This document shows, one piece after another, positions 1 to 57,523 of a stretch of 57,523 nt of DNA (within the stretch, counting starts at the first letter, position 1; every line of letters begins with the position of its first letter). The stretch is from Patescibacteria group bacterium. GTDB taxonomy: Bacteria > Patescibacteriota > Gracilibacteria > JAHISY01. The DNA lies in assembly GCA_043797545.1 (NCBI GenBank), contig JAZDPN010000073.1, forward strand, positions 1 to 57,523, given 5' to 3'. The position numbers and the translations under genes were made by a program. Under the pieces are notes generated by a model. The model was not told the DNA's origin. It searched no databases and saw only the letters and a list, made by a program, of their open reading frames with translations.

Positions 1-2
1 CA

Positions 3-263
3 AAATCGGGATTCCAATTTTTCGCGACGACGCTCTCGATCTCGCCGCACAAAAACGCCAACTGGTTGAACGAGATTGGTCGCGAATTGTCAAGCAGGCA
101 CGGTGTGAAATTTTTGGAAGCCGATTGGAAAAAATGCGATGGTTTCAAAAAATCACTCGGGCTCTCGAAAGATGCCAAGCTCGTCCGCCAAAATTACTGC
201 GGCTGTGTCTACTCACAACGTGCCAGTAGACAACTAGTAGACACGAGTAGACAAAATGACTAG
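3..263 (+). CDS. queH: epoxyqueuosine reductase QueH (DUF208), 3' fragment entering from the left edge
   Basis: Frame 3 is open from the window edge. The translation ...TTLSISPHKNANWLNEIG...LVRQNYCGCVYSQ ends in the QueH-type YCGC motif. The last 14 codons (RASRQLVDTSRQND) are encoded by the GTAGACA repeat module. Confidence 0.6.
   Translation, partial: KSGFQFFATTLSISPHKNANWLNEIGRELSSRHGVKFLEADWKKCDGFKKSLGLSKDAKLVRQNYCGCVYSQRASRQLVDTSRQND
225..254. repeat. GTAGACA heptamer-array module, copy A (AGTAGACAACTAGTAGACACGAGTAGACAA)
   Basis: Three GTAGACA heptamers spaced 10-11 nt apart. Near-identical to 1436-1465. Forms the C-terminal extension of queH. Confidence 0.9.
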
Positions 264-981
264 ACAACTCCCCCATCGCGCTTCGGAAAAAATGTCCACT
301 CGACAGCCGTTTTTTTGGGGCAAGACGAGTAGACAGGTTGTCGACATTCTCGGTTCCCCGCTCGACAACTTTGAGCAGCTGAATGAGCGCGCTTTGACGC
401 GCAATCGACAGACTCAGACAACTTCGCGCGATCTGCCTTTTAAATTTTGGCCGAAAGACAAAAATTGGAGCCTCGTTCAGCTCGCCGATCAGACTTTTGG
501 CTGGCTGCCGAATCGATATATAGTGAAACAAAAAAGCGCTAATTATTGGGAAAAAATTAAATTAGCGCCGAAAAACAAGCTGACTCCCCTGCTTTGCCCG
601 ACTCCAGCTAAATTTGAGAAATTTTTGAATCAGTTTAAAGGCGTTCCCTATCTCTGGGGCGGCACAACGAAGTCTGGGATAGACTGCTCGTCTTTCGCGC
701 AGAAACTGTTTTTCGAGCTTGGCGGAATTCTCTTACCGCGCAATTCGCGTGAGCAAAAAAAATGCGGGCTATCTGTCCAGTCGACAAAGCTGTGTCCACT
801 CGATTTACTTTTCTTTGTCCACTCGACAACTGGTCGTCACCATGTCGGTGTCTACTGGAATGATGAAGTTGTCCACTTCTGTCTAGACAAGCGTGGTTTG
901 TCTACTGAGTCGCTCGATTCGATGCAGAAACGCTATAATCACATCGCTACTCGGCGCATTTTCAAACTTCGAAATGCTTAA
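256..981 (+). CDS. NlpC/P60 family cell-wall peptidase with an SH3-like N-terminal part
   Basis: Contains VPYLWGGTTKSGIDCSSFAQKLF (catalytic Cys) and GRHHVGVYW (His). The start codon is uncertain because the N-terminus runs through repeat-derived sequence (TRQ/STRQ/TSRQ). Confidence 0.7.
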   Translation: MTRQLPHRASEKMSTRQPFFWGKTSRQVVDILGSPLDNFEQLNERALTRNRQTQTTSRDLPFKFWPKDKNWSLVQLADQTFGWLPNRYIVKQKSANYWEKIKLAPKNKLTPLLCPTPAKFEKFLNQFKGVPYLWGGTTKSGIDCSSFAQKLFFELGGILLPRNSREQKKCGLSVQSTKLCPLDLLFFVHSTTGRHHVGVYWNDEVVHFCLDKRGLSTESLDSMQKRYNHIATRRIFKLRNA

Positions 982-2554
982 GCAAATCAAGGCTGCGAAA
1001 AATATTCACGTCGTCGGAGTGAGCGGCACCGAGGGTGCGGCTGTGGCCCTTTTTTTGACAAAACTCGGACTCAAATATACGGCTCATGACTTCAGTGAAG
1101 AAGCTAAATTTCAGAAAAATTTTCTAGCGAGTCATCTCGGTTATTCGCCTGCAGAAAGAGAAAAAACACTTAAAGTGATTTTCAAAAATAGCTCTCTTAA
1201 CTTCAAGGAGAATTATCTCAAAGAGATTGAAAGTGCCGATCTGGTTTTCGTCTCCCAAAACTGGGAAGCCTACTCACCTAATCAAAAGTTGCGGAAAATT
1301 TTTGCCAAAAACCCGAGGAAATTCATGACGATCACTCAGCTTTATTTTGGAATTTTCCCGGGAAAGATTTTGGCTGTGACCGGAACGAACGGTAAATCGA
1401 CAACCACTAAGCTGATCGCTGAAATTATGTTCGCCAGTAGACAACCAGTAGACACGAGTAGACAATTAGCAGCGAAGTCCGCCGAAGCCTTGGTGAAGGC
1501 GGAACAACGGGTAGACAGTCGTGTTTATTTTACCGGCAATGACCGTCGTAATATCCAAATTCTCGACCAATTCGACAAATGGAAAAAGTCGGATTGGCTC
1601 GTGATCGAGGTATCCAACCGCCAGCTAAAATTTCCGCTTGGTCGCGCACCAGAAATCGGAGTGATTACGAATGTCACCCCGAATCATGTTGATGAATATA
1701 TAGATGGTTTTTCGGCTTACAAAAAGGGAAAATTTGCCTTGGTCGCTGGCCAAAAAAATAATGATATATGTGTGTTGAATTATGACAATATAATCACGCA
1801 CAGCTTTGCGAAAAAGGTAAAATCAAGAGTCGTTTTCTTCTCTGCTAAGAAGAAGTTGTCTACTGGCCTGTCCGCCGTAGCCTCCGCGAAGGCGGGTGTC
1901 TACATCGATGCTGGTTGGATAGTAGACAAAAACCAATCTGTCGACTCGCCAGCTAAAGTTTGCCTGCGCGCCGAAGCCAAAGTGGCAAAGGTGTGTCTAC
2001 TCGACAAGGTAAAATTGATCGGGGAACACAACTTTGAGAATGTTTTGGCGGCAGTCGCCGCGACTCGTGCGGCCGGAGTGAGCGCAAAGATAATTTGCCA
2101 AACGATCGAGCAATTTCGCGGCATCCCACAAAGACTGGAAGTTGTTTTCGAGAAAAACGGTGTGAAATTTATCAATGACTCAGCTTCGACAACGCCCGAA
2201 TCAACCATCGCGGCGTTGCAAAGTTTTCCAAAAAAATCGGTCAATTTGATCGCAGGCGGGGAGTCCAAAGGCATGGATTTTGCCAAGTTGGCACGTGAAA
2301 TTCGGACTCAAAAAACGCGAGTTATTCTACTCGAAAGTCCGCTCGCAAAAAGTTTGGCAAACGAATTGCGAAAATTAAAAGTTGGTTTTGAAATTGTGAA
2401 AGATTTGCGCACGGCTGTCGAGCTTTCCGCTCGCAATGCGCAAAAAGGCGACATCGTGCTCTTATCTCCGGCGGGTGCGTGGTTTTGCTATTTCTCAGGA
2501 AAAATCCCGCTCGGCGGCAGGGGATTCGAGCAATTTGCCAAAGCCCTGGCTTAA
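974..2554 (+). CDS. murD: UDP-N-acetylmuramoylalanine--D-glutamate ligase (Mur ligase family, MurD-like)
   Basis: N-terminal Rossmann motif VVGVSGTEGAAVALFL, P-loop GTNGKSTTT, and the C-terminal motifs NDSASTTPESTIAAL and GGESKGMDF. The ATG at 974 overlaps the stop of the previous gene. Three in-frame repeat insertions are present. Confidence 0.8.
   Translation: MLKQIKAAKNIHVVGVSGTEGAAVALFLTKLGLKYTAHDFSEEAKFQKNFLASHLGYSPAEREKTLKVIFKNSSLNFKENYLKEIESADLVFVSQNWEAYSPNQKLRKIFAKNPRKFMTITQLYFGIFPGKILAVTGTNGKSTTTKLIAEIMFASRQPVDTSRQLAAKSAEALVKAEQRVDSRVYFTGNDRRNIQILDQFDKWKKSDWLVIEVSNRQLKFPLGRAPEIGVITNVTPNHVDEYIDGFSAYKKGKFALVAGQKNNDICVLNYDNIITHSFAKKVKSRVVFFSAKKKLSTGLSAVASAKAGVYIDAGWIVDKNQSVDSPAKVCLRAEAKVAKVCLLDKVKLIGEHNFENVLAAVAATRAAGVSAKIICQTIEQFRGIPQRLEVVFEKNGVKFINDSASTTPESTIAALQSFPKKSVNLIAGGESKGMDFAKLAREIRTQKTRVILLESPLAKSLANELRKLKVGFEIVKDLRTAVELSARNAQKGDIVLLSPAGAWFCYFSGKIPLGGRGFEQFAKALA
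1436..1518. repeat. Composite repeat copy B: heptamer array + hairpin TCCGCCGAAGCCTTGGTGAAGGCGGA + terminal GTAGACA
   Basis: Positions 1436-1465 match copy A in 29 of 30 nt. The hairpin at 1478-1503 is almost identical to 3498-3523. Translated in frame as SRQPVDTSRQLAAKSAEALVKAEQRVDS. Confidence 0.9.
1857..1903. repeat. Short hairpin element flanked by direct TGTCTAC heptamers (opposite orientation)
   Basis: Layout is TGTCTAC(1857-1863) - CCGCCGTAGCCTCCGCGAAGGCGG - TGTCTAC(1897-1903). Translated inside murD as STGLSAVASAKAGVY. Confidence 0.75.
1921..2001. repeat. 81-bp element with 8-bp terminal inverted repeats AGTAGACA / TGTCTACT and a central hairpin TTTGCC...GGCAAA
   Basis: The inverted termini are at 1921-1928 and 1994-2001. 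The central stem is 1959-1964 / 1984-1989 and contains a GCCGAAGCC core as in the other copies. In frame inside murD. Confidence 0.7.
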
Positions 2555-2707
2555 TTATTTTTCCTCGTCGACCGGCTCATATTTGAGCGGTTTGAGCGAA
2601 GTAATCAGGATCTCGCAACCGCAATTTTCGCATTCGACAACTTCGCCAGCCTCGCTCGGCTCGTGCTCAATTTTGGTCTTACAATCTGGGCAAATAATCG
2701 TTATCAT
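2555..2707 (-). CDS. LysW-like zinc-ribbon amino-group-carrier-type protein (50 aa)
   Basis: The sequence MITIICPDCKTKIEHEPSEAGEVVECENCGCEILITSLKPLKYEPVDEEK has the CPxC...CxxCG ribbon, the GE-V-EC spacing and the acidic tail of LysW/ArgW. The C-terminus is DEEK rather than the canonical EDWGE. Confidence 0.6.
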   Translation of the reverse strand: MITIICPDCKTKIEHEPSEAGEVVECENCGCEILITSLKPLKYEPVDEEK

Positions 2708-2720
2708 TTGCGAGGATTTT

Positions 2721-3761
2721 ATGAATTTAATTTTGAATGTCAACCAAAATTTTGCGAATTTTTTGGACGAGTCGCGGCGCGACATTTGGCGCTACGCGAA
2801 AATTTTGAGCGATTCGAAAATTGTGAATTTTGTCGACCCGCTGCAAAAAGATTTCACGAAAATCGAGCGAATAGGGGATTTTTGGGTGAAACGGGAAGAC
2901 GAGAGCGCAGTCGGCTCACACAAATTTCGTGCACTCGCGTTCCAAATTTCCCAACTTCTAGAAGCGAAAATCGACCGTGCTGTCCTCTCAAGCTCTGGTA
3001 ATGCTGCAATCGCGGCCTCGCAAATCTTGCCAGAAAATACGAATTTGAAGCTCTTTGTGTTTTTGTCGAAGAAGACACCACCCGCCAAGTTGGCCGGGCT
3101 GAAATTTTCGAAAAACCTTGTTCCGATCCTCTCCGAGCGCCCATTGCGGATGGCGAAATATGCCGCGAAACACTTTGATTTAAGAGATTTACGTCCGTCA
3201 GTCGATCCTAACGCTGCTGTTGGTTTTTGCTCGCTCGGCTTCGAGATTTTCGAGCAAAAACCAGCTATTGAGAATATTTTCAGCTTCGCGACGAGCTTCG
3301 CGAGCGTCCGCGGCATCGCCGAGGCGTTTAAGTTTTTAGTCAAAATCGGTGCTCGGCAAAAAATGCCGAAGATTTTCGCGGTCACCTCGAGTGGAAGGCT
3401 GGCTGGCGAGTTGAGCAGGCAACGAGTAGACACGAGTAGACAAGCAAAAGTTGTCCAGTGGACAGAAGTAGACACAAGTGGACAACGAGTAGCGAAGTCC
3501 GCCGAAGCCTCGGCGAAGGCGGAACAGCTGGTAAATATCTCTGATGCAGAAATTTTGGCGACTCGTCAGAAACTGCCCGAGCTGAAAACTTCGAATGAAG
3601 GTTTGGCGAGTCTCGCCGCCGCCACGAAAATCAAACCGCAAGGGGAGACTTTGGTGATTTTGACGGGACGAGCTTGGCCGGACAAAAATGTTGATCTGGA
3701 TAAATTTGAAGAAGCTGACAATTTTGCAGAAGCTGATAAAATGGTCGCTCGTCATGGCTAA
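2721..3761 (+). CDS. PLP-dependent enzyme, fold type II (TrpB/ThrC/cysteine-synthase-like)
   Basis: Contains the lysine motif ESAVGSHKFRA, the SSSGNAAIAAS segment, and a glycine-poor TSSG loop. Carries repeat copy C in frame. The ATG at 2721 lies 13 bp from the divergent lysW-like start. Confidence 0.6.
   Translation: MNLILNVNQNFANFLDESRRDIWRYAKILSDSKIVNFVDPLQKDFTKIERIGDFWVKREDESAVGSHKFRALAFQISQLLEAKIDRAVLSSSGNAAIAASQILPENTNLKLFVFLSKKTPPAKLAGLKFSKNLVPILSERPLRMAKYAAKHFDLRDLRPSVDPNAAVGFCSLGFEIFEQKPAIENIFSFATSFASVRGIAEAFKFLVKIGARQKMPKIFAVTSSGRLAGELSRQRVDTSRQAKVVQWTEVDTSGQRVAKSAEASAKAEQLVNISDAEILATRQKLPELKTSNEGLASLAAATKIKPQGETLVILTGRAWPDKNVDLDKFEEADNFAEADKMVARHG
3425..3527. repeat. Composite repeat copy C (heptamer array, TGTCCAGTGGACA palindrome, hairpin TCCGCCGAAGCCTCGGCGAAGGCGGA)
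   Basis: GTAGACA occurs at 3426, 3436 and 3468, and GTGGACA variants are also present. The hairpin at 3498-3523 differs from 1478-1503 at 2 nt. Translated as SRQRVDTSRQAKVVQWTEVDTSGQRVAKSAEASAKAEQ. Confidence 0.9.
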
Positions 3762-4791
3762 TCTCCCCCGCAAAACGATTCATCTAGTCTCGCCTGACCC
3801 GCGCAAAATCGAGGGGTTGGAGCTGGCGTGGCCGCATTTCAAAATCTTCGTCTCGAAAATGAGTCCAGCGCTGCGCAAGGCCGAAAGAGCTGGCGCTGAA
3901 ATCGTGAATTTGAAGCTGCCAAAAATCAAGACTACGAGCGATTTATTGGTCGAATTAATCGGCCGGAAATTGGTGCGCAAGGGGAACCGGGTTTTGGTTT
4001 TCAAAAACCTGCCGAAAATCGAGCGGCTCGCCGCGAAACACAAATTCGAAATCCTAATGCCCGGATCGAGCTTTTTGAATTTGCTCGAAGACAAAATCAA
4101 CTTCGTGGATTTTTGTCACGAATTCGCGCTGCCGATTTTGCCGACGACGATTCGCGAGCTAAATCTCGTGCGCTTTCTCGAACCGGTCGTGATTCAGACG
4201 CGACGCGGACACGCCGGTGAGTCGACTTTTTTTATCCGCTCGCCCAAAGAGCTGGACAATTTGAAACGCAAAATAGGGGACTGGCCGGTCAAAATCACGC
4301 CGCTCAAAAAACTGCCTACTTTCACGCTCGATTTTTGTGTCACTGCGAACGGGATTTACGCGACGCAGCCGTTTTTCCAAATCACGGGCGATCCGAAATT
4401 GAATCCGCTGCCAGGCGGGACGGGCGGAATTGATTTCGACATCGCGGCGAAATTGTCGGACGCGACGAAAGGACGCATCGGCGCGCTCGTCGAGCTCGTC
4501 GGCGCAGCTTTGGAAAAAATCGGCTACCGCGGAATCGCGGGAATCGATTTCCTCGTCGATGACGCCAGCTCGAAAATTTGGCTGCTCGAGCTCAATCCGC
4601 GGCTGCTGAGCAATCTCGGTTTCGTGACACGGAAACAAGTCGAGGCGGGGGAGATTCCCCTTTTACAAATCCATCTTTTGGAATTTTTGGGTGAGGATTT
4701 ACGGAAATTCGATGCGCCAAAATTGAGCCGCGTGAATTCGGGAAGATTTGAAAATCCGCACCCGGACGCGCGGATGTTGATCGAAATTTAG
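3754..4791 (+). CDS. ATP-grasp family ligase
   Basis: The C-terminal GYRGIAGIDFLVDDASSKIWLLELNPRL is a typical ATP-grasp Mg/ATP motif. The ATG at 3754 overlaps the stop of the PLP gene (ATGGCTAA). Confidence 0.65.
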   Translation: MANLPRKTIHLVSPDPRKIEGLELAWPHFKIFVSKMSPALRKAERAGAEIVNLKLPKIKTTSDLLVELIGRKLVRKGNRVLVFKNLPKIERLAAKHKFEILMPGSSFLNLLEDKINFVDFCHEFALPILPTTIRELNLVRFLEPVVIQTRRGHAGESTFFIRSPKELDNLKRKIGDWPVKITPLKKLPTFTLDFCVTANGIYATQPFFQITGDPKLNPLPGGTGGIDFDIAAKLSDATKGRIGALVELVGAALEKIGYRGIAGIDFLVDDASSKIWLLELNPRLLSNLGFVTRKQVEAGEIPLLQIHLLEFLGEDLRKFDAPKLSRVNSGRFENPHPDARMLIEI

Positions 4792-4799
4792 TTTTTGGA

Positions 4800-5336
4800 A
4801 TGAATGAACTCGACAAAAATCGCAAAATTTTGCACGAGACTTTCGAGTTGGGGATTTTGGTAAAAGGGATCGATGGTATTTTGGAAGTCATCGGCGGGGC
4901 GCTTTTGCTTTTGCTCCAGCCGGCGCAAATCAATTCGCTAATTGTCTGGCTGACGCAACACGAACTCGCGCAAGACTCGCACGATTTGCTCGCAAATTAC
5001 CTCGTGAAATTGGGGAGTAATCTTTCGCTCGACGCGCAAGTTTTTGGCGCGATTTATCTGCTGATTCACGGAGTGATCAAAGTCGCGCTGATTTTGGGTT
5101 TGTGGAAAAAGAAATTAATCGCGTATCCGCTCGCGATTATTTTTCTCGCGCTTTTTATCGTTTATCAAATCTACAGATATGTTCAACAGCCCGCGCTGTG
5201 GCTAGTTATTTTAAGCGTTTTCGACGCCGCGATGATCTTCCTGACTTGGGCTGAGTATCGACAAGTCAAAAAGAAATTGGTGTTTCTAGAACTTGAAGAT
5301 CGACAACAGAATACTGGCTTTTCAACCAGGGTTTGA
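4800..5336 (+). CDS. DUF2127-like integral membrane protein
   Basis: Four predicted TM helices. The overall pattern (LGILVKGIDGILEVIGGALLL ... WKKKLIAYPLAII ... IYRYV) resembles DUF2127. Confidence 0.5.
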   Translation: MNELDKNRKILHETFELGILVKGIDGILEVIGGALLLLLQPAQINSLIVWLTQHELAQDSHDLLANYLVKLGSNLSLDAQVFGAIYLLIHGVIKVALILGLWKKKLIAYPLAIIFLALFIVYQIYRYVQQPALWLVILSVFDAAMIFLTWAEYRQVKKKLVFLELEDRQQNTGFSTRV

Positions 5337-5571
5337 TATGGTAAATTCCGCCCCTTTAATTTTTAAGAGGTGGAAACATCCGGAAAAAAATCATCCTTGC
5401 TCGAAAGGATGCTGCCCAAAAAATTACTTTGGTTGGCGCAAGTAGTGCGAGAAGAAGTCGTGTACGCAATCATTAATTTTCGCGCAAAAAAGTCCAAGCC
5501 TCTTAAGCCTGGATTGCCCGGAGCTTTACATTTGACAGGAATTTCTTCGGTAAAGCCAAAGAAAAAAATAA

Positions 5572-6570
5572 TTACTTCTCGTTAATCGTCTCTTTCACTT
5601 TCACGCCGAAATGTCGGCCAGCGTCCTCGACGAACGCGAGAACCTCGTCGCCTTTTTTCAGTTTCGTGATCGAGATCGGTTTACCGTTCGGCTGAGTCAG
5701 GCGAATTGTTTCGGCATTTTGCATCACGAGCGAAATCGGCTTCGTGCCAACTTTGCCACGGACATGGAGCATCGGCCGTTTTTCGATTTTCGCGCGACCA
5801 ACCGCGAGTGGAAAAGTGTTGCCCTTTTCATCGCAAATCAAAATCTGTTTGCCCGCGCCAACTTCGTTGAGATAGCCGGTTTTGTTGTCTGGGAGACGCA
5901 CATACGCGTGCACCGCGCCGACATTCACGCGAAACGGACGCGGATCGCAATACGGACTTTCGACATTTTCGTTGAAAACGAGAAACATCGCCGAGCTGGA
6001 ATCTCCCGCGAGAATTCCCTGTCCGGGAGTGAGAATCGCGGTCGTGTCGACACACACGCGGTCGGCGACACCGACCGGCTCGGTCGACTCAATCTTCGCG
6101 CGAACGAGCTGCAATTTTTCGTTGTTCGCCTCACGGACGACTTTTCCCGTTGCGACGATCTCGGCGGGTTTCGCGGTTTCGAGGAGGATTCCATCCGCGC
6201 CGACTTCCATCGTCGTGAGCGCGAGTTTCGCTTTTTGCGCGTTCGGGACGGATTGAATGATTTTGGTGGTTTTGGAGATCAAATTCTCGAGCGGAATGAT
6301 CGACCAGTCCTTGTTGCGAATAATCTTCCAAACGCGCTCTCCGGCCGCGACAACGTCATTCTCGACCTCTTTCGCGGTGATCGTGAACTCGCGGACATCT
6401 TTGCCAATTTTCAAATCCCCGTCTTCGGCGACGATCTGGATCAGCCCCAATTCTTTCGCTTTCTTCGCAAAACCTTTCGGCAAAACAAGCGCGTCGGCTC
6501 CGGACTCGATCGCGGTCGTGACCAAATTTTTGTTCCATTTCGGGATGGAAACCCAAAAAAGTTTTTTCAT
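5572..6570 (-). CDS. 3-dehydroquinate synthase II (archaeal-type DHQS, AroB-prime)-like
   Basis: N-terminus KKLFWVSIPKWNKNLVTTAIESGADALVL, later VHAYV and ETIRL segments, and a length of about 330 aa fit my recollection of the PF01959 family. Assigned from memory only. Confidence 0.5.
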   Translation of the reverse strand: MKKLFWVSIPKWNKNLVTTAIESGADALVLPKGFAKKAKELGLIQIVAEDGDLKIGKDVREFTITAKEVENDVVAAGERVWKIIRNKDWSIIPLENLISKTTKIIQSVPNAQKAKLALTTMEVGADGILLETAKPAEIVATGKVVREANNEKLQLVRAKIESTEPVGVADRVCVDTTAILTPGQGILAGDSSSAMFLVFNENVESPYCDPRPFRVNVGAVHAYVRLPDNKTGYLNEVGAGKQILICDEKGNTFPLAVGRAKIEKRPMLHVRGKVGTKPISLVMQNAETIRLTQPNGKPISITKLKKGDEVLAFVEDAGRHFGVKVKETINEK

Positions 6571-6638
6571 AAATGAATTAGGACTCGGAAATTTTAGCAT
6601 CTCTTGAATTTGAGGGGGAGTGCGCTAAACTCGTCGGG

Positions 6639-7208
6639 ATGCAAATTTCTTACTTTGGCCAGCTCGGCTTTCTTTTGAAAGGATCGGACGCCTCGGTCGC
6701 TCTGGCTCTGCCTGCCGACAAAATCGGGGAAGCCGAAATCGTGATCACCGCGACCGAAGATGAGGTCATCAAGGCTAGCAGCAAACAAACTGTTTTCGAT
6801 TGGCCGGGAGAATACGAATCCAAGGGCGTGAGCGTGGCTCTGATTCCTGTCGGCAAAGACAAACCTTCCCGTATCGCCAAAGTTATCATTGACGGAATCG
6901 CGCTAGTCCATCTCGACGGAGTGAGCGAACCGCTAACCGAAAAGGAAGAAGAAAAGATCGGGAATGTTGATTTGCTTTTAATTTCGATTGGCAAAAATGC
7001 CACTCTCGACGCCAAGCAAATTAAAAATACCATCGAAGCGCTTGAGCCGAAAATCGTAATTCCGATGAATTTCGCGGACGGCGAGGAAAAAGAATTCGCG
7101 AAACAGCTCGGTTTCGGCGAGGCCGAAGCGGAAAACGATTTGAAATTGAAAGCGAGCAGTCTGCCGTCTGACCGGATGGAGCTCAAAATTTTGAGGTCGA
7201 GGAAATAG
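6639..7208 (+). CDS. UPF0173/MBL-fold hydrolase-like protein lacking the HxHxDH metal motif
   Basis: MQISYFGQLGFLLKG..., PGEYESKGV, VDLLLISIG and PKIVIPMNF align with the family pattern. The position of the His motif reads EIVITATEDE. Confidence 0.45.
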   Translation: MQISYFGQLGFLLKGSDASVALALPADKIGEAEIVITATEDEVIKASSKQTVFDWPGEYESKGVSVALIPVGKDKPSRIAKVIIDGIALVHLDGVSEPLTEKEEEKIGNVDLLLISIGKNATLDAKQIKNTIEALEPKIVIPMNFADGEEKEFAKQLGFGEAEAENDLKLKASSLPSDRMELKILRSRK

Positions 7209-7296
7209 GGAGTGGGTGAAGATTTTTAACCTACTCTAAAATTCACAAGTGTTTTTGCGTTGCACATTACACATTGATAATTAATAATTGATTCAC

Positions 7297-7371
7297 GGCC
7301 CCGTAGTTCAATGGATAGAACAATTCCGTCCTAAGGAAGAAATGTAGGTTCGATTCCTGCCGGGGCCACCA
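7297..7371 (+). tRNA. tRNA-Arg (anticodon CCT), CCA encoded
   Basis: Hand-folded cloverleaf: acceptor GGCCCCG/CGGGGCC, D stem GTTC/GAAC, anticodon loop GTCCTAA, T arm GTAGG-TTCGATT-CCTGC. Confidence 0.85.
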
Positions 7372-7378
7372 AAATGTT

Positions 7379-7403
7379 CTCCGCTGCAAGCGGAGGTTAT
7401 TTT
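7379..7403 (+). terminator. Intrinsic terminator after tRNA-Arg
   Basis: Stem CTCCGC/GCGGAG with loop TGCAA, followed by GTTATTTT. Confidence 0.6.
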
Positions 7404-7532
7404 GGTGATTGCGGTGGGTGAGAAATACAAAAGCTCGTGCTTTGTTTTTCGAAAAACATTTCGGCGCGCGCCGCCACAAAGTGGCCCCTTCGGGGCGAAA
7501 TAATTTAAAATTCGCACGCGCTCGCAGCGAAT

Positions 7533-7555
7533 TTCGATTCCTGTCGGGGCCACCA
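7533..7555 (+). repeat. Direct copy of the 3' 23 nt of tRNA-Arg(CCT)
   Basis: TTCGATTCCTGTCGGGGCCACCA versus 7349-7371 TTCGATTCCTGCCGGGGCCACCA (22 of 23). The upstream sequence cannot form a T stem, so this is not a second tRNA. Confidence 0.9.
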
Positions 7556-7556
7556 A

Positions 7557-9032
7557 TTAAAAATTCAATTCGCGAATCGCCTGCCAGCGCCCAACCGACC
7601 AAATCGGACCTCGAGTAATTGTTTGAATTTGGGTAAAAAGTTTTTGCAACTGCGAATCAGTCAGTAAATTTTTATTTTGTGAAAGCGAATCGAGATAGTC
7701 GGTCGGCAGCTCGCGCGCGAAATGCCCGATACGCCAATTCGGCGTGGCGGGAAGGCGCGCGAGAAATGCATCAGTGAGCGCATATTCATCGATGATCACG
7801 CAATCACGTGGCGCAAGAAATCCGTAAATGCCGACATTTGCGAACGATCGAATGCCGTGACATTCGCCCTGGTTTTTCGGCGCCCAAGAGTGATTTTCGA
7901 TACCGCCGAGACGAATCATCGCGAACAAAGAATTTTCTGATTCGAAAAATTCGCGCTCATCCGCGATGCCGAAATCGTTGATTGTTTTTGCCGCGATCGG
8001 ACTGCCCGAAAAATTAATTCCCCAGCCGACAACCGCGAACAGCAAAATAATTTTGGCGAATTTTTTGAGCTGAACAAGGTCGGGGATTTGTCCGAGCAAA
8101 ATTACCGAGCCGAAAAAAAGTGGGGCGAGGAAACGACCGGACATGAAGTCGCCGCCGATTTTGAGAATATAAATTAGATACAAACACAGTCCCGCCGCGA
8201 GGCCGAGCAGTTTTTTCGAGCGAGAAACGAGCGACCAAACGAACGCAGCGAAAATCGTCGCGAGCGTGAGCGGATCGCGAATGAAAGAGTCGATTAAATA
8301 TTTGCCGCCCTGCGCGAGCAAAGCGAGCGGCGCGATTCCGGTCGCGAGTTTCGCGTAAAAAGTATTTGGGAAAGGAAAACCGAAATAAATCAGCGCGAAA
8401 AATTCCCACAGAATGAGTGGCGTGTAGCCGAGCAAAATTTGACCGAACGCTTTTGCTTTGTGCGGCGCGGCGAAAAATTCCCAGAGCAAGACCGGAACGA
8501 AAAGCAAAATCGTGTCGAGGCGATTGACCGTGGCGAGTGCGGCGACGAAGGAAAGCGCAAGCAGTTTTCGCGGCGAATCTTTTTGGAAAAAAATGAAAAC
8601 GAAAAGCGCGAACAAAAGATTGGTCAGCGGATTTTCGAGGCCGGAAGTCGCGAAATCGAGAAAAGCGTGCGAAAAAAACAGAAGCGCGAGTACGAAAATT
8701 TTGGCGAAGTCGCGCGAGATTAATTTGCGCAATACGAGCGCGAGCGCGGCGCAGCTCGTCAAAAACGAGACGCTCAAAGTCGTGAAGTACGCTTCGCGGG
8801 TGAGGAAATAAAACGGCGTGAGCAGAAATAACCAAAGCGGGTGAGTGAAAACTTGGACACGCTCGACGACATTCCAGCGCAAGCCGAAACCGTGCACGAA
8901 GTTGTCGATCACGCGCAAGGTAATAAATGCGTCGTCGGAGATCCACGCTCGCGCGACGAGACGGACAAGTAAAAACCCGAGCAAAATTCCGATCCCGATT
9001 CGCAGCCAAGTTCGTTTTTTGAGTGCGTTCAT
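7557..9032 (-). CDS. GT-C fold membrane glycosyltransferase (ArnT/PMT/arabinofuranosyltransferase-like)
   Basis: About 12 TM helices and an N-terminal loop motif WISDDAFITLR typical of GT-C enzymes. Confidence 0.55.
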   Translation of the reverse strand: MNALKKRTWLRIGIGILLGFLLVRLVARAWISDDAFITLRVIDNFVHGFGLRWNVVERVQVFTHPLWLFLLTPFYFLTREAYFTTLSVSFLTSCAALALVLRKLISRDFAKIFVLALLFFSHAFLDFATSGLENPLTNLLFALFVFIFFQKDSPRKLLALSFVAALATVNRLDTILLFVPVLLWEFFAAPHKAKAFGQILLGYTPLILWEFFALIYFGFPFPNTFYAKLATGIAPLALLAQGGKYLIDSFIRDPLTLATIFAAFVWSLVSRSKKLLGLAAGLCLYLIYILKIGGDFMSGRFLAPLFFGSVILLGQIPDLVQLKKFAKIILLFAVVGWGINFSGSPIAAKTINDFGIADEREFFESENSLFAMIRLGGIENHSWAPKNQGECHGIRSFANVGIYGFLAPRDCVIIDEYALTDAFLARLPATPNWRIGHFARELPTDYLDSLSQNKNLLTDSQLQKLFTQIQTITRGPIWSVGRWQAIRELNF

Positions 9033-9060
9033 CGCGAAAATTTTACGCTAAAATCGCGCC

Positions 9061-9543
9061 GTGAAAATTGCGCTTATTTCAGATTCGCACGGCGCGCTCG
9101 ATCGACTCGAGGAAGTTTTGCACAATTTCGACACGGCTGGGATTCGCGAAATCGTGCACGCGGGGGATTTCGCGCTTGGAGAAATCGTGGAACTTTTGTC
9201 TAATTTTCCACAGTTGAGTTTCCGGATCGCACGGGGAAACTGCGATGTTGATACTGAGAAAATTTTGGCAATTGCGAATTTACCGAATGTCGAACTCGAG
9301 GAAATTTTGGAGTTCGAGCTCGGCGGACGGCGCATCGCGGTCGCGCATCGGATTCGAGATTTAGCCAATTCAGACGCGCCAATCTTGATTTCTGGACACA
9401 CGCATATTCCGAGCGCGAAAGCGGTGAATGGAAAATTATTTTTGAATCCGGGCTCGCTGATGGATGACGGCGGCTATTTCATTTTGGATTTGGCGAATTT
9501 AATTGTTGAGCGCAAGCTTTTTTCTGACAAAGCTCTGGCTTAA
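9061..9543 (+). CDS. YfcE/MJ0936-family metallophosphoesterase
   Basis: Motifs ISDSHG, HAGDF, GNCD and SGHTH. GTG start. Confidence 0.75.
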   Translation: MKIALISDSHGALDRLEEVLHNFDTAGIREIVHAGDFALGEIVELLSNFPQLSFRIARGNCDVDTEKILAIANLPNVELEEILEFELGGRRIAVAHRIRDLANSDAPILISGHTHIPSAKAVNGKLFLNPGSLMDDGGYFILDLANLIVERKLFSDKALA

Positions 9544-9567
9544 AATTGGGCTGCGCTATTTGGAAAC

Positions 9568-10083
9568 ATGGACCGAATCGAAGTTCACAAAACGATCGCC
9601 ATCGTCACTATCAAGCTAATGATTTTGCAGCTGTTTTTTGCCTTGGTATATTTGGCGACATCTTTGATTAGTGATTCTGTTGATCTATACAACAACGGCA
9701 CTTTTATGAATCTAATCGCTTACGACAGTCTGACTTTTATAATTATTGCTTTGGTGCATTTGGCAATCACTTCGTATATTTTTTTGCAGTGGACGATGGA
9801 AAAATACATTCTCCTGCCCGACAAAATCCGCCATCAGTGGGGGATTCTTTTGCGGCAGACCAATTCTTGGGACATTAGCAATATCGAAACTGGCTATATC
9901 ACCGAAAGCGTAGTCGCGCGGCTTTTTGGTTATGGCACGATTACCTTTCACAGCCCGACTTTGGAAACGCGCGTTGTTTTGCGCGATGTTCCCTCGCCTT
10001 CTTTGGTCACGAATTACATTGAGAAAAATTTGGCTTTGCTTGGTAAATCGCCAATTAAGTATTTGAAAGCTGATTCTAAATAA
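9568..10083 (+). CDS. Membrane protein with a bacterial PH (YdbS/YdbT-like) domain
   Basis: Two N-terminal TM helices, then a WDISNIETGYITESVVARLFGYGTITFHS pattern. Confidence 0.45.
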   Translation: MDRIEVHKTIAIVTIKLMILQLFFALVYLATSLISDSVDLYNNGTFMNLIAYDSLTFIIIALVHLAITSYIFLQWTMEKYILLPDKIRHQWGILLRQTNSWDISNIETGYITESVVARLFGYGTITFHSPTLETRVVLRDVPSPSLVTNYIEKNLALLGKSPIKYLKADSK

Positions 10084-10142
10084 AAAATAATGTTGCATTT
10101 AGCTAACTTTGAGTTAGAATTAGCTCACTTTAATTTTTAAAA

Positions 10143-10523
10143 ATGCAGTACAAAAGATATCGCTCGCTCAAAATCGGACTTGTGATGCTACTCGCTGCGA
10201 CTGTCGGTGGCTTCGTCAGTCAGGGAAATTTTGTGATTCCGCTGGTCGCTTTTGCGATCGCCGCAGGAACAATTTTTCTAGTCAGTCGTCACGTTGATTC
10301 CGTTCAAAATGATGAGCGCATCGAAAAAATCGGCGGCAAAGCGGCGCGCTGGATACTCGCGATTTTTGCAATCGGAGGCGCGATCGCGAGCATCGTCCTC
10401 ACCGCGCTCGCCAAAGATAATCCGATTTATCAAATTCCGGCCTATATTTTTTCGGGTCTAGTTTGGTTTGTCTTGGTTGGACATCTGGTTTTGTTTTATT
10501 ATTTCAATCGCAAAGGCGAATGA
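10143..10523 (+). CDS. DUF2178-like membrane protein
   Basis: Four TM helices. Translationally coupled (ATGA) to a small XRE regulator, which is the usual DUF2178 context. Confidence 0.4.
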
Positions 10524-10714
10524 AAAACCGGATCAAAATTTTTCGCGCACAGTTTGATTTGACACAGAACGCACTCGCGGAAAAAGTCGGCGTGCGTCGC
10601 GAGACGATCGTTTTTCTCGAACAAGGAAAATACAATCCCTCGCTCGAGCTCGCTTTTCGCATCGCGAAAGTTTTTGGCGAACCGCTGGAAAATGTTTTTA
10701 TTTGGGAAAAATAA
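10520..10714 (+). CDS. XRE-family HTH transcriptional regulator (YozG-like)
   Basis: The sequence [48 protein letters not shown] is a canonical Cro/C1 HTH. Confidence 0.8.
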
Positions 10715-10717
10715 ATC

Positions 10718-10740
10718 TGGCGGAGGGAGAGAGATTCGAA
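10718..10740 (-). repeat. Direct copy of the 3' 23 nt of tRNA-Ser(GGA)
   Basis: TGGCGGAGGGAGAGAGATTCGAA versus 10881-10903 TGGCGGAGGGAGGGGGATTCGAA (21 of 23), in the same orientation as the tRNA. Confidence 0.9.
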
Positions 10741-10880
10741 GCTGGCTTCAAGTTCTGTTTTTAATTTGAGATTGTCGGCGGCGCGCGCCGAAATGGTTCG
10801 CGAAATACGGAACGCGAGCTACCAGGTGTCTCACCCACTCCCCGCGCCAAAAAATTCGCCTGTGCGGGGGCAATTTTTCG

Positions 10881-10970
10881 TGGCGGAGGGAGGGGGATTC
10901 GAACCCCCGAGGCAGTTGCCCGCCTACCCGCTTTCCAAGCGAGCGCACTCGGCCACTATGCGATCCCTCC
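10881..10970 (-). tRNA. tRNA-Ser (anticodon GGA), long variable arm, CCA encoded
   Basis: The reverse complement folds with acceptor GGAGGGA/TCCCTCC, anticodon loop TTGGAAA, an extra arm GGCGGGCAACTGCC, and T arm GGGGG-TTCGAAT-CCCCC. Confidence 0.85.
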
Positions 10971-11034
10971 GTTTTAGCGAAATTTCAAAACTGGGCGAGG
11001 CAACCCTCACCCCGATTTGCGAAGTGAGGTTGAA

Positions 11035-11247
11035 TTATTTTTCGGAGGAGGACTCCGCCGCCACATTCTTTTCTTTGGTCGGCTTTTGCAAAGTCCGCAG
11101 ACAGCTCGTGCAAATCACGACTTTCACACCGGAAAATTTCTTCGAAATTAAATTCGGGAGAAAGCGGCGGCGTGTGCGACGTTTGGAGTGGGAAACTTGA
11201 TTTCCGACTCCTGGTTTTTTGCCACAAAGATTGCAAACTTTACTCAT
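11035..11247 (-). CDS. rpmB: 50S ribosomal protein L28
   Basis: [33 protein letters not shown] is the conserved L28 N-terminus. Confidence 0.9.
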
Positions 11248-11293
11248 TGGGGAATGTTAAAATTAACCGAGCCGGGGGATTTTACGAGAAAAA

Positions 11294-11920
11294 ATGTTTT
11301 TACTCAACCTTTCGCCTTTCGAAATCCTGTCCTGGGTGGTCGGCTTCTTGGTCGCGCTCTCGGTCCATGAGGCTGCTCACGCTGCTGCTGCGAATTACCT
11401 CGGTGATCCAACCGCGAAATTTGCAGGCCGGATGAGCCTGAATCCCTTGAGACACCTTGATCCGGTTGGAACTTTGTTTTTAATTTTCGCAGGTTTCGGC
11501 TGGGGCCGACCAGTGCCTGTCAATCCGGCCAATTTCGCGAATCCACGCGCCGGAGAGATTTTAACTTCGCTAGCTGGGCCGCTCGCGAACTTCGTAATAG
11601 CGCTCGCCCTGGCGATTCCTCACAATCTGCTTGACCCCGGGTCGCTCGGCTTTCTTTTTGTGCAGAATGTAATGTTTGTGAATATAGTTTTGATGGTTTT
11701 CAATCTCCTGCCTATCCCGCCACTGGATGGAGGCGGTGTCGCGGTGAATTTCTTACCGATTGAGCTGGGCGAGAAATACCGCCGCAACGGTCCGATTTTG
11801 CTATTTGCTTTGATTGCGTTCGATTGGGTCTTTAAAACAAGTCTTTTGTGGGGCATCCTCGGAAAATTGGTCAATATCGTGTTTGTAGCGATTAACCTAA
11901 GCACAACATTTGGGGGCTAG
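11294..11920 (+). CDS. Site-2 protease family (peptidase M50) membrane metalloprotease
   Basis: HEAAH zinc motif and NLLPIPPLDGG motif within a polytopic membrane protein. Confidence 0.8.
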   Translation: MFLLNLSPFEILSWVVGFLVALSVHEAAHAAAANYLGDPTAKFAGRMSLNPLRHLDPVGTLFLIFAGFGWGRPVPVNPANFANPRAGEILTSLAGPLANFVIALALAIPHNLLDPGSLGFLFVQNVMFVNIVLMVFNLLPIPPLDGGGVAVNFLPIELGEKYRRNGPILLFALIAFDWVFKTSLLWGILGKLVNIVFVAINLSTTFGG

Positions 11921-12203
11921 TTTGGACGAAAACAAGGCGTGAAAATAATTTCAAATGTAGCGCAACTCGATTTGATTGCACACAAAATTTGTTCGGGTAA
12001 ATTGGAGCCAATTCTTTCACATTCCCCCAAAGGGGAGCCGACTAAACATCGGTTCGCGAACTCGTCGCGAGGCCAAATCGCTCACAAAATTTAAGGGGCT
12101 TCGTACATTCTCTCGGTCAAATACGATCGCGGGAAGAAACCCCACCTGAATTACAGGATTGCTGCTTTCCGGAGCAGACGGTGTGAAAGAAGAATATCGA
12201 GAA

Positions 12204-12232
12204 CCTTCCCGATGCCTATCGGGAGGGTTTTT
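12204..12232. terminator. Hairpin CCTTCCCGAT-GCCT-ATCGGGAGG + TTTTT (possibly bidirectional)
   Basis: A 10-bp stem followed by a T run on the + strand. It sits directly after the stop of the minus-strand gene that ends at 12236. Confidence 0.55.
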
Positions 12233-12235
12233 GTC

Positions 12236-13144
12236 TTACCTGAAAGCAATCAAAGTGCCATACATAGTATGGGGAGCGTATTTTGCATTTTGCGCGAGCA
12301 AACCCTTTTCAAAAGTCTCCTTTACTGAGTTATCCGACCCGAAATTCAACTCCTCGGCCGTGACTGGTGGAATCGGCTGAATCTCGTTTGTGTTATTGGT
12401 TCTTTTAATCCCGACATAACCCAACTCGCTGTCAATCACCCGACCAGGATATTCGTGACGGTAACTAGTCTTCACGTCCTCGTCGAGCTCACTCATTTTT
12501 TTCATCTCTTGATCGCTGCCCAACTCGCCCCACTTGCCGTTTTTTTGACCACAAAAATACGAGTTCAAATTCTTTTCGCGAGCGGCGGCGAGAAAATTTT
12601 TGACCGCAGCGGGATTGTGCGAAATCGCGACAAACGCATCGACATTTTGCGAAAAGAAAAGTTGGTTGAGCTCTTTCGCGATCGGCGTCCCGCGCGAATT
12701 GGGATCGACGACGGTCAGCATCAAATCGGCGACGTGCGAATTTTGCGGCCCATCGGAAGTCAAACTGCTCGCGAAACCGACAGCTTTGCCATCTTTCATC
12801 GCGACAAAAATACGATCCGACTCGCAAATTTCATTGAGATTGGCGACTGCTTCTTGATAAATTTTTGGGTCTGTCGGATTCCAATTAATTTTTCTATCGC
12901 GCGGCGCAAATGCGACGGTCGACAACTTGCCGAAAAGTCGCACCAATGAATTTTCGTTTGCTTGTGACTTCCAAATTTCCGAATCAGTCACATCAATCTG
13001 CAAAACTTCATAACCCGGCAGATTCGCGGTTTCCAGTTTTTTGATTTTGCAACCGAGTGGACTCGACAAAACATTGGTGATTTCTCTTCGCCCGGAACGA
13101 GAAATTGGAGATTCGGAATTTGGTTTATGCTGATCGACCATCAC
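12236..13144 (-). CDS. Hypothetical protein, possible GNAT-like central region
   Basis: Long ORF with ordinary composition. The segment FVAMKDGKAVGFASSL...VVDPNSRGTPIAKEL is reminiscent of an acetyltransferase fold. Confidence 0.4.
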   Translation of the reverse strand: MMVDQHKPNSESPISRSGRREITNVLSSPLGCKIKKLETANLPGYEVLQIDVTDSEIWKSQANENSLVRLFGKLSTVAFAPRDRKINWNPTDPKIYQEAVANLNEICESDRIFVAMKDGKAVGFASSLTSDGPQNSHVADLMLTVVDPNSRGTPIAKELNQLFFSQNVDAFVAISHNPAAVKNFLAAAREKNLNSYFCGQKNGKWGELGSDQEMKKMSELDEDVKTSYRHEYPGRVIDSELGYVGIKRTNNTNEIQPIPPVTAEELNFGSDNSVKETFEKGLLAQNAKYAPHTMYGTLIAFR

Positions 13145-13189
13145 AAAAATCCGCCAATTTTAGCAGAAATATAAGCTAAAAACAATTCG

Positions 13190-13232
13190 TTTTATTTCAA
13201 ATACTCATCCCACGCCTTGATCGGCAACTCGA
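13190..13232. repeat. Direct repeat, left copy: duplicate of the last 13 codons, stop codon and 3 downstream nt of carB
   Basis: GTTTTATTTCAAATACTCATCCCACGCCTTGATCGGCAACTCGA matches 14560-14602 with one mismatch. Confidence 0.9.
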
Positions 13233-13280
13233 CTAACAATCCATCACTTTACTCGAACGTATTTCAATTTTTTATAAAAT

Positions 13281-13475
13281 ATGTTAAAATGCGCAGAAAC
13301 AAAAACTATGAAATCCAAACAAAAATCACTCCTGCCGCTTGCGGCTGAGATGCTGCAAACGCTCGACGCGGCACAAGAAAAAGAATTGGCACGCAAAAAA
13401 ATACTCGCGAAACGAACCGAGGAACTTTCTTCGCGAATCGAAGATTTCGAACAAACACAAAAACTTTTGGGTTAA
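13281..13475 (+). CDS. Small coiled-coil protein (64 aa), cassette gene 1
   Basis: ORF in an AT-rich segment. Its stop overlaps the next start (TAATG). Confidence 0.4.
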   Translation: MLKCAETKTMKSKQKSLLPLAAEMLQTLDAAQEKELARKKILAKRTEELSSRIEDFEQTQKLLG

Positions 13476-14560
13476 TGTCAATCGAAAACAAAGACCGACC
13501 ACCTGTTGCCAAAACAGAAACTGAGCTTGAGCGTTTAATGCCCGAGTACGCCGAAATGCGTGATGCGATTATTAATGTAGAGGTGGCCGCAAACAAAATG
13601 GAGCTGCAAAAAAGACAAGCCGACGATATTAACAATGAAATCGTTGATCGTCTGTCAACAATTAAAGTGAAAATAGATCAGCTCGCCAAAAAATATCCCG
13701 ACAACGATAGTCTGCGGATACTTATGGATATGTACGAAGATATTAGTCAGGATTTTATTTACAGTAGGAAAACTCGGGTTGACACAAGTTTGCAAAAAAG
13801 ATTGGCGGAAGTGCAAAAATCTGTCGTCGATGCTGGAATTACTACCGTTCCCTCGGAAAATATTGATAACCCGAAAACAAAAGAATTGGTCGCAAAGATG
13901 CAGCAACTCGGAATCCCGATTGAACGAGTCACAACTCGCCCAAACGCAGACCGAACTGTGATTCTGATAGTCTGGGCCCATCCCAATCCCGGGATGAATG
14001 AGGAAGTAAGAAAGGAGTTCGGCATCTTTGAAAGTCAAAACAAAGTTAATGATTATATTGCCAAATTATCTCAAGCTGGAATTTCAAATCATGTACTTAC
14101 CGAGGGAATTCCGGCCAATATAAGTCCTGAGCTTAAGGCAAAAGTCTTAGCTGAAATGGCCCAAAATGGGTTTCCGTTTATAAATTTAACAAATATTTCT
14201 ATTGAGGGTGTCGAAAACAAAGCTTTTTTGCTAAAAACAGCAACCGATTTAAGTTCAGCTAATTACCAAATCAGGGCAACTATCAACAATATAGTCATGG
14301 CTCACAACATCGAAAATTCTATGCGGTCTGGAGAGGTTTCGATCGCCGTCATGGGCGCGGCTCACGAATTTGAAATCGATCAGAGCGAACATCAATTGTC
14401 TTACTCGCAGGCCACCTCTTTCGAAGCTAATGCTAATGTGATTGTCATAAATACGGCAAGGGAGTTCTACGAAGCTACTCGCGACCCTAAAAAAATGGAG
14501 CTCATGAAGCAAGCAGCAGCCAATTTTCAGGCAGGGATTAAAGAACAGTTTTCGAAATAG
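13475..14560 (+). CDS. Hypothetical protein (361 aa), cassette gene 2
   Basis: Long AT-rich ORF with an N-terminal coiled coil. The C-terminal half carries VWAHPNP and VMGAAHEFE motifs. I can assign no family with confidence. Confidence 0.55.
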   Translation: MSIENKDRPPVAKTETELERLMPEYAEMRDAIINVEVAANKMELQKRQADDINNEIVDRLSTIKVKIDQLAKKYPDNDSLRILMDMYEDISQDFIYSRKTRVDTSLQKRLAEVQKSVVDAGITTVPSENIDNPKTKELVAKMQQLGIPIERVTTRPNADRTVILIVWAHPNPGMNEEVRKEFGIFESQNKVNDYIAKLSQAGISNHVLTEGIPANISPELKAKVLAEMAQNGFPFINLTNISIEGVENKAFLLKTATDLSSANYQIRATINNIVMAHNIENSMRSGEVSIAVMGAAHEFEIDQSEHQLSYSQATSFEANANVIVINTAREFYEATRDPKKMELMKQAAANFQAGIKEQFSK

Positions 14561-14602
14561 TTTTATTTCAAATACTCATCCCACGCCTTGATCGGCAGCT
14601 CG
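14560..14602. repeat. Direct repeat, right copy (functional 3' end of carB)
   Basis: See 13190-13232. Confidence 0.9.
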
Positions 14603-17600
14603 AGATCGCGATATTGCTCGAGCGAATCGACAACCAATTTCGCAACCTGCGGATTGACGAACAACGGAATGCCGAAGTCCGTCGCGCGGCGGCGAATCAG
14701 ATAGCCGTTCGTCATTTCCTCGGCTTGATAATTTTTCGGAATATTCACGACCATGCCAATTTGTTTTTGGGCAAAAAGGTCGAGGACGTTTGGCTTCTGC
14801 TTCTCGAGCGGAAAATGCACCAAAGTATTCGCCACACCGTTGTCGGTCAAAAAGCGAGAAGTGCCCGGCGTCGCGAAAAGTTTGAAACCCATCGCGATCA
14901 GTTTTTGCGCGGAGGGGAGGAAGGCCAATTTCGAATCAATCGATCCAGTCGAGATGAGAATATTTTTCTTCGGCAAACGGAAGCCGACCGCGATCTGCGC
15001 TTTGAGAAAAGCTTCGTGCAAATTCTCGCCGAAACACGCGACTTCGCCGGTCGACGCCATCTCGACGCCGAGCGTCGGATCCGCACCTTTGAGCCGCGAG
15101 AAAGAAAACTGCGCGGCTTTCACGCCGACGTGATTGAGGTCGAGAGTTTGGTAGTTTTGTTTCCGCCACGCTTTCGGCGCGACTTTGCCGAGCATCGCCT
15201 CGATCGCGATCGCGATGAAATTGTGCCCGGCAGTTTTGGAAACGAACGGGAACGAGCGGCTAGCTCGTAAATTTAACTCTATGACCGCGACACGATTTTC
15301 TTTCGCGAGAAATTGAATGTTGAATGGGCCAGTGATTTTGAGTTCCGCGGCCAATTTTTTCGCGATAATTTTGATGCGTTTAATCGTCTCGAGATAAGTT
15401 TTTTGCGGCGGCAAAACCAAAGTCGCGTCGCCCGAGTGGACGCCAGCATTTTCGACATGCTCGGAAACCGCGAAAATTACGAGCTTCCCGTCGGCGGCGA
15501 CTCCGTCGAAATCGATTTCGCGCGCGCCTTCTTCAAATTTCGAAATCACGACGGGCGCGTCGGTTGAAATTTTCGTGGCCTTGGCCAGATAATTTTGGAG
15601 CTGCTCGGCGGTGAACGCGACGGACATCGCCGCGCCGGAGAGAACATAACTCGGACGAACGAGCACCGGGTAGCCGACTTTTTTCGCGAATGACATCGCG
15701 TCAGAATTTTGGGTGAACTCGGACCACTGCGGTTGGTCGATCTCGAGCGAATCGCAAAGCTGCGAGAATTTTTCGCGCGACTCGGCGCGGTCGATCGAAA
15801 CCGGGGAAGTTCCGAAAATCGGAACTTTTTCCGCCGCCAATTTTCCGACGAGATTATTCGGAATTTGTCCGCCCGTCGAGACGACGACGCCTTTCGGTTT
15901 CGTGAAATCGAGAATGTCGAGGACGCGCTCGACGGAAAGCTCGTCGAAATAAAGTTGGTCGCAGGAGTCGTAATCCGTCGAAACAGTCTCGGGATTGTAA
16001 TTGATCATGATTGTCTCGAAACCGTTTTTCGCTAAAGTTTGGACGGCGGAGACACAGCACCAATCGAATTCGACGGACGAACCAATGCAGTACGCGCCGC
16101 TTCCCAAAACAACCGCGCGGGGCCGTAGCCCGCCGAAGCTCGAAGAGCGAAGGCCGGGTTTTTTGGAGAATTTAATTTCGTCGCTCGTATCGCCGTGGTA
16201 GGTCAAATAAAGATAATTTGTTTTCGCGGGAAACTCCGCAGCAAAAGTGTCGATTTTTTTGACGACCGGGAGAATACCGAATTTTTTGCGGCGTTTGCGA
16301 ATTTCCAATTCTCCGACGCCCGCACGCCACGCGATTTGCGAATCGGAAAAGCCCAATTTTTTTGCACGGGAAAACTCGTCTTTCGACAATTTTCCTTTTT
16401 GGGCTTTGAGAATGTCGCGCTCGAAGTCGGCGATGTTTTTGCATTTTTCGAGAAACCACTCGTCGATGCCGGTCAGTTTTTTAATTTTTGCGACCGACCA
16501 ACCGTCGCGCAGCGCGCGCGCGATCGCGAAAATTCTTTCCGGCGTCGGCTTGGAAATAACTTTTTCGAGCGAGTCGAATTTGAAATTGGCGTGACTGAAA
16601 CCGTACGCGCCGACCTGCAACATGCGCAGCGCTTTTTGCAAAACTTCCTCGAACGAGCGACCGATCGCCATCACTTCGCCGACCGATTTCATTTCGCTGC
16701 CAATCTCGGCGGAAACTTTACGGAATTTTTGGAGATCCCAGCGCGGGATTTTGAGAACGAGATAATCGAGCGCCGGTTCGAAACACGCGGTCGTGTTGCC
16801 GGTCACCGCATTCGGGACTTCGTCGAGTCTTTTGCCGAGCGCGAGTTTCGCAGCGACATGCGCGAGCGGATAGCCGGTCGCTTTCGACGCGAGCGCGGAG
16901 GAGCGCGACAAGCGCGCATTTACTTCGATCACACGATAATCAATTTTGTGCGGATCGGTCGGATTCGGATGCAGCGCGTATTGAATATTGCATTCGCCGA
17001 CGATGCCGAGGTGTCGAATCACGCGAATCCCGATTTCGCGGAGCGCGTGATATTCGTAATTGTTCAAAGTTTGCGACGGCGCGACGACGATCGACTCGCC
17101 GGTGTGAATGCCGAGCGGATCGAAATTTTCCATGTTACAAACCGTCAAACAGGTGTCGGCGGAATCGCGAACGACTTCGTATTCGATTTCTTTCCAGCCG
17201 CGCAAATCTTCTTCGATCAAAACTTGCGGCGACGCCGAGAACGCGACTTCGAGTAATTTTTTCAGCTCGGCAGGATTTTGAGCGAAGCCCGAGCCTTTGC
17301 CACCGAGCGCGTATGCTGCGCGAACAATCACCGGGAAACCAATTTTTTTGGCGGCGGCGATTCCTTCAGCTTCGTTGCGCACGGCTTGCGCACGCGCGGT
17401 CGTCACTCCAATTTCGTTTAATTTTTTGACGAAAAGTTCGCGGTCTTCGGTCGCCTCGATCGCAGAAATTTGCGTGCCGAGAACTCGAACTTTGTGTTTT
17501 TTGAAAACACCGCGCTTTTCCAGCTCAACTCCGCAATTGAGCGCGGTCTGACCACCGAAAGCTAGCAAAATTCCGTCCGGCTTTTCTTTTTCGATGATCC

Positions 17601-17838
17601 GCTCGACAAAGCGGGGGGTGACCGGGAGGAAATAAACGCGGTCCGCCACCCCGGCTGAAGTTTGATTCGTAGCAATGTTCGGATTGACCAAAATCGTTTC
17701 GATTTTTTCTTCTTTCAGGGCTTTGATGGCTTGACTACCAGAATAATCGAATTCCCCTGCCTCGCCGATTTTTAGAGCGCCAGAACCGAGTACGAGAACC
17801 TTTCGAACTTTCTCCGAATAGGCCTTTTTGAGCTTCAT
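14563..17838 (-). CDS. carB: Carbamoyl-phosphate synthase large subunit
   Basis: Duplicated ATP-grasp architecture: KVLVLGSGALKIGEAGEFDYSG and a second VVLGSGAYCIGSSVEFDWCCV. The C-terminal domain is MGS-like. Length 1091 aa. Confidence 0.9.
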   Translation of the reverse strand: MKLKKAYSEKVRKVLVLGSGALKIGEAGEFDYSGSQAIKALKEEKIETILVNPNIATNQTSAGVADRVYFLPVTPRFVERIIEKEKPDGILLAFGGQTALNCGVELEKRGVFKKHKVRVLGTQISAIEATEDRELFVKKLNEIGVTTARAQAVRNEAEGIAAAKKIGFPVIVRAAYALGGKGSGFAQNPAELKKLLEVAFSASPQVLIEEDLRGWKEIEYEVVRDSADTCLTVCNMENFDPLGIHTGESIVVAPSQTLNNYEYHALREIGIRVIRHLGIVGECNIQYALHPNPTDPHKIDYRVIEVNARLSRSSALASKATGYPLAHVAAKLALGKRLDEVPNAVTGNTTACFEPALDYLVLKIPRWDLQKFRKVSAEIGSEMKSVGEVMAIGRSFEEVLQKALRMLQVGAYGFSHANFKFDSLEKVISKPTPERIFAIARALRDGWSVAKIKKLTGIDEWFLEKCKNIADFERDILKAQKGKLSKDEFSRAKKLGFSDSQIAWRAGVGELEIRKRRKKFGILPVVKKIDTFAAEFPAKTNYLYLTYHGDTSDEIKFSKKPGLRSSSFGGLRPRAVVLGSGAYCIGSSVEFDWCCVSAVQTLAKNGFETIMINYNPETVSTDYDSCDQLYFDELSVERVLDILDFTKPKGVVVSTGGQIPNNLVGKLAAEKVPIFGTSPVSIDRAESREKFSQLCDSLEIDQPQWSEFTQNSDAMSFAKKVGYPVLVRPSYVLSGAAMSVAFTAEQLQNYLAKATKISTDAPVVISKFEEGAREIDFDGVAADGKLVIFAVSEHVENAGVHSGDATLVLPPQKTYLETIKRIKIIAKKLAAELKITGPFNIQFLAKENRVAVIELNLRASRSFPFVSKTAGHNFIAIAIEAMLGKVAPKAWRKQNYQTLDLNHVGVKAAQFSFSRLKGADPTLGVEMASTGEVACFGENLHEAFLKAQIAVGFRLPKKNILISTGSIDSKLAFLPSAQKLIAMGFKLFATPGTSRFLTDNGVANTLVHFPLEKQKPNVLDLFAQKQIGMVVNIPKNYQAEEMTNGYLIRRRATDFGIPLFVNPQVAKLVVDSLEQYRDLELPIKAWDEYLK
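16119..16158. repeat. GC-rich hairpin element related to the murD/PLP hairpins, inside the carB inter-half linker
   Basis: GGGGCCGTAGCCCGCCGAAGCTCGAAGAGCGAAGGCCGGG shares CCGTAGCC..GCCGAAGC..GCGAAGGC with 1868-1896 and 1478-1503. It encodes GLRSSSFGGLRP just before the second GSG motif. Confidence 0.5.
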
Positions 17839-17993
17839 CTGGTGGATTTTAGCGAATTTTTGGGGAAATTCCATAACTTGACAAAAAAACACGATAATTT
17901 CAATAAATGTCTATTTTCATTGAAAAACAAGCCCGATTCTGCTAAAATACCCAGATTCCTTTTCTAAAGGGAGCAAGTTTAAAAAAAATAAAA

Positions 17994-18500
17994 TTGAATC
18001 CCAAAACCCAAACCGCACTCGCCCAAGTCCACCACGGCGAGATTCGCCACACCTTTTACTCGCCTGACTTTTTGGAATATCAGCGCGGCCCGGTCTGGTA
18101 TCTGGTCGCCGGATTTGTCGGCCTGGGAATCATTGCTCTCGGCATCCTGACTCATGCCATTAGTCTGACTCTAGCTTTTCTGACTTTTCTGGGCGTTTAC
18201 TGGCTGATTCACAATCGTGAGCCGAAAATTTTGGAAATCGCGATTACCCAGAATGGTTTTCGTATTGAGGGTGAACCGTTCATTCCTTTCGGCGAAATTA
18301 CCGAATTTTGGTTAATTTACAATCCACCTTTTGTCGCCGACCTGAAATTGCGCATCAAGCAAAGCTGGAACTCCGTGCGCACGATTCACATCTTCGGCCA
18401 AGATCCGGAAGAATTGAGACGCTTGCTCGCACCGCACATCACAGAGGTCTCGAAGGAAGAGGAGTTGAGCGATTTAATCGTGCGCGCTCTCAGACTTTAA
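17994..18500 (+). CDS. Hypothetical membrane protein (2 TM + soluble domain)
   Basis: ORF with a TTG start, two TM helices, and 1 nt spacing to the next gene. Confidence 0.5.
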   Translation: MNPKTQTALAQVHHGEIRHTFYSPDFLEYQRGPVWYLVAGFVGLGIIALGILTHAISLTLAFLTFLGVYWLIHNREPKILEIAITQNGFRIEGEPFIPFGEITEFWLIYNPPFVADLKLRIKQSWNSVRTIHIFGQDPEELRRLLAPHITEVSKEEELSDLIVRALRL

Positions 18501-18501
18501 A

Positions 18502-19956
18502 ATGAGCTATGGAACCCCAAATCTCGAACATCCCCGCTTGACGCGACCGCTTACCGAGTCGCGACAAGACCCTGAAGCCCGCAGAAATCCCGAGGCTGAA
18601 AAGTCTGTCGGCAAACAGCTAGAAGCTCTGAAAGAAGAGGTCGAATCGACTAAACGGGCGCAGGAGTTCGTGGTGAAAAACAGTTTGGATTTGGAAATCG
18701 AAACGCGCATCGGCGCGCTGAGCGCAGCGCCAGATTTCCCTTTTCGCAAAAATATTTACGAACGCATGATGTTCGGACAAAAGTGCATTCTCAAAAATAA
18801 TTTAGTGGCCGGACTGAGAAAGGCCATCGAAAAAAATCGGAAGATTGATGATGCCGAGCTGGAAAAAATTGCCCGGGAGACCATCGAGAATTGGCTGGGC
18901 GAATTGAAAAAACTCGACCGGAATGGTGACAAAAAGATAACCTACACTGAGCTCATTCCAAAAACCAAAGAGGCGAAAGAATTTATCGAGCGCGTTTTCG
19001 TGACCAATGAGTTTTTTGTTGAAATGGAAAACAGTCCGCTCTTCCAAGGTGAGCCGAAAGTCGACGAGAACGTTCCCAAAAAAAGTGCTTTCGTAAAAGA
19101 TTATGTTTCGCGGTTTGCAAAAAGCTTGATTCGGGTCGGAAAAGACGGCCAGACCGTCGAAGCTGTTCCTGGTAGCGGCCTGCAGCTGGGCCAGCTTTTG
19201 CAATCCATCAGCCTAAGCGTAGTCGGAGGGAAATTCTTAACCAATAAGGATTTCGGGAAAGCTTGGGAGGAGCTCAAAACTCAAGATGCGAACGTAGCCA
19301 AAGTTTTCGCCGAAGGCGAAAAGCAAAATGCGCAAGAGAAATTTGAAAAGATGCTCGAAAAAACGAGTGAGCAGATTCGTGCGATGCGAATGGGTGCAGA
19401 TGCCGATCAGCGAAAACTCTTGCAACTAGAAGCGTCCAATCCGCACGGCTTCACCTTGCGAAAGTTTGGCGACATGACCAGCATCATAATGTATTACGGC
19501 TCAAATCTGCTTTTCGCCACGATCGGCGTGAATGCTGTCTTGTCGGGATTCAATCCTGAGGCCATGCTGAAAAATCCAGTCATGTGGGCGATGGCCGCCG
19601 GAATTTTGGCAGCCAAAAAACACCTCAATCCCGAATTCATGAGCGGCACGCCGCCGATTCAGAAAGTCGAACAAAACGAACTGAAAGAGCGCTTCGCGAA
19701 AGCTGCGCCCGCAGTCCAGGAATGGCTGACAAAATTTTCGAAAGGTGACCTCGGGCCGAAAGAGAAAATAGGCAAGCTATTAGCTGAAGAAGGTCGGTAC
19801 GAAATTAATTCAGCCGAAATCGAGAATTTCGTGAAGCCGGAAAATCGACCCGCATCGAAAGTCCTAGCTAATTCGTCTGAGGCGCGCGAACTATTTTTAT
19901 TTTTCCAAGCCTGCCAACAGCGCGACTTTAATCCTAAAAAACTAGCCGATGCCTAA
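18502..19956 (+). CDS. Hypothetical protein with a canonical EF-hand loop and two C-terminal TM helices
   Basis: DRNGDKKITYTE (aa 139-150) fits the 12-residue EF-hand loop. Hydrophobic segments lie at about aa 335-375. Confidence 0.55.
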   Translation: MSYGTPNLEHPRLTRPLTESRQDPEARRNPEAEKSVGKQLEALKEEVESTKRAQEFVVKNSLDLEIETRIGALSAAPDFPFRKNIYERMMFGQKCILKNNLVAGLRKAIEKNRKIDDAELEKIARETIENWLGELKKLDRNGDKKITYTELIPKTKEAKEFIERVFVTNEFFVEMENSPLFQGEPKVDENVPKKSAFVKDYVSRFAKSLIRVGKDGQTVEAVPGSGLQLGQLLQSISLSVVGGKFLTNKDFGKAWEELKTQDANVAKVFAEGEKQNAQEKFEKMLEKTSEQIRAMRMGADADQRKLLQLEASNPHGFTLRKFGDMTSIIMYYGSNLLFATIGVNAVLSGFNPEAMLKNPVMWAMAAGILAAKKHLNPEFMSGTPPIQKVEQNELKERFAKAAPAVQEWLTKFSKGDLGPKEKIGKLLAEEGRYEINSAEIENFVKPENRPASKVLANSSEARELFLFFQACQQRDFNPKKLADA

Positions 19957-21970
19957 ACTCCTCAAGCTTTTCGCGAAAATTTCGCGCTGGATCTTGCCGG
20001 TCGCCGGTTTGTTTTTGATCGGCTTCTTGCTCGCCCAGCCCACTCTAGCGGCAGAGCCAGCCGCGCAAAGAAGTCTGATCGATACTTCGGTAAGCGGATT
20101 GATGGGCATCTTTTCTTTCATAATTATAATTATCGTTTTTCTCTCTTATCTCTTCGCCTTTTTGGCGGGAGACTTGATGGACAGCACCTACATCCTCGAT
20201 AGCGGTATGGGCGATACCCTGCACCTCATTTGGAATGTGATGCGCAATTTTGTAAATATTGCTTTTGTTCTGCTTTTGCTAGTTATCGCCGCACGGGTAA
20301 TCTTCGGCGGAAGCGGTGACAATAAAGGCCTGGGCTTACTAAAGAAGGTTTTGCCTAAGTTTGTGCTTGCGCTTGTTTTGGTGAATCTAACTTTCTTCGC
20401 CGCACGCTTCGTCCTCTCGGCCAATGACGTCATGACGACTGTGATCTTCACGCTCCCGAGAACCGTCTCTGGTGACAAAATGATCAAGATCCCCTGCTCG
20501 GCGACTGATCCGACTACCTGCCGCGACCAAATTTGGCAAAGAATAAAGGGTGATGGTCAAGCGTTAGGAGCAACCAGCGCAGGCAGCACGACTGCAAATG
20601 GTACTGACCCGCAAGCCTCGGCGGACACGAAAGAAAAATTAAAAAAAATGGTTGACTCTCTAATGAGGGGCAGCGTCTACCACCGTATTTCTGACATGGT
20701 CGATCGCAAGAGTGTCACGCTCGTCCTGCTGACGGGTATGCTTGATCTAGAACATCTCGTCTATACCAAAGGCGTGACTGGTGATAGCTGGGACGCGATC
20801 ATCGGCGGACTCGGCGCGATGATCACGGCTGGCGCGATCGGCATAGTGATCTTCATGCTTTTCCTCGCGCTCGTAGTCAGGATGGTCGTGCTGTGGCTCT
20901 GTATCGCCGTCTCACCAGCAGCAGCATTGGCGATGGTCCTATCCGACGTCGTTCCCAAAGCCGACACGAAAAGTTTTGATGTCTTATCGATTTTTCTGAA
21001 GCACGCTTTCATGCCGACGATGGTCGCGATTCCGCTCTCAGTCGGACTGATCATGATCTTCGCGAACAATTCAGTCGATTACAATTACTCTTTGAATTCG
21101 CTCTTTTCGTTTAGTGATTCTGGGCATGCTGGTAATTTCCACGCGATTTTGTGGTGGGTCGCTTCGATCGCGATCATCTGGGTCGGCACGAATAAGATGA
21201 TCTCGGCTTCGAGCGAATACGCCAAGGGTATCACTGAGAAAATCCACGGCGGTGTAAATAAATTCGTCAAAGGTACGGCTGGCTTAGCGGCCTACGCGCC
21301 GATTATTCCGAGCTTCGGAACCACCAAGATGAGCCTTAAAGACGTGGGCAGATTACCGGGCGAGTTCCAAGGAAGGCTAGAGGGCATGAGTCGCGCTGGT
21401 AGAGATGCTGTTGTCAATGAAGTATTTGGTGGGCCTCCGACTCCTCCGCCAGTCAATGATCTGGCTACTAGGGTTCACGCTGATGTAAATGATCCGGCAA
21501 CCAATAACGATCTAGCCGCACGACTGAGAAAGGTGCTGGACTCGTTTACCCAACACGCCAATGGGCGTGGCGATGGTAACGCGAATATCGGTGATCGTCT
21601 TGCTGATGATCTCGCAAGCCTGCCCGGTATGAGGGGGAGAATTAACGGGAACATGACTCTCAACCAAGCCTTGAATGAACTCCGGCAAGCGCATCACAGC
21701 CATGCAGGAGATATTGATCGTGTCTTGGGTTTATTCGCTCAAAATGCACGGCAAGCTAGCGGCAATCCTGCGGTCACCACGCCTGCAGCTCCTGCTGCTA
21801 ACAACCATCCTGCTGGCACTCCAGCTCCTGCTGGTACTCCCGCTGCACCTACACAACCTGCCCCGGCTCCTGCTGGTGCTCCCGCTGCACCTGCTGCACA
21901 ACCTGCCCCGGCTGCTGGTACTCCTCCTCCAGCCGGTAATCCTCCGGCTACCCCAGCTCCAACTAGGTAA
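19949..21970 (+). CDS. Polytopic membrane protein with a Pro/Ala-rich C-terminal tail (TrbL/VirB6-like topology, unverified)
   Basis: Signal/TM at the N-terminus, at least 8 TM helices, and a C-terminal 70 aa of PAxPA repeats. The ATG overlaps the previous stop (ATGCCTAA). Confidence 0.55.
   Translation: MPKLLKLFAKISRWILPVAGLFLIGFLLAQPTLAAEPAAQRSLIDTSVSGLMGIFSFIIIIIVFLSYLFAFLAGDLMDSTYILDSGMGDTLHLIWNVMRNFVNIAFVLLLLVIAARVIFGGSGDNKGLGLLKKVLPKFVLALVLVNLTFFAARFVLSANDVMTTVIFTLPRTVSGDKMIKIPCSATDPTTCRDQIWQRIKGDGQALGATSAGSTTANGTDPQASADTKEKLKKMVDSLMRGSVYHRISDMVDRKSVTLVLLTGMLDLEHLVYTKGVTGDSWDAIIGGLGAMITAGAIGIVIFMLFLALVVRMVVLWLCIAVSPAAALAMVLSDVVPKADTKSFDVLSIFLKHAFMPTMVAIPLSVGLIMIFANNSVDYNYSLNSLFSFSDSGHAGNFHAILWWVASIAIIWVGTNKMISASSEYAKGITEKIHGGVNKFVKGTAGLAAYAPIIPSFGTTKMSLKDVGRLPGEFQGRLEGMSRAGRDAVVNEVFGGPPTPPPVNDLATRVHADVNDPATNNDLAARLRKVLDSFTQHANGRGDGNANIGDRLADDLASLPGMRGRINGNMTLNQALNELRQAHHSHAGDIDRVLGLFAQNARQASGNPAVTTPAAPAANNHPAGTPAPAGTPAAPTQPAPAPAGAPAAPAAQPAPAAGTPPPAGNPPATPAPTR
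21824..21928 (+). repeat. Tandem 42/45-nt coding repeat (Pro/Ala-rich tail)
   Basis: GCTCCTGCTGGTACTCCCGCTGCACCTACACAACCTGCCCCG is followed by GCTCCTGCTGGTGCTCCCGCTGCACCTGCTGCACAACCTGCCCCG and a partial third unit. Confidence 0.85.
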
Positions 21971-22019
21971 AATTGAAGAATCTCTTTCTGCTCGGTAAAA
22001 TCGGAGAAAGATTCTCCTG

Positions 22020-22577
22020 ATGTCCGCCCAAAAAGATTTTTATTCGATTACCCGCGAGGAAGCCGCTGAAAAATTGGGTATTTCGACACGCACGCTCGAC
22101 CGCTATTTGAAGCGCGGAAAATTGAAATTCAAACTCTCGCCGAGTCGGCAAGTTTTGATTCACGCCCAGGATTTGGAAAGGGTCGCGAAAATTTTGGCGA
22201 AAATTCCTGCGCCAAAAAAGGTCAGCCCGAAAGAAAAAACTTTTGCGGCCTCGGCCGAGGCCGAAGCTTTTGAGATCCCAACCGAGGCCGTCGAGGAAAA
22301 AATTTTTCGCGAGCTGTACGAGGAGGCGAATAAGGATTTAAAAGCGAAACAGGAAAAACTTGAAGCAGCGAGCTTCCGCGTCGGTCAGCTCGAGGCGCAG
22401 CTCAAAAGCTCAGTTCCTTTGCTTGAACACAAACAAAAAGAACAGGAGATGCATAGTGAAAATTCACGCCTTAAGGAAAAACTCGTCGGGGCCATCCTGA
22501 AGAGTTGGGTTTTCCTCGGCATAGCCATATTCGCGACGATCGTCGCAGTCGTTTTGGGTTTCTTGAATTATCTGTAA
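22020..22577 (+). CDS. HTH (excisionase/MerR-like) - coiled coil - C-terminal TM anchor protein
   Basis: ITREEAAEKLGISTRTLDRYLKRGKL is an HTH_17-type motif. It is followed by a long coiled coil and a terminal hydrophobic helix. Confidence 0.55.
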   Translation: MSAQKDFYSITREEAAEKLGISTRTLDRYLKRGKLKFKLSPSRQVLIHAQDLERVAKILAKIPAPKKVSPKEKTFAASAEAEAFEIPTEAVEEKIFRELYEEANKDLKAKQEKLEAASFRVGQLEAQLKSSVPLLEHKQKEQEMHSENSRLKEKLVGAILKSWVFLGIAIFATIVAVVLGFLNYL

Positions 22578-22622
22578 ATCACAAGATTCTTAGTCTGGGT
22601 TTCTTGGTTCATGTTCCGCGTC

Positions 22623-24161
22623 TTATTCTTCTTCGGCCTTTTCGATCAGCTCGTGAAAACGAATATACTCGGTCAAGCGCAAGCCTGTGAATTTACCGAG
22701 CATCGCGTCAAAAGCGATGAAGAGAAGGATGATCTCGGAGTGCGCCAACATCAAAGTCTGGAAATCGCTCCACTCGCCGACGACGAGATAGCAGGCTAGG
22801 GAAACGAGCAGCAGCTCGGCAAACATTTGAACTGCGGGCCGAGAACCTTGCTCGCTTTGAATCGAGACGAACTTTTCGGCCAAGGTGCTCATGATGAGCA
22901 TGGGAAAAATCGAGGCAGCGATCAGATCCGCCACGCGGAAGTATGAACCGAATGGCGCAAGCCAAGTCAGTAGCACGATGGAAGCAAAGATCGCGAAAGC
23001 GACGAAGGAAAGGACGATCGCCAGCCGCGGCGTGTAGGCCAAGCGGTAGCGCCGCAAAATTTTGCGGATCAAAACCGAGGAGGCAACCACGACAAGGAGA
23101 ATCGCGATGCCCAGCTTCCAGCCGATTGCCAGGAAAGAAAGTGTCAAAACCGAAGGCGTATAGACTCCGAAAGTCGTGATGCCGATAATCTGCTTGAGAA
23201 AAGCGACCAGCGTCGCGATGACTGGCAGCATCAGCACGAGCAGAATGACGGAAGAGGGTATGCCCGCAGCGATAAGGTAATTGACAAGGAAAGAAAGTGG
23301 CGCCGTCAGAGAAAATTTTTCCAGTCCGGAATCAAGCAAACGAAAAGGAATTGCTTGCTGTTCCAACTTGGTCGCGATCTCGGCTGGATTCTCGGCCAGG
23401 ATAATTTCACGCAGCGCATCTGGCTGGGTCAGTAAAATCTCGCGCGGAGCGAGTGAACCGAACGTACCGCGCGCGATGCGCGCCAGTGAGTCAAGACTTT
23501 CGTCGGAAATCACAACAATCTCTTTGGCGGAAAAATCCAGACGCGGATTGAGCTTCTGGACAAAATTGGTCAGACCATTGAGTCCATCGCTACCGCTCGT
23601 CCAAAGTGCAATCAAATCCGTCGAGCGCAGTGTTTCAAATTTTTCCTGCAGGGCGGCTGTCAGCGTATTTTCCTCGGCGAGAAAACCAGCCTGCTCGTCC
23701 GTCGCCCAGGCCGTCTCGAGTAGAATATTTTTTTCCTTAGCTGCCGCCGCGAGCGCAGCAATCTTATTCTCATAAAGCAGCGAATCTGTCAGCAAAAGAA
23801 TATTTTTTTGAAAAACAAAAAGCGGGAAGCTGGCCTCCGCGGAGTCCCGACCGGACTGCATTTTAAGTTTGATTTCGTAGACTCCAGGCGTGCGAAAAGC
23901 GTGGGAAACTGATTCGCCGCTCGCGATCGAGCCGTCTCCGAAATTCCAGCTGAAAACGGCTGGCCGCTCAGTGAAAGGATTGAGTGAATGGGCCGCCGAG
24001 AATTCAGCGTTCGTCTCAACTTTGACCGACGGATCGGCTGAAATCACGGCCTGCAGCTCCGATTCAGCAGCCTGAGATGAAGCTGCCAAAGCCGGACCAG
24101 CGAGCCAAACCACTGCCAAAAACGCGAGTAAAATCTTTGGGAAAATTCGTTGAAAATTCAT
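22623..24161 (-). CDS. PKD-domain protein fused to a 7-TM membrane domain
   Basis: Signal peptide, PKD motif FSWNFGDGSIASGESVSHAFRTPGVYEIKL, and a C-terminal 7 TM helices. Confidence 0.6.
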   Translation of the reverse strand: MNFQRIFPKILLAFLAVVWLAGPALAASSQAAESELQAVISADPSVKVETNAEFSAAHSLNPFTERPAVFSWNFGDGSIASGESVSHAFRTPGVYEIKLKMQSGRDSAEASFPLFVFQKNILLLTDSLLYENKIAALAAAAKEKNILLETAWATDEQAGFLAEENTLTAALQEKFETLRSTDLIALWTSGSDGLNGLTNFVQKLNPRLDFSAKEIVVISDESLDSLARIARGTFGSLAPREILLTQPDALREIILAENPAEIATKLEQQAIPFRLLDSGLEKFSLTAPLSFLVNYLIAAGIPSSVILLVLMLPVIATLVAFLKQIIGITTFGVYTPSVLTLSFLAIGWKLGIAILLVVVASSVLIRKILRRYRLAYTPRLAIVLSFVAFAIFASIVLLTWLAPFGSYFRVADLIAASIFPMLIMSTLAEKFVSIQSEQGSRPAVQMFAELLLVSLACYLVVGEWSDFQTLMLAHSEIILLFIAFDAMLGKFTGLRLTEYIRFHELIEKAEEE

Positions 24162-24165
24162 ATTT

Positions 24166-25095
24166 TCATTTTACAAAAGTGAGCCACTTTTTGTATTTCG
24201 GAATTTCTCCGGCCGCCGCCGCGAGAAAAGCCTGTCTCAGCTTTTGCGTAAATTGGCCGCTCTGGCTTCTGCCAATTTTCTTATTGTCTAGCGAGCCGAT
24301 CGGCTGCACCTCGGCAGCCGTACCGGTGAAGAAAACTTCTTCGGCCGAGTAAAAATCCTTGAGCCGGTAATTACCCTCCTTGGTCTTGAGTCCGAATTCT
24401 TTGGCGGCCAGCTCGACGACTGAGAGACGCGTGATGCCAGCAAGAATCGAACCGAGTTTCGGAGTATGCAAAACACCTTTCTTGAGGAAGAAAATATTTT
24501 CACCCGGACCTTCAGCCACAAAACCGCGATGGTCGAGAAAAAGCGCCTCATCGTATTTCGCTTTTTTGATCTCGAGCGAAGCAAGGATGGAATTAATATA
24601 GTGGCCGCAAACTTTGGCATCGCCCACGACTGAGTCGGGATGCAGGCGGATGAATTTGGAAGTCTTGACGCGAATCGGCTTGCCGCCGAGATAAGAGTCC
24701 CAGGGCCAGCAGGCAATCGCGAGCGAAACTGGCGCACCGACTGGATTGAGCCCCATCTTGCCGTAGTCGAAAAATGCAATCGGCCGAATATATCCCGCTG
24801 GAATTTTATTCGCGGCGACGGTTTGGCAAATCGCTTTGGCAACCGCACTTTGGGAGTAAGGGATTTTCATCTCGAGCGCGCGAGCTGAATAAAAAAGACG
24901 TGCGACATGTTCCTTGAGGCGAAAAACTGCCGGACCGTTTTTGGTTTTGTAAAAACGGATGCCCTCAAAAACGCCCGAGCCGTAATGCAAGGCGTGTGAA
25001 AGAACGTGAACATTCGCATTCTGCCAAGCAGTCAAATGGCCATTGAGCCAAATCTTTTTGGTGATTTGGAAAGAAGCTTTGGGAAGTTTGGACAT
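24166..25095 (-). CDS. ilvE: Branched-chain amino acid aminotransferase (class IV)
   Basis: Family signatures: WLNGHL...A.V.VLSHALHYGSGVFEGIR, EGPGENIFF and TPKLGSILAGITR. Confidence 0.85.
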   Translation of the reverse strand: MSKLPKASFQITKKIWLNGHLTAWQNANVHVLSHALHYGSGVFEGIRFYKTKNGPAVFRLKEHVARLFYSARALEMKIPYSQSAVAKAICQTVAANKIPAGYIRPIAFFDYGKMGLNPVGAPVSLAIACWPWDSYLGGKPIRVKTSKFIRLHPDSVVGDAKVCGHYINSILASLEIKKAKYDEALFLDHRGFVAEGPGENIFFLKKGVLHTPKLGSILAGITRLSVVELAAKEFGLKTKEGNYRLKDFYSAEEVFFTGTAAEVQPIGSLDNKKIGRSQSGQFTQKLRQAFLAAAAGEIPKYKKWLTFVK

Positions 25096-25120
25096 GCTCG
25101 GATTTTAACTTTTGGGAGAG

Positions 25121-26986
25121 TTAATTTCCAATTCTCTGATTCTTCCAGTAAAGAATGTTGTAGCCTTTTTCGAACGCCGCAATCGCGGCCGTCAGAATGT
25201 CTGGCGAGTTGGCGCGCGAGACGACCGAATTTTGTTCGGCGTCTTCCAGCTTCATGCGGACTTCGGTCGTCGCATCAGTTCCATTCGCATCGACGAAAAC
25301 CGCAAAATCCGTCAGTCGCGGTTCGAAGCTTTTGCCGGTCAGAGTTTTGCGGATCGCAGAAATAATAGCATCGACTGGCCCGACGCCTTGGCTCTCGGCC
25401 TGGAATTTTTGGCCGAGGAACTCAACCACGACTTTGGCGCGCGGCGGCTTTTTTTTGCGGACTGCCAGCTCATAATCCAAAACGCGCAGTGCGCGCCGGT
25501 CGGAGGTCAGGTCGGCCAACGCCTCTTCAATCAAGCTTTGGAGGTCGGACTTGGCGACCGCCTTGCCTTTGGCGAGAAAAGTTTCGATCGCGAAACGAAC
25601 TTCTTTTAGGTGCGAGCTTTTGAGATCAGCAGCAAATTCTTTTTTGAGGGTTTTTTGCAGCTCGGACAAAGTCGGCGTTTTTTGAAAAAGAATTTTGTGG
25701 CGCTCGGCAAAACCAGCGGAGCGAATGGCGTAGAGTTTGTATTTCAGGAAGCGGTCGATTTCGGCGATTTTCGGCTCGACCGCAGGCGGGATAGGGTGTG
25801 CGTCCAAAGCCGAGCGAGGATCTTTGAGGCCGTTACCAGTCGCGACCAAGACGACCGAATCAGACTTTTTGAGAATCTTTTTTTGTCTCAGTTGGCGCAG
25901 CGCAGCTAGAGGCAGCGCGCCGCTCGGTTCGGTGAAAATTGCTTCGCGTGCGCCTAGGTTTTTCTGTGCCTCGGCCAGCTCAGAATCACTAACCGCAATC
26001 GCCGTCCCGCCCGAATCGCGGATTGCAGCCAAGGCTTTGACGTCATCCAATGGTCTGCCGATCCCAACCGCCGAGCAAATCGTGTCCGGGTGAGCAACGA
26101 ACGGAGCTTTTTTTAATTTCTGCTGAAAAGCAGCCACCACTGTAGAGCAGCCGCTCGGCTGAACCGCAATCATTTTGGGTAATTTTTTGGTAAAGCCGAG
26201 CTGTTTAAATTCGAGGAAGCCTTTCCAAATCGCGGCCAGATTCGTCCCGCAGCCAACCGGCACAATCACAAAATCGGGGATGCGCCAATCCAGCTGCTCA
26301 ATGACTTCAAAGGCGATTGTCTTTTGTCCCTCGCTCCGGAAAACATAATCGCCCGCAAGATAGAAGTGATACTTTGCGGCCATCTTTGCGGCCAAGTCGC
26401 AGCAGTCAGCATAGGTTCCGCGAATCGAGAGAACGCGCGCGCCGTAACTCATCGCCTGCGCGAGTTTGCCGAGTGGCGTGTTCTCTGGAATGAGAACGTA
26501 GCAGGGTAGGCCGGCCAGCGCAGAGTACGCCGCGACCGATGCGGCCATATTGCCAGTCGAAGCAACTACAATCGCTTTGGCTTTTAGCTCGAGAGCTTTG
26601 GAGATTTCGACCAGCGAACCGCGATCTTTGAAAACGCCTGTTGGATTCAGGCCTTCGTTTTTGACGAATAAATTCGGTTGACCGAGTTCTTGCGCGATTT
26701 TATAAATTTTGACCAAAGGTGTTCCGCCCTCTGCCAAAGAAATGATTTTGGCGGTCGAAGCTAGCGGAAAAAACGCAAGGTATTTCTTGGCTGAAAGCGG
26801 AGTGTTTTTTTTGAATTCGCGGGCGACCTGTTTTTTCAGTGCGGAAAAATCGAACTCGAGATCAAGCGCTTCGCCGCAGCTTGGGCAAGCCGAGACCGAA
26901 TCTTGCTCGTCCACGACTTGACGACAAGCAACGCAGCGCAATTTATAATTCGCGTTTTTCAAATTCCAAAAAGATAACGCCACCAT
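25121..26986 (-). CDS. thrC: Threonine synthase fused to a C-terminal LeuA/CimA-type regulatory (LeuA_dimer) domain
   Basis: N-terminal zinc ribbon CVAC...CPSCG and PLP lysine motif NPTGVFKDRGS. The C-terminal 120 aa (VLDYELAV...GVGPVDAIISAIRK...LTDFAV...ILYWK) align with the C-terminus of the cimA gene in this same window (VLDYFVLN...GNGPVNALDLATRR...LKDYKV...YAIWK). Confidence 0.8.
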   Translation of the reverse strand: MVALSFWNLKNANYKLRCVACRQVVDEQDSVSACPSCGEALDLEFDFSALKKQVAREFKKNTPLSAKKYLAFFPLASTAKIISLAEGGTPLVKIYKIAQELGQPNLFVKNEGLNPTGVFKDRGSLVEISKALELKAKAIVVASTGNMAASVAAYSALAGLPCYVLIPENTPLGKLAQAMSYGARVLSIRGTYADCCDLAAKMAAKYHFYLAGDYVFRSEGQKTIAFEVIEQLDWRIPDFVIVPVGCGTNLAAIWKGFLEFKQLGFTKKLPKMIAVQPSGCSTVVAAFQQKLKKAPFVAHPDTICSAVGIGRPLDDVKALAAIRDSGGTAIAVSDSELAEAQKNLGAREAIFTEPSGALPLAALRQLRQKKILKKSDSVVLVATGNGLKDPRSALDAHPIPPAVEPKIAEIDRFLKYKLYAIRSAGFAERHKILFQKTPTLSELQKTLKKEFAADLKSSHLKEVRFAIETFLAKGKAVAKSDLQSLIEEALADLTSDRRALRVLDYELAVRKKKPPRAKVVVEFLGQKFQAESQGVGPVDAIISAIRKTLTGKSFEPRLTDFAVFVDANGTDATTEVRMKLEDAEQNSVVSRANSPDILTAAIAAFEKGYNILYWKNQRIGN

Positions 26987-27390
26987 TTTTGGGGCGGGGT
27001 GAGTAGCTCCAGACTTTTTTCCGCCTCAGGATTAAACGTTGGCAAAAAATCCTGAACTGATTGTGAATCATTAGTAATGACGATCACTTCTTCGCCCGGC
27101 TCCTTTTGACCTAATAATTCTTTCGCGACCTTCTCGCGATAACGCGGTGACTGAGCGTAAGCCAGCTCGCTTGGTTTTTGGGCCAGCTCGGCCTTTTGTT
27201 CTTCGATCGAGGTTGAGGAAGTCTTGATATAAGTCCCGACTTGAAAAAGATCGCGATAGGTCGAGCGCGCTAGAGCAAAAAGCATGAAAATGATTACCGA
27301 GAAGCTCGCACCCAGGACGATTTTGAAATAAAGCGGCTGATTTTTATTCGAATTGTTCAAATTGTTGAAATTGTTAGAAACCCGAATCAC
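26959..27390 (-). CDS. FtsB/DivIC-like septum formation initiator
   Basis: One TM, a coiled coil, and the C-terminal pattern YREKVAKELLGQKEPGEEVIVI typical of the family. GTG start. Confidence 0.55.
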   Translation of the reverse strand: MIRVSNNFNNLNNSNKNQPLYFKIVLGASFSVIIFMLFALARSTYRDLFQVGTYIKTSSTSIEEQKAELAQKPSELAYAQSPRYREKVAKELLGQKEPGEEVIVITNDSQSVQDFLPTFNPEAEKSLELLTPPQKWWRYLFGI

Positions 27391-27559
27391 TAAATCATTT
27401 TAGTGGCTTATGGGCAAAGTTTCGAAGTCCCAATTTACAAAATAATTTTCAAACCTCAAGCTTTTCTGTGTAGTTTTTGTTGCTGAGAACATGAAAATTG
27501 TAATTTATTTGAAAATTTGGGGCCTTGTAATTTTTTTAGGATAACTCGGATGCTTCGGA

Positions 27560-28660
27560 CTAAATCTTTAACGGCATGATTAAGTGCAAATAGTCTTTAA
27601 TCTTGGCTGGGCGAATCACCGCGGGCACCATTTTTTCACCAAGCTCAAGCTCGAGATCACTTGTCCCAAGTGCGGAAAGCGCTTCTAGCAAGTAGTTGGC
27701 ATTGAGCGCGACTATGTTGGGCGCGCCCGCAATCGTCGCGGCAACCTCGGCCTCTTCTTCACCGATCTGGGTCGCATCCGAGAGAATGCGTAATTTCTTG
27801 TCCGCTGAGACTTCAATCTTGACTGAGTGCGAATCACGGGTGAAGAGGTTGACTCTTTTTACTGCGGTCGCAATTTCTTCTGTCTTGACTGAGATCGTGG
27901 TCGTATGTTTTTTCGGAACAATCTGCTCGTAATCAGGATAGCTACCTTCAATCAACCTCGAAGCCAGCTCGACATTTTTGTAAAGGAATAAAACCTGGTT
28001 CGCGGAGATATCGAGCGAGATTGTTTCTTTGCCTTTTTCGAGAATACGCGCCAGCTCCTGAACGGTCCGGGTCGGAATGATAATCGAAACATCTTTCTCT
28101 GGCGGAGTCAGTGGTTTAAGAATTTTTTCCGAAAGACGGTAGGAATCAGTCGCGGCCAGTCGAACCTCTTTTTTGGTCGCGCGGAGATGAACTCCGGCCA
28201 GAACCGGCCGAACCATGTCGCGCGCGGCAGCAAAGGCGACTTGATTAATCGCGTCGAGCAAATCGCCTGCAGCCAAGGTCAGGGAAACTTCTTTTTTGAC
28301 CTGAGGAATCAAGGGGAATTCGTCCGCGGAAATACCTTTGATCCTAGTCTTAGACTTGGCCGATGAAATCTGCAGGTCGAGACCTTCTGAGTTTTTTAGC
28401 TCAACCTTGCCTGAGCTGAGCAGACCGACGTAATTCGTAAAAAGTCGGGCCGGGATCGTGAGTGCGCCTTCGTTTTTGATTTCAGATTTAATCGAAGTCG
28501 TGATCGCGATTTCCAGATTCGTCGCTGCGAAAGTCAGCTTCTTGTTCTCGGCTTTGAGGAGAATGTTGTTGAGAACCGGCAGGGTCGAATTCAAATTAAC
28601 CGCCTTGGAAACGGTCGTGAGCGCGGCGAGAAGATCTTTCTGTTCACAGGAGAGCAGCAT
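27560..28660 (-). CDS. dnaN: DNA polymerase III beta sliding clamp
   Basis: 366 aa. The N-terminal L..AL..V.KAV......PVLNNILL pattern and the three-domain length fit the family. Confidence 0.85.
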   Translation of the reverse strand: MLLSCEQKDLLAALTTVSKAVNLNSTLPVLNNILLKAENKKLTFAATNLEIAITTSIKSEIKNEGALTIPARLFTNYVGLLSSGKVELKNSEGLDLQISSAKSKTRIKGISADEFPLIPQVKKEVSLTLAAGDLLDAINQVAFAAARDMVRPVLAGVHLRATKKEVRLAATDSYRLSEKILKPLTPPEKDVSIIIPTRTVQELARILEKGKETISLDISANQVLFLYKNVELASRLIEGSYPDYEQIVPKKHTTTISVKTEEIATAVKRVNLFTRDSHSVKIEVSADKKLRILSDATQIGEEEAEVAATIAGAPNIVALNANYLLEALSALGTSDLELELGEKMVPAVIRPAKIKDYLHLIMPLKI

Positions 28661-28732
28661 TTGAGCAGTTTTTTAATTCAGCTGGATTTTAAAGGTTTTG
28701 CGGTAGAGCGACAACTCGCCTAAAATCCTGAC

Positions 28733-29116
28733 ATGACTAAAAAATTGTTCGCTTTTTTGTTCGCTTTGGGAATTTTGGCTGGCTGTCAATCGGTCGACTC
28801 TACGATCGAAAACGCCCAGGATTTGCAAGCAAGCGTGGTCTCCAAGGTTGCCGAAGTCAAGGCCGGAGTCAAGAACGTGGTCGCCAAAACTCAGGATGCC
28901 TATGCGACTCTAGTCGAGAAGAAAAAACAGCTTGAGGAAACCATCGCCCAAATCAATGCGGCGATCGAAGCGACGAATAAATTGCTCGGGCGAGAAGATT
29001 CTGAAGTGAAAAATGCCGAGCTGACGAAAACTGTAAACGAACTGCAAGCTTCGCTGGCTGAAGCGCAGCAGGCTCTGGCTGAAGCCAACAAAACTGAAAC
29101 CGAGCCAGCTCAATAA
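28733..29116 (+). CDS. Lipoprotein with a coiled-coil body
   Basis: Lipobox LAGC after a signal peptide. Confidence 0.6.
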   Translation: MTKKLFAFLFALGILAGCQSVDSTIENAQDLQASVVSKVAEVKAGVKNVVAKTQDAYATLVEKKKQLEETIAQINAAIEATNKLLGREDSEVKNAELTKTVNELQASLAEAQQALAEANKTETEPAQ

Positions 29117-29138
29117 AACAACTTAATTAAATTTTTTT

Positions 29139-30020
29139 ATGGCTGAACTGAGAGGTAGCTTTGTCGCCCTCGTCACCCCGTTTGAAAAAAACTCGCTCGA
29201 GCTTGATGAGGCGAAATTGCGCGAGCTGGTAGATTGGCAAATCGCAGCTGGGACAGACGGGATCGTCGCGGTCGGGACGACTGGTGAGTCGGCAACTTTG
29301 AGTAAAACCGAACACCGCCGCGTTCTCGAAATTGTGATCGACGAGGTCAAGGGCCGTGTTCCGGTCATCGCCGGAACAGGCTCAAACGCGACTCGCGAGG
29401 CAGTCAGCTTGACTGAGTTTGCCAAAGACAAAGGTGCTGATTTCGGTTTGGCAATTTCACCTTATTACAATAAGCCGACCCAGGACGGTATTATCGCCCA
29501 CTATTCCAAAATCGCGGAAATCGGACTACCGACCGTTCTTTATAATGTTCCGGGGCGAACGAGTCGGAATGTCGAGGCCGCTACAACTCTTGAATTAGCC
29601 AAGAATCCGAACCTGGTTGGAATCAAAGAGGCGAGCGGCGACCTCAAGCAAATTAAGGAAATTTGTGAAAAGAAGCCGCACGATTTCGCCGTCATTTCGG
29701 GCGAAGACAGCCAGACTTTGGAAATCATGAAAATAGGTGGTGTCGGGCTGATCGGCGTAATCGTGAATGAAATCCCGGCCGAGATGAAAAAGATGGTCGA
29801 CCTAGCCTTGGCGGGAGATTTCGCGGAGGCTGAGAAAATCAACCAGAAGTTCGCTGGTTTGATGGCTCTGAATTTCGCTGACAACAATCCGATTGACGTG
29901 AAATGGGCGCTCGCCGAGATGGGTAAAATCGACTATGCTGTGCGTTTGCCTCTGACCCAACCAAGCGAAGCAAACAAGGCGAAAATCAAGGCTGAACTGC
30001 AAAAACTCGGTTTGGCTTAG
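29139..30020 (+). CDS. dapA: 4-hydroxy-tetrahydrodipicolinate synthase
   Basis: Motifs GSFVALVTPF, GTTGESATLS, YNKPTQ and YNVPGRT, with the Lys in GIKEASG. Confidence 0.9.
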   Translation: MAELRGSFVALVTPFEKNSLELDEAKLRELVDWQIAAGTDGIVAVGTTGESATLSKTEHRRVLEIVIDEVKGRVPVIAGTGSNATREAVSLTEFAKDKGADFGLAISPYYNKPTQDGIIAHYSKIAEIGLPTVLYNVPGRTSRNVEAATTLELAKNPNLVGIKEASGDLKQIKEICEKKPHDFAVISGEDSQTLEIMKIGGVGLIGVIVNEIPAEMKKMVDLALAGDFAEAEKINQKFAGLMALNFADNNPIDVKWALAEMGKIDYAVRLPLTQPSEANKAKIKAELQKLGLA

Positions 30021-30063
30021 GCCTGAGGAAAGAATAAACTGCCCCCGCTTTTAATTTTTTGAA

Positions 30064-31746
30064 ATGCAATTTTGGCGCAAAACTTTGGTCGGCTTGGTAA
30101 TTTTCGTTTTGGTTAGTAACCCGACTCTGGCCTGGTTTGATGACGTGAAAGGCGAGCTTTCGCCCGAAGTAATCGAATTTTTACAAAGCAAGGGTGTCGG
30201 CGAAACTGCACAGAATTTTTATCCCAAGCGGCCGATTACCTTGGCCGAATTTATCTCAATGGGTTTTGCCGTCGCCGGCGTAAAAGATCTGCCAGCTAAT
30301 GCCGCGACTCGTTTCAAAGATGTTCCCGGATCGGCTTGGTTCGCGCCAGCAATCGCAGAAGCCGAGGCCCGCGGCTTACTTTCTGATTTTCGCGGAGATA
30401 ACCTTTTGCCCAATCGTCCTCTCAATCGGGGCGAAGCAGCCGCCCTGGGTCTAAAAATCTTCGGTGTTGCTATCCCGCCAAGTCTGTCCGATGAAGAGTT
30501 TGGTTTCCGCGATGTGAATAAAAGCCATCGGCTAGCGCGCTTTGTTTTTCGCGCTGTCAAAATGGGCGTCATTGATCCGATTGCTGAGGATGAGTTCGGA
30601 ATGGTCCAGCGTTTCAGCCGAGCCGATGCCGCTAACCTTTTTTACAACCTCGCGAATTTCACAGAAGAGAACGGTGGGACGATTGTGATTCAAAACGGAC
30701 TCTCGAACATTCCCGGCTGGCCGCTTTTCGAGACAGTCTGGGATGAAACCACTAGTAAGTTTCTTTTTCAAGAAAAACTCGATCAAACCAAGATGCTGCA
30801 TGCTGCGATTCAGGGAATGGTTGAGTCGCTGGGCGATCCTTATTCTGAGTTTTACACGCCGGAACAAACCCAGCTACAGACTGGCGATCTCTCGGGTGAA
30901 ATCGAGGGGATCGGCGTATATGTTGAAAAGGACGAAAAGGATCGCGGCCTGGTCGTCGTCGCGCCGCTCTACAACTCGCCAGCGGAAAAAGCTGGTCTTT
31001 TGCCGGGCGATATTATTACGGCTGTAGATGGTCAACCTTTGGCTGGCTTACCTTTGGCTGAGGCAACCAACCTGACTCGCGGTCCGGCTGGGACGACTGG
31101 GCGATACAAAATCTTACGCGGCGAGAACGAATTCGAGGTGGAGATCCGCCGGGAAAAGATCAAGCTTGATCTAACTTCGCTTGAGTTCCGTAATCAAATC
31201 GCAATCATCGACGTCAATCAATTCACGGCTTCCCTGCCAAGCGATTTCGCGAAGATTGCCGCCCAGATCAAGGAACAGCATCCGCGAGGGATTATTCTCG
31301 ACCTGAGAAATGATGGTGGCGGCTTGGTCAATGCGGCAGTCGACCTCTTGGGTTACTTCTTACCCAAGGGAACTGTGGTCGCGACTCAGGAGTTTCGGGA
31401 TGGTAGCAGCCTGGATTACAAAACTTCGCGCGAGCCAAGCCTGAATGGCATCCGGACTTTAGTTTTGGTTAATAAAGGAAGCGCCTCCGCTAGTGAAATC
31501 GTCACTGCCGCACTCCAAGACACTGGCGCAGCGAGCGTCGTCGGCGAACAGACTTTTGGCAAAGGGGTTGTTCAAGAGATCAGCTTCTTCCAAGACGGGA
31601 CGGCTTTGAAGTTGACTGTGGCGCGCTGGCTTTCACCGAAAAAACAAGCGATTCAAGACAATGGCGTGAAACCGGATTTCGCGGCAATCGACGATCCGGC
31701 CACTCCGGTCGACGAAGCGCTGAATAAAGCACTGGAAATGTTTTGA
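30064..31746 (+). CDS. ctpA: S41 C-terminal processing peptidase with N-terminal SLH-type repeats
   Basis: PDZ segment SPAEKAGLLPGDIITAVDG and catalytic region LDLRNDGGG / GSASASEI. Confidence 0.8.
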   Translation: MQFWRKTLVGLVIFVLVSNPTLAWFDDVKGELSPEVIEFLQSKGVGETAQNFYPKRPITLAEFISMGFAVAGVKDLPANAATRFKDVPGSAWFAPAIAEAEARGLLSDFRGDNLLPNRPLNRGEAAALGLKIFGVAIPPSLSDEEFGFRDVNKSHRLARFVFRAVKMGVIDPIAEDEFGMVQRFSRADAANLFYNLANFTEENGGTIVIQNGLSNIPGWPLFETVWDETTSKFLFQEKLDQTKMLHAAIQGMVESLGDPYSEFYTPEQTQLQTGDLSGEIEGIGVYVEKDEKDRGLVVVAPLYNSPAEKAGLLPGDIITAVDGQPLAGLPLAEATNLTRGPAGTTGRYKILRGENEFEVEIRREKIKLDLTSLEFRNQIAIIDVNQFTASLPSDFAKIAAQIKEQHPRGIILDLRNDGGGLVNAAVDLLGYFLPKGTVVATQEFRDGSSLDYKTSREPSLNGIRTLVLVNKGSASASEIVTAALQDTGAASVVGEQTFGKGVVQEISFFQDGTALKLTVARWLSPKKQAIQDNGVKPDFAAIDDPATPVDEALNKALEMF

Positions 31747-31825
31747 TCTCTTGTTGATCAAGAAAAACCATGTTTGCCTTTTTTATTCTAAAATGTTAAA
31801 ATAATAAGCGCAAACCCAAACACAA

Positions 31826-32608
31826 ATGCCTGCTTACCGCGTTGCCGAACTCAACAAGCTTTACAATTCGACAAAGCTTACGATTGATCTGAAAAAGGCT
31901 CGCGCAGCCGAGGAGGCGCTAGAGCAAACGCGCCAAAATTATGAGCGGCTTTTGCGCGAAACTTTTTTGGCTTCTTATCTTGATAATTATCGGGTCACGA
32001 TTTTCGGCAGCTCACGGATCGAGCCAGGATCCGAAACTTTTAATTTCGTCCGAAACTTAGCCCAAAAACTAGGAACCGAAATGGACTTGGACGTCGTGAC
32101 TGGTGGCGGGGGCGGCTTAATGTTGGCAGCCAATCTGGGGCTGAAGAATGCTCGTGCAAAGAAAAAGAACTCACGCGCCAAAAACTTCGGCATCATGGTC
32201 GATCTCGAACACGAGGAAGGGCGGAATGATTGCTTGGATGTGACTCGACGTTTTGAAAATTTCAGTACTCGTCTCGAAAGCTTCATCCGGTCCTCGAATG
32301 CGATTTACCTAGCACCAGGCGGTTTGGGTACCGATCTCGAAGCGGCCATGTTTATGCAATTGAAACAGCTCAAGCGACTTGAGCCGACGTTCCCAATTTT
32401 GGCACACCCTTTCTGGAAACCGATTTTCAATTACGAAAACGGCATCATGTATCACAAACAGCTCAAAATGGGTCGGACGACTTTGATTAGTAAAGACGAT
32501 TTAATCCTGGTTCATTTCACCGACAACCTGAAAGAGATTGGCCACATCCTGAAAGCCAGCTACGACGGCTGGCTGGCTGAACGCGCCAAAGTTAAATTTA
32601 TCAATTAA
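31826..32608 (+). CDS. LOG/TIGR00730 family (cytokinin riboside 5'-monophosphate phosphoribohydrolase-like)
   Basis: Motifs IFGSSR, VVTGGGGGLMLAAN and PGGLGTDLE. Confidence 0.75.
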   Translation: MPAYRVAELNKLYNSTKLTIDLKKARAAEEALEQTRQNYERLLRETFLASYLDNYRVTIFGSSRIEPGSETFNFVRNLAQKLGTEMDLDVVTGGGGGLMLAANLGLKNARAKKKNSRAKNFGIMVDLEHEEGRNDCLDVTRRFENFSTRLESFIRSSNAIYLAPGGLGTDLEAAMFMQLKQLKRLEPTFPILAHPFWKPIFNYENGIMYHKQLKMGRTTLISKDDLILVHFTDNLKEIGHILKASYDGWLAERAKVKFIN

Positions 32609-32618
32609 CTCTTCCGTA

Positions 32619-35045
32619 ATGAAAACCCAAACAAAAACCAAGCCTTTCATCCTCTGGTTCGACCAGCTCGGAATCGAGGACGTCCCGAGCGTGGGCGGCA
32701 AAAATGCTTCACTCGGCGAGATGTACCGCAACCTTTCTAAAAGGGGCGTGCGTGTACCAAACGGTTTCGCGATCACGGCGCACGCTTACCATTATTTGCT
32801 TGAAAAAGGTGGCGTGAAAAATGCGATCAAAAAAGCGCTCACTGGTCTCGACACACGTGATGTCGCCGATCTCGCGCGGCGCGGCGCGAAAGTTCGGGAA
32901 ATAATTTTGGCGACGCCTTTTCCGGCCGATCTCGCCGAGGAAATCAAAATCGCGTACAAAAAACTTTCGCAAAATTACAAAAGGGTGAATGTCGATGTCG
33001 CGGTACGCAGCAGCGCAACGGCGGAAGATTTGCCGGATGCGAGCTTCGCTGGCCAGCAAGAAACTTATTTGAATATTTCCGGCCCGACCCAGTTGATTGA
33101 AGCTTGTCAAAAATGTTTCGCTTCGCTTTTCACGAATCGCGCGATCAGCTACCGCGAAGACAAACATTTTGATCATTTTTCCATCGGACTCTCGATCGCA
33201 GTGCAAAAAATGGTGCGCTCCGACTTAGCTTGCAGCGGCGTGATGTTTTCGATCGATACGGAGAGTGGTTTCCGCGAGTCAGTGTTAATCAACGGTTCGT
33301 GGGGTTTGGGTGAGAATGTCGTGCAAGGTGCAGTCACACCAGATGAGTTTTTTGTTTTTAAGCCGACACTAAAAAAAGGGAAGCGCCCAATCTTGTCGAA
33401 AAAAGTCGGCAGCAAAACGATCAAGATGGTTTACGCGACCGATGGAAATAAACCGACTGTGAATATCAAAACGCCGACTGAGGAACGCAAAAAATTGGTT
33501 TTGAACGACGATGAAGTTTTGCAGCTCGCACGCTGGGCCTGCATCATCGAAGATCATTATTCGGCGAAAGCCGGGCACTTCAAACCGATGGACATGGAGT
33601 GGGCGAAGGACGGCCAAACGGGACAACTTTTCATCGTCCAGGCGCGACCGGAAACAGTCCAGTCGCGTCGCGATTTGTCCGTCCTAGAAACTTATGAGCT
33701 GAAAAAGGGGGGCACTGTGATTGTCGAGGGTGCACCCGTCGGCGAAAAAATCGGAGCAGGCAAAGCCAAGATCATCAAGAGCGCCCATGAAATCGGGCAG
33801 TTCAAAAAGGGTGAGGTTTTGGTAACCGACATTACCGATCCGGACTGGGAGCCGATCATGAAAATCGCAAGCGCAATCGTGACGAATCGCGGCGGTCGAA
33901 CTTGTCACGCGGCGATTGTCTCGCGCGAACTCGGGATTCCGTGCGTCGTCGGGACGCGCGACGCGACCGCGAAAATTAAAACTGGTAAAGATATCACGGT
34001 TTCTTGTTCCGAAGGCGAGATCGGCAAGGTCTATGCTGGAAAATTGCCGTTTGAGATTAAAAAAGTGAATCTCAAAAATCTGCAACGGCCGAAAACTAAA
34101 ATGATGATGAATCTCGCTTCGCCGGACGAAGCTTTTTCTCAGTCGTTCGTGCCTAATGACGGAGTAGGACTGGCGCGGGAAGAATTCGTGATTAACTCGT
34201 ATATCAAAATTCATCCGCTCGCGCTTTTGAATTTCGAGAAATTGAAAGATGCTGACGCGAAAAAACAAATCGCCGAACTGACTTACGGTTACAAAAATAA
34301 AGCCGATTATTTTGTCGAAAAACTCGCCCAGGGAATTTCGATGATCGGCGCGGCGTTTTACCCGAAAGATGTGATCGTCCGGCTTTCCGATTTCAAATCG
34401 AATGAATACGCGAATTTGATCGGCGGCCGCGAATTCGAACCGCACGAGGAAAATCCGATGATCGGCTGGCGCGGCGCGAGTCGCTATTACGATCCGAAAT
34501 ATCGTGACGCTTTCGCACTGGAGTGCAAGGCTTTGAGAAAAGTCCGGGAAGAAATGGGCCTGACGAACGTGAAGATTATGATTCCGTTTTGTCGGACGGT
34601 CGAGGAAGGTGAAAAAGTCCAGGCCGAGATGAAAAAGCACGGTTTGGAACGCGGTAAGAATGGTTTGCAGATTTATGTGATGTGCGAGATCCCTTCGAAT
34701 GTGATTCTCGCGGAAGACTTCTGTAAAATTTTTGACGGTTTCTCGATCGGTTCGAATGACCTCACGCAATTAACTTTGGGCGTCGATCGCGATAGCCAAT
34801 TGGTCAGTCATGTTTACAACGAACGCAATGCGGCCGTGAAAAATTTAATTTCGCACGTCATAAAAGTCGCCAAGAAAAACAAACGCAAAATTGGCATTTG
34901 TGGACAAGCGCCGAGCGATTTCCCAGACTTCGCGCGATTTTTGGCGAAGGAGGGAATCGATTCGATTTCGCTAACCCCAGATTCTCTGCTAAAAACTACG
35001 ATCGACATCGCCAAGCTGGAAAAGCGAAAATCTAGCGGAAAATAA
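32619..35045 (+). CDS. ppsA: Phosphoenolpyruvate synthase
   Basis: Motifs VGGKNASLGEM, phosphohistidine GGRTCHAAIVSRELGIPCVVG, and the C-terminal PEP-utilizer TIM barrel GSNDLTQ. Confidence 0.9.
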   Translation: MKTQTKTKPFILWFDQLGIEDVPSVGGKNASLGEMYRNLSKRGVRVPNGFAITAHAYHYLLEKGGVKNAIKKALTGLDTRDVADLARRGAKVREIILATPFPADLAEEIKIAYKKLSQNYKRVNVDVAVRSSATAEDLPDASFAGQQETYLNISGPTQLIEACQKCFASLFTNRAISYREDKHFDHFSIGLSIAVQKMVRSDLACSGVMFSIDTESGFRESVLINGSWGLGENVVQGAVTPDEFFVFKPTLKKGKRPILSKKVGSKTIKMVYATDGNKPTVNIKTPTEERKKLVLNDDEVLQLARWACIIEDHYSAKAGHFKPMDMEWAKDGQTGQLFIVQARPETVQSRRDLSVLETYELKKGGTVIVEGAPVGEKIGAGKAKIIKSAHEIGQFKKGEVLVTDITDPDWEPIMKIASAIVTNRGGRTCHAAIVSRELGIPCVVGTRDATAKIKTGKDITVSCSEGEIGKVYAGKLPFEIKKVNLKNLQRPKTKMMMNLASPDEAFSQSFVPNDGVGLAREEFVINSYIKIHPLALLNFEKLKDADAKKQIAELTYGYKNKADYFVEKLAQGISMIGAAFYPKDVIVRLSDFKSNEYANLIGGREFEPHEENPMIGWRGASRYYDPKYRDAFALECKALRKVREEMGLTNVKIMIPFCRTVEEGEKVQAEMKKHGLERGKNGLQIYVMCEIPSNVILAEDFCKIFDGFSIGSNDLTQLTLGVDRDSQLVSHVYNERNAAVKNLISHVIKVAKKNKRKIGICGQAPSDFPDFARFLAKEGIDSISLTPDSLLKTTIDIAKLEKRKSSGK

Positions 35046-37407
35046 GCGTCGCAATAATTCGGCCGTCGGAACTTTGCGCTAAACCAATTGCGACTTTGGT
35101 TTTGGCGGAATCAGTAAAAGTCGTTTCGCTTAAACCCTCTACGATTTGAGCAAGCTGTCCAGCCGAGACGATGAAGCTCGCGAAACCACCCGAATATCCC
35201 GCCGCTCGGACGAAGTTTTCGAGGGAGTCATTGTCTTTTGTGAAAGCTGTAAAATTTTCGGCGACCATCTTGGCACTCCACGCTTGAGCAGACGGCTCGA
35301 GTAAAGAATCAGTCGCAAAAGCGGAGGCGCTATTTTCCGCACGACGCGCGTTGATTAAGCCCAAGAGCTGTGATTTGAATTCGGACAAGTTTTGGGCTGT
35401 CAGGGGATCGGCTGAAAATTCTTGGACGAAAATAAGACGGCCGAGCGGGTCTTTGGCAACGCCCAGCCCGACCCGAGTCCATTCCGGAGCGAGGATATTT
35501 TCGCGATGAGCGGGCGAGCGCAACAAGCCTTCGTGGGCGTATTCTGTCTTGGAATCGCGCGCTAGATTTTCGCCGACAGGAAGTGCCAATCCGGCCAGTT
35601 TGCGGCGCGCCTCGGGATCGCGACCGGCCGGATCGATGTGGCCGAAGAAATTTTGGCTGGCCATTTGATCGGCATAATTTTGGGCGAAAGCGGAAAGCTG
35701 CTCGTCTAGATTAACTTTGGAAAGTTGCTGTTGGGCGCGGAAATCGTTAACTAATTTCAGCCAAACTGCACGCTCGCGGGTCAGAGAAATTTTGGCATCC
35801 GGATCGGGCTGTTCGCGTAAATCATCGAAGTCCGGCAAGAGGGGTAATTCGCCGGGAAAATACAAAGGGTGATTGAGGACGGCAATCCCGTTCGTGCCGT
35901 TAATTTCAAGGAAATAAATTCCTTCTTCGGGAAGTTGCAAGTTGAGACCAAAAGTTTCCCCGGCTGAAATTTTGTCTGCGTCGACGATTGGTACGACCTC
36001 GACTTTGCCGCGGGGATTAATCAGGTAGGCTTCGCTTTCAAGGTCGGTTTTGGCGGTCGCGGAAAGAGAAAGGCGCGGCGAGCGATAAGTTGGCAGGTTA
36101 GAAATCACAAGTTTGTCTTGGTCAAAAGTTGAAAAATAGTGTCGGCCGAGATTGACCGTCGCGATCTCTCCAGCAAGCCAATCACTGCGTGGCTCGAAGC
36201 TCCAGCCGTTGGTTGAGCGTGCGCTGAAAACCTGGAACGTGGCCGATCCCGTTGTGAAATTTCGGAAATCAGCTGGGTCAAGTGCAACCGAGTTTTGCCC
36301 GACCGAGATTAATTTCTCGACTCTATTTTGGCCTTGGCGAATCACAAGACGGAAAATGTTGTTACCCGAACCGACCCAGGAAATCGTCGGCTTATTGTCG
36401 ACCAGGCTGGTAGTGAGACTAATCGGTGGTGAACCACTCACGGCTGCCGTTGCAGGAGCACACTCGCGAGGCAAGACGTCAATCGTAACGGCCGAATTGG
36501 AGTTGGTGGTCACCGGAATGACTGAAAAATTATAGCTACCGGGCGCGGCGAAGCTGATTGGGACTGCGAAATTCAGGTCAGCAGAACTAGCGGTAAAGTG
36601 TTTTTGGGTTTTGTCGGCGCGACTTTCGAGAACAGCGGAAACGCTGTCGGCTGGGCTGGCGAGCGAACCGCGCAGGATAAAAATCTCGTTTTCGTAAAAA
36701 ACATTGGGGAGTTCTGTCGCGAGAGTCAACCCGCGAAAATAGCTTGGGGAAATTGTATGGGCATTCCCGAGCATTCTCGGACAGGCATTTTCGATCCGTG
36801 TGCGAAAACGGTAAACGATTTCGGCGAGGGCACCACGCGTGAGCGGAGTGGCCGGAAAAACCTTATTGTGGGCGTCGGGATCAACCAGCTCGAAAGTTTG
36901 GGCGTAAAAAAGAAACGGATTGTACCAGGCATTTTTTTCGGAATCCGCAAAAAGCTGGTAGCTAACTGAATAATTTTCAAGCGGAACCGAGTTCGCGTTG
37001 AGAAGGATTTTCAAAGCCTCGACCAGGTTGACGGTTTGCTCCGGACGAAAGGTGCCATCGGGATAACCGGCAACGACAGAGCTTTGGCGGCCGGAAAAAA
37101 CGAAGGGGGCGAACCAGGCGCTTTTGGGAACATCGGGGAAAACATCCTGGGAAGGGTTTTGTATTCCGGCTCCGCTCGCTAGTAAAAGAATTTTAAGCGC
37201 TTCGGCACGATTGACTGAATTTTCTGGCCGGAACGTGCCGTCAGGATAGCCTGAAATAATTCCCTCTCGAGAAAGGTAGTCGATTGCTACAGCGTTTGGG
37301 TTGTCGCCTACAACGTCAGGAAAAACTGCTGCCTGTGCTAAAGCAGCGCTCGCGAAGAAAAACAGCGCCCCAAAAAGGGAGTTTCGAAAAGCGTTGGTTT
37401 TTATCAC
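35032..37407 (-). CDS. Secreted SLH-domain protein with a C-terminal CAP/SCP domain
   Basis: Signal peptide, three FPDV...GYPDGTFRPE SLH repeats, and a C-terminal FGHIDPAG...HRENIL CAP motif. Confidence 0.7.
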   Translation of the reverse strand: MIKTNAFRNSLFGALFFFASAALAQAAVFPDVVGDNPNAVAIDYLSREGIISGYPDGTFRPENSVNRAEALKILLLASGAGIQNPSQDVFPDVPKSAWFAPFVFSGRQSSVVAGYPDGTFRPEQTVNLVEALKILLNANSVPLENYSVSYQLFADSEKNAWYNPFLFYAQTFELVDPDAHNKVFPATPLTRGALAEIVYRFRTRIENACPRMLGNAHTISPSYFRGLTLATELPNVFYENEIFILRGSLASPADSVSAVLESRADKTQKHFTASSADLNFAVPISFAAPGSYNFSVIPVTTNSNSAVTIDVLPRECAPATAAVSGSPPISLTTSLVDNKPTISWVGSGNNIFRLVIRQGQNRVEKLISVGQNSVALDPADFRNFTTGSATFQVFSARSTNGWSFEPRSDWLAGEIATVNLGRHYFSTFDQDKLVISNLPTYRSPRLSLSATAKTDLESEAYLINPRGKVEVVPIVDADKISAGETFGLNLQLPEEGIYFLEINGTNGIAVLNHPLYFPGELPLLPDFDDLREQPDPDAKISLTRERAVWLKLVNDFRAQQQLSKVNLDEQLSAFAQNYADQMASQNFFGHIDPAGRDPEARRKLAGLALPVGENLARDSKTEYAHEGLLRSPAHRENILAPEWTRVGLGVAKDPLGRLIFVQEFSADPLTAQNLSEFKSQLLGLINARRAENSASAFATDSLLEPSAQAWSAKMVAENFTAFTKDNDSLENFVRAAGYSGGFASFIVSAGQLAQIVEGLSETTFTDSAKTKVAIGLAQSSDGRIIATLIFR

Positions 37408-37467
37408 CTGGGAATTTTCTCAAATTTTTTTGTCGCGGTAAAATTCTGGCAACTTAACCCCAACCTC

Positions 37468-37716
37468 ATGCTAAAACCAGTCTCGCTCGGTTTGGCGTTC
37501 GGGATTTTGTGGGGCGCCGCTTTGGCGATCTGCATCATCCTCACCAAACTCACCGGCTATCCGGGAGCGGCGTTTTACGCACCCCTACAGGCTATTTACT
37601 TTGGTGTGGAAATTTCGTGGCTCGGCGCGCTCTTCGGCGCCCTTTGCGGGTTTGTCGACGGGTTTTTCGGCGGACTAATTTTCGGTTGGCTTTACAATTT
37701 GTTCGCTCGCAAATAA
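37468..37716 (+). CDS. Small membrane protein (3 TM, Gly-rich)
   Basis: ORF with clear TM helices. No family assigned. Confidence 0.45.
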   Translation: MLKPVSLGLAFGILWGAALAICIILTKLTGYPGAAFYAPLQAIYFGVEISWLGALFGALCGFVDGFFGGLIFGWLYNLFARK

Positions 37717-37719
37717 TTA

Positions 37720-37968
37720 TTATTTGCGCGAAAAGACCCAAGGCGGAAGCAGGAGGGCAAGCAAGACGAACCAGCCGTTTTGGAAATAAATCGCGGCCGC
37801 GATCGCGGCGAAAAACGTGATTGAGGCGAGCAGGCAGTTGCGCTTCAATTTTTCGAGACCTGTCGTAAAAATTTTGAACTGCGGCGGCACAGAATTTTTT
37901 GGCGGCGATTTTTTTTCGAGCGTCGAGCCGACGACTTCACCTTCGAGAATTTCTGAATCTTGATTCAT
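37720..37968 (-). CDS. Small membrane protein
   Basis: 82-aa ORF with two TM helices. Its stop overlaps the methyltransferase gene context (ATGA-type overlap at 37965-37968). Confidence 0.4.
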   Translation of the reverse strand: MNQDSEILEGEVVGSTLEKKSPPKNSVPPQFKIFTTGLEKLKRNCLLASITFFAAIAAAIYFQNGWFVLLALLLPPWVFSRK

Positions 37969-38624
37969 TTTTCAGCAAGAACGATTAAATTGCGACCGCG
38001 CAGAAAGTTAGATTTTTGGGCGTGTCGCGCGTAAAGAATTCTAATCTTTTTGAATCCGGCACTCGCGAAAAGTTCGCGGAGTTCGGATTTTGTGAATGCA
38101 TACACCCGACGCGCACTTTTTCCCGCGAACGGAATTTCGAGTTCGCGCGATTTTTGGACAAGAAAATATTTCCAAAAACGCGGCTGCCACAAATTCCAAG
38201 TCGTGAGAAAAATTTTCCCACCCGGGCGCAAGCTGTCGTGAAGATTTTGGAGCGCCTTTTTTTGGTCAGCGGAATTTTCGAGATGGTGCAAAACGGCGAT
38301 ACAAAAAACCGCGTCGGCCGTATTTTTTTGCTGTAAATCTAGGATGTTTTGCGTAGCGAATTTTTGACGCGGAAAATTTTTCTTGGCCAGCGCGATTAAT
38401 TTTTTGGAAGAATCGAAGCCGAAATACGCGCCGCGAAACTTATTTTTCTGCAGCCAAAAATTGAGCCGGCCGTTGCCGCAACCGGCGTCCAGAATTTTTT
38501 TAGAACGCAAAAGGTCTTTGGCGAACTCGAATTCGCCCCAAGCGTTTTGGCGCGAAGCGTCCCAGTTTTTTGCGTTAAAATCGTAAAAATTGGATGGCAA
38601 AAGTATGAATTTCGACAAAATCAT
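37965..38624 (-). CDS. Class I SAM-dependent methyltransferase
   Basis: Motif I ILDAGCGNGR and the post-I/II pattern. Confidence 0.75.
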   Translation of the reverse strand: MILSKFILLPSNFYDFNAKNWDASRQNAWGEFEFAKDLLRSKKILDAGCGNGRLNFWLQKNKFRGAYFGFDSSKKLIALAKKNFPRQKFATQNILDLQQKNTADAVFCIAVLHHLENSADQKKALQNLHDSLRPGGKIFLTTWNLWQPRFWKYFLVQKSRELEIPFAGKSARRVYAFTKSELRELFASAGFKKIRILYARHAQKSNFLRGRNLIVLAEK

Positions 38625-40115
38625 TTTAGAAGCGATTGCGAAAAAAGTCGCGACCGAAAAAGATTTGCGCGAGTTGAAAATCCGGTCGGCCGGAAATTCC
38701 GGGCGACTCGCGAAAAATTCTGAATTGGTCGAGGCTTATTTAAGTTTGTTGAAAAAGCGGAAAATCAAGGTGAATCCGGTTTTGGAAAAGCTTTTGAAAA
38801 AGGCGCGCATCCGCACTTTGTCCGGCGTCGCGCCGATCGCGGTGCTCACCGCACCGATGGGCTGCCCGGGAAAATGCGTTTTTTGTCCGACGGAAGAACG
38901 CATGCCAAAAAGTTATTTGTCGAATGAACCGGCCGTGATGCGCGCGGTTCGCGCAAAATTCGATCCGTTTCGCCAGGTGAAAGATCGGCTGAAAGCGCTC
39001 GAAAGTTGCGGCCACCCGACTGAGAAAATCGAATTGATCGTGATGGGCGGAACTTTTTCGGCACATCCGCGGAAATACCAAACTTGGTTTGTGAAAAGAT
39101 GTTTCGCGGCGCTGAATTCGCGAAAAGCGAAATCAAATTCGACCGAGGACCTGAAGTCAGCGAATGAAAAATCGAAACATCGGTTGGTCGGGTTGACGCT
39201 CGAGACACGCCCGGATTTTTTGGACGCAGCCGAAATAAAAAGATTTTTGGAGCTCGGTGCGACGCGCGTCGAGATCGGCGTGCAAAACTTGGACGACCGG
39301 ATTTTGAAAATTTCGAAACGCGGCCACGATGCGGCAGCTTCGGCGCGAGCGATCGCGCTTTTGAAAAAAAACGGACTGAAGATCGGAATTCATATGATGC
39401 CGAATTTGCCCGGCGCGACACCACAAAGTGATTTCAAAATGTTTCGTGAAATTTTTGAGAATGAAAAGTGGCGGCCGGACCAAATCAAAATTTATCCGAC
39501 TGTGCTCGTCGCGAATACTGAACTCGAAAAACTTTGGCGCGCCGGAAAATGGAGGCCTTATTCGGACGAAGTTTTGACTGGGCTTTTGGTCAAAGTTAAA
39601 GCGCTCGTGCCGCCGTGGGTGAGATTAACGCGAGTGATTCGCGACATTCCGGCCGAGTCGATTTTGGCGGGCAGCAAACTCACGAATTTGCGGCAAATTT
39701 TGCAGCAAAAAAAGTTGTTTGTGCGTGCATTCGTTGTCGGGAAATCCGCGGCGAAAATTTTGATGCGAAAAAAGTCAAGCTCGTGCAGCGCGAATATCGG
39801 GCAAGCGGCGGCACGGAAATTTTTTTGAGTTTCGAGCTCGGCGAAAAATTGATTTCGCTTTTGCGCTTGAGGCTGGACGAAAAAGCGACGATCCGCGAGC
39901 TGCACACTTTTGGCGAAGAAGTCGGAATTTCTCAGGCAGGTAATTCACAGCATCGCGGCTTTGGAAAAAGGTTGATCGCGGAAGCTGAACGAATTGCTAA
40001 AAAATCTGGCTTCGAAAAATTGCGCATCATTTCGGGAATCGGCGTCCGACCGTATTACCGTAAATTGGGCTATCGCCTCGATCGGGCTAAAATTTTTGTC
40101 GAGAAAAGCTTATGA
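38605..40115 (+). pseudogene. elp3: Elp3-like radical SAM/GNAT tRNA-modification enzyme, reading frame broken at an A7 run (39707-39713)
   Basis: Radical SAM CPGKCVFCP and RVIRDIPA in frame 1. CIRCREIRG...YRASGGTEIFLSFE...QHRGFGKRLI (GNAT) continues in frame 3. The two parts overlap at GCAGCAAAAAAAGTTG. Confidence 0.75.
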
Positions 40116-40978
40116 AACTTTTTGCTAAACAAATCGCCGAGTTAAATTTGCGAAATCGCGAATACCGCGATTTTGTCGCGAAATTACTGGGTTTTTTATT
40201 GAAAGCCGATTTGGGGGAAGGCGACCTGACGACAAAATTATTGTCTCGGCCGCGACAAAAAGTTCGCGCGCGCGTCGTCGCGAAGTCGAGTGGAATTTTG
40301 GCGGGCGTCGCCGAGTTGAAATTTTTTTGGGAGCAAAACGGCATCCGAATTTTGTCCGCGAAAAAAGATGGAGCAAAAATCAAAAAAGGCGATTTGGTTT
40401 TGGAAATCGCTGGCCCGGCTGAAAAAATTCTAGCGGCGGAACGAGTCGGCCTGAATCTGCTCGGCAGAATGTCGGGCGTCGCGACCGCGGCGGAAAAACT
40501 CGCGCGGAAAATCGGACGCGGAAAATTCGCGGCGACACGCAAAACTCCGCTCGGAATTTTGGATTCGCGCGCGGTCGTCGTCGGCGGCGGACTTCCACAC
40601 CGGCTGAATTTGGGTGATCAAATTTTGGTGAAAGAAAATCACCGCGCAGTCGAAGCAAATTGTTGGCAAAAAATTCCGACGGGGAATGTTTTTGAAATCG
40701 AGGCGGATTCACCGAAGTTGGCACTCGAAATTGCGACGCGTTTCGCAAACGCGAAAAATCTAATTTTGATGCTCGACAATTTTTCGATTGCACAGTTTCG
40801 GAAAACGGCTGTTGCGATTCGGAAAATAAACCCGCGGATAATTTTGGAGGCGAGCGGCGGGGTTGATGAAAAATCCGCCGGGAAATTTTTGCGCGCTGGG
40901 GCAGATTTTGTCTCGCTCGGGAAACTAACGAATTCTGTCGCGGTTGTCGATTTTAGTTTAAAAATTTTGACAAAATGA
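40112..40978 (+). CDS. nadC: Nicotinate-nucleotide pyrophosphorylase (carboxylating)
   Basis: Motif TRKTPLGILDSRAVVVGGGLPHRLNLGDQILVKENH. ATGA overlaps on both sides. Confidence 0.85.
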   Translation: MKLFAKQIAELNLRNREYRDFVAKLLGFLLKADLGEGDLTTKLLSRPRQKVRARVVAKSSGILAGVAELKFFWEQNGIRILSAKKDGAKIKKGDLVLEIAGPAEKILAAERVGLNLLGRMSGVATAAEKLARKIGRGKFAATRKTPLGILDSRAVVVGGGLPHRLNLGDQILVKENHRAVEANCWQKIPTGNVFEIEADSPKLALEIATRFANAKNLILMLDNFSIAQFRKTAVAIRKINPRIILEASGGVDEKSAGKFLRAGADFVSLGKLTNSVAVVDFSLKILTK

Positions 40979-42390
40979 AAACTGATTTTCTCGTCGTCGG
41001 CTCTGGAATCGCCGGACTCACTTCGGCCTTATTCCTGGCGAAAAAGGGCAATGTGCTGATCGCAACGAAAAAAAATTTACTCGAGTCGTCGTCGCGCTTT
41101 GCACAAGCTGGCGTCGCTGCCGTGCGCAATTTCAAGTGGGATTCGTTCGACGAACATTTCGCCGACACGCTCGTCGCCGGCTGCCAAGTCAATGACCGAA
41201 AGGCGACGCGCTTTTTGGTCGAAAATGCGCCGAAATTGGTCGACTGGCTTGAGTCGGAAATCGGCGTGAAATTCGCGAAAGAGCCGACACGCGAAGCGGC
41301 GCACTCTCACTCGCGCGTATGGAACACGAACGATTCGACTGGCGAAACGATCGAAAAAGCGCTCGCGCGAAAAGTTCGCGCAAATCGGAGAATTCGCGTT
41401 TTGGAAAAAACGACTTTACTAGATTTGATTTTGGAAAAAGGAATTTGCCGCGGTGCGTGGCTACTGCGAAACGGAAAAGTTGAATCTGTTTTCGCAAGCA
41501 AGGTAATTCTCGCAACAGGTGGTTTCGGGCAGCTTTTCGCGAAATCGACAAATCCGGAGGTTTCAGTCGGCGACGGGATCGCGGCAGCCGCACGCGCCGG
41601 CGCAAAATTAAAAGATTTGGAATTTATTCAATTTCACCCGACCGCACTCGTCGGCAAACAAACGCGGCTGACTTTGTTTTCGGAAAGTCTCCGCGGGGAA
41701 GGCGCGGTACTGCGCAACTCGCGCGGCGAAAGATTTTTGCCGAGTTATCATCCCGCCGCCGAACTCGCCCCGCGCGATGTAGTCGCGCGCGCGATTTTCG
41801 CGGAATTGAAAAATGGTCCGGTTTTTCTCGACTTCACGCGCGCGAGCGCAAAGTTCTTATCAAATCGCTTTCCGTTAATTTGGGGCGAAGTGAAGAAAGC
41901 CGGCTTCGACTTGTCGAAAGATTTGATCCCAATTTTCCCGGTCGCGCATTACTCCTGCGGCGGTGTCGCAGTAAATTTGCGTGGCGAAACGTCAGTGTCG
42001 AATTTGCTCGCGGTCGGCGAAGTCGCACGTACCGGATTGCATGGCGCGAACCGACTCGCTTCGAATTCGCTCGCTGAGGCGCTCGTTTTCGGAAAATTTT
42101 TGGGCGAAACGGCGCAACTTTCGAAAGTTGACGAATTTAAAGTCAGGCCGCCAAAATTTACTTTCAGCCTGAAAGAAGATTTGAAAATCCGGCAAAAAGT
42201 CCGGGGAATAATGTGGGAAAAGGTCGGAATCGTCCGCACGAAAAAAGGACTCGCGGCGGCAGTCGCCGAGCTCGGGAAGCTGCGACCAAAAAGTTTAGTT
42301 GCGCGAAATGCAGTGCTCGTTGCGTCGCTCGTCGCGAATTCAGCAAAAAAACGAACAAAAAGCCTCGGGACGCATTTTTTGGCGAAATAA
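40975..42390 (+). CDS. nadB: L-aspartate oxidase
   Basis: FAD motif DFLVVGSGIAGL plus the RFAQAGVAAV, HPT and HYSCGGV motifs. Confidence 0.85.
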   Translation: MKTDFLVVGSGIAGLTSALFLAKKGNVLIATKKNLLESSSRFAQAGVAAVRNFKWDSFDEHFADTLVAGCQVNDRKATRFLVENAPKLVDWLESEIGVKFAKEPTREAAHSHSRVWNTNDSTGETIEKALARKVRANRRIRVLEKTTLLDLILEKGICRGAWLLRNGKVESVFASKVILATGGFGQLFAKSTNPEVSVGDGIAAAARAGAKLKDLEFIQFHPTALVGKQTRLTLFSESLRGEGAVLRNSRGERFLPSYHPAAELAPRDVVARAIFAELKNGPVFLDFTRASAKFLSNRFPLIWGEVKKAGFDLSKDLIPIFPVAHYSCGGVAVNLRGETSVSNLLAVGEVARTGLHGANRLASNSLAEALVFGKFLGETAQLSKVDEFKVRPPKFTFSLKEDLKIRQKVRGIMWEKVGIVRTKKGLAAAVAELGKLRPKSLVARNAVLVASLVANSAKKRTKSLGTHFLAK

Positions 42391-42399
42391 TCGCAAAAA

Positions 42400-42417
42400 T
42401 GGTGCGCCCGGCAGGAT
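42400..42417 (-). repeat. Direct copy of the 3' 18 nt of tRNA-Arg(TCG)
   Basis: TGGTGCGCCCGGCAGGAT is identical to 42593-42610, in the same orientation. Confidence 0.9.
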
Positions 42418-42555
42418 AAATTCGCCATGGGCGAATTGGGCTGCTGCGTCGCTCGCGCACGACAAACAGCTACGCTGTTGTCGCGACTCGCTATCCTCGC
42501 AGAACGAACCTCGCTTGCTTCGCTGCGCGGCAAATTTTCACCACGCCCGACAACC

Positions 42556-42582
42556 ACGCAAAACCTGCCCGCTTCGCGGGTC
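42556..42582 (-). terminator. Intrinsic terminator after tRNA-Arg(TCG)
   Basis: On the minus strand: CCCGC-GAA-GCGGG followed by CAGGTTTT. Confidence 0.5.
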
Positions 42583-42592
42583 AGAACTTGCG

Positions 42593-42669
42593 TGGTGCGC
42601 CCGGCAGGATTCGAACCTGCAACCCCCGGTTCCGAAGACCAGTGCTCTATCCAGTTGAGCCACGGGCGC
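42593..42669 (-). tRNA. tRNA-Arg (anticodon TCG), CCA encoded
   Basis: The reverse complement folds with acceptor GCGCCCG/CGGGCGC, D arm GCTCAACTGGATAGAGC, anticodon loop CTTCGGA, and T arm GCAGG-TTCGAAT-CCTGC. Confidence 0.85.
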
Positions 42670-42779
42670 GCGCCGCGATTTTAGCATTTTTACTGGGAAA
42701 TAATCCTTGATTTTGGCAAGTCTTCGTGATTGAGGAAAATGCTTAAAAATGCTAAAATGTCCGGATTTAAAAGCCAAAA

Positions 42780-45092
42780 ATGCAAACAAAAATCATCGCG
42801 AGCCTGCTCGGAATGATCAGCTTAATTTGCTTGGCAAATCCGGCTTTGGCAAGCCAAGTGCCTGCTGGATACGTCCTCGTCCCAGCCGATGTTTTCTTCG
42901 GACAAGGCTCAAGTGTTATCGCTCCGAACACCACTGTGGCCGAGGTTTCGACTAGCAAATCGAGTGTCCGGGTCAACGACGAAATTGGTTATGTCGGTGA
43001 AAAATACTCAGTCGCAACCGTCACTCTGCGCGACGAGGCGAATCGACCAGTCGCCGGGGAAAGCGTAACCCTGATTTCTTCGCGGGCAACCGACTCAATC
43101 AAGGCTTTGCAAAACGAAACAAATTCCAATGGTGAAGCCTCTTTCCAGGTTTTAGCCAAAGGAGAAGGTGTTAGCTCTCTGACAGCTCTCGCGGGCAATC
43201 AAACAATTCTCGAACGACCACGCATTGTCTTTTTGCAGAAGGCCGGAGGCATCGGTGGAAACCTCTTACGAGCTGACGTCGTGACGGCCAGCGCACCGAC
43301 AAAAAAAACGGTTGCAGCAACGCTAACTACTAATCAGGTTTTTGCGGATTTCCCCAATACAATCAAGGCCGACACACCAACCGACATTACGGTCACAATC
43401 AAAGATGCTGACGGGAAAATCGTAGAGGATTTTCGCGGAACGATTAATTTCCAGAGTTCCGACTCGCTTGCGATTCTGCCCAAAGAATATACGTTCGGCG
43501 AACTCGACCGTGGTTCACATAATTTTGCTAATGCTGTCACCATGCTGACGGCAGGCGACCAAACAATCACAATTGCTGGCGACACAAATCTGGGTTCGCA
43601 GGAGGTTCCTGTGAAAGTCTTGGACGGAGTGGGCGGAGTCGCGACACCCGTAATCACCAGCCCGACTGACGGCGCACTTTTGAATAAGACAGTCTTGCTC
43701 GAAGGACTCGCTCCGGTAAACTCAAATCTTGTTGTTTTCACGGATGGCCAATTTTTGAAAAATGGGCAATCTGACGGCGACGGTAAGTTTTTGATCGATG
43801 CTGACTTAGTAGACGGACAGCACGAAATTACGGTCGGTGTTTTGAAAAACGACAGCTCTGTCGGAGCTGTCTCGGAAGCTATTAGGGTTAATCTTGATAA
43901 AACCAAGCCTGTTTTGGAAGATGTTTCTCTCGACCCGGGCAACCGCGTCGTGAGCGGCCAGCTCGTGAAAATAACCGTTAAAAGTGAGTCTGCTCTCGCC
44001 GGAGCGCAGTTCCGGATTGAGAATGAATCCGATGATTTGATTGAGTCATCGGTCGCCGGAACATACACTGGCGAATTCACCGCTCCGGCCGACGGTGCTT
44101 ATTTCGTAAGCGTCGAGTTGACTGATAAGGCCGGGAATATTGGCTCTTTCCCGGAAGCAACCAGCATCCTTGTCGAAGTACCGATTACAATTGAAAAAGT
44201 CGAAACTACACCCCGCGATGGTCGAGTGGATTTACGCTGGGATGCACCGGCGAATACGGCTAGCATCGCGCATTACGAAATTTTTTACGGGACGGATAAA
44301 GAACAGCTCGACAAGAAATTCACGACGACAGATAATCGCACGGCCTGGTTTATTGATAACCTAAACAACAACACAAAATACTTTTTTCGCGTCGTTTCGG
44401 TCGACGCTGACAGCAAGCAAAATGGTGGCAGCGAGATTGTCCAGGCGACTCCGACCGCTATGGTCGCAGCAACCGGTTGTGATTCAAAAATTATTTTAAG
44501 CTGGCAGACGCCGACTAATTCCAAGATCGCTAATTATCGACTCGACTACGGAGTCGCAAGCGGTGATTACGCCGAGAGTCGATTACTTTCGGGTGGCAAA
44601 AAATTAAAACAGTGGGAGGTGCGTGATCTCGTGAATGGTTCACCTTATTTTTTCGCTTTGCGCGGAGTCGATGACTTCGGCGAAGTCGTCGCCGATATGG
44701 GTGAGGTCAGCGCGACTCCGACCGCGGGCGAGGTCTGCGGCTCGATCGAACCAATTCAGCTTTTTCAGAAAAGAGATGCTGCTGGCAACATTTTCCTGGT
44801 TTGGAACCCTGTTGCCGGTGCGACCAGTTATCGGATTTACGCCGGGACGCAGCCAAATGTCTTTGATCTACCAACAGTCGAGGTCGCCGCAAATGCTTTT
44901 CAGCCTAAAGGGCTCGCCAAAAACACTGATTACTATTTTGCGGTAAGCGCGGTTTTTTCCGGAGTCCACAACGCCGCGACCCTGTCAAACGTCACCAAGG
45001 TCGAGGTCGGGCCAGCCGAAATAATTTTCATCTCCCTGATCGCGGCCTTCGTGGGCAGCCTCCTGATTAGGCGAAAATTTTCCCGGAGCTAA
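42780..45092 (+). CDS. Large surface protein with Ig-like (Big) and fibronectin type III repeats and a C-terminal TM anchor
   Basis: Signal peptide, invasin-like SVTLISSRATD...NGEASFQV, several FN3-like W..P modules, and a terminal hydrophobic helix plus RRKFSRS. Confidence 0.65.
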   Translation: MQTKIIASLLGMISLICLANPALASQVPAGYVLVPADVFFGQGSSVIAPNTTVAEVSTSKSSVRVNDEIGYVGEKYSVATVTLRDEANRPVAGESVTLISSRATDSIKALQNETNSNGEASFQVLAKGEGVSSLTALAGNQTILERPRIVFLQKAGGIGGNLLRADVVTASAPTKKTVAATLTTNQVFADFPNTIKADTPTDITVTIKDADGKIVEDFRGTINFQSSDSLAILPKEYTFGELDRGSHNFANAVTMLTAGDQTITIAGDTNLGSQEVPVKVLDGVGGVATPVITSPTDGALLNKTVLLEGLAPVNSNLVVFTDGQFLKNGQSDGDGKFLIDADLVDGQHEITVGVLKNDSSVGAVSEAIRVNLDKTKPVLEDVSLDPGNRVVSGQLVKITVKSESALAGAQFRIENESDDLIESSVAGTYTGEFTAPADGAYFVSVELTDKAGNIGSFPEATSILVEVPITIEKVETTPRDGRVDLRWDAPANTASIAHYEIFYGTDKEQLDKKFTTTDNRTAWFIDNLNNNTKYFFRVVSVDADSKQNGGSEIVQATPTAMVAATGCDSKIILSWQTPTNSKIANYRLDYGVASGDYAESRLLSGGKKLKQWEVRDLVNGSPYFFALRGVDDFGEVVADMGEVSATPTAGEVCGSIEPIQLFQKRDAAGNIFLVWNPVAGATSYRIYAGTQPNVFDLPTVEVAANAFQPKGLAKNTDYYFAVSAVFSGVHNAATLSNVTKVEVGPAEIIFISLIAAFVGSLLIRRKFSRS

Positions 45093-45532
45093 AAAGGTAA
45101 ATCGTCGATCTTCACCTCTTCTTCGTCTGTTTGTGCCGGAGCGCTTTGCGGCGCGGATTTGGCGGCCGGAGCGGAACCAGCGGAGAATGAGCCGCCGCCA
45201 CGCGAATCGAGCATGATCATGTTCTCAGCTATGATCTCGGTACGGTAATTCTTCTTGCCGTCAGGGTCTTCCCAAGAACGAGTCTTGAGTCGGCCTTCGA
45301 AATAAGTCTTGGCGCCTTTTTTTAAATACTGTTGGCAAATCTCGGCTAGCTTGCCCCAAACAACCACATTGTGAAATTCGGCCTCTTCTTGGAGTTCGCC
45401 AGCCGCGTTTTTCCATTTCCGGTTTGTGGCAATCCCAATCGTCGCAACGGTCTGGCCATTCGGCGTCTGACGCACCTCCGGGTCGCGTGTGAGGTTGCCG
45501 ATTACTTGGACTTTGTTGAGAGAGCTGGCCAT
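45089..45532 (-). CDS. ssb: Single-stranded DNA-binding protein (canonical, acidic tip DDLPF)
   Basis: OB fold LNKVQVIGNLTRDPEVR, a Gly/Ala-rich linker, and the C-terminal IDDLPF. Confidence 0.9.
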   Translation of the reverse strand: MASSLNKVQVIGNLTRDPEVRQTPNGQTVATIGIATNRKWKNAAGELQEEAEFHNVVVWGKLAEICQQYLKKGAKTYFEGRLKTRSWEDPDGKKNYRTEIIAENMIMLDSRGGGSFSAGSAPAAKSAPQSAPAQTDEEEVKIDDLPF

Positions 45533-45661
45533 GGCAAAAGGAGTTATTAAAGCGCTGCGATTTTAACAAATCCTAAAACATACCAAGCATTTTTTATTGA
45601 ACGCGCAAGCCAATTTTTGGACCCTTACTTTGGGTGAATCTGCTAAAATTTGGCTCTCAAA

Positions 45662-46924
45662 ATGCAAGCCCTCCTCCTCGCAGCCGGTCGTTCGCGGCGC
45701 TTTCAGCCGCTCGGTGATAAAAATTTTTTTCGGATTGGCGGTCAATTTTTGATCGAAAAGGCAGTCGCGAGTTTGCAAAAAGCCGGCGCAAAAAAAATTG
45801 TGATTGTCGCGAACACAGAGAACGAAAAAGGAATCGCGCAGCTTTTTCCGAAGGCGAAAGTTTTGGTGCAGCAAAGGCTGGAAGACGGAATGGCTGGCGC
45901 GGTTTTGACCGCGCCAAAATTTTTGACCGAGCCGACTTTGATCGCCTCGACAAACGATTTGGTCGAGCCGAGCGAGATTCGCAAAGTTTTGACTGCGCGG
46001 AATTGCGACGGCGCGCTGCTCGCGCAAAAAGTCGTGGAATATTTTCCGGGCGGTTATTTGAAAATCGCGGGCGGAAAAATTGTCGACATCGTCGAAAAAC
46101 CCGCGCCGAAAAAAGTGCCAAGTGATCTTGTGAATCTCGTTTTTCATTTTTTCCGCGAGCCGAAACTTTTGGTTGCCGAACTCGAAAAAGTTTCGAATAA
46201 AAAAGATGACGGCTATGAGCTCGCGCTCGCGAAACTGTTCAAAACAGGCAAATTTATCGCGGTCGAGAATAAAAAAACTTGGCGCGCGGTTAAATTTCCG
46301 TGGCACGCGCTCGATTTAATTTCGGATTTCACGAGCAAGCTGAAAAATAAAGTTTCGCCAAAAAGTTCGATCGCCAAAACTGCGGTCGTCGCAAATTCCG
46401 TAATTTCACCTGGCGCGAAAATTTTTGATTTTGCGATTGTCCGCAATTCTTTCGTCGGGCGGAACGCCGTCGTCGGTTCACATTCACTTGTCCGCGATTC
46501 GCAAATTTTGGAAAACGCGGTCGTCGGAAGCTCGAGCGAAGTCGCGCGCAGCTCGATTGAAAAAAACTCATGGCTGCACCGGAATTATGTTGGCGATTCG
46601 ATAATCGCGGAAAATGTTTCGCTCGGCTCGGGAGCGGTTTGTGCGAATTTACGACTCGATGAGGGTGAAATTTTTACGGAAATTGAAAATAAGAAAATCG
46701 GTTCGGGGCGCAATAAATTCGGCGCGGTGATTGGAGAAAATTCGCGGATCGGTGTGAATACGAGCGTTATGCCGGGCGTTTCTATCGGTAAAAATTGTTT
46801 TGTCGGCAGCGGAATCGTCGTCGCGGCGAACTTGAAAAGTAATCAGTTCTTGGATGCTTTGTGGAAAACTAAAACTCGCGCGAATAAAAAGTCAGTTGAG
46901 GCTCGCGCAAAATTCCAAAAATAG
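45662..46924 (+). CDS. Sugar-phosphate nucleotidyltransferase with a C-terminal left-handed beta-helix (GlmU-like)
   Basis: LLLAAGRSRRF nucleotide-binding motif and hexapeptide repeats in the C-terminal half. Confidence 0.65.
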   Translation: MQALLLAAGRSRRFQPLGDKNFFRIGGQFLIEKAVASLQKAGAKKIVIVANTENEKGIAQLFPKAKVLVQQRLEDGMAGAVLTAPKFLTEPTLIASTNDLVEPSEIRKVLTARNCDGALLAQKVVEYFPGGYLKIAGGKIVDIVEKPAPKKVPSDLVNLVFHFFREPKLLVAELEKVSNKKDDGYELALAKLFKTGKFIAVENKKTWRAVKFPWHALDLISDFTSKLKNKVSPKSSIAKTAVVANSVISPGAKIFDFAIVRNSFVGRNAVVGSHSLVRDSQILENAVVGSSSEVARSSIEKNSWLHRNYVGDSIIAENVSLGSGAVCANLRLDEGEIFTEIENKKIGSGRNKFGAVIGENSRIGVNTSVMPGVSIGKNCFVGSGIVVAANLKSNQFLDALWKTKTRANKKSVEARAKFQK

Positions 46925-47122
46925 TTTTCCAAAAAATTATTTAAATAATTTTTTAAATTTTCTTTCTCTTAATTTCAATTCTTAAATTCTTTTAAAAAAC
47001 ACCACTTTCCAAAATCTTTTCCAAAATTTATCCACAAAATTTCTTACTTATTCTTAAAAACTAATTATTCAACCATTTTTCGCTTAAATGAATCAACTAG
47101 TTCTTACTTATTAATTAAAAGA
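46925..47122 (+). promoter_or_regulatory. 198-bp AT-rich leader upstream of cimA with a 12-nt direct repeat and one consensus DnaA box
   Basis: TTCTTACTTATT occurs at 47041-47052 and 47101-47112. TTATCCACA is at 47028-47036. TTTCCAAAA words recur. Confidence 0.4.
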
Positions 47123-48682
47123 ATGAATAAACCTATAAAGATATACGACACGACTCTACGTGATGGATCTCAGATGGAAGGTGTGAATTTTTCAATTGAA
47201 GACAAAATTAGGATTACAGAAAAATTAAATGATTTTGGTGTGCACTTTATTGAAGGTGGTTGGCCGGGAAGCAACCCAAAAGATGAAAAGTTTTTTCAAG
47301 AAGTAAAAAAGAAAAAGATAAAAAGTGAAGTTGTGGCTTTTTCAGCGACAGTTTTAAAAGATAAAAATCCAGCGAGTGATGTTTTAATTCAAAAGGTGCT
47401 TGATGCGAAAACGAATTGGGTGACGGTTTTTGGAAAAACTTGGGATCTTCATACGCGGGAAATTTTAAAGATTTCTAATTCAGCCGCGCTTGATTTAATT
47501 CAAAAAACTATTCAATTTTTAGTAAAAAACAAAAGGAAAGTAATTTTTGATGCAGAGCATTTTTTTGACGGTTTTAAAAGCAATCCACAATTCGCACTGG
47601 ATTGTCTAAGGGTTGCGGCAAAAAGCGGCGCGGAGAATTTGAGTTTGTGCGACACAAATGGAGGAACTCTCCCAGGAGAAATTCGCGCAATTTTTCAAGA
47701 AGTTAAAAAAGAGATTAAAACTCCGCTCGGAATTCACGCACACAACGATTCCGGGACAGCGGTCGCGAATTCACTCGTCGCCGCGGCGGAAGGCGCAGAA
47801 ATAATTCAAGGCACGTTTGGCGGGCTCGGCGAGCGCGCGGGAAACGCCGACCTCGGTGCGATCATTGCTGATCTGCAAATTAAAAAACAGCAAAAAATCG
47901 TCGCGCCGGAAAAGCTCAAAAAACTCACCCAACTCACGAATTTTATTTTTGAAACTGCGAATCTTCCCGCGCCGAAAAATTTGCCATTCGTCGGTGCAAA
48001 TGCGTTCACACACAAAGGCGGAATTCACGCCTCGGCCGTTCAAAAAAATCCGAAAAGCTACGAACATATTTCGCCAGAGTCGGTCGGGAATTTTTCACGC
48101 ATCACGATTTCCGAACTTTCCGGGAAATCGAATGTCGTCGCGGTCGCGAAAAGACTAGGTTTCAATTTAAAAGCCGATGCTTCACAAACTCGGGAAATTC
48201 TCTCGCAGGTGAAGTCGCTCGAAAACGCGGGTTTTTATTTCGAAACTGCGGAGGCGAGTTTCGCGCTTCTCGTTCTTCGCGCGCAAAAAAATTACCGCGC
48301 GCCATTCGAGGTTTTGGATTATTTTGTTTTGAATGAAAAAAGCGGGGAGGCGAAAGCGACTGTGCGGCTGAAAGTTGGTTCGGAAATTCGCGAGTACGCT
48401 GCGAGCGGCAACGGGCCGGTGAACGCGCTCGATCTCGCTACGCGCCGGGCGGTCGCGAAATTTTTTCCTGCGATTCGCAATGTTGAGCTGAAAGATTATA
48501 AAGTTCGGATTCTCGATTCGGACGCAGCGACCGCGGCAAAAACACGCGTTTTGATTGAATCATTCAACGGTCGTGAAAACTGGGCGACGGTCGGCTGTTC
48601 GGAAAACATCATCGCGGCGAGCTGGCAGGCTTTGACCGACAGCCTAGAGTACGCGATCTGGAAGACGAGCAGAGGTGAATAA
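47123..48682 (+). CDS. cimA: (R)-citramalate synthase / 2-isopropylmalate synthase family
   Basis: IYDTTLRDGSQMEGVNFS and HAHNDSGTAVANSL motifs plus a C-terminal LeuA_dimer domain. The 519-aa size fits the CimA type. Confidence 0.8.
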   Translation: MNKPIKIYDTTLRDGSQMEGVNFSIEDKIRITEKLNDFGVHFIEGGWPGSNPKDEKFFQEVKKKKIKSEVVAFSATVLKDKNPASDVLIQKVLDAKTNWVTVFGKTWDLHTREILKISNSAALDLIQKTIQFLVKNKRKVIFDAEHFFDGFKSNPQFALDCLRVAAKSGAENLSLCDTNGGTLPGEIRAIFQEVKKEIKTPLGIHAHNDSGTAVANSLVAAAEGAEIIQGTFGGLGERAGNADLGAIIADLQIKKQQKIVAPEKLKKLTQLTNFIFETANLPAPKNLPFVGANAFTHKGGIHASAVQKNPKSYEHISPESVGNFSRITISELSGKSNVVAVAKRLGFNLKADASQTREILSQVKSLENAGFYFETAEASFALLVLRAQKNYRAPFEVLDYFVLNEKSGEAKATVRLKVGSEIREYAASGNGPVNALDLATRRAVAKFFPAIRNVELKDYKVRILDSDAATAAKTRVLIESFNGRENWATVGCSENIIAASWQALTDSLEYAIWKTSRGE

Positions 48683-48707
48683 ATTGCCGCGCTGAGGCAT
48701 AAAGATT

Positions 48708-49085
48708 CTATTTATCACCGGGCTCTTCCACATTCACTTCGTTGTTGCCGGATTCACCTTTGCCCCACTTGAGGATGTTGAGCGTGTCGAGAACGACCTC
48801 AGTGATGGTTCTTTTTTGTCCTTCTTTCTCGAATTGGCTATTGTGCAGGCGGCCTTCCACGAAGACGCCCATACCCTTTTTGAGCCACTTTTCAGCAGTT
48901 TCCGCGAGATGTCCCCAGGCGGTGATCCGGTGGAAGTCGGTATATTGCCTTTTTTCGCCATCGACAGTCCGGTCGTAGTTCGTGGCGATGGAAAAACTGG
49001 CGACCTTTTTGCCAGCCTTAGTCTCGCGCACTTCGGGGTCGCCAGTGAGGTGACCGATGAGGATTACTCGATTGATGCTGCGCAT
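48708..49085 (-). CDS. Second SSB paralog lacking the acidic C-terminal tip
   Basis: OB fold INRVILIGHLTGDPEVRETKAGKKVASFSIATN. It ends in VEEPGDK with no D-D-(I/L)-P-F. Confidence 0.75.
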   Translation of the reverse strand: MRSINRVILIGHLTGDPEVRETKAGKKVASFSIATNYDRTVDGEKRQYTDFHRITAWGHLAETAEKWLKKGMGVFVEGRLHNSQFEKEGQKRTITEVVLDTLNILKWGKGESGNNEVNVEEPGDK

Positions 49086-49338
49086 GATAAAAAAATTAAA
49101 AGATTAGACCAGTATTTTTATAAACTAAACGAAGCCGGACAAGGCCGCATCATTAAACCTTAATTAAGCTAGACGCATTAATTCTGGGACAAAAAACGAC
49201 GAGCAGTATTTGCTCGCAGGCTAAATCCAGTCCAGCTTTGAGCGCGACTAGGCATGCAAATTTCGCTAAGCCAAATATTTAGCTGTTTTTCGTTCGACGA
49301 AAAATTAATTTTAAACCAAGAATATTTAAATAAACGCT

Positions 49339-49755
49339 TCACGCCAATTTAAAAGGGTTTCCAAATGCTTTAGGGTTTCTCTCAAGAGCTTCAAATATTT
49401 TTCTTGTCGCAGGTGTTGCTTTACCCCTTTCTATAACCTCCTCGTAAACAAGCTTCATTCTTTTGCAGCGGTCTTGCCAAAATTTTTGCGAGCAGAATTC
49501 ATCTCTTTTTTTAGGCATTCCTTTTAAAAAAACAAAGAGCATGTTTTGTATTACCCGAAAAGCGCTTCGAGTTCTTTCTTTGTGCCAATCATTTTGGGTG
49601 GCTTCATTTTTAAAAATCTCGCCAGAACGAAGTTTTTCTAAAAAAGCCAAAAACACAAGAGCCTGTTTTTGCGCCGTTATCATTTTTCTTTCGCGATCTT
49701 CGCTGTTGTTTTCAGGAGTGCCGAATAAAAGCAACGCGGCATCTCGAGATAACAT
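49339..49755 (-). CDS. Hypothetical protein (138 aa) in an AT-rich segment
   Basis: An ORF only. Helical, with no recognised motif. Confidence 0.35.
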   Translation of the reverse strand: MLSRDAALLLFGTPENNSEDRERKMITAQKQALVFLAFLEKLRSGEIFKNEATQNDWHKERTRSAFRVIQNMLFVFLKGMPKKRDEFCSQKFWQDRCKRMKLVYEEVIERGKATPATRKIFEALERNPKAFGNPFKLA

Positions 49756-49758
49756 TCT

Positions 49759-49980
49759 TTAAATAAGATTAAGCGATATTTCGCCGTTGAGCGCCCCATT
49801 CCTAATCTCTTGCAACGCCCCTCGCGCAAGCGCTACCTCTCGTCGTAAATTTTTAAACGCCCTCACGTGCGCTGGCGTTTGATTTATAAAAGCCCGCGGA
49901 GCATCTTTTGCCCACCGTTTTCCTCTCTGAGTGTTGCTTACATGAGGCTCACCGCAATTTTTTTGAGATGCATATCGCAT
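49759..49980 (-). CDS. Hypothetical small basic protein (73 aa)
   Basis: An ORF only, 3 nt upstream of the previous one. Confidence 0.3.
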   Translation of the reverse strand: MRYASQKNCGEPHVSNTQRGKRWAKDAPRAFINQTPAHVRAFKNLRREVALARGALQEIRNGALNGEISLNLI

Positions 49981-50033
49981 AGAAGGTCACATTCTAGTAA
50001 AAAATTCGACATAGTCAAACGGTGTAATCGGAA

Positions 50034-50120
50034 TTAATTTTCCGCGCCGCAACATTTTTTGTATTTCTTCCCCGAGCCGCCCACCTTCGTTCGTTGTGAC
50101 GAACTACGGTGGGCTTCGCT
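50034..50120 (-). pseudogene. Relic of a SEC-C metal-binding motif (…KVGGSGKKYKKCCGAEN*) directly downstream of secA
   Basis: The minus-strand translation of 50034-50081 gives GGSGKKYKKCCGAEN-stop. There is no start codon and the first Cys pair is missing. The secA terminal codons read [14 protein letters not shown]. Confidence 0.6.
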
Positions 50121-50135
50121 AAATTTAAAATTTAA

Positions 50136-52898
50136 TCAGCTGTTTCCCCCGCAACAATTTTTATATTTCTTCGGGCTGCCATCTTCTTTTGTCGCTCCGC
50201 ACGGGCACGGATCGTTGCGCCCGACTTCTCTCAGCTCGGAAGTTTTATCAGCCGAGACCTTGATGATAGTCGGCTGCTCAGCTGGAGCGACTTTGACTTC
50301 GTCCTCGGCCCGAATTTTTACAACACCATCTTTCCCGAGATTTTGAATTTCCGGGTTGGCTTGGAGAAATTTCTGTGCGGTTTCAGCAATCGTTTTTTGT
50401 TCGTCAGGGGTGAACTCCTCCCGGTCGCCCGTCAGGATGTCTTCGACAGCATCTTCGTTGGTCAAAATTTTGCCGGGGAGATTGCTAGGTGGCGGTGGAG
50501 TAGTGGTCTCGACCTTAAGCCGGAAAAGCGCGCGCAAGGTGTTGGCGCGGATATTGCCCAATAATTCCTCAAAGGACAAAAAGGCCTCATTTTTGTATTC
50601 GACTAAGGGGTCGCGCTGACCGAAACCGCGCAAAGAAACTTTTTCACGCAAATGGCGCATGTTTTCCAGATGCTCCATCCAGAGCCGATCAATAGTCGAA
50701 AGATAAACTTGGCGCTCGGCGAAACGGAGGGCGGTGCGATCGGGCAAACTTTCTTCACGGTGGCGGTAAGCATTTTTCAAAAACTCAACCGCGAATTTTT
50801 CAAGTTCGGCCTGAGTTAAAAATTCACCTAACTTCTCGCCATCCAAATCCGCTGGGTTTTCGACAATCGCACCCAGCTGTTTCGCGATCTCGGCCAAATC
50901 CCAGTCGTCCCTTTTGCGGTCGGCCGAAAAAGCTTTCACGATGCTGCGCGCCTCTTCTTCCAAAATTCTCTGGATCTCGTCAGCAATGTTTTCGTGTACA
51001 AGGATTTTTTTGCGACGACCATAGACGATTTCGCGCTGGCGATTCATAACATCGTCGTATTCGACGAGATGTTTGCGAATGTCAAAATGGTGCGCTTCGA
51101 CTTTTTTCTGCGCGCTCTCGATCGACCGCGAAATCATTTTGTTTTCGATCGGCTGGTCGTCGGGGACTTTGAGGAAGTCCATCATGCGCTGCATTTTTTC
51201 GCCGCCAAAAAGTCGCATCAAACTATCTTCCATCGAAACGAAAAACTGGCTCGCACCCGGGTCGCCCTGGCGGCCCGCCCGCCCGCGCAGCTGGTTATCA
51301 ATCCTTCTCGATTCATGCCGCTCCGTTCCGAGAATAAAAAGTCCGCCGAGTTCTTCGACGCCTTTCTCCAATTTGATATCCGTTCCGCGACCGGCCATAT
51401 TGGTCGCGATCGTGACAGCACCTTTTTCGCCCGCTCGCGCGACAATCTCAGCTTCTTTTTCGTGGTGCTTGGCATTCAAAACTTTGTGCGGAATACCGCT
51501 ACGCAAAAGCATTTGTGACAGTCTTTCGGACTTCTCGATCGTGATCGTGCCGACCAAGACAGGCTGGCCTTTTTCGTGCAACTCTTTAATCTTTCCGACC
51601 GTTGCCAAAAATTTCCCCGGTTCGTTTTTGTAAACCGAATCCGGTAAATCGGTTCGCGAGACTGGACGATTGGTTGGGATTTCCAAACAGTCCAAATTAT
51701 AAATTTTGGCAAACTCTTCTGCCTCGGTCAGAGCCGTCCCGGTCATGCCTGCCAGCTTCCCGTAAAGGCGAAAATAATTTTGCAGCGTGATGGTCGCTAG
51801 AGTTTTTGACTCGCGACGCACCTCGACTTTTTCCTTGGCTTCCAAGGCTTGGTGTAATCCGTCGGAATAGCGTCGTCCCGGCATGAGCCGGCCAGTGAAT
51901 TCGTCCACAATCAAAATCTCGCCATCTTTGACGACGTAGTCCTTGTCGCGCTGGTAAACAGCTCGTGCCTTGAGCGAAGCTTCGATGTGGTGAACCTCAC
52001 TAAAACCGGCTTCAGTGTAAATATTCTCTAGTCCAAGCAAGCCTTCCATTTTTTTGATGCCAGCTTCCGTCAGGGTCGCTGCTTTGGCCTTCTCGTCCAA
52101 TTCGTAGTCAACACCCTTTTCGAGCTGCTGGACGAGCTGAGAATACTTTGCATATTTGCTGGTCGACTCCTCGGCCGGAGCAGAAATGATCAAAGGCGTT
52201 CGAGCCTCGTCGATTAAAATAGAATCGACCTCATCGACAATCGCGTAATTCAAATCACGCTGGACTAGGTCTTCCTGGCGACGTGCCATATTGTCGCGCA
52301 AATAATCAAAACCAAACTCGGTATTCGTCCCGTAGGTAATGTCGCAATTGTAGGCCGCGCGCCTTTCCTCGGGCGGAATGCCGTGGTCGATTACGCCGAC
52401 CGTCATTCCTAAAAATCGGAAGAGGCCGCCCATCCACTCTGCATCGCGTCGTGCCAAGTAGTTATTCACAGTGACGAGATGACAGCCCTTACCCGTTAAG
52501 GCGTTCAAATAAAGGGGGAGCGTACAAACCAAGGTTTTGCCCTCTCCAGTTTTCATCTCAGCGATCTTGCCCTGATGGATCACGATTCCTCCGACCAGCT
52601 GGACGTCGTAGGGAATCATGTCCCATTTTACGTCGTTGCCTCGGACATCCCAGGAGCGGCCGACCAATCGGCGACAAGCGTTTTTCACGACCGCAAAAGC
52701 TTCCGGCAAAAGCTCGTCCAGAGTCGTGCCGTTTTTCAGTCGCTCACGAAATTCGGCCGTTTTGGCCTGCAGCTCGGCCTCGCTCAGGTTTTGGAAGCCC
52801 TTTTCGAGCGAATTGATTTGGTCGATTGTCGCGCCGAGTTTTTTGATCTCGCGCGCATTCGCATCGCCGACGAGAGCGGAAAGTAATTTTCGTAGCAC
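50136..52898 (-). CDS. secA: Preprotein translocase ATPase SecA
   Basis: Motifs [10 protein letters not shown], the [22 protein letters not shown] motor, and the C-terminal CPCG...KKYKNCCG zinc motif. GTG start. Confidence 0.95.
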
Positions 52899-53096
52899 CG
52901 GATTGATTTAAATCTGGCTAACTTTAGCGCTTCCGGCTTAAAAATTGAAGTCAAAAGAATTTGAAGTTAAACTCAATCATCCAAAGCATCCATTCGCAAC
53001 CCCATTTTGATTGATTCCTGACGCCAAAGCTGATATATTGGGGGTTGTCGCTAAAACAAACACAATATATTGGGTTTCTTTAATTTCCCACCCCAG

Positions 53097-55211
53097 ATGG
53101 CCGCCCACAAAATTCAGAAACGCAACGGTGCAATTGTTGACTTCGACATCGCCAAGATCGAGAAAGCGATTTTTGCGGCCGCGAAGGCGGCTGGTGGGAG
53201 TGATTTGGCTGAAGCGAAAAGACTGGCGAATCAGGTTGTAGCCGAACTGGAAAAAGAAGACAAAGTTCCAACCGTCGAAGAAGTTCAAGACTTGGTTGAA
53301 AAAATTCTAGTTCGCGCCGGCCATCCGACAACCGCGAAGGTCTATATTCTTTACCGGGAGAAACGCGCCGAGGCGCGCGCTGACCGCGATGTCGTCGTCG
53401 AGGTCGAAAAGACAATGTCCGAATATTTGAACCGTCTTGATTGGCGGGTAAACGCGAATTCGAATCAGGGTTATTCTCTTGGCGGCATGATTCTGAATAC
53501 CGCCGGGAAAGTGACCGCGAATTACTGGCTCTCGCACATTTATCCAAAAAATGTCGGCGACGCGCACCGCAACGGCGATTATCATATTCACGATCTCGAC
53601 ATGTTCTCGGGCTACTGCGCTGGTTGGTCGCTGCGCGCGCTGCTCGAAGAGGGCTTCAACGGTTTAATGGGTAAAACTGAATCACACCCGCCGAAACATT
53701 TGTCATCCGCGGTTTCACAAATGGTCAACTTCCTTGGTTCGCTCCAAAACGAGTGGGCAGGCGCGCAAGCGTTCAGCTCGTTCGACACCTATCTTGCGCC
53801 TTTCGTCAAAAAATATGCTCTCGAGGTCGAAGAAGCGATCGAAAAAACCGGAGCGCAGTTCGAGACGCCCGAGGCGCGCCAAAGCTACATCGACCGCAAG
53901 ACCTACAACTACGTTTACCAAAACGTCCAATCTTTCGTTTTTAACCTCAATGTTCCGAGTCGCTGGGGGACACAAACACCCTTTACGAATGTCACACTGG
54001 ATTGGGTTTGCCCGGCCGATTTACGCGAGAAAAGACTACAGCTTGGCGGCCAACCCTTCGAATTTAAATTTGGCGAACTCGAAAAAGAAATGGCGATCCT
54101 CAACCGCGCCTTCATCGAAGTCATGACGGCTGGCGACGCGCGCGGCCGCGTTTTCACTTTCCCGATTCCGACCTACAACATCACGCCAGACTTCGACTGG
54201 GACGGCGAAAATACAGATCTGCTTTTCGAAATGACGGCAAAATATGGCATGCCCTATTTCCAAAACTTCATTAATTCCGACCTCAACCCGGGGGATGTAC
54301 GCTCGATGTGTTGCCGGCTGCAGCTCGACCTCAACGAGCTAAAAAAACGCGGCAATGGTCTCTTTGGCTCGGCCGAGATGACAGGCTCGATCGGGGTCGT
54401 CACTATCAATTCTGCGCGCATCGGCTACAACTCAAAAGGTGACAAGCAGAAGCTGCTTGACAGGATTGGTCACCTCATGGAGCTGGCCAAGACCTCGCTC
54501 GAAATCAAACGCAAAGAAATTCAAAAATGGATTGATCGAGGCCTCTTTCCTTTCACCAAGCGATATCTTGGCCACCTCAACAATCATTTCTCCACGATCG
54601 GCGTCAACGGTGTGAACGAGTGCGTTCTCAATTTTTCCAGCGGTAAATACGACATCGCCTCGCCGGAAGGTCGGCAGCTCGCGATCGATATTCTCGACTT
54701 CATGCGTTCCAAGCTGACCGAATTCCAAAACGAGACCGGCAACCTTTACAATCTCGAAGCGACGCCGGCCGAGGGGACGACTTACCGCTTCGCGAAAGAA
54801 GATCGCAAGCGCTATCCAGATATTATTCAGGCTGGCACGACCGAGGCGCCCTACTACACGAATTCTTCTCAGCTGCCAGTCGAATACACTGACGATGCCT
54901 TCGCGGCGCTAGAACATCAGGACGATTTGCAAAAAATGTACACCGGCGGGACGGTCCTCCACCTCTACATGGGCGAGCGGATTTCCGACTCCGTTGCCTG
55001 CAAAAATCTCGTGCGCAAGGTGCTGACTAATTTCCGTTTACCCTACATTACGATTACGCCAACCTTTTCGATTTGTCCCAAGCACGGCTATCTGGCCGGA
55101 GAGCACGATTTCTGTCCGCTCTGCGATGAGGAAATCGGCTATGATGGGTCCGACCGCGACTCCGAGCTGCGCGAACAATTCATTTCCTCGGCAGCCAAAC
55201 AAAAGCTGTAA
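53097..55211 (+). CDS. nrdD: Anaerobic (class III) ribonucleoside-triphosphate reductase, large part without the glycyl-radical loop
   Basis: N-terminal ATP-cone, catalytic barrel motifs, and C-terminal zinc-ribbon cysteines ICPKHG...FCPLC. A stop codon comes before any RxxGY motif. Confidence 0.85.
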   Translation: MAAHKIQKRNGAIVDFDIAKIEKAIFAAAKAAGGSDLAEAKRLANQVVAELEKEDKVPTVEEVQDLVEKILVRAGHPTTAKVYILYREKRAEARADRDVVVEVEKTMSEYLNRLDWRVNANSNQGYSLGGMILNTAGKVTANYWLSHIYPKNVGDAHRNGDYHIHDLDMFSGYCAGWSLRALLEEGFNGLMGKTESHPPKHLSSAVSQMVNFLGSLQNEWAGAQAFSSFDTYLAPFVKKYALEVEEAIEKTGAQFETPEARQSYIDRKTYNYVYQNVQSFVFNLNVPSRWGTQTPFTNVTLDWVCPADLREKRLQLGGQPFEFKFGELEKEMAILNRAFIEVMTAGDARGRVFTFPIPTYNITPDFDWDGENTDLLFEMTAKYGMPYFQNFINSDLNPGDVRSMCCRLQLDLNELKKRGNGLFGSAEMTGSIGVVTINSARIGYNSKGDKQKLLDRIGHLMELAKTSLEIKRKEIQKWIDRGLFPFTKRYLGHLNNHFSTIGVNGVNECVLNFSSGKYDIASPEGRQLAIDILDFMRSKLTEFQNETGNLYNLEATPAEGTTYRFAKEDRKRYPDIIQAGTTEAPYYTNSSQLPVEYTDDAFAALEHQDDLQKMYTGGTVLHLYMGERISDSVACKNLVRKVLTNFRLPYITITPTFSICPKHGYLAGEHDFCPLCDEEIGYDGSDRDSELREQFISSAAKQKL

Positions 55212-55228
55212 AATTAACCCAAGCAACT

Positions 55229-55423
55229 ATGAGCACTCAAAACTTCACCGCGAACCAAAGTTCGACCGCGACCGGACAAAAGACTAGAACACGCTGCGAA
55301 GTCTGGACGCGCGTGATGGGTTATCACCGCCCAGTTCAAAATTTTAACGTCGGCAAAAAGGCGGAACACTATTCGCGCTGCCATTTTTCTGAGGCCAAGA
55401 CTTGTGCCGCAGTTTCCAAATAA
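55229..55423 (+). CDS. Stand-alone glycyl-radical segment of NrdD (64 aa)
   Basis: CEVWTRVMGYHRPVQNFNVGKKAEHYSR corresponds to the conserved C-terminal EV.SR..GY.RPV..WN.GK..E...R glycyl-radical site. It starts 17 nt after the nrdD stop, in another frame. Confidence 0.7.
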   Translation: MSTQNFTANQSSTATGQKTRTRCEVWTRVMGYHRPVQNFNVGKKAEHYSRCHFSEAKTCAAVSK

Positions 55424-55425
55424 GT

Positions 55426-55668
55426 TTGCAGTATCTTCTTTTTACGACGACGACCTGTCCCAAGTGCCCTGCGGTTAAGAGCTTTGTTGCCGAGCAAATG
55501 CCTTTCGACGGCAGGACGCTTGACAATAGCGCACCGGATTTCGTCGCGCAGATCCAAAAGTTCGGAGTTCAAAATGCGCCGACACTGATCGTGCTCGACG
55601 ACGCGAATCAAGAAATTTTTCGGGGGAATGAGGTTGCGGAGATTGAGGAATTTTTGAACAGAAAGTAA
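55426..55668 (+). CDS. Thioredoxin/NrdH-like small redoxin (CPKC)
   Basis: LLFTTTTCPKCPAVK...NAPTLIVLD is the thioredoxin-fold pattern. The probable TTG start is at 55426. The ORF track starts at 55402. Confidence 0.6.
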   Translation: MQYLLFTTTTCPKCPAVKSFVAEQMPFDGRTLDNSAPDFVAQIQKFGVQNAPTLIVLDDANQEIFRGNEVAEIEEFLNRK

Positions 55669-55728
55669 ATCGCTGTTTTCTCGCTGTCGCGAGGACGCTG
55701 CTTTTTTGGCGGCAAAATTGCCGATCGT

Positions 55729-55757
55729 GTAGGGGCGGGTTTTAAACCCGCCCCTAC
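55729..55757. repeat. Perfect GC-rich palindrome GTAGGGGCGGGTTTTAAACCCGCCCCTAC (REP-like)
   Basis: Stem of 11-14 bp. Two further palindromes follow at 55821-55836 (CCTGTC GGCA GACAGG) and 55869-55885 (GCGCGGC TTTG CCGCGC). Confidence 0.85.
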
Positions 55758-55914
55758 ATTTCGCCCGTCGACCGCTGATGCAAAATTCTACGAATTTTTC
55801 CACGCAGACTCGCAAGCCTGCCTGTCGGCAGACAGGTCGCCGCCCCAATTTTTTCGAATGGCTGGAAAGCGCGGCTTTGCCGCGCCCTCTCCAAAAATTC
55901 TGTAAAATTCAGCA

Positions 55915-56637
55915 ATGCAAATCGCTGCGCTGCAAAAACTTACGCTTTTGGATTTTCCCGGTCGGACGGCCTGCACGGTTTTCACGCTCGGCTGCAATTT
56001 TCGCTGCGGCTTTTGTCACAATCCCGAATTAGTTTTGCCGGAAAAATTTCCCAAATTAATTCTCGAAGAAAAATTTTTCGAATTTCTTGATCGCCGCAAA
56101 GGCTTACTCGACGGCGTATGCATCACGGGCGGTGAGCCGACTTTGCAAAAAGATTTACTCGAATTCTGTAAAAAAATTCGCAAGCGCGGTTTCACGGTGA
56201 AGCTCGATACGAACGGTTCGCAGCCGGAAATTTTGGAAAAACTTTTTCGCGCGGGTTTACTCGACTATGTCGCGCTGGACATCAAAGCGTCGCCGGAAAA
56301 TTATTCCAAAATTGCGGGCGTCGACCAACCTTCGCCAAGGCTACGGCAGGCAAGTATTTTCGAAAAAGTGCGCGCCTCCAAAAATTTGATCGCGCAGTCG
56401 GGTGTCGAATACGAACTGCGCACGACCGTGATTCGCGAATTGCACGATGAAAAAGAATTACAAAAAATTCTTGAATTCATCCGCGGTGCGCCAAAATATT
56501 TTCTCCAAAATTTTTCCAATCGCGGCGGTTGTCTCAATCCGGCTTTCGAAAAACTGCACGGCTTCACGAATTCTGAATTGGAAAAAATGTGCGAGCGTGC
56601 GCGTGAGTTTGTGGGGGAGTGCGGAATTCGAAATTAA
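55915..56637 (+). CDS. nrdG: Anaerobic ribonucleotide reductase activating protein (radical SAM)
   Basis: GCNFRCGFCHNP cluster motif and GGEPTL. Confidence 0.85.
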   Translation: MQIAALQKLTLLDFPGRTACTVFTLGCNFRCGFCHNPELVLPEKFPKLILEEKFFEFLDRRKGLLDGVCITGGEPTLQKDLLEFCKKIRKRGFTVKLDTNGSQPEILEKLFRAGLLDYVALDIKASPENYSKIAGVDQPSPRLRQASIFEKVRASKNLIAQSGVEYELRTTVIRELHDEKELQKILEFIRGAPKYFLQNFSNRGGCLNPAFEKLHGFTNSELEKMCERAREFVGECGIRN

Positions 56638-56670
56638 AAAAGCCCTACTTGCGCAGGGCCTTTTTAATTT
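56636..56670. terminator. Bidirectional hairpin terminator between nrdG and the Lys-rich ORF
   Basis: AAAAAGCCCT-ACTTGCGC-AGGGCCTTTTT, with A and T runs on both sides. Confidence 0.6.
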
Positions 56671-56679
56671 TTGATTGAA

Positions 56680-56772
56680 CTATTTCTTCTTTTTGGCGAC
56701 CTTCTTTTTGGCCGCTTTTTTTGCCGGTTTTTTGGCAACCTTTTTTTTGGCTGCCTTCTTTTTTGCTGGCAT
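56680..56772 (-). CDS. 30-aa lysine/alanine-rich basic peptide (histone H1/HC2-like composition)
   Basis: MPAKKKAAKKKVAKKPAKKAAKKKVAKKKK. It begins at an ATG inside the longer track ORF and has a terminator just downstream. Confidence 0.35.
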   Translation of the reverse strand: MPAKKKAAKKKVAKKPAKKAAKKKVAKKKK

Positions 56773-57396
56773 TTTAAGGGGGGTTAAAGAATAAAAAAAC
56801 CTCACACGAGCTTTCGCGCGAGGAGGCCGGTTGAGTTTTGAATTTTGTAGATCAAGATATTTTTTGTGAGTGCAACTAGATTTTATTTTTTTGTAGAAGA
56901 AAGTCAATGGAAAAAAAGAATTAAAAAATTTTTATTGCGGCGAACAAAATTCATTACAGCAAAATTATTTTGAAAGAGCTGGGAAAAATTGCGGAAAAAT
57001 CTTAGCGCGAAATCCAGAATCATTTTCTAGATGTGAAATAGTATGAATTCGTCGTGATGCGTTCAGGAAAAAATTTTTGTTCCCTACAAAAAGCGCGGCC
57101 CAGGTTCTGTTTCTTTGATCATCCGCGGATTCAAAATCGGCGCAACAAAACGGGCGTGTCAAAACCCCGAAATTTATTCGGCCGAGTAAAAATAATTCTA
57201 CGATCGTCAGGTTTGCGGTGAAGACGAATCAAGCTGCACCCACTGATAAAAACTGGCAAACCAGGAGGAGGGACGAGGAAAAATTAAAATAAACGAATTC
57301 GCTTATCCGATATCCGAGAAATCCGGACAGTTCAACCCAAAAGAGGCTGGAAGGTAAAACGAGAATCAAAACTCCACACATCAAAAAGCTCCTCAG

Positions 57397-57514
57397 TCTT
57401 GGCGACGGCCTACTCTCACACACCCAGAGGATGCATTACCATCGGCGCTGGCGGGCTTAACTTCCGTGTTCGGAATGAGAACGGGTGTACCCCCACCGCT
57501 AGAGCCACCAAGAC
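57397..57514 (-). rRNA. rrf: 5S ribosomal RNA
   Basis: The reverse complement reads TCTTGGTGGCTCTAGCGGTGGGGGTACACCCGTTCTCATTCCGAACACGGAAGTTAAGCCCGCCAGCGCCGATGG...GAGAGTAGGCCGTCGCCAAGAC, with the universal CCGAAC/GAAGTTAAG core and closing helix I. Confidence 0.9.
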
Positions 57515-57523
57515 TCAAGAGCT

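Follow-up and report, generated by a model that had tools for sequence, protein, structure and literature searches.

The systems closest to the locus described here are the tRNA-linked repeats (TLRs) of E. coli and the islands and prophages that are integrated in tRNA genes. Knowledge of TLRs in E. coli goes back to 1978 (Egan & Landy 1978; Rudd 1999; both cited in PMC8144298). In the account of Stenum et al. (PMC8144298), the family comprises 22 members, which are found at ten loci in tRNA or rRNA operons, and a TLR is defined by its 3′-terminal 18-19 bp, which repeat without change the 3′ end of the gene immediately before it. Three members, RrA/B/F, are located in the trailers of the rRNA operons rrnA/B/D, between two terminators; they are made by read-through, and their repeated end is thought to serve as an RNase E processing signal (PMC8144298). 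The TLRs of the tRNA operons have no known function and, the three rRNA-operon members apart, TLRs have been assigned neither a function nor an origin (PMC8144298). According to the literature cited in the same paper, the 178-bp repeats of tyrT/tyrV encode RttR (rtT RNA). In our E. coli K-12 control, the 19-nt sequence AATCCTTCCCCCACCACCA, which starts in the T-loop, recurs in tyrT/tyrV at intervals of 175-178 nt, and the annotated RttR RNA ends on one AATCCTTCCCCCACCACCA copy. Islands in tRNA genes are recognised by the Islander signature, i.e. a tRNA gene with a co-oriented 3′ fragment downstream, which starts at the T-loop/acceptor junction or in the anticodon loop; Islander requires an integrase between the tRNA gene and the fragment, and an interval of 2-200 kb (PMC4383910). 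The classes of integration sub-sites are credited there to Williams 2002 (cited in PMC4383910).

We analyzed a stretch of 57,523 nt of bacterial DNA (the window), with a GC content of 49%. The closest relatives of its NadB and DHQS-II proteins were found in MAGs labelled Patescibacteria group, Candidatus Peribacteraceae and Gracilibacteria. The locus of interest is composed of the following features:

42593..42669, minus strand: tRNA-Arg(TCG) gene with encoded CCA (ARAGORN; Rfam RF00005, 68 bits)
42593..42610, minus strand: proximal 18-mer, the 3′ end of tRNA-Arg(TCG) (exact repeat)
42400..42417, minus strand: distal 18-nt copy of the tRNA-Arg(TCG) 3′ end, then UUUUU
40975..42390, plus strand: nadB, L-aspartate oxidase (Pfam FAD_binding_2, E 8e-84; homologues named L-aspartate oxidase)
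42670..42779, unstranded: divergent promoter region of tRNA-Arg(TCG) and the Big_1/fn3 gene (promoter-like sites, alignment)
42780-45092: Big_1/fn3 surface protein gene, divergent from tRNA-Arg(TCG)

The window contains TGGTGCGCCCGGCAGGAT at two places and no others, 42400-42417 and 42593-42610. Neither end of the match can be extended, and the pair is the longest local direct repeat of the 57 kb. The chance expectation for matches with at most two mismatches was 0.01, and two matches were obtained in 0 of 100 shuffles. In the tRNA sense the repeat reads AUCCUGCCGGGCGCACCA. It starts at the sixth base of the T-loop, with the last 2 nt of the loop, and continues along the 3′ strand of the T-stem and that of the acceptor stem to the discriminator base and CCA. 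The copy is co-oriented with the tRNA and is separated from it by a spacer of 175 nt, counted from the base after CCA, spacer and copy forming a module of 193 nt. The nadB gene, which is convergent with the tRNA gene and preceded by nadC, ends with its stop codon (TAA, 42388-42390) 9 nt from the copy. The distal 18-mer is a true duplication of the local tRNA-Arg(TCG) end; the original prediction of a perfect copy 175 nt downstream, near the nadB stop, proved to be exact, and the match is far beyond chance. The 5S rRNA of the window, when examined in the same respect, had no downstream copy of its own 3′ end.

Three assemblies that are independent of one another contain the unit: the window, L080 (GCA_043799575.1) and, in rearranged form, L090 (GCA_021734705.1). 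The spacer behind tRNA-Arg(TCG), referred to as spacer 3, has a GC content of 60%, vs 19-44% in other intergenic regions, and can be divided, with a short linker between trailer stem-loop and core, into the following parts:

42553..42596, minus strand: trailer stem-loop of 44 nt (RNAfold -29.9 kcal/mol, window and L080 alike)
42418..42550, minus strand: conserved spacer core of about 130 nt, GUGGUGAAAAU ... CCCAAUUCGCC-CAU-GGCGAAUUU (profile matches)
42419..42437, minus strand: 8-bp hairpin directly before the distal copy (AAUUCGCC / GGCGAAUU)

The trailer stem is formed by ACCACGCAAG and UUUUGCGUGGU, which enclose an inner CCCGC-GAA-GCGGG hairpin; the inner stem is followed by only four U residues. 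As modelled, the stem-loop is a weak terminator-like element that is predicted to sequester the ACCA end of tRNA-Arg(TCG); a scan for consensus terminators did not call it. The original prediction of a short terminator hairpin followed by TTTTG was thus right about the U-run, which is present as GGUUUUG, and wrong about the length, the hairpin being a 44-nt stem-loop that also pairs with the ACCA of the tRNA. The weakness of this terminator-like hairpin is the only hint of read-through at the locus.

The evidence for a conserved RNA fold in spacer 3 was weak. The folding z-score was -3.1 for the tRNA-sense strand and -1.9 for the antisense strand. The covariation comparison had three sequences (window, L080 and L090), two of them nearly identical, and it gave no covariation support for a fold: among the 26 differences between the window and L090 there were no double compensatory changes, five one-sided changes that kept a pair, and five that broke a predicted pair. 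The longest hairpin of spacer 3 in the window was not kept in L090. An invariant stem with a varying loop was seen solely in the hairpin before the distal copy, where the loop reads CAU, UAU and AUA across the three genomes. No Rfam family matched spacer 3, and no ORF in it was conserved across the three genomes. An 85-aa antisense ORF (42427-42684) was considered and rejected, as its ATG is lost in L080 and its frame is shifted in L090, and the sense-strand ORFs were likewise set aside as not conserved. We also dropped the idea of a degenerate tRNA copy, since spacer 3 has no similarity to tRNA-Arg(TCG) beyond the terminal copy. The plus-strand arrangement of TGG and the 18-mer could be read as the primer-binding site of a retroelement; this was discarded, because the copy is always that of the neighbouring tRNA's own end, and the Pfam matches of the window's scanned ORFs included no reverse transcriptase.

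The window has two further tRNA genes with the same layout. tRNA-Arg(CCT) has a 3′-end copy of 23 nt with one mismatch, ending at 7555, after a spacer of 161 nt, and tRNA-Ser(GGA) has one of 23 nt with two mismatches, at 10718-10740, after a spacer of 140 nt:

7372-7532: spacer 1, behind tRNA-Arg(CCT)
10741-10880: spacer 2, behind tRNA-Ser(GGA)

As proposed originally, all three tRNAs of the window share one order of elements, namely tRNA, hairpin, a spacer of 140-175 nt, and a copy of the tRNA's own end from the T-loop to CCA. The sequences of the spacers tell a different story for spacer 3 than for the other two. Between spacers 1 and 2, homology extends along some 95 nt (nhmmer E 2e-9 to 6e-9), and their Smith-Waterman alignment had a z-score of 12.7, with 0 of 1000 shuffles as good. 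Spacer 3 against either of them gave z 0.8 in the shuffled Smith-Waterman comparison, with 243-245 of 1000 shuffles as good, which is background, and nhmmer gave no match at E<=1000 in either direction. The three-genome profile of spacer 3 had no match on spacers 1 or 2, and when a covariance model was built from spacers 1 and 2 and searched with its filters disabled, spacer 3 obtained 5.1 bits (E 9.8), which put it at rank 104 of 106. The GTGGGTGAGA, AGCTCG and CATTTCGGCGCGCGCCGCC blocks of spacers 1 and 2 had no significant counterpart in spacer 3, and the resemblance of its box GGGCGTGGTGAAAAT to GTGGGTGAGAAAT, noticed earlier by eye, received no statistical support. In this comparison, which the original prediction had itself proposed, no supported similarity of spacer 3 to the other two was found by any of the four approaches, and its description as a diverged member of their family is contradicted at the sensitivity of these methods. 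On the sequence evidence, the architecture is common to the three tRNAs, and spacer 3 appears to lie outside the sequence family of spacers 1 and 2.

Spacers 1 and 2 both have, at spacer position 31, a G/U-rich box that is complementary to the end of the cognate tRNA. Fourteen positions of this box pair with the tRNA's own end and 8-10 with the end of the other tRNA, and three positions change on both sides (U-A/C-G, C-G/G-C and G-C/A-U). The RNAduplex z-scores of the spacer with the cognate tRNA end were -4.6 for tRNA-Ser, -2.2 for tRNA-Arg(CCT) and +0.9 for spacer 3, which has no long box complementary to the tRNA 3′ end and only UGGU(G) pairs. A UGGUG/UGGCG motif follows the first hairpin in all three spacers and can pair with the NCCA end of the tRNA. 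Spacers 1 and 2 also share a small same-frame ORF (VGE..SS..VFR..FRRAPP), which has no ribosome-binding site. A scan of genome contigs with GGGTGAGA N20-50 TTCGGCGCGCGCC, a pattern too loose for GC-rich genomes, returned 79 matches in unrelated, mostly high-GC taxa, none of them beside a tRNA; the sole tRNA nearby was about 380 nt upstream, in L068. In the metagenome contigs there were no matches for a stricter spacer-1/2 pattern or for the conserved 22-mer of the spacer-3 core.

To place the unit in its lineage, we compared the locus with its relatives, among which the order of nadB, tRNA-Arg(TCG) and the Big_1 gene is conserved. In L080 (NadB 92% identical) the tRNA-Arg(TCG) sequence is identical to that of the window and the unit is present with the same junctions. 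In L081 (NadB 82%), in L082-84 (NadB 79%) and in L092, the tRNA is followed by unrelated sequence with no copy, i.e. these are clean empty sites. L090 (NadB 82%), the most distant of the set by nadB DNA (72%), has the unit in rearranged form within an intergenic region of 510 nt. In the tRNA sense, this region starts with a 12-nt duplicate of the tRNA 5′ end and a 42-nt hairpin insert, then comes the tRNA, 41 nt, a 36-nt tRNA fragment starting in the anticodon loop, the homologue of the core (84%), the 3′ copy and the trailer. The L090 trailer (AGUAAGUUCUGACCCC...) follows the distal copy, while its homologue in the window follows the tRNA itself; the unit of L090 is thus circularly permuted, with the order core, copy, trailer, which marks the tRNA-end copy as the recombination point. 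The copy of L090 reads CCTGG (CCUGG in RNA) like its own tRNA, where the window reads CCGGG, and therefore the copy follows its own tRNA. Matches to the profile of the spacer-3 core were confined to the window, L080 and L090. Behind the other two tRNAs, the 3′ sides were empty in L085, L088 and L089, and behind tRNA-Arg(CCT) of L086 there are two identical 60-nt units in tandem, each made of a 41-nt spacer and a 19-nt copy. The clean empty sites, the circular permutation in L090 and the tandem array in L086 show that recombination at the tRNA-end copies adds, removes and rearranges the units. Judging from these sequences, tRNA genes of the Peribacteraceae-like lineage appear commonly to carry small insertions bounded by duplicated tRNA ends.

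The conservation of spacer 3 was assessed over the 22 kb that could be aligned between the window and L080, where the overall identity was 75% and the median 150-nt segment was 79% identical. All the top-ranked 150-nt segments fell within 42400-42799. Spacer 3 was 98.3% identical (172 of 175 nt), the copy and the tRNA 100%, and the region upstream of the tRNA 97.3%, vs 66-89% for genes and 59-80% for other intergenic regions. Three differences in 175 nt have a binomial p of about 4e-8 even at the coding-level rate, and the identity falls from 100% to about 50% exactly at 42399/42400. In comparison with L090, the spacer core was 84.4% identical, the tRNA 83%, nadB 72%, other genes 63-75% and other intergenic regions about 66%. 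By sequence comparison, spacer 3 is thus the best-conserved segment of its neighbourhood, the tRNA and its promoter region apart, and it evolves about as slowly as the tRNA. The region upstream of the tRNA (42670..42779) is conserved even in relatives that have no unit, therefore this part of the conserved block is constrained for ordinary promoter reasons. It is, however, the whole block 42400-42800, including the tRNA and the promoter region, that shows the extreme similarity to L080: five differences were observed where scaling from L090 predicts about 27 (p about 2e-7), i.e. the block is 4-5 times more similar than predicted. Since the similarity to L080 exceeds the L090-scaled expectation, a recent exchange of the block between the lineages of the window and L080 is a live alternative to selection, and such an exchange, and not selection on the spacer, could explain the similarity.

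Taking these results together with the E. coli precedent, we consider, as the simplest account of the feature, that it may be a TLR-type unit behind tRNA-Arg(TCG), with spacer 3 as a TLR-type trailer, and we hold the chances of this reading to be evenly balanced. By sequence comparison, the unit is apparently non-homologous to the TLRs of E. coli and to spacers 1 and 2. By analogy with RttR and RrA/B/F, we infer read-through co-transcription, with the tRNA-like end as the determinant of 3′ processing: transcription from the tRNA promoter would pass the weak hairpin/U4 signal that follows the tRNA, the precursor of the tRNA would thereby include spacer 3, and the tRNA-like 3′ end would give the trailer RNA a defined processing site of the tRNA type. 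As to how the unit ultimately arose, the most probable route is recombination at the T-loop/acceptor sub-site, which is used by tyrosine integrases in tRNA genes.

A rival explanation requires no RNA function; in it, the unit is the footprint of a site-specific integration, or a miniature integrative element that has no integrase; we regard it as possible, if rather doubtful. An element of the tyrosine-integrase type would have entered the tRNA gene by a crossover in its T-loop/acceptor sub-site, so that the intact tRNA end and the trailer would be element DNA and the distal 18-mer the displaced original end, and only about 175 nt, roughly the size of att arms, would remain or be mobilised in trans. 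Being co-oriented, downstream and beginning at T-loop position 6, the fragment in the window fits the Islander signature, and both fragments of L090 also start at sub-sites named in that signature, the extra one of 36 nt in the anticodon loop. The L090 junction of core end, copy and trailer is the attP arrangement that would be predicted from the two junctions of the window; the attP of such an element would be expected to contain GGCGAATTT-ATCCTGCCGGGCGCACCA-CGCAAGTTCTG. The patchy distribution, which is incongruent with the nadB distances, the spacer being more similar than the host genes, and the agreement of each distal copy with the tRNA of its own host point in the same direction. In the IMG/VR viral contigs, 43 of the 79 matches of the tRNA-Arg-end 17-mer were outside any tRNA gene, therefore the tRNA-Arg end is commonly an att core. 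These matches were spread over 78 viral contigs, which share the tRNA end alone. Scans of the viral contigs with the spacer-1/2 pattern, the tRNA/trailer junction and the core 22-mer gave no match, and no viral contig carried spacer 3 or either junction. Nor did the ORFs scanned in the 57-kb window include any integrase or transposase match in Pfam, and the interval of 175 nt is far from the 2 kb and the integrase that Islander requires as a minimum. Three tRNAs with three diverged or unrelated spacers speak against a recent burst of one element, and one would not expect a decaying scar to show the highest conservation in its region, unless it was very recently acquired in each lineage.

A simple tandem duplication in place, which would take in the tRNA 3′ end and its native downstream flank, arise by slippage or unequal crossing-over and be selectively neutral, would need no enzyme gene, and unequal crossing-over between the repeats would be expected to give circular permutations and tandem arrays. 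We find this very unlikely, because no second copy of the spacer follows the distal 18-mer in the window, what follows the tRNA in the empty-site relatives is unrelated (and hence the spacer is not native flank), a T-loop boundary is seen at each of three tRNAs in the window and once more in E. coli, and the conservation is far above neutral. A further proposal, that all three spacers belong to one structured RNA family present on every tRNA, with spacer 3 as a diverged copy, would account for the shared architecture and for the UGGUG/UGGCG motif, and it is true that spacers 1 and 2 are homologous; it is made highly improbable by the background scores of spacer 3 in the nhmmer, Smith-Waterman, profile and covariance-model comparisons and by the missing long box against the tRNA 3′ end (z +0.9). 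The last explanation, an assembly artefact in which a repeat was mis-joined at the tRNA, could appeal to the contig of L091, which breaks right at the tRNA end. The occurrence of the unit in independent assemblies, with the same junctions in the window and GCA_043799575.1 and rearranged in GCA_021734705.1, leaves it a negligible probability.

The reading of the feature as a TLR-type unit can also be widened, although we think this extension unlikely to be correct: TLR-type units might be a general bacterial device and not a peculiarity of enterobacteria, and the Peribacteraceae would either have evolved independently or acquire repeatedly small modules that copy the end, from T-loop to CCA, of the tRNA in front of them. 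In one form, these may be miniature elements that have no integrase and pass horizontally from one tRNA gene to another by recombining at the tRNA end; in another, they may be selected trailer RNAs, in which the mimic of the tRNA end couples production and 3′ processing to transcription of the tRNA. If this were true, function would be indicated by the covarying box in spacers 1 and 2 and by how exceptionally well spacer 3 is conserved. For annotation, the present results mean that fragments of tRNA ends in CPR genomes should not be taken as island boundaries or pseudo-tRNAs without further evidence.

When the locus is set beside islands and prophages flanked by att sites, the likeness lies in the intact tRNA gene with a displaced, co-oriented 3′ fragment, in the precise empty sites of relatives, and in the fragment starts, at the T-loop/acceptor position in the window and in the anticodon loop in L090, as well as in the attP-like junction of L090. 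The window unit differs from such islands in having no integrase, no cargo and no conserved ORF, in measuring 175 nt instead of 2-200 kb, and in having a spacer that is the most conserved segment and not a variable one.

In relation to the TLRs of E. coli, the differences are at the level of sequence and host. No sequence or covariance-model similarity was found: the Rfam RtT model (RF00391), which as a control detected four units of the E. coli tyrT locus at 133-138 bits, had no match at the gathering threshold or at E<=10 in 42350-42720, in 7250-11000 or in the relatives. The E. coli units have an internal stretch that pairs with the 3′ copy, which spacer 3 does not have. The host is an enterobacterium in one case and a Patescibacteria/Peribacteraceae-like bacterium in the other. 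In architecture, the two agree closely. As in the definition of a TLR, the window unit lies directly downstream of a tRNA gene, on the same strand, and its 3′-terminal 18 bp are identical to the end of that gene. In both systems, the copy of 18-19 nt includes CCA and starts inside the T-loop (19 of 19 nt identical in the E. coli control, 18 of 18 in the window), the tyrT/tyrV copy having 19 nt and the window copy 18 nt and starting one base later; the spacer is 156-175 nt long, a hairpin stands between the gene and the unit, and tandem multiples occur, in E. coli itself and, among the relatives of the window, in L086. A non-homologous unit of TLR architecture in a distant lineage with reduced genomes provides natural comparisons that E. 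coli does not offer, namely clean empty sites, a circularly permuted unit, units in tandem and copies whose sequence goes with that of their own tRNA, and with these, comparative genomics and metatranscriptomics could test how such units originate, by T-loop/acceptor recombination or by slippage, and whether they are retained for a reason.

The homologous spacers behind tRNA-Arg(CCT) and tRNA-Ser(GGA) are inverted relative to each other and lie on either side of a 3.2-kb segment:

7372-7532, spacer behind tRNA-Arg(CCT), with the box UGGUGAUUGCGGUGGG at spacer position 31
7556-10718, 3.2-kb segment, coding for a 491-aa protein, Metallophos_2, bPH_2, DUF2178 and HTH_3
10741-10880, spacer behind tRNA-Ser(GGA), with the box UGGCGCGGGGAGUGGG at spacer position 31

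The 491-aa protein had no Pfam match. In the relatives L085, L086 and L088, the counterpart of the segment has other gene content; therefore, window 7556-10718 is a variable spot with convergent tRNAs on either side.

We also noticed partial tRNA copies at the same loci in two of these relatives. A partial copy of the tRNA-Ser(GGA) 5' end is present upstream of the gene (L085 6670-6972, L086 170-562), separated from it by a small GIY-YIG nuclease ORF, and L086 additionally carries a 5' fragment from a second tRNA-Ser type. The 5' duplicate together with the GIY-YIG ORF looks like a homing-type cassette that supplies a replacement 5' part of the tRNA. Behind tRNA-Arg(CCT), L086 has two identical 60-nt units (3134-3234), each composed of a 41-nt spacer, unrelated to the window's spacer behind the same tRNA, and a 19-nt 3'-end copy; a 23S_rRNA_IVP gene comes next.

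At the tRNA-Arg(TCG) locus, nested fragments of this tRNA were found in L090, the relative with the circularly permuted unit (1552-1587 and 1706-1759): downstream of the gene there is a 36-nt fragment that starts in the anticodon loop, and upstream a 12-nt duplicate of the 5' end with a 42-nt hairpin insert. The 26-kb contig of another relative, L091, stops 28 nt past nadB (4417-4444), exactly where the tRNA 3' end begins, which may be an assembly break due to repeats at this locus.

Elsewhere in the window, the region 49086-50135 is about 860 nt longer than the matching intergenic region of L080, the closest relative with the tRNA-Arg(TCG) unit, and contains an ORF (49339-49755, 138 aa) without a Pfam match. 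A 49-nt direct repeat of 94% identity (13184-13232 and 14555-14603) lies on either side of ORF 13475-14560 (361 aa), for which no Pfam match was obtained either. A repeated element occurs at 222-254, 1433-1513 and 3411-3533, close to where the NlpC/P60, Mur-ligase and ATP-grasp/PALP genes begin; it consists of triplets of the AGTAGACA type with a GTCCGCC...GGCGGAAC hairpin after them, and may represent a common leader or regulatory element.

The box in the spacers behind tRNA-Arg(CCT) and tRNA-Ser(GGA) matched the 3' end of its own tRNA at 14 pairing positions, whereas only 8-10 were obtained with the end of the other tRNA. Between the two spacers, box and tRNA 3' end showed two-sided changes at three positions. 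The box has an analogue in the tRNA-linked repeats (TLRs) of E. coli, an internal stretch which pairs with the 3' copy of the TLR.

Follow-up and report, generated by a model that had tools for sequence, protein, structure and literature searches.

To our knowledge, the radical glycine lies on the catalytic chain itself in all characterised class III ribonucleotide reductases (RNRs), the enzymes that supply DNA precursors in the absence of oxygen, and in all other glycyl-radical enzymes apart from one repair case, that of pyruvate formate-lyase (PFL) and GrcA. Y06I of phage T4 is an autonomous glycyl-radical spare part for PFL. In class I RNRs the catalytic subunit does not itself store the radical, which is kept on another polypeptide, beta, a ferritin-like metalloprotein that relies on long-distance radical transfer. 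GrcA (YfiD) of E. coli is a small stand-alone glycyl-radical protein that acts in trans with the PFL barrel and the cognate activase (PMC13450708, PMC8683613). According to a 2026 review, such spare-part proteins are known for formate lyases only.

Several other RNRs are encoded in pieces. The split class II RNR NrdJa/NrdJb, reported from Pseudomonas aeruginosa and Thermus phage phiYS40 (PMC9669993 citing Crona 2015; PMC3653736), resembles the locus analysed here in that its catalytic chain is carried on a pair of successive open reading frames (ORFs) and needs assembly, but it belongs to the adenosylcobalamin class and is cut at a different point, and NrdJb comprises IscU-like and Zn-finger domains and no radical site. 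The NrdA "genes-in-pieces" of Aeromonas phage Aeh1 and the intron- or intein-interrupted nrdD genes of phages were fragmented by mobile elements and are still functional (PMC3045599, PMC3653736); these interruptions are lineage-specific and are mended either through splicing or with interaction domains that stem from the mobile element. The uninterrupted counterpart of our locus is the canonical NrdDh/NrdD2 enzyme with its NrdG (T. maritima, 4COI/4U3E, and N. bacilliformis), which shares with it the ATP-cone, the barrel, the (S/M)CCR motif, a Zn ribbon of the Cys/His...CxxC type, the RVxGY loop, an NrdG2-type activase and a thiol redoxin partner (PMC4493059). In the published structure the Zn ribbon, which has the pattern CxxxHx6CxxC in tmNrdD, is placed after the last barrel strand and ahead of the Gly loop, and the glycine has to leave the barrel for activation (PMC4493059). 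In ordinary NrdD the radical loop forms the C-terminus of the catalytic chain, whereas in our locus it has a gene of its own, the cut being placed between the Zn ribbon and the loop. Our literature searches revealed no account of a divided NrdD whose radical peptide is a separate product, and this design, which extends across ultra-small bacteria, some archaea and phages, is apparently undescribed.

The window is the whole stretch of 57,523 nucleotides analysed here, taken from a Patescibacteria group bacterium, and all features given below lie on its forward strand. The large-subunit gene nrdD (704 aa) occupies positions 53097–55211, from an ATG at 53097 to a TAA at 55209–55211, and its reading frame is open from a TTG at 53070. 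It is followed by an inter-gene spacer of 17 nt, as read from the sequence (55212–55228), in which a scan found no terminator-like site, and then by the gene for a stand-alone glycyl-radical peptide of 64 aa (55229–55423, ATG at 55229), which is in a frame other than that of nrdD; three stop codons (TAA, TAA, TGA) are present in the large-ORF frame ahead of 55229. In a profile search the Pfam NRDD model is divided between the two ORFs, with positions 2–529 of 562 on the large ORF and positions 532–562 on the peptide. The original prediction that nrdD ends at 55211 past the Zn-ribbon cysteines, and that the glycyl-radical site (RVMGY) is encoded 17 nt further on by a 64-aa ORF in another frame, agrees with this division of the profile.

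The large ORF matches the ATP-cone family PF03477 at aa 5–91 (E 4.7e-22), Pfam NRDD PF13597 (E 9e-177, 589.6 bits, cut-off 26.2), NCBIfam NF006126 over positions 1–650 of 684 (1087.7 bits, cut-off 548) and TIGR02487 (459 bits, cut-off 326), and its sequence matches in the PDB are the NrdDs 8p23, 4coi, 4u3e, 9d3x and 1h78. The finger-loop motif SMCCR is found at aa 403–407 (54303–54317); in alignment A6, S403, M404, C406 and R407 are invariant, C405 is nearly invariant, and C174 is conserved together with C405 and C406. The subclass NrdDh of RNRdb is defined by an SCCR motif, with the variant MCCR in NrdDh4, upstream of the finger loop (PMC4493059), and the large subunit would belong to this subclass, as defined there, because of its SMCCR motif, which is the sole basis for the assignment. 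The Zn ribbon CPKH...CPLC (aa 660–676, 55074–55124) is a predicted metal site positioned as in NrdD; its residues C660, H663, C673 and C676 are all inside the large ORF and are conserved in alignments A3 and A6. It is followed by a tail of 28 aa (aa 677–704). No RVxGY glycyl-radical loop is present in the large ORF or in 119 of its 120 nearest homologues. MAFFT repeatedly placed EIGYDGSDRDSELREQF from the tail onto the segment VMGYHRPV..FN.GK..EH..R.HF of fused forms, as if the tail were a degenerate radical loop, but an hhalign comparison of the tail profile with the peptide-core profile does not support this (probability 0.06, E 0.71).

The loop is found in the peptide, where RVMGY lies within TRVMGYHRPVQNFNVGKKAEHYSR. 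In the Pfam search PF13597 NRDD is the sole match of the peptide (E 1.1e-7, 31.4 bits, cut-off 26.2), with no match to the PFL-type family Gly_radical PF01228, and the peptide also matches the final 30–40 positions of four NCBIfam NrdD models; sequence searches of the PDB with the peptide or its profile gave no matches because the query is too short. The peptide consists of a variable N-terminus (aa 1–19), a core from R20 to F53 (55286–55387) that contains C23 (55295–55297) and the radical glycine G31 (55319–55321), and a variable C-terminus. Alignment A1 has 25 invariant columns among the 34 of the core, and R28-V-M-G31-Y32 does not vary in it. Nucleotide diversity at codon positions 1, 2 and 3 of the peptide gene is 0.168, 0.097 and 0.587, and 75% of the codon differences are synonymous, which indicates that purifying selection on the core is strong. 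A cysteine at position -3 of the EVW strand (Cys23 here) occurs in every one of 119 stand-alone peptides but in only 17 of 46 fused representatives. The segment preceding the core has a median length of 15 aa (range 3–43), is rich in T, Q, A and S and is unconserved; this composition, together with pLDDT below 50, suggests that the N-terminus is disordered. A total of 2167 homologues of the peptide were found, the best 120 of which are all 53–93 aa long; they come from Peregrinibacteria, Gracilibacteria, Magasanikbacteria, Moranbacteria and Pacebacteria, in some cases from contigs of 1.5–1.8 Mb.

The peptide resembles GrcA and Y06I in its small size, its probably disordered N-terminus and its radical hairpin, and to this extent the analogy with GrcA/YfiD drawn in the original prediction stands. 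The two systems differ in two respects: GrcA is a homologue of the PFL C-terminus whereas the peptide matches NrdD profiles only, and PFL has a loop of its own, for which GrcA substitutes after oxygen damage, whereas the large subunit in the window has none.

The two-gene state is shared by the relatives. Of the 120 homologues closest to the large subunit (71–93% identity), all but one lack the radical loop, and a separate peptide gene is found in all 79 evaluable loci of GTDB species representatives from Peribacteria, Gracilibacteria, Moranbacteria and Magasanikbacteria, so that the proposed survey of related metagenome-assembled genomes (MAGs) speaks for a genuine division of the gene. In a set of 85 loci (80 GTDB loci, 4 others and the window), the frame difference between the two genes is 0, 1 or 2 in 21, 30 and 34 cases, and the genes range from overlapping to being 1086 nt apart. 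Genes are inserted between the two parts in some loci (Abi_C in L003, and an unrelated gene also in L001), which recalls fragmentation of the Aeh1 type, and the gene order is reversed in L021. In comparison with Aeh1 NrdA and the phage nrdD genes, the split in the window is ancient, widespread and located at a domain boundary. When 150 representatives were sorted, 77 were split, 55 fused and 18 unclassifiable. The one fused close relative, P0187 (75% identity), has NrdD, radical loop and redoxin in a single chain, in the order of the window genes (...CEECGSVCEVWTRVMGY); a homology search with its C-terminus retrieved short fragments of fused NrdDs only. The NrdD family of the window is unusually rich in inteins. 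One locus, L091, encodes a loop-less NrdD with no peptide gene that we could find within 3 kb.

Relative to P0187 and to the NrdDs in the PDB, the two new ends at the junction carry about 45 additional variable residues rich in T, Q, A and S, so the low-complexity region had rightly been described as insertion-like. The 67 nt that precede the large-ORF stop can be read in the peptide frame too, and no slippery heptamer of the form X XXY YYZ occurs in this doubly open zone. The junction is minimal in L068, where the large ORF ends with CPKCDKELE and the peptide begins with MTTKQRTKCEVW, the segments being 5 and 4 residues long. The junction segments are highly variable among relatives and gave no intein match in Pfam.

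The AF2 models have a pTM of 0.77, and Foldseek ranks 1–36 are occupied throughout by class III RNRs, at target-normalised TM of 0.6–0.8; the large subunit is accordingly modelled with the ten-stranded alpha/beta barrel of the solved NrdDs. When the two chains were simply concatenated, the large part was well modelled and the peptide remained undocked with pLDDT below 50, a result that is uninformative about the peptide because its columns had no alignment depth. With the parts re-fused at the Zn ribbon, the peptide segment forms a canonical hairpin-helix structure with pLDDT 77–95, with the hairpin (E681-686/E689-692) carrying the glycine at its tip and helices following. This fusion is artificial and the alignment included fused homologues, and the model thus shows compatibility of the fold and not assembly in trans. 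Both models place the finger loop with low confidence.

The remaining components of the system lie around the two genes. A consensus scan upstream of nrdD detected a promoter-like site TTGATT-17-TATATT at 53011–53039, and an NrdR-box-like palindrome ACACAATATATTGGGT with one mismatch is found at 53060–53075; the NrdR-box pattern has this one match in the whole window compared to 0.07 expected by chance, and both elements may regulate nrdD. A second, much weaker box can be read from the sequence 31 bp upstream. Downstream of the peptide gene, a thioredoxin/glutaredoxin-like redoxin with a CPKC motif is encoded at 55402–55668, either from TTG 55402 or, more likely, from TTG 55426, three nt past the peptide stop codon. 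It matches Pfam Thioredoxin_3 (E 9e-6, 26.0 bits, cut-off 24.8) and, just under the cut-off of 22.9, Glutaredoxin (E 1e-4, 22.8 bits), while its matches to NCBIfam redoxin models are weak. Between the redoxin gene and nrdG there are a terminator-like hairpin (55678–55695) and a perfect 15+15-nt palindrome (55728–55758). The gene nrdG (55915–56637, 240 aa) encodes the radical-SAM activase of class III RNR, with 210.9 bits to NCBIfam TIGR02495 NrdG2 (cut-off 131), additional matches to Pfam Radical_SAM and Fer4_12, and the radical-SAM cysteine motif CNFRCGFC at aa 27–34. These profile matches confirm that nrdG and a redoxin are retained in the same gene cluster. No Shine-Dalgarno motif was found just upstream of the nrdD and nrdG start codons of the window, or ahead of the peptide gene in CPR loci, where the leaders are A/T-rich.

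The split architecture also occurs in a Nanoarchaeota MAG (L087), in another bacterium (L089) and on phage contigs. In L087 the cut falls inside the Zn knuckle and the peptide itself brings the fourth knuckle cysteine; the peptide gene is preceded there by GGAGG, and Shine-Dalgarno motifs were seen in L087 and L089 only. Among 50,697 deposited phage genomes a tblastn search with the 38-aa core gave no match at E <= 1e-3; matches were obtained in IMG/VR. In 78 of the 80 best viral-contig loci the peptide gene stands alone, the +-5 kb around it containing no NrdD barrel gene, and one such peptide-only locus adjoins an integrase. PHROGs places the peptide under "unknown function".

The reading we prefer, with a probability of about 0.8, is that of a naturally heteromeric class III RNR composed of the NrdD large subunit and a separately translated 64-aa radical peptide. 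That an ordinary nrdD was instead broken, by a frameshift or stop introduced in sequencing or assembly or by recent pseudogenisation, might be suspected from two ORFs just 17 nt apart in different frames, and from the fact that the window organism is uncultured and its nearest relatives are all MAGs. This suspicion can practically be dismissed: the split is found in hundreds of independent assemblies, both parts are strongly constrained, and about 45 additional residues at the junction do not amount to a single indel. Because the split recurs with all frame relations, with gaps of differing length, with genes inserted and once in reversed order, and the peptide is under selection, the sequence comparisons indicate that it is real and neither a sequencing error nor a broken gene. 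The same variety bears on the idea that the two ORFs are joined after all, by a programmed -1 frameshift, ribosomal bypassing or trans-splicing of a split intein. The 67 nt of open peptide frame would permit a -1 shift to fuse the ORFs, and ligation could be suggested by the intein-rich family, but the overlap zone lacks a slippery heptamer, and since the relatives vary in frame (three relations), separation (up to 1086 nt, with whole genes between) and order (one reversal), no single recoding mechanism fits. A split intein requires an N- and a C-half that contain splicing blocks and add up to about 130 aa or more. The junction segments, which amount to a few residues in loci such as L068, are highly variable, match no intein family in Pfam and are therefore too small for intein halves. 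We consider joining of the ORFs very unlikely.

The other two alternatives accept two products and differ on what they do. The peptide could be a facultative, GrcA-like spare part or regulator for a full-length NrdD encoded elsewhere, or for the NrdD of a host in the case of episymbionts and phages, with the loop-less protein working differently or not at all. The viral contigs with a peptide gene and no barrel gene nearby (78 of 80) fit this proposal, the visible genome is 57 kb only, and a precedent for PFL is provided by GrcA (PMC13450708) and by Y06I of T4. It is nevertheless improbable, as in cellular genomes the peptide gene almost always adjoins a loop-less large gene and nrdG, and the large subunit retains its catalytic cysteines, Zn ribbon and ATP-cone and is very highly conserved, which would be hard to explain if it could receive no radical. 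Because this partner lacks any radical loop, the sequences argue for the peptide as an obligatory subunit, not a spare. Alternatively, the large subunit could obtain its radical elsewhere or have gained a non-RNR function, the peptide gene being a decaying relic. Direct support for this is absent, the nearest thing to it being the loop-less NrdD of L091, which has no peptide gene inside 3 kb. Few segments of the locus are as conserved as the peptide core (25 invariant columns, diversity of 0.587 at third versus 0.097 at second positions) and nrdG is kept beside it, and we regard a relic as no more credible than joined ORFs.

Under the heteromeric reading, we infer that the peptide functions in trans. 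The genes would be co-transcribed and translated separately, and NrdG, a radical-SAM enzyme, would take a hydrogen atom from G31 while the peptide is free or held at the Zn ribbon. The hairpin would then enter the barrel beside the cysteine loop and start thiyl-radical catalysis; whereas class I beta acts over a long distance, the 34-residue loop would insert straight into the active site. The active-site cysteines would be re-reduced by the adjacent redoxin, which, by analogy with the thioredoxin-dependent NrdDh/NrdD2 enzymes, is probably the electron source. The invariant Cys23 just before the hairpin may anchor the peptide via a metal or a disulfide. Oxygen cleavage at the radical glycine would call for replacement of the 7-kDa peptide only.

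A more far-reaching version, which we put forward tentatively and think somewhat more likely to be wrong than right, is that the peptide is a free, exchangeable radical cartridge. It would be activated by NrdG off the enzyme, dock via the Zn ribbon, with the invariant cysteine or the fourth knuckle cysteine of Nanoarchaeota completing a metal or disulfide anchor, and be swapped after oxygen damage, and phages would carry the cartridge alone for the anaerobic dNTP supply of the host. If this is true, there would be a class III RNR with an alpha/beta logic like that of class I, and ultra-small symbionts and their viruses would have adapted to fluctuating oxygen by means of the split.

Annotation pipelines label both pieces "anaerobic ribonucleoside-triphosphate reductase", and in view of this shared label and the "unknown function" in PHROGs, metabolic reconstructions may score the enzyme as truncated or duplicated. 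A two-chain NrdD would bear on the open question of how the activase gains access to a glycine buried in the barrel, as its substrate would be a 7-kDa peptide that could be made, labelled and activated separately. The peptide may also represent a new class of auxiliary genes in phages. Oxic/anoxic interfaces are a frequent habitat of CPR bacteria and DPANN archaea, and the split suggests that in these organisms an oxygen-sensitive essential enzyme may be repaired cheaply.

The large gene, nrdD, runs on the forward strand from an ATG at 53097 to a TAA at 55209-55211 and encodes 704 amino acids (its frame is open from a TTG at 53070). Profile searches with Pfam and NCBIfam detect an ATP-cone in its product, which matches positions 2-529 of the 562 in Pfam NRDD and reaches position 650 of 684 in NCBIfam NF006126. 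The Zn-ribbon residues C660-P-K-H663 ... C673-P-L-C676 (55074-55124, forward strand) lie inside this ORF, and a 28-residue tail ends the protein. The second gene starts 17 nt later on the same strand and in another frame, extending from an ATG at 55229 to 55423; its 64-aa product contains the motif TRVMGYHRPVQNFNVGKKAEHYSR and matches NRDD positions 532-562 of 562 (E 1.1e-7, over the gathering score). These coordinates and matches bear out the original prediction, according to which nrdD stops at 55211 after the zinc-ribbon cysteines and the radical site is encoded by a separate downstream ORF.

The original prediction considered two possibilities, namely a real split or a broken gene, and proposed surveying NrdD orthologs in related genomes for the same arrangement. 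A search of 5.8 billion proteins yielded 2167 homologues of the peptide, the best 120 of which all stand alone and measure 53-93 aa; their sources are Peregrinibacteria/Peribacteria, Gracilibacteria, Magasanikbacteria, Moranbacteria and Pacebacteria, in part on contigs of 1.5-1.8 Mb. Among the nearest 120 homologues of the large subunit (71-93% identity), 119 stop after the Zn ribbon and lack RVxGY. We also scanned one genome per GTDB species, which gave 80 loci with 63-93% identity; a contig end truncates one of them, and the 79 that could be evaluated all carry a separate peptide ORF. The same split is thus found in the relatives, which supports the reading as a real split, and the broken-gene alternative fails against its recurrence in 119 of 120 nearest homologues and 79 of 79 species representatives with varied geometry.

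That geometry was compared in 85 loci, namely the 80 GTDB loci, the window and four loci identified beforehand. Relative to the large gene, the peptide gene is in frame +0 in 21 loci, +1 in 30 and +2 in 34. The two genes overlap by 4-17 nt at one extreme and are 1086 nt apart at the other (median gap about 36 nt), several genomes having 0.4-1.1 kb between them. Intervening genes include a called Abi_C-domain gene of 348 aa (L003:3920-4966) and a 215-aa gene of no assigned family (L001:4274-4921), and in one locus the order is reversed, with the peptide gene upstream (L021:625-2945). Because all three frames, gaps up to 1086 nt, inserted genes and a reversal occur, neither a frameshift error nor programmed frameshifting, read-through or bypass fits the data. 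At the junction in the window, no slippery heptamer occurs in the stretch that is open in both frames. We regard the split as almost certainly real and conserved.

The large subunit contains an SMCCR motif. Motifs of this type define the RNRdb subclass NrdDh, with MCCR in group NrdDh4, and both the enzyme of T. maritima and the thioredoxin-dependent one of N. bacilliformis belong to this subclass (PMC4493059). The Cys/His...CxxC Zn ribbon of tmNrdD resembles that of the window's large subunit. In solved NrdDs the ribbon lies between the last barrel strand and a C-terminal loop, which dips into the barrel and bears the radical glycine; this buried glycine must move out for activation (PMC4493059). 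Judged from sequence, the cut in the window is exactly at the boundary between the Zn ribbon and this loop. P0187 (L203:255-2735; 826 aa, 75% identical to the large subunit), the one fused protein in the set of 120 nearest homologues, carries NrdD, radical loop, linker and redoxin in one chain, i.e., its domain order is the window's gene order, and nrdG and then feoAB follow. Its junction reads CEECGSVCEVWTRVMGY, compared with CPLC plus the 28-aa tail and a 19-aa head plus RTRCEVWTRVMGY in the window.

In an AF2 structure prediction from plain concatenation of the two proteins, the large part had a mean pLDDT of 82.5 (pTM 0.77); the peptide remained below 50, which is uninformative because its alignment columns had no depth. 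In a second model, large-subunit residues 1-676 were joined to peptide residues 20-64, and the alignment drew on stand-alone peptides as well as fused homologues. This model predicts that the radical segment (pLDDT 77-95) forms a beta-hairpin, which bears the glycine at the tip and leads into helices, and its first 36 PDB matches found by Foldseek are all class III RNRs. The model shows the two parts to be compatible with the canonical NrdD architecture, which does not in itself prove assembly in trans.

The peptide core, R20-F53, is invariant at 25 of 34 positions among 28 diverse peptides, while the N- and C-terminal ends vary freely. Its nucleotide diversity in 83 loci is 0.168, 0.097 and 0.587 at codon positions 1, 2 and 3, and 75% of the codon differences are synonymous, a pattern of strong purifying selection. 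The segment ahead of the core has a median length of 15 residues (range 3-43), many of them T, Q, A or S. Neither Pfam nor NCBIfam contains a peptide-specific model, and PHROGs assigns the peptide to phrog_4132 ("unknown function"). The tail of the large subunit (55125-55208) is itself semi-conserved in the clade as E-[IL]-G-[YF]-x-G-x3-D-x-E-x-R-x2-[YF]-x-S after CPxCD. MAFFT places this tail on the radical loops of fused forms; hhalign does not support its interpretation as a degenerate radical loop (probability 0.06).

A search with the large subunit as query against 1.84 billion cluster representatives extends the split to distant NrdDs: among the matches listed (150 NrdDs, 43-69% identity), the loop is absent from 77 and present in 55, with 18 unclassifiable, and many of the 150 carry inteins. 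This branch (P0241-P0390) is intein-rich: many members reach 1000-1879 aa, match in 3-6 separate stretches and contain LAGLIDADG or Intein_splicing domains. In a Nanoarchaeota MAG (L087:8300-8519) the large gene ends with ...EHHTCPHMNNGG (...HTCPHMNNGG) and the next gene starts with MENNEKCNKETEVYSRIVGYFRP / MENNEKCNKETEVYSRIVGY; relative to the fused ...EHHTCPTCGKETEVYSRVVGY, the cut interrupts the second Zn knuckle and leaves the fourth cysteine on the peptide, so the Zn site would be completed by the peptide. GGAGG precedes the peptide start codon there and nrdG lies downstream; the large subunit also has an N-terminal NrdR-type Zn ribbon and inteins. A cysteine three residues ahead of the W/Y of the first hairpin strand occurs in 17 of 46 fused representatives versus 119 of 119 stand-alone peptides, the latter count being statistically light since these peptides are close kin. 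Together with the Nanoarchaeota knuckle, this cysteine makes it plausible that the peptide would be anchored by a metal or a disulfide.

A third junction type occurs on a 1.65-Mb bacterial contig (L089). On viral contigs, 8 of 31 NrdD loci are split, three are cut by the contig end and the others reaching the C-terminus are fused; on one phage-like contig (L090) the peptide gene precedes the large gene by 2.4 kb. Another locus (L091:3001-5178) encodes a 725-aa NrdD without the radical loop and with a coiled-coil-like tail EEQQKEYERKLKEIDARIEELYKNQ, and no peptide gene was found within 3 kb. Of the 80 best peptide matches on IMG/VR viral contigs (L093-L172), 78 are stand-alone ORFs (50-70 aa) that lack an NrdD barrel gene in the 5 kb on either side; one (L118:5001-5171) is flanked by a DUF1643 gene and an integrase, with a lysozyme nearby. 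Such phage-borne peptides may serve as spare radical peptides for the host NrdD. A 250-residue segment gave a rough neighbour-joining tree in which fused and split forms are intermixed (about 18 parsimony changes). This may point to fission, fusion or transfer having occurred repeatedly, but the tree is too weak for a firm conclusion.

The redoxin and nrdG genes, described in the original prediction as retained, both follow the peptide gene on the forward strand. The thioredoxin/glutaredoxin-like gene with a CPKC motif (starting at 55402 or 55426, ending at 55668) is directly 3' of it, and nrdG (55915-56637; NrdG2 equivalog, 210.9 bits) follows after a 246-nt spacer, which contains a perfect palindrome at 55728-55758 (15-nt arms, 1-nt centre, TGTAGGGGCGGGTTT/AAACCCGCCCCTACA). 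A consensus scan places a promoter-like site upstream of nrdD, and between it and the start codon lies an NrdR-box-like palindrome, ACACAATATATTGGGT (53060-53075), with one mismatch to the consensus; it is the sole match in the window (0.07 expected by chance), a second, far weaker box lying 31 bp upstream. No terminator-like site was found between the large and peptide genes in the window, and one is present 3' of the redoxin gene. Upstream of nrdD, on the opposite strand, is a 920-aa ORF that we take from its sequence to be secA. A small Lys/Ala-rich ORF ending MPAKKKAAKKKVAKKPAKKAAKKKVAKKKK (56680-56907, reverse strand) has a promoter-like site at 56907-56880 and a hairpin followed by a T-run at 56823-56800. 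A 5S rRNA gene is located at the window edge (57397-57512, reverse strand; Rfam 85.9 bits), and the window also contains three tRNA genes (7297-7368, 10884-10970, 42596-42669).

The closest functional analogue of the peptide is GrcA/YfiD, together with Y06I of phage T4, both of which act for pyruvate formate-lyase. However, GrcA/YfiD is of the PFL type and a spare for an enzyme with its own loop, whereas our peptide is of the NrdD type and its large subunit has none. A 2026 review names formate lyases as the sole enzymes for which spare-part proteins are known. Other split RNRs, namely class II NrdJa/NrdJb, the Aeh1 NrdA genes-in-pieces and intron- or intein-interrupted phage nrdD, differ from that in the window in class, cut point and cause. 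A full-text literature search returned no description of a split NrdD with a separate radical peptide; an earlier mention elsewhere, e.g., in RNRdb notes, is possible.

We propose that an NrdR-controlled promoter would drive transcription of the cluster and that the two proteins, large subunit and peptide, would be translated separately. NrdG would generate the radical on G31, the hairpin would sit in the barrel beside the cysteine loop, and the redoxin would recycle the active-site cysteines; oxygen cleavage might then require replacement of the peptide alone. The system in the window is best read as a heteromeric class III RNR, and we consider it likely (probability about 0.8) that the peptide is its obligatory, trans-acting radical subunit.
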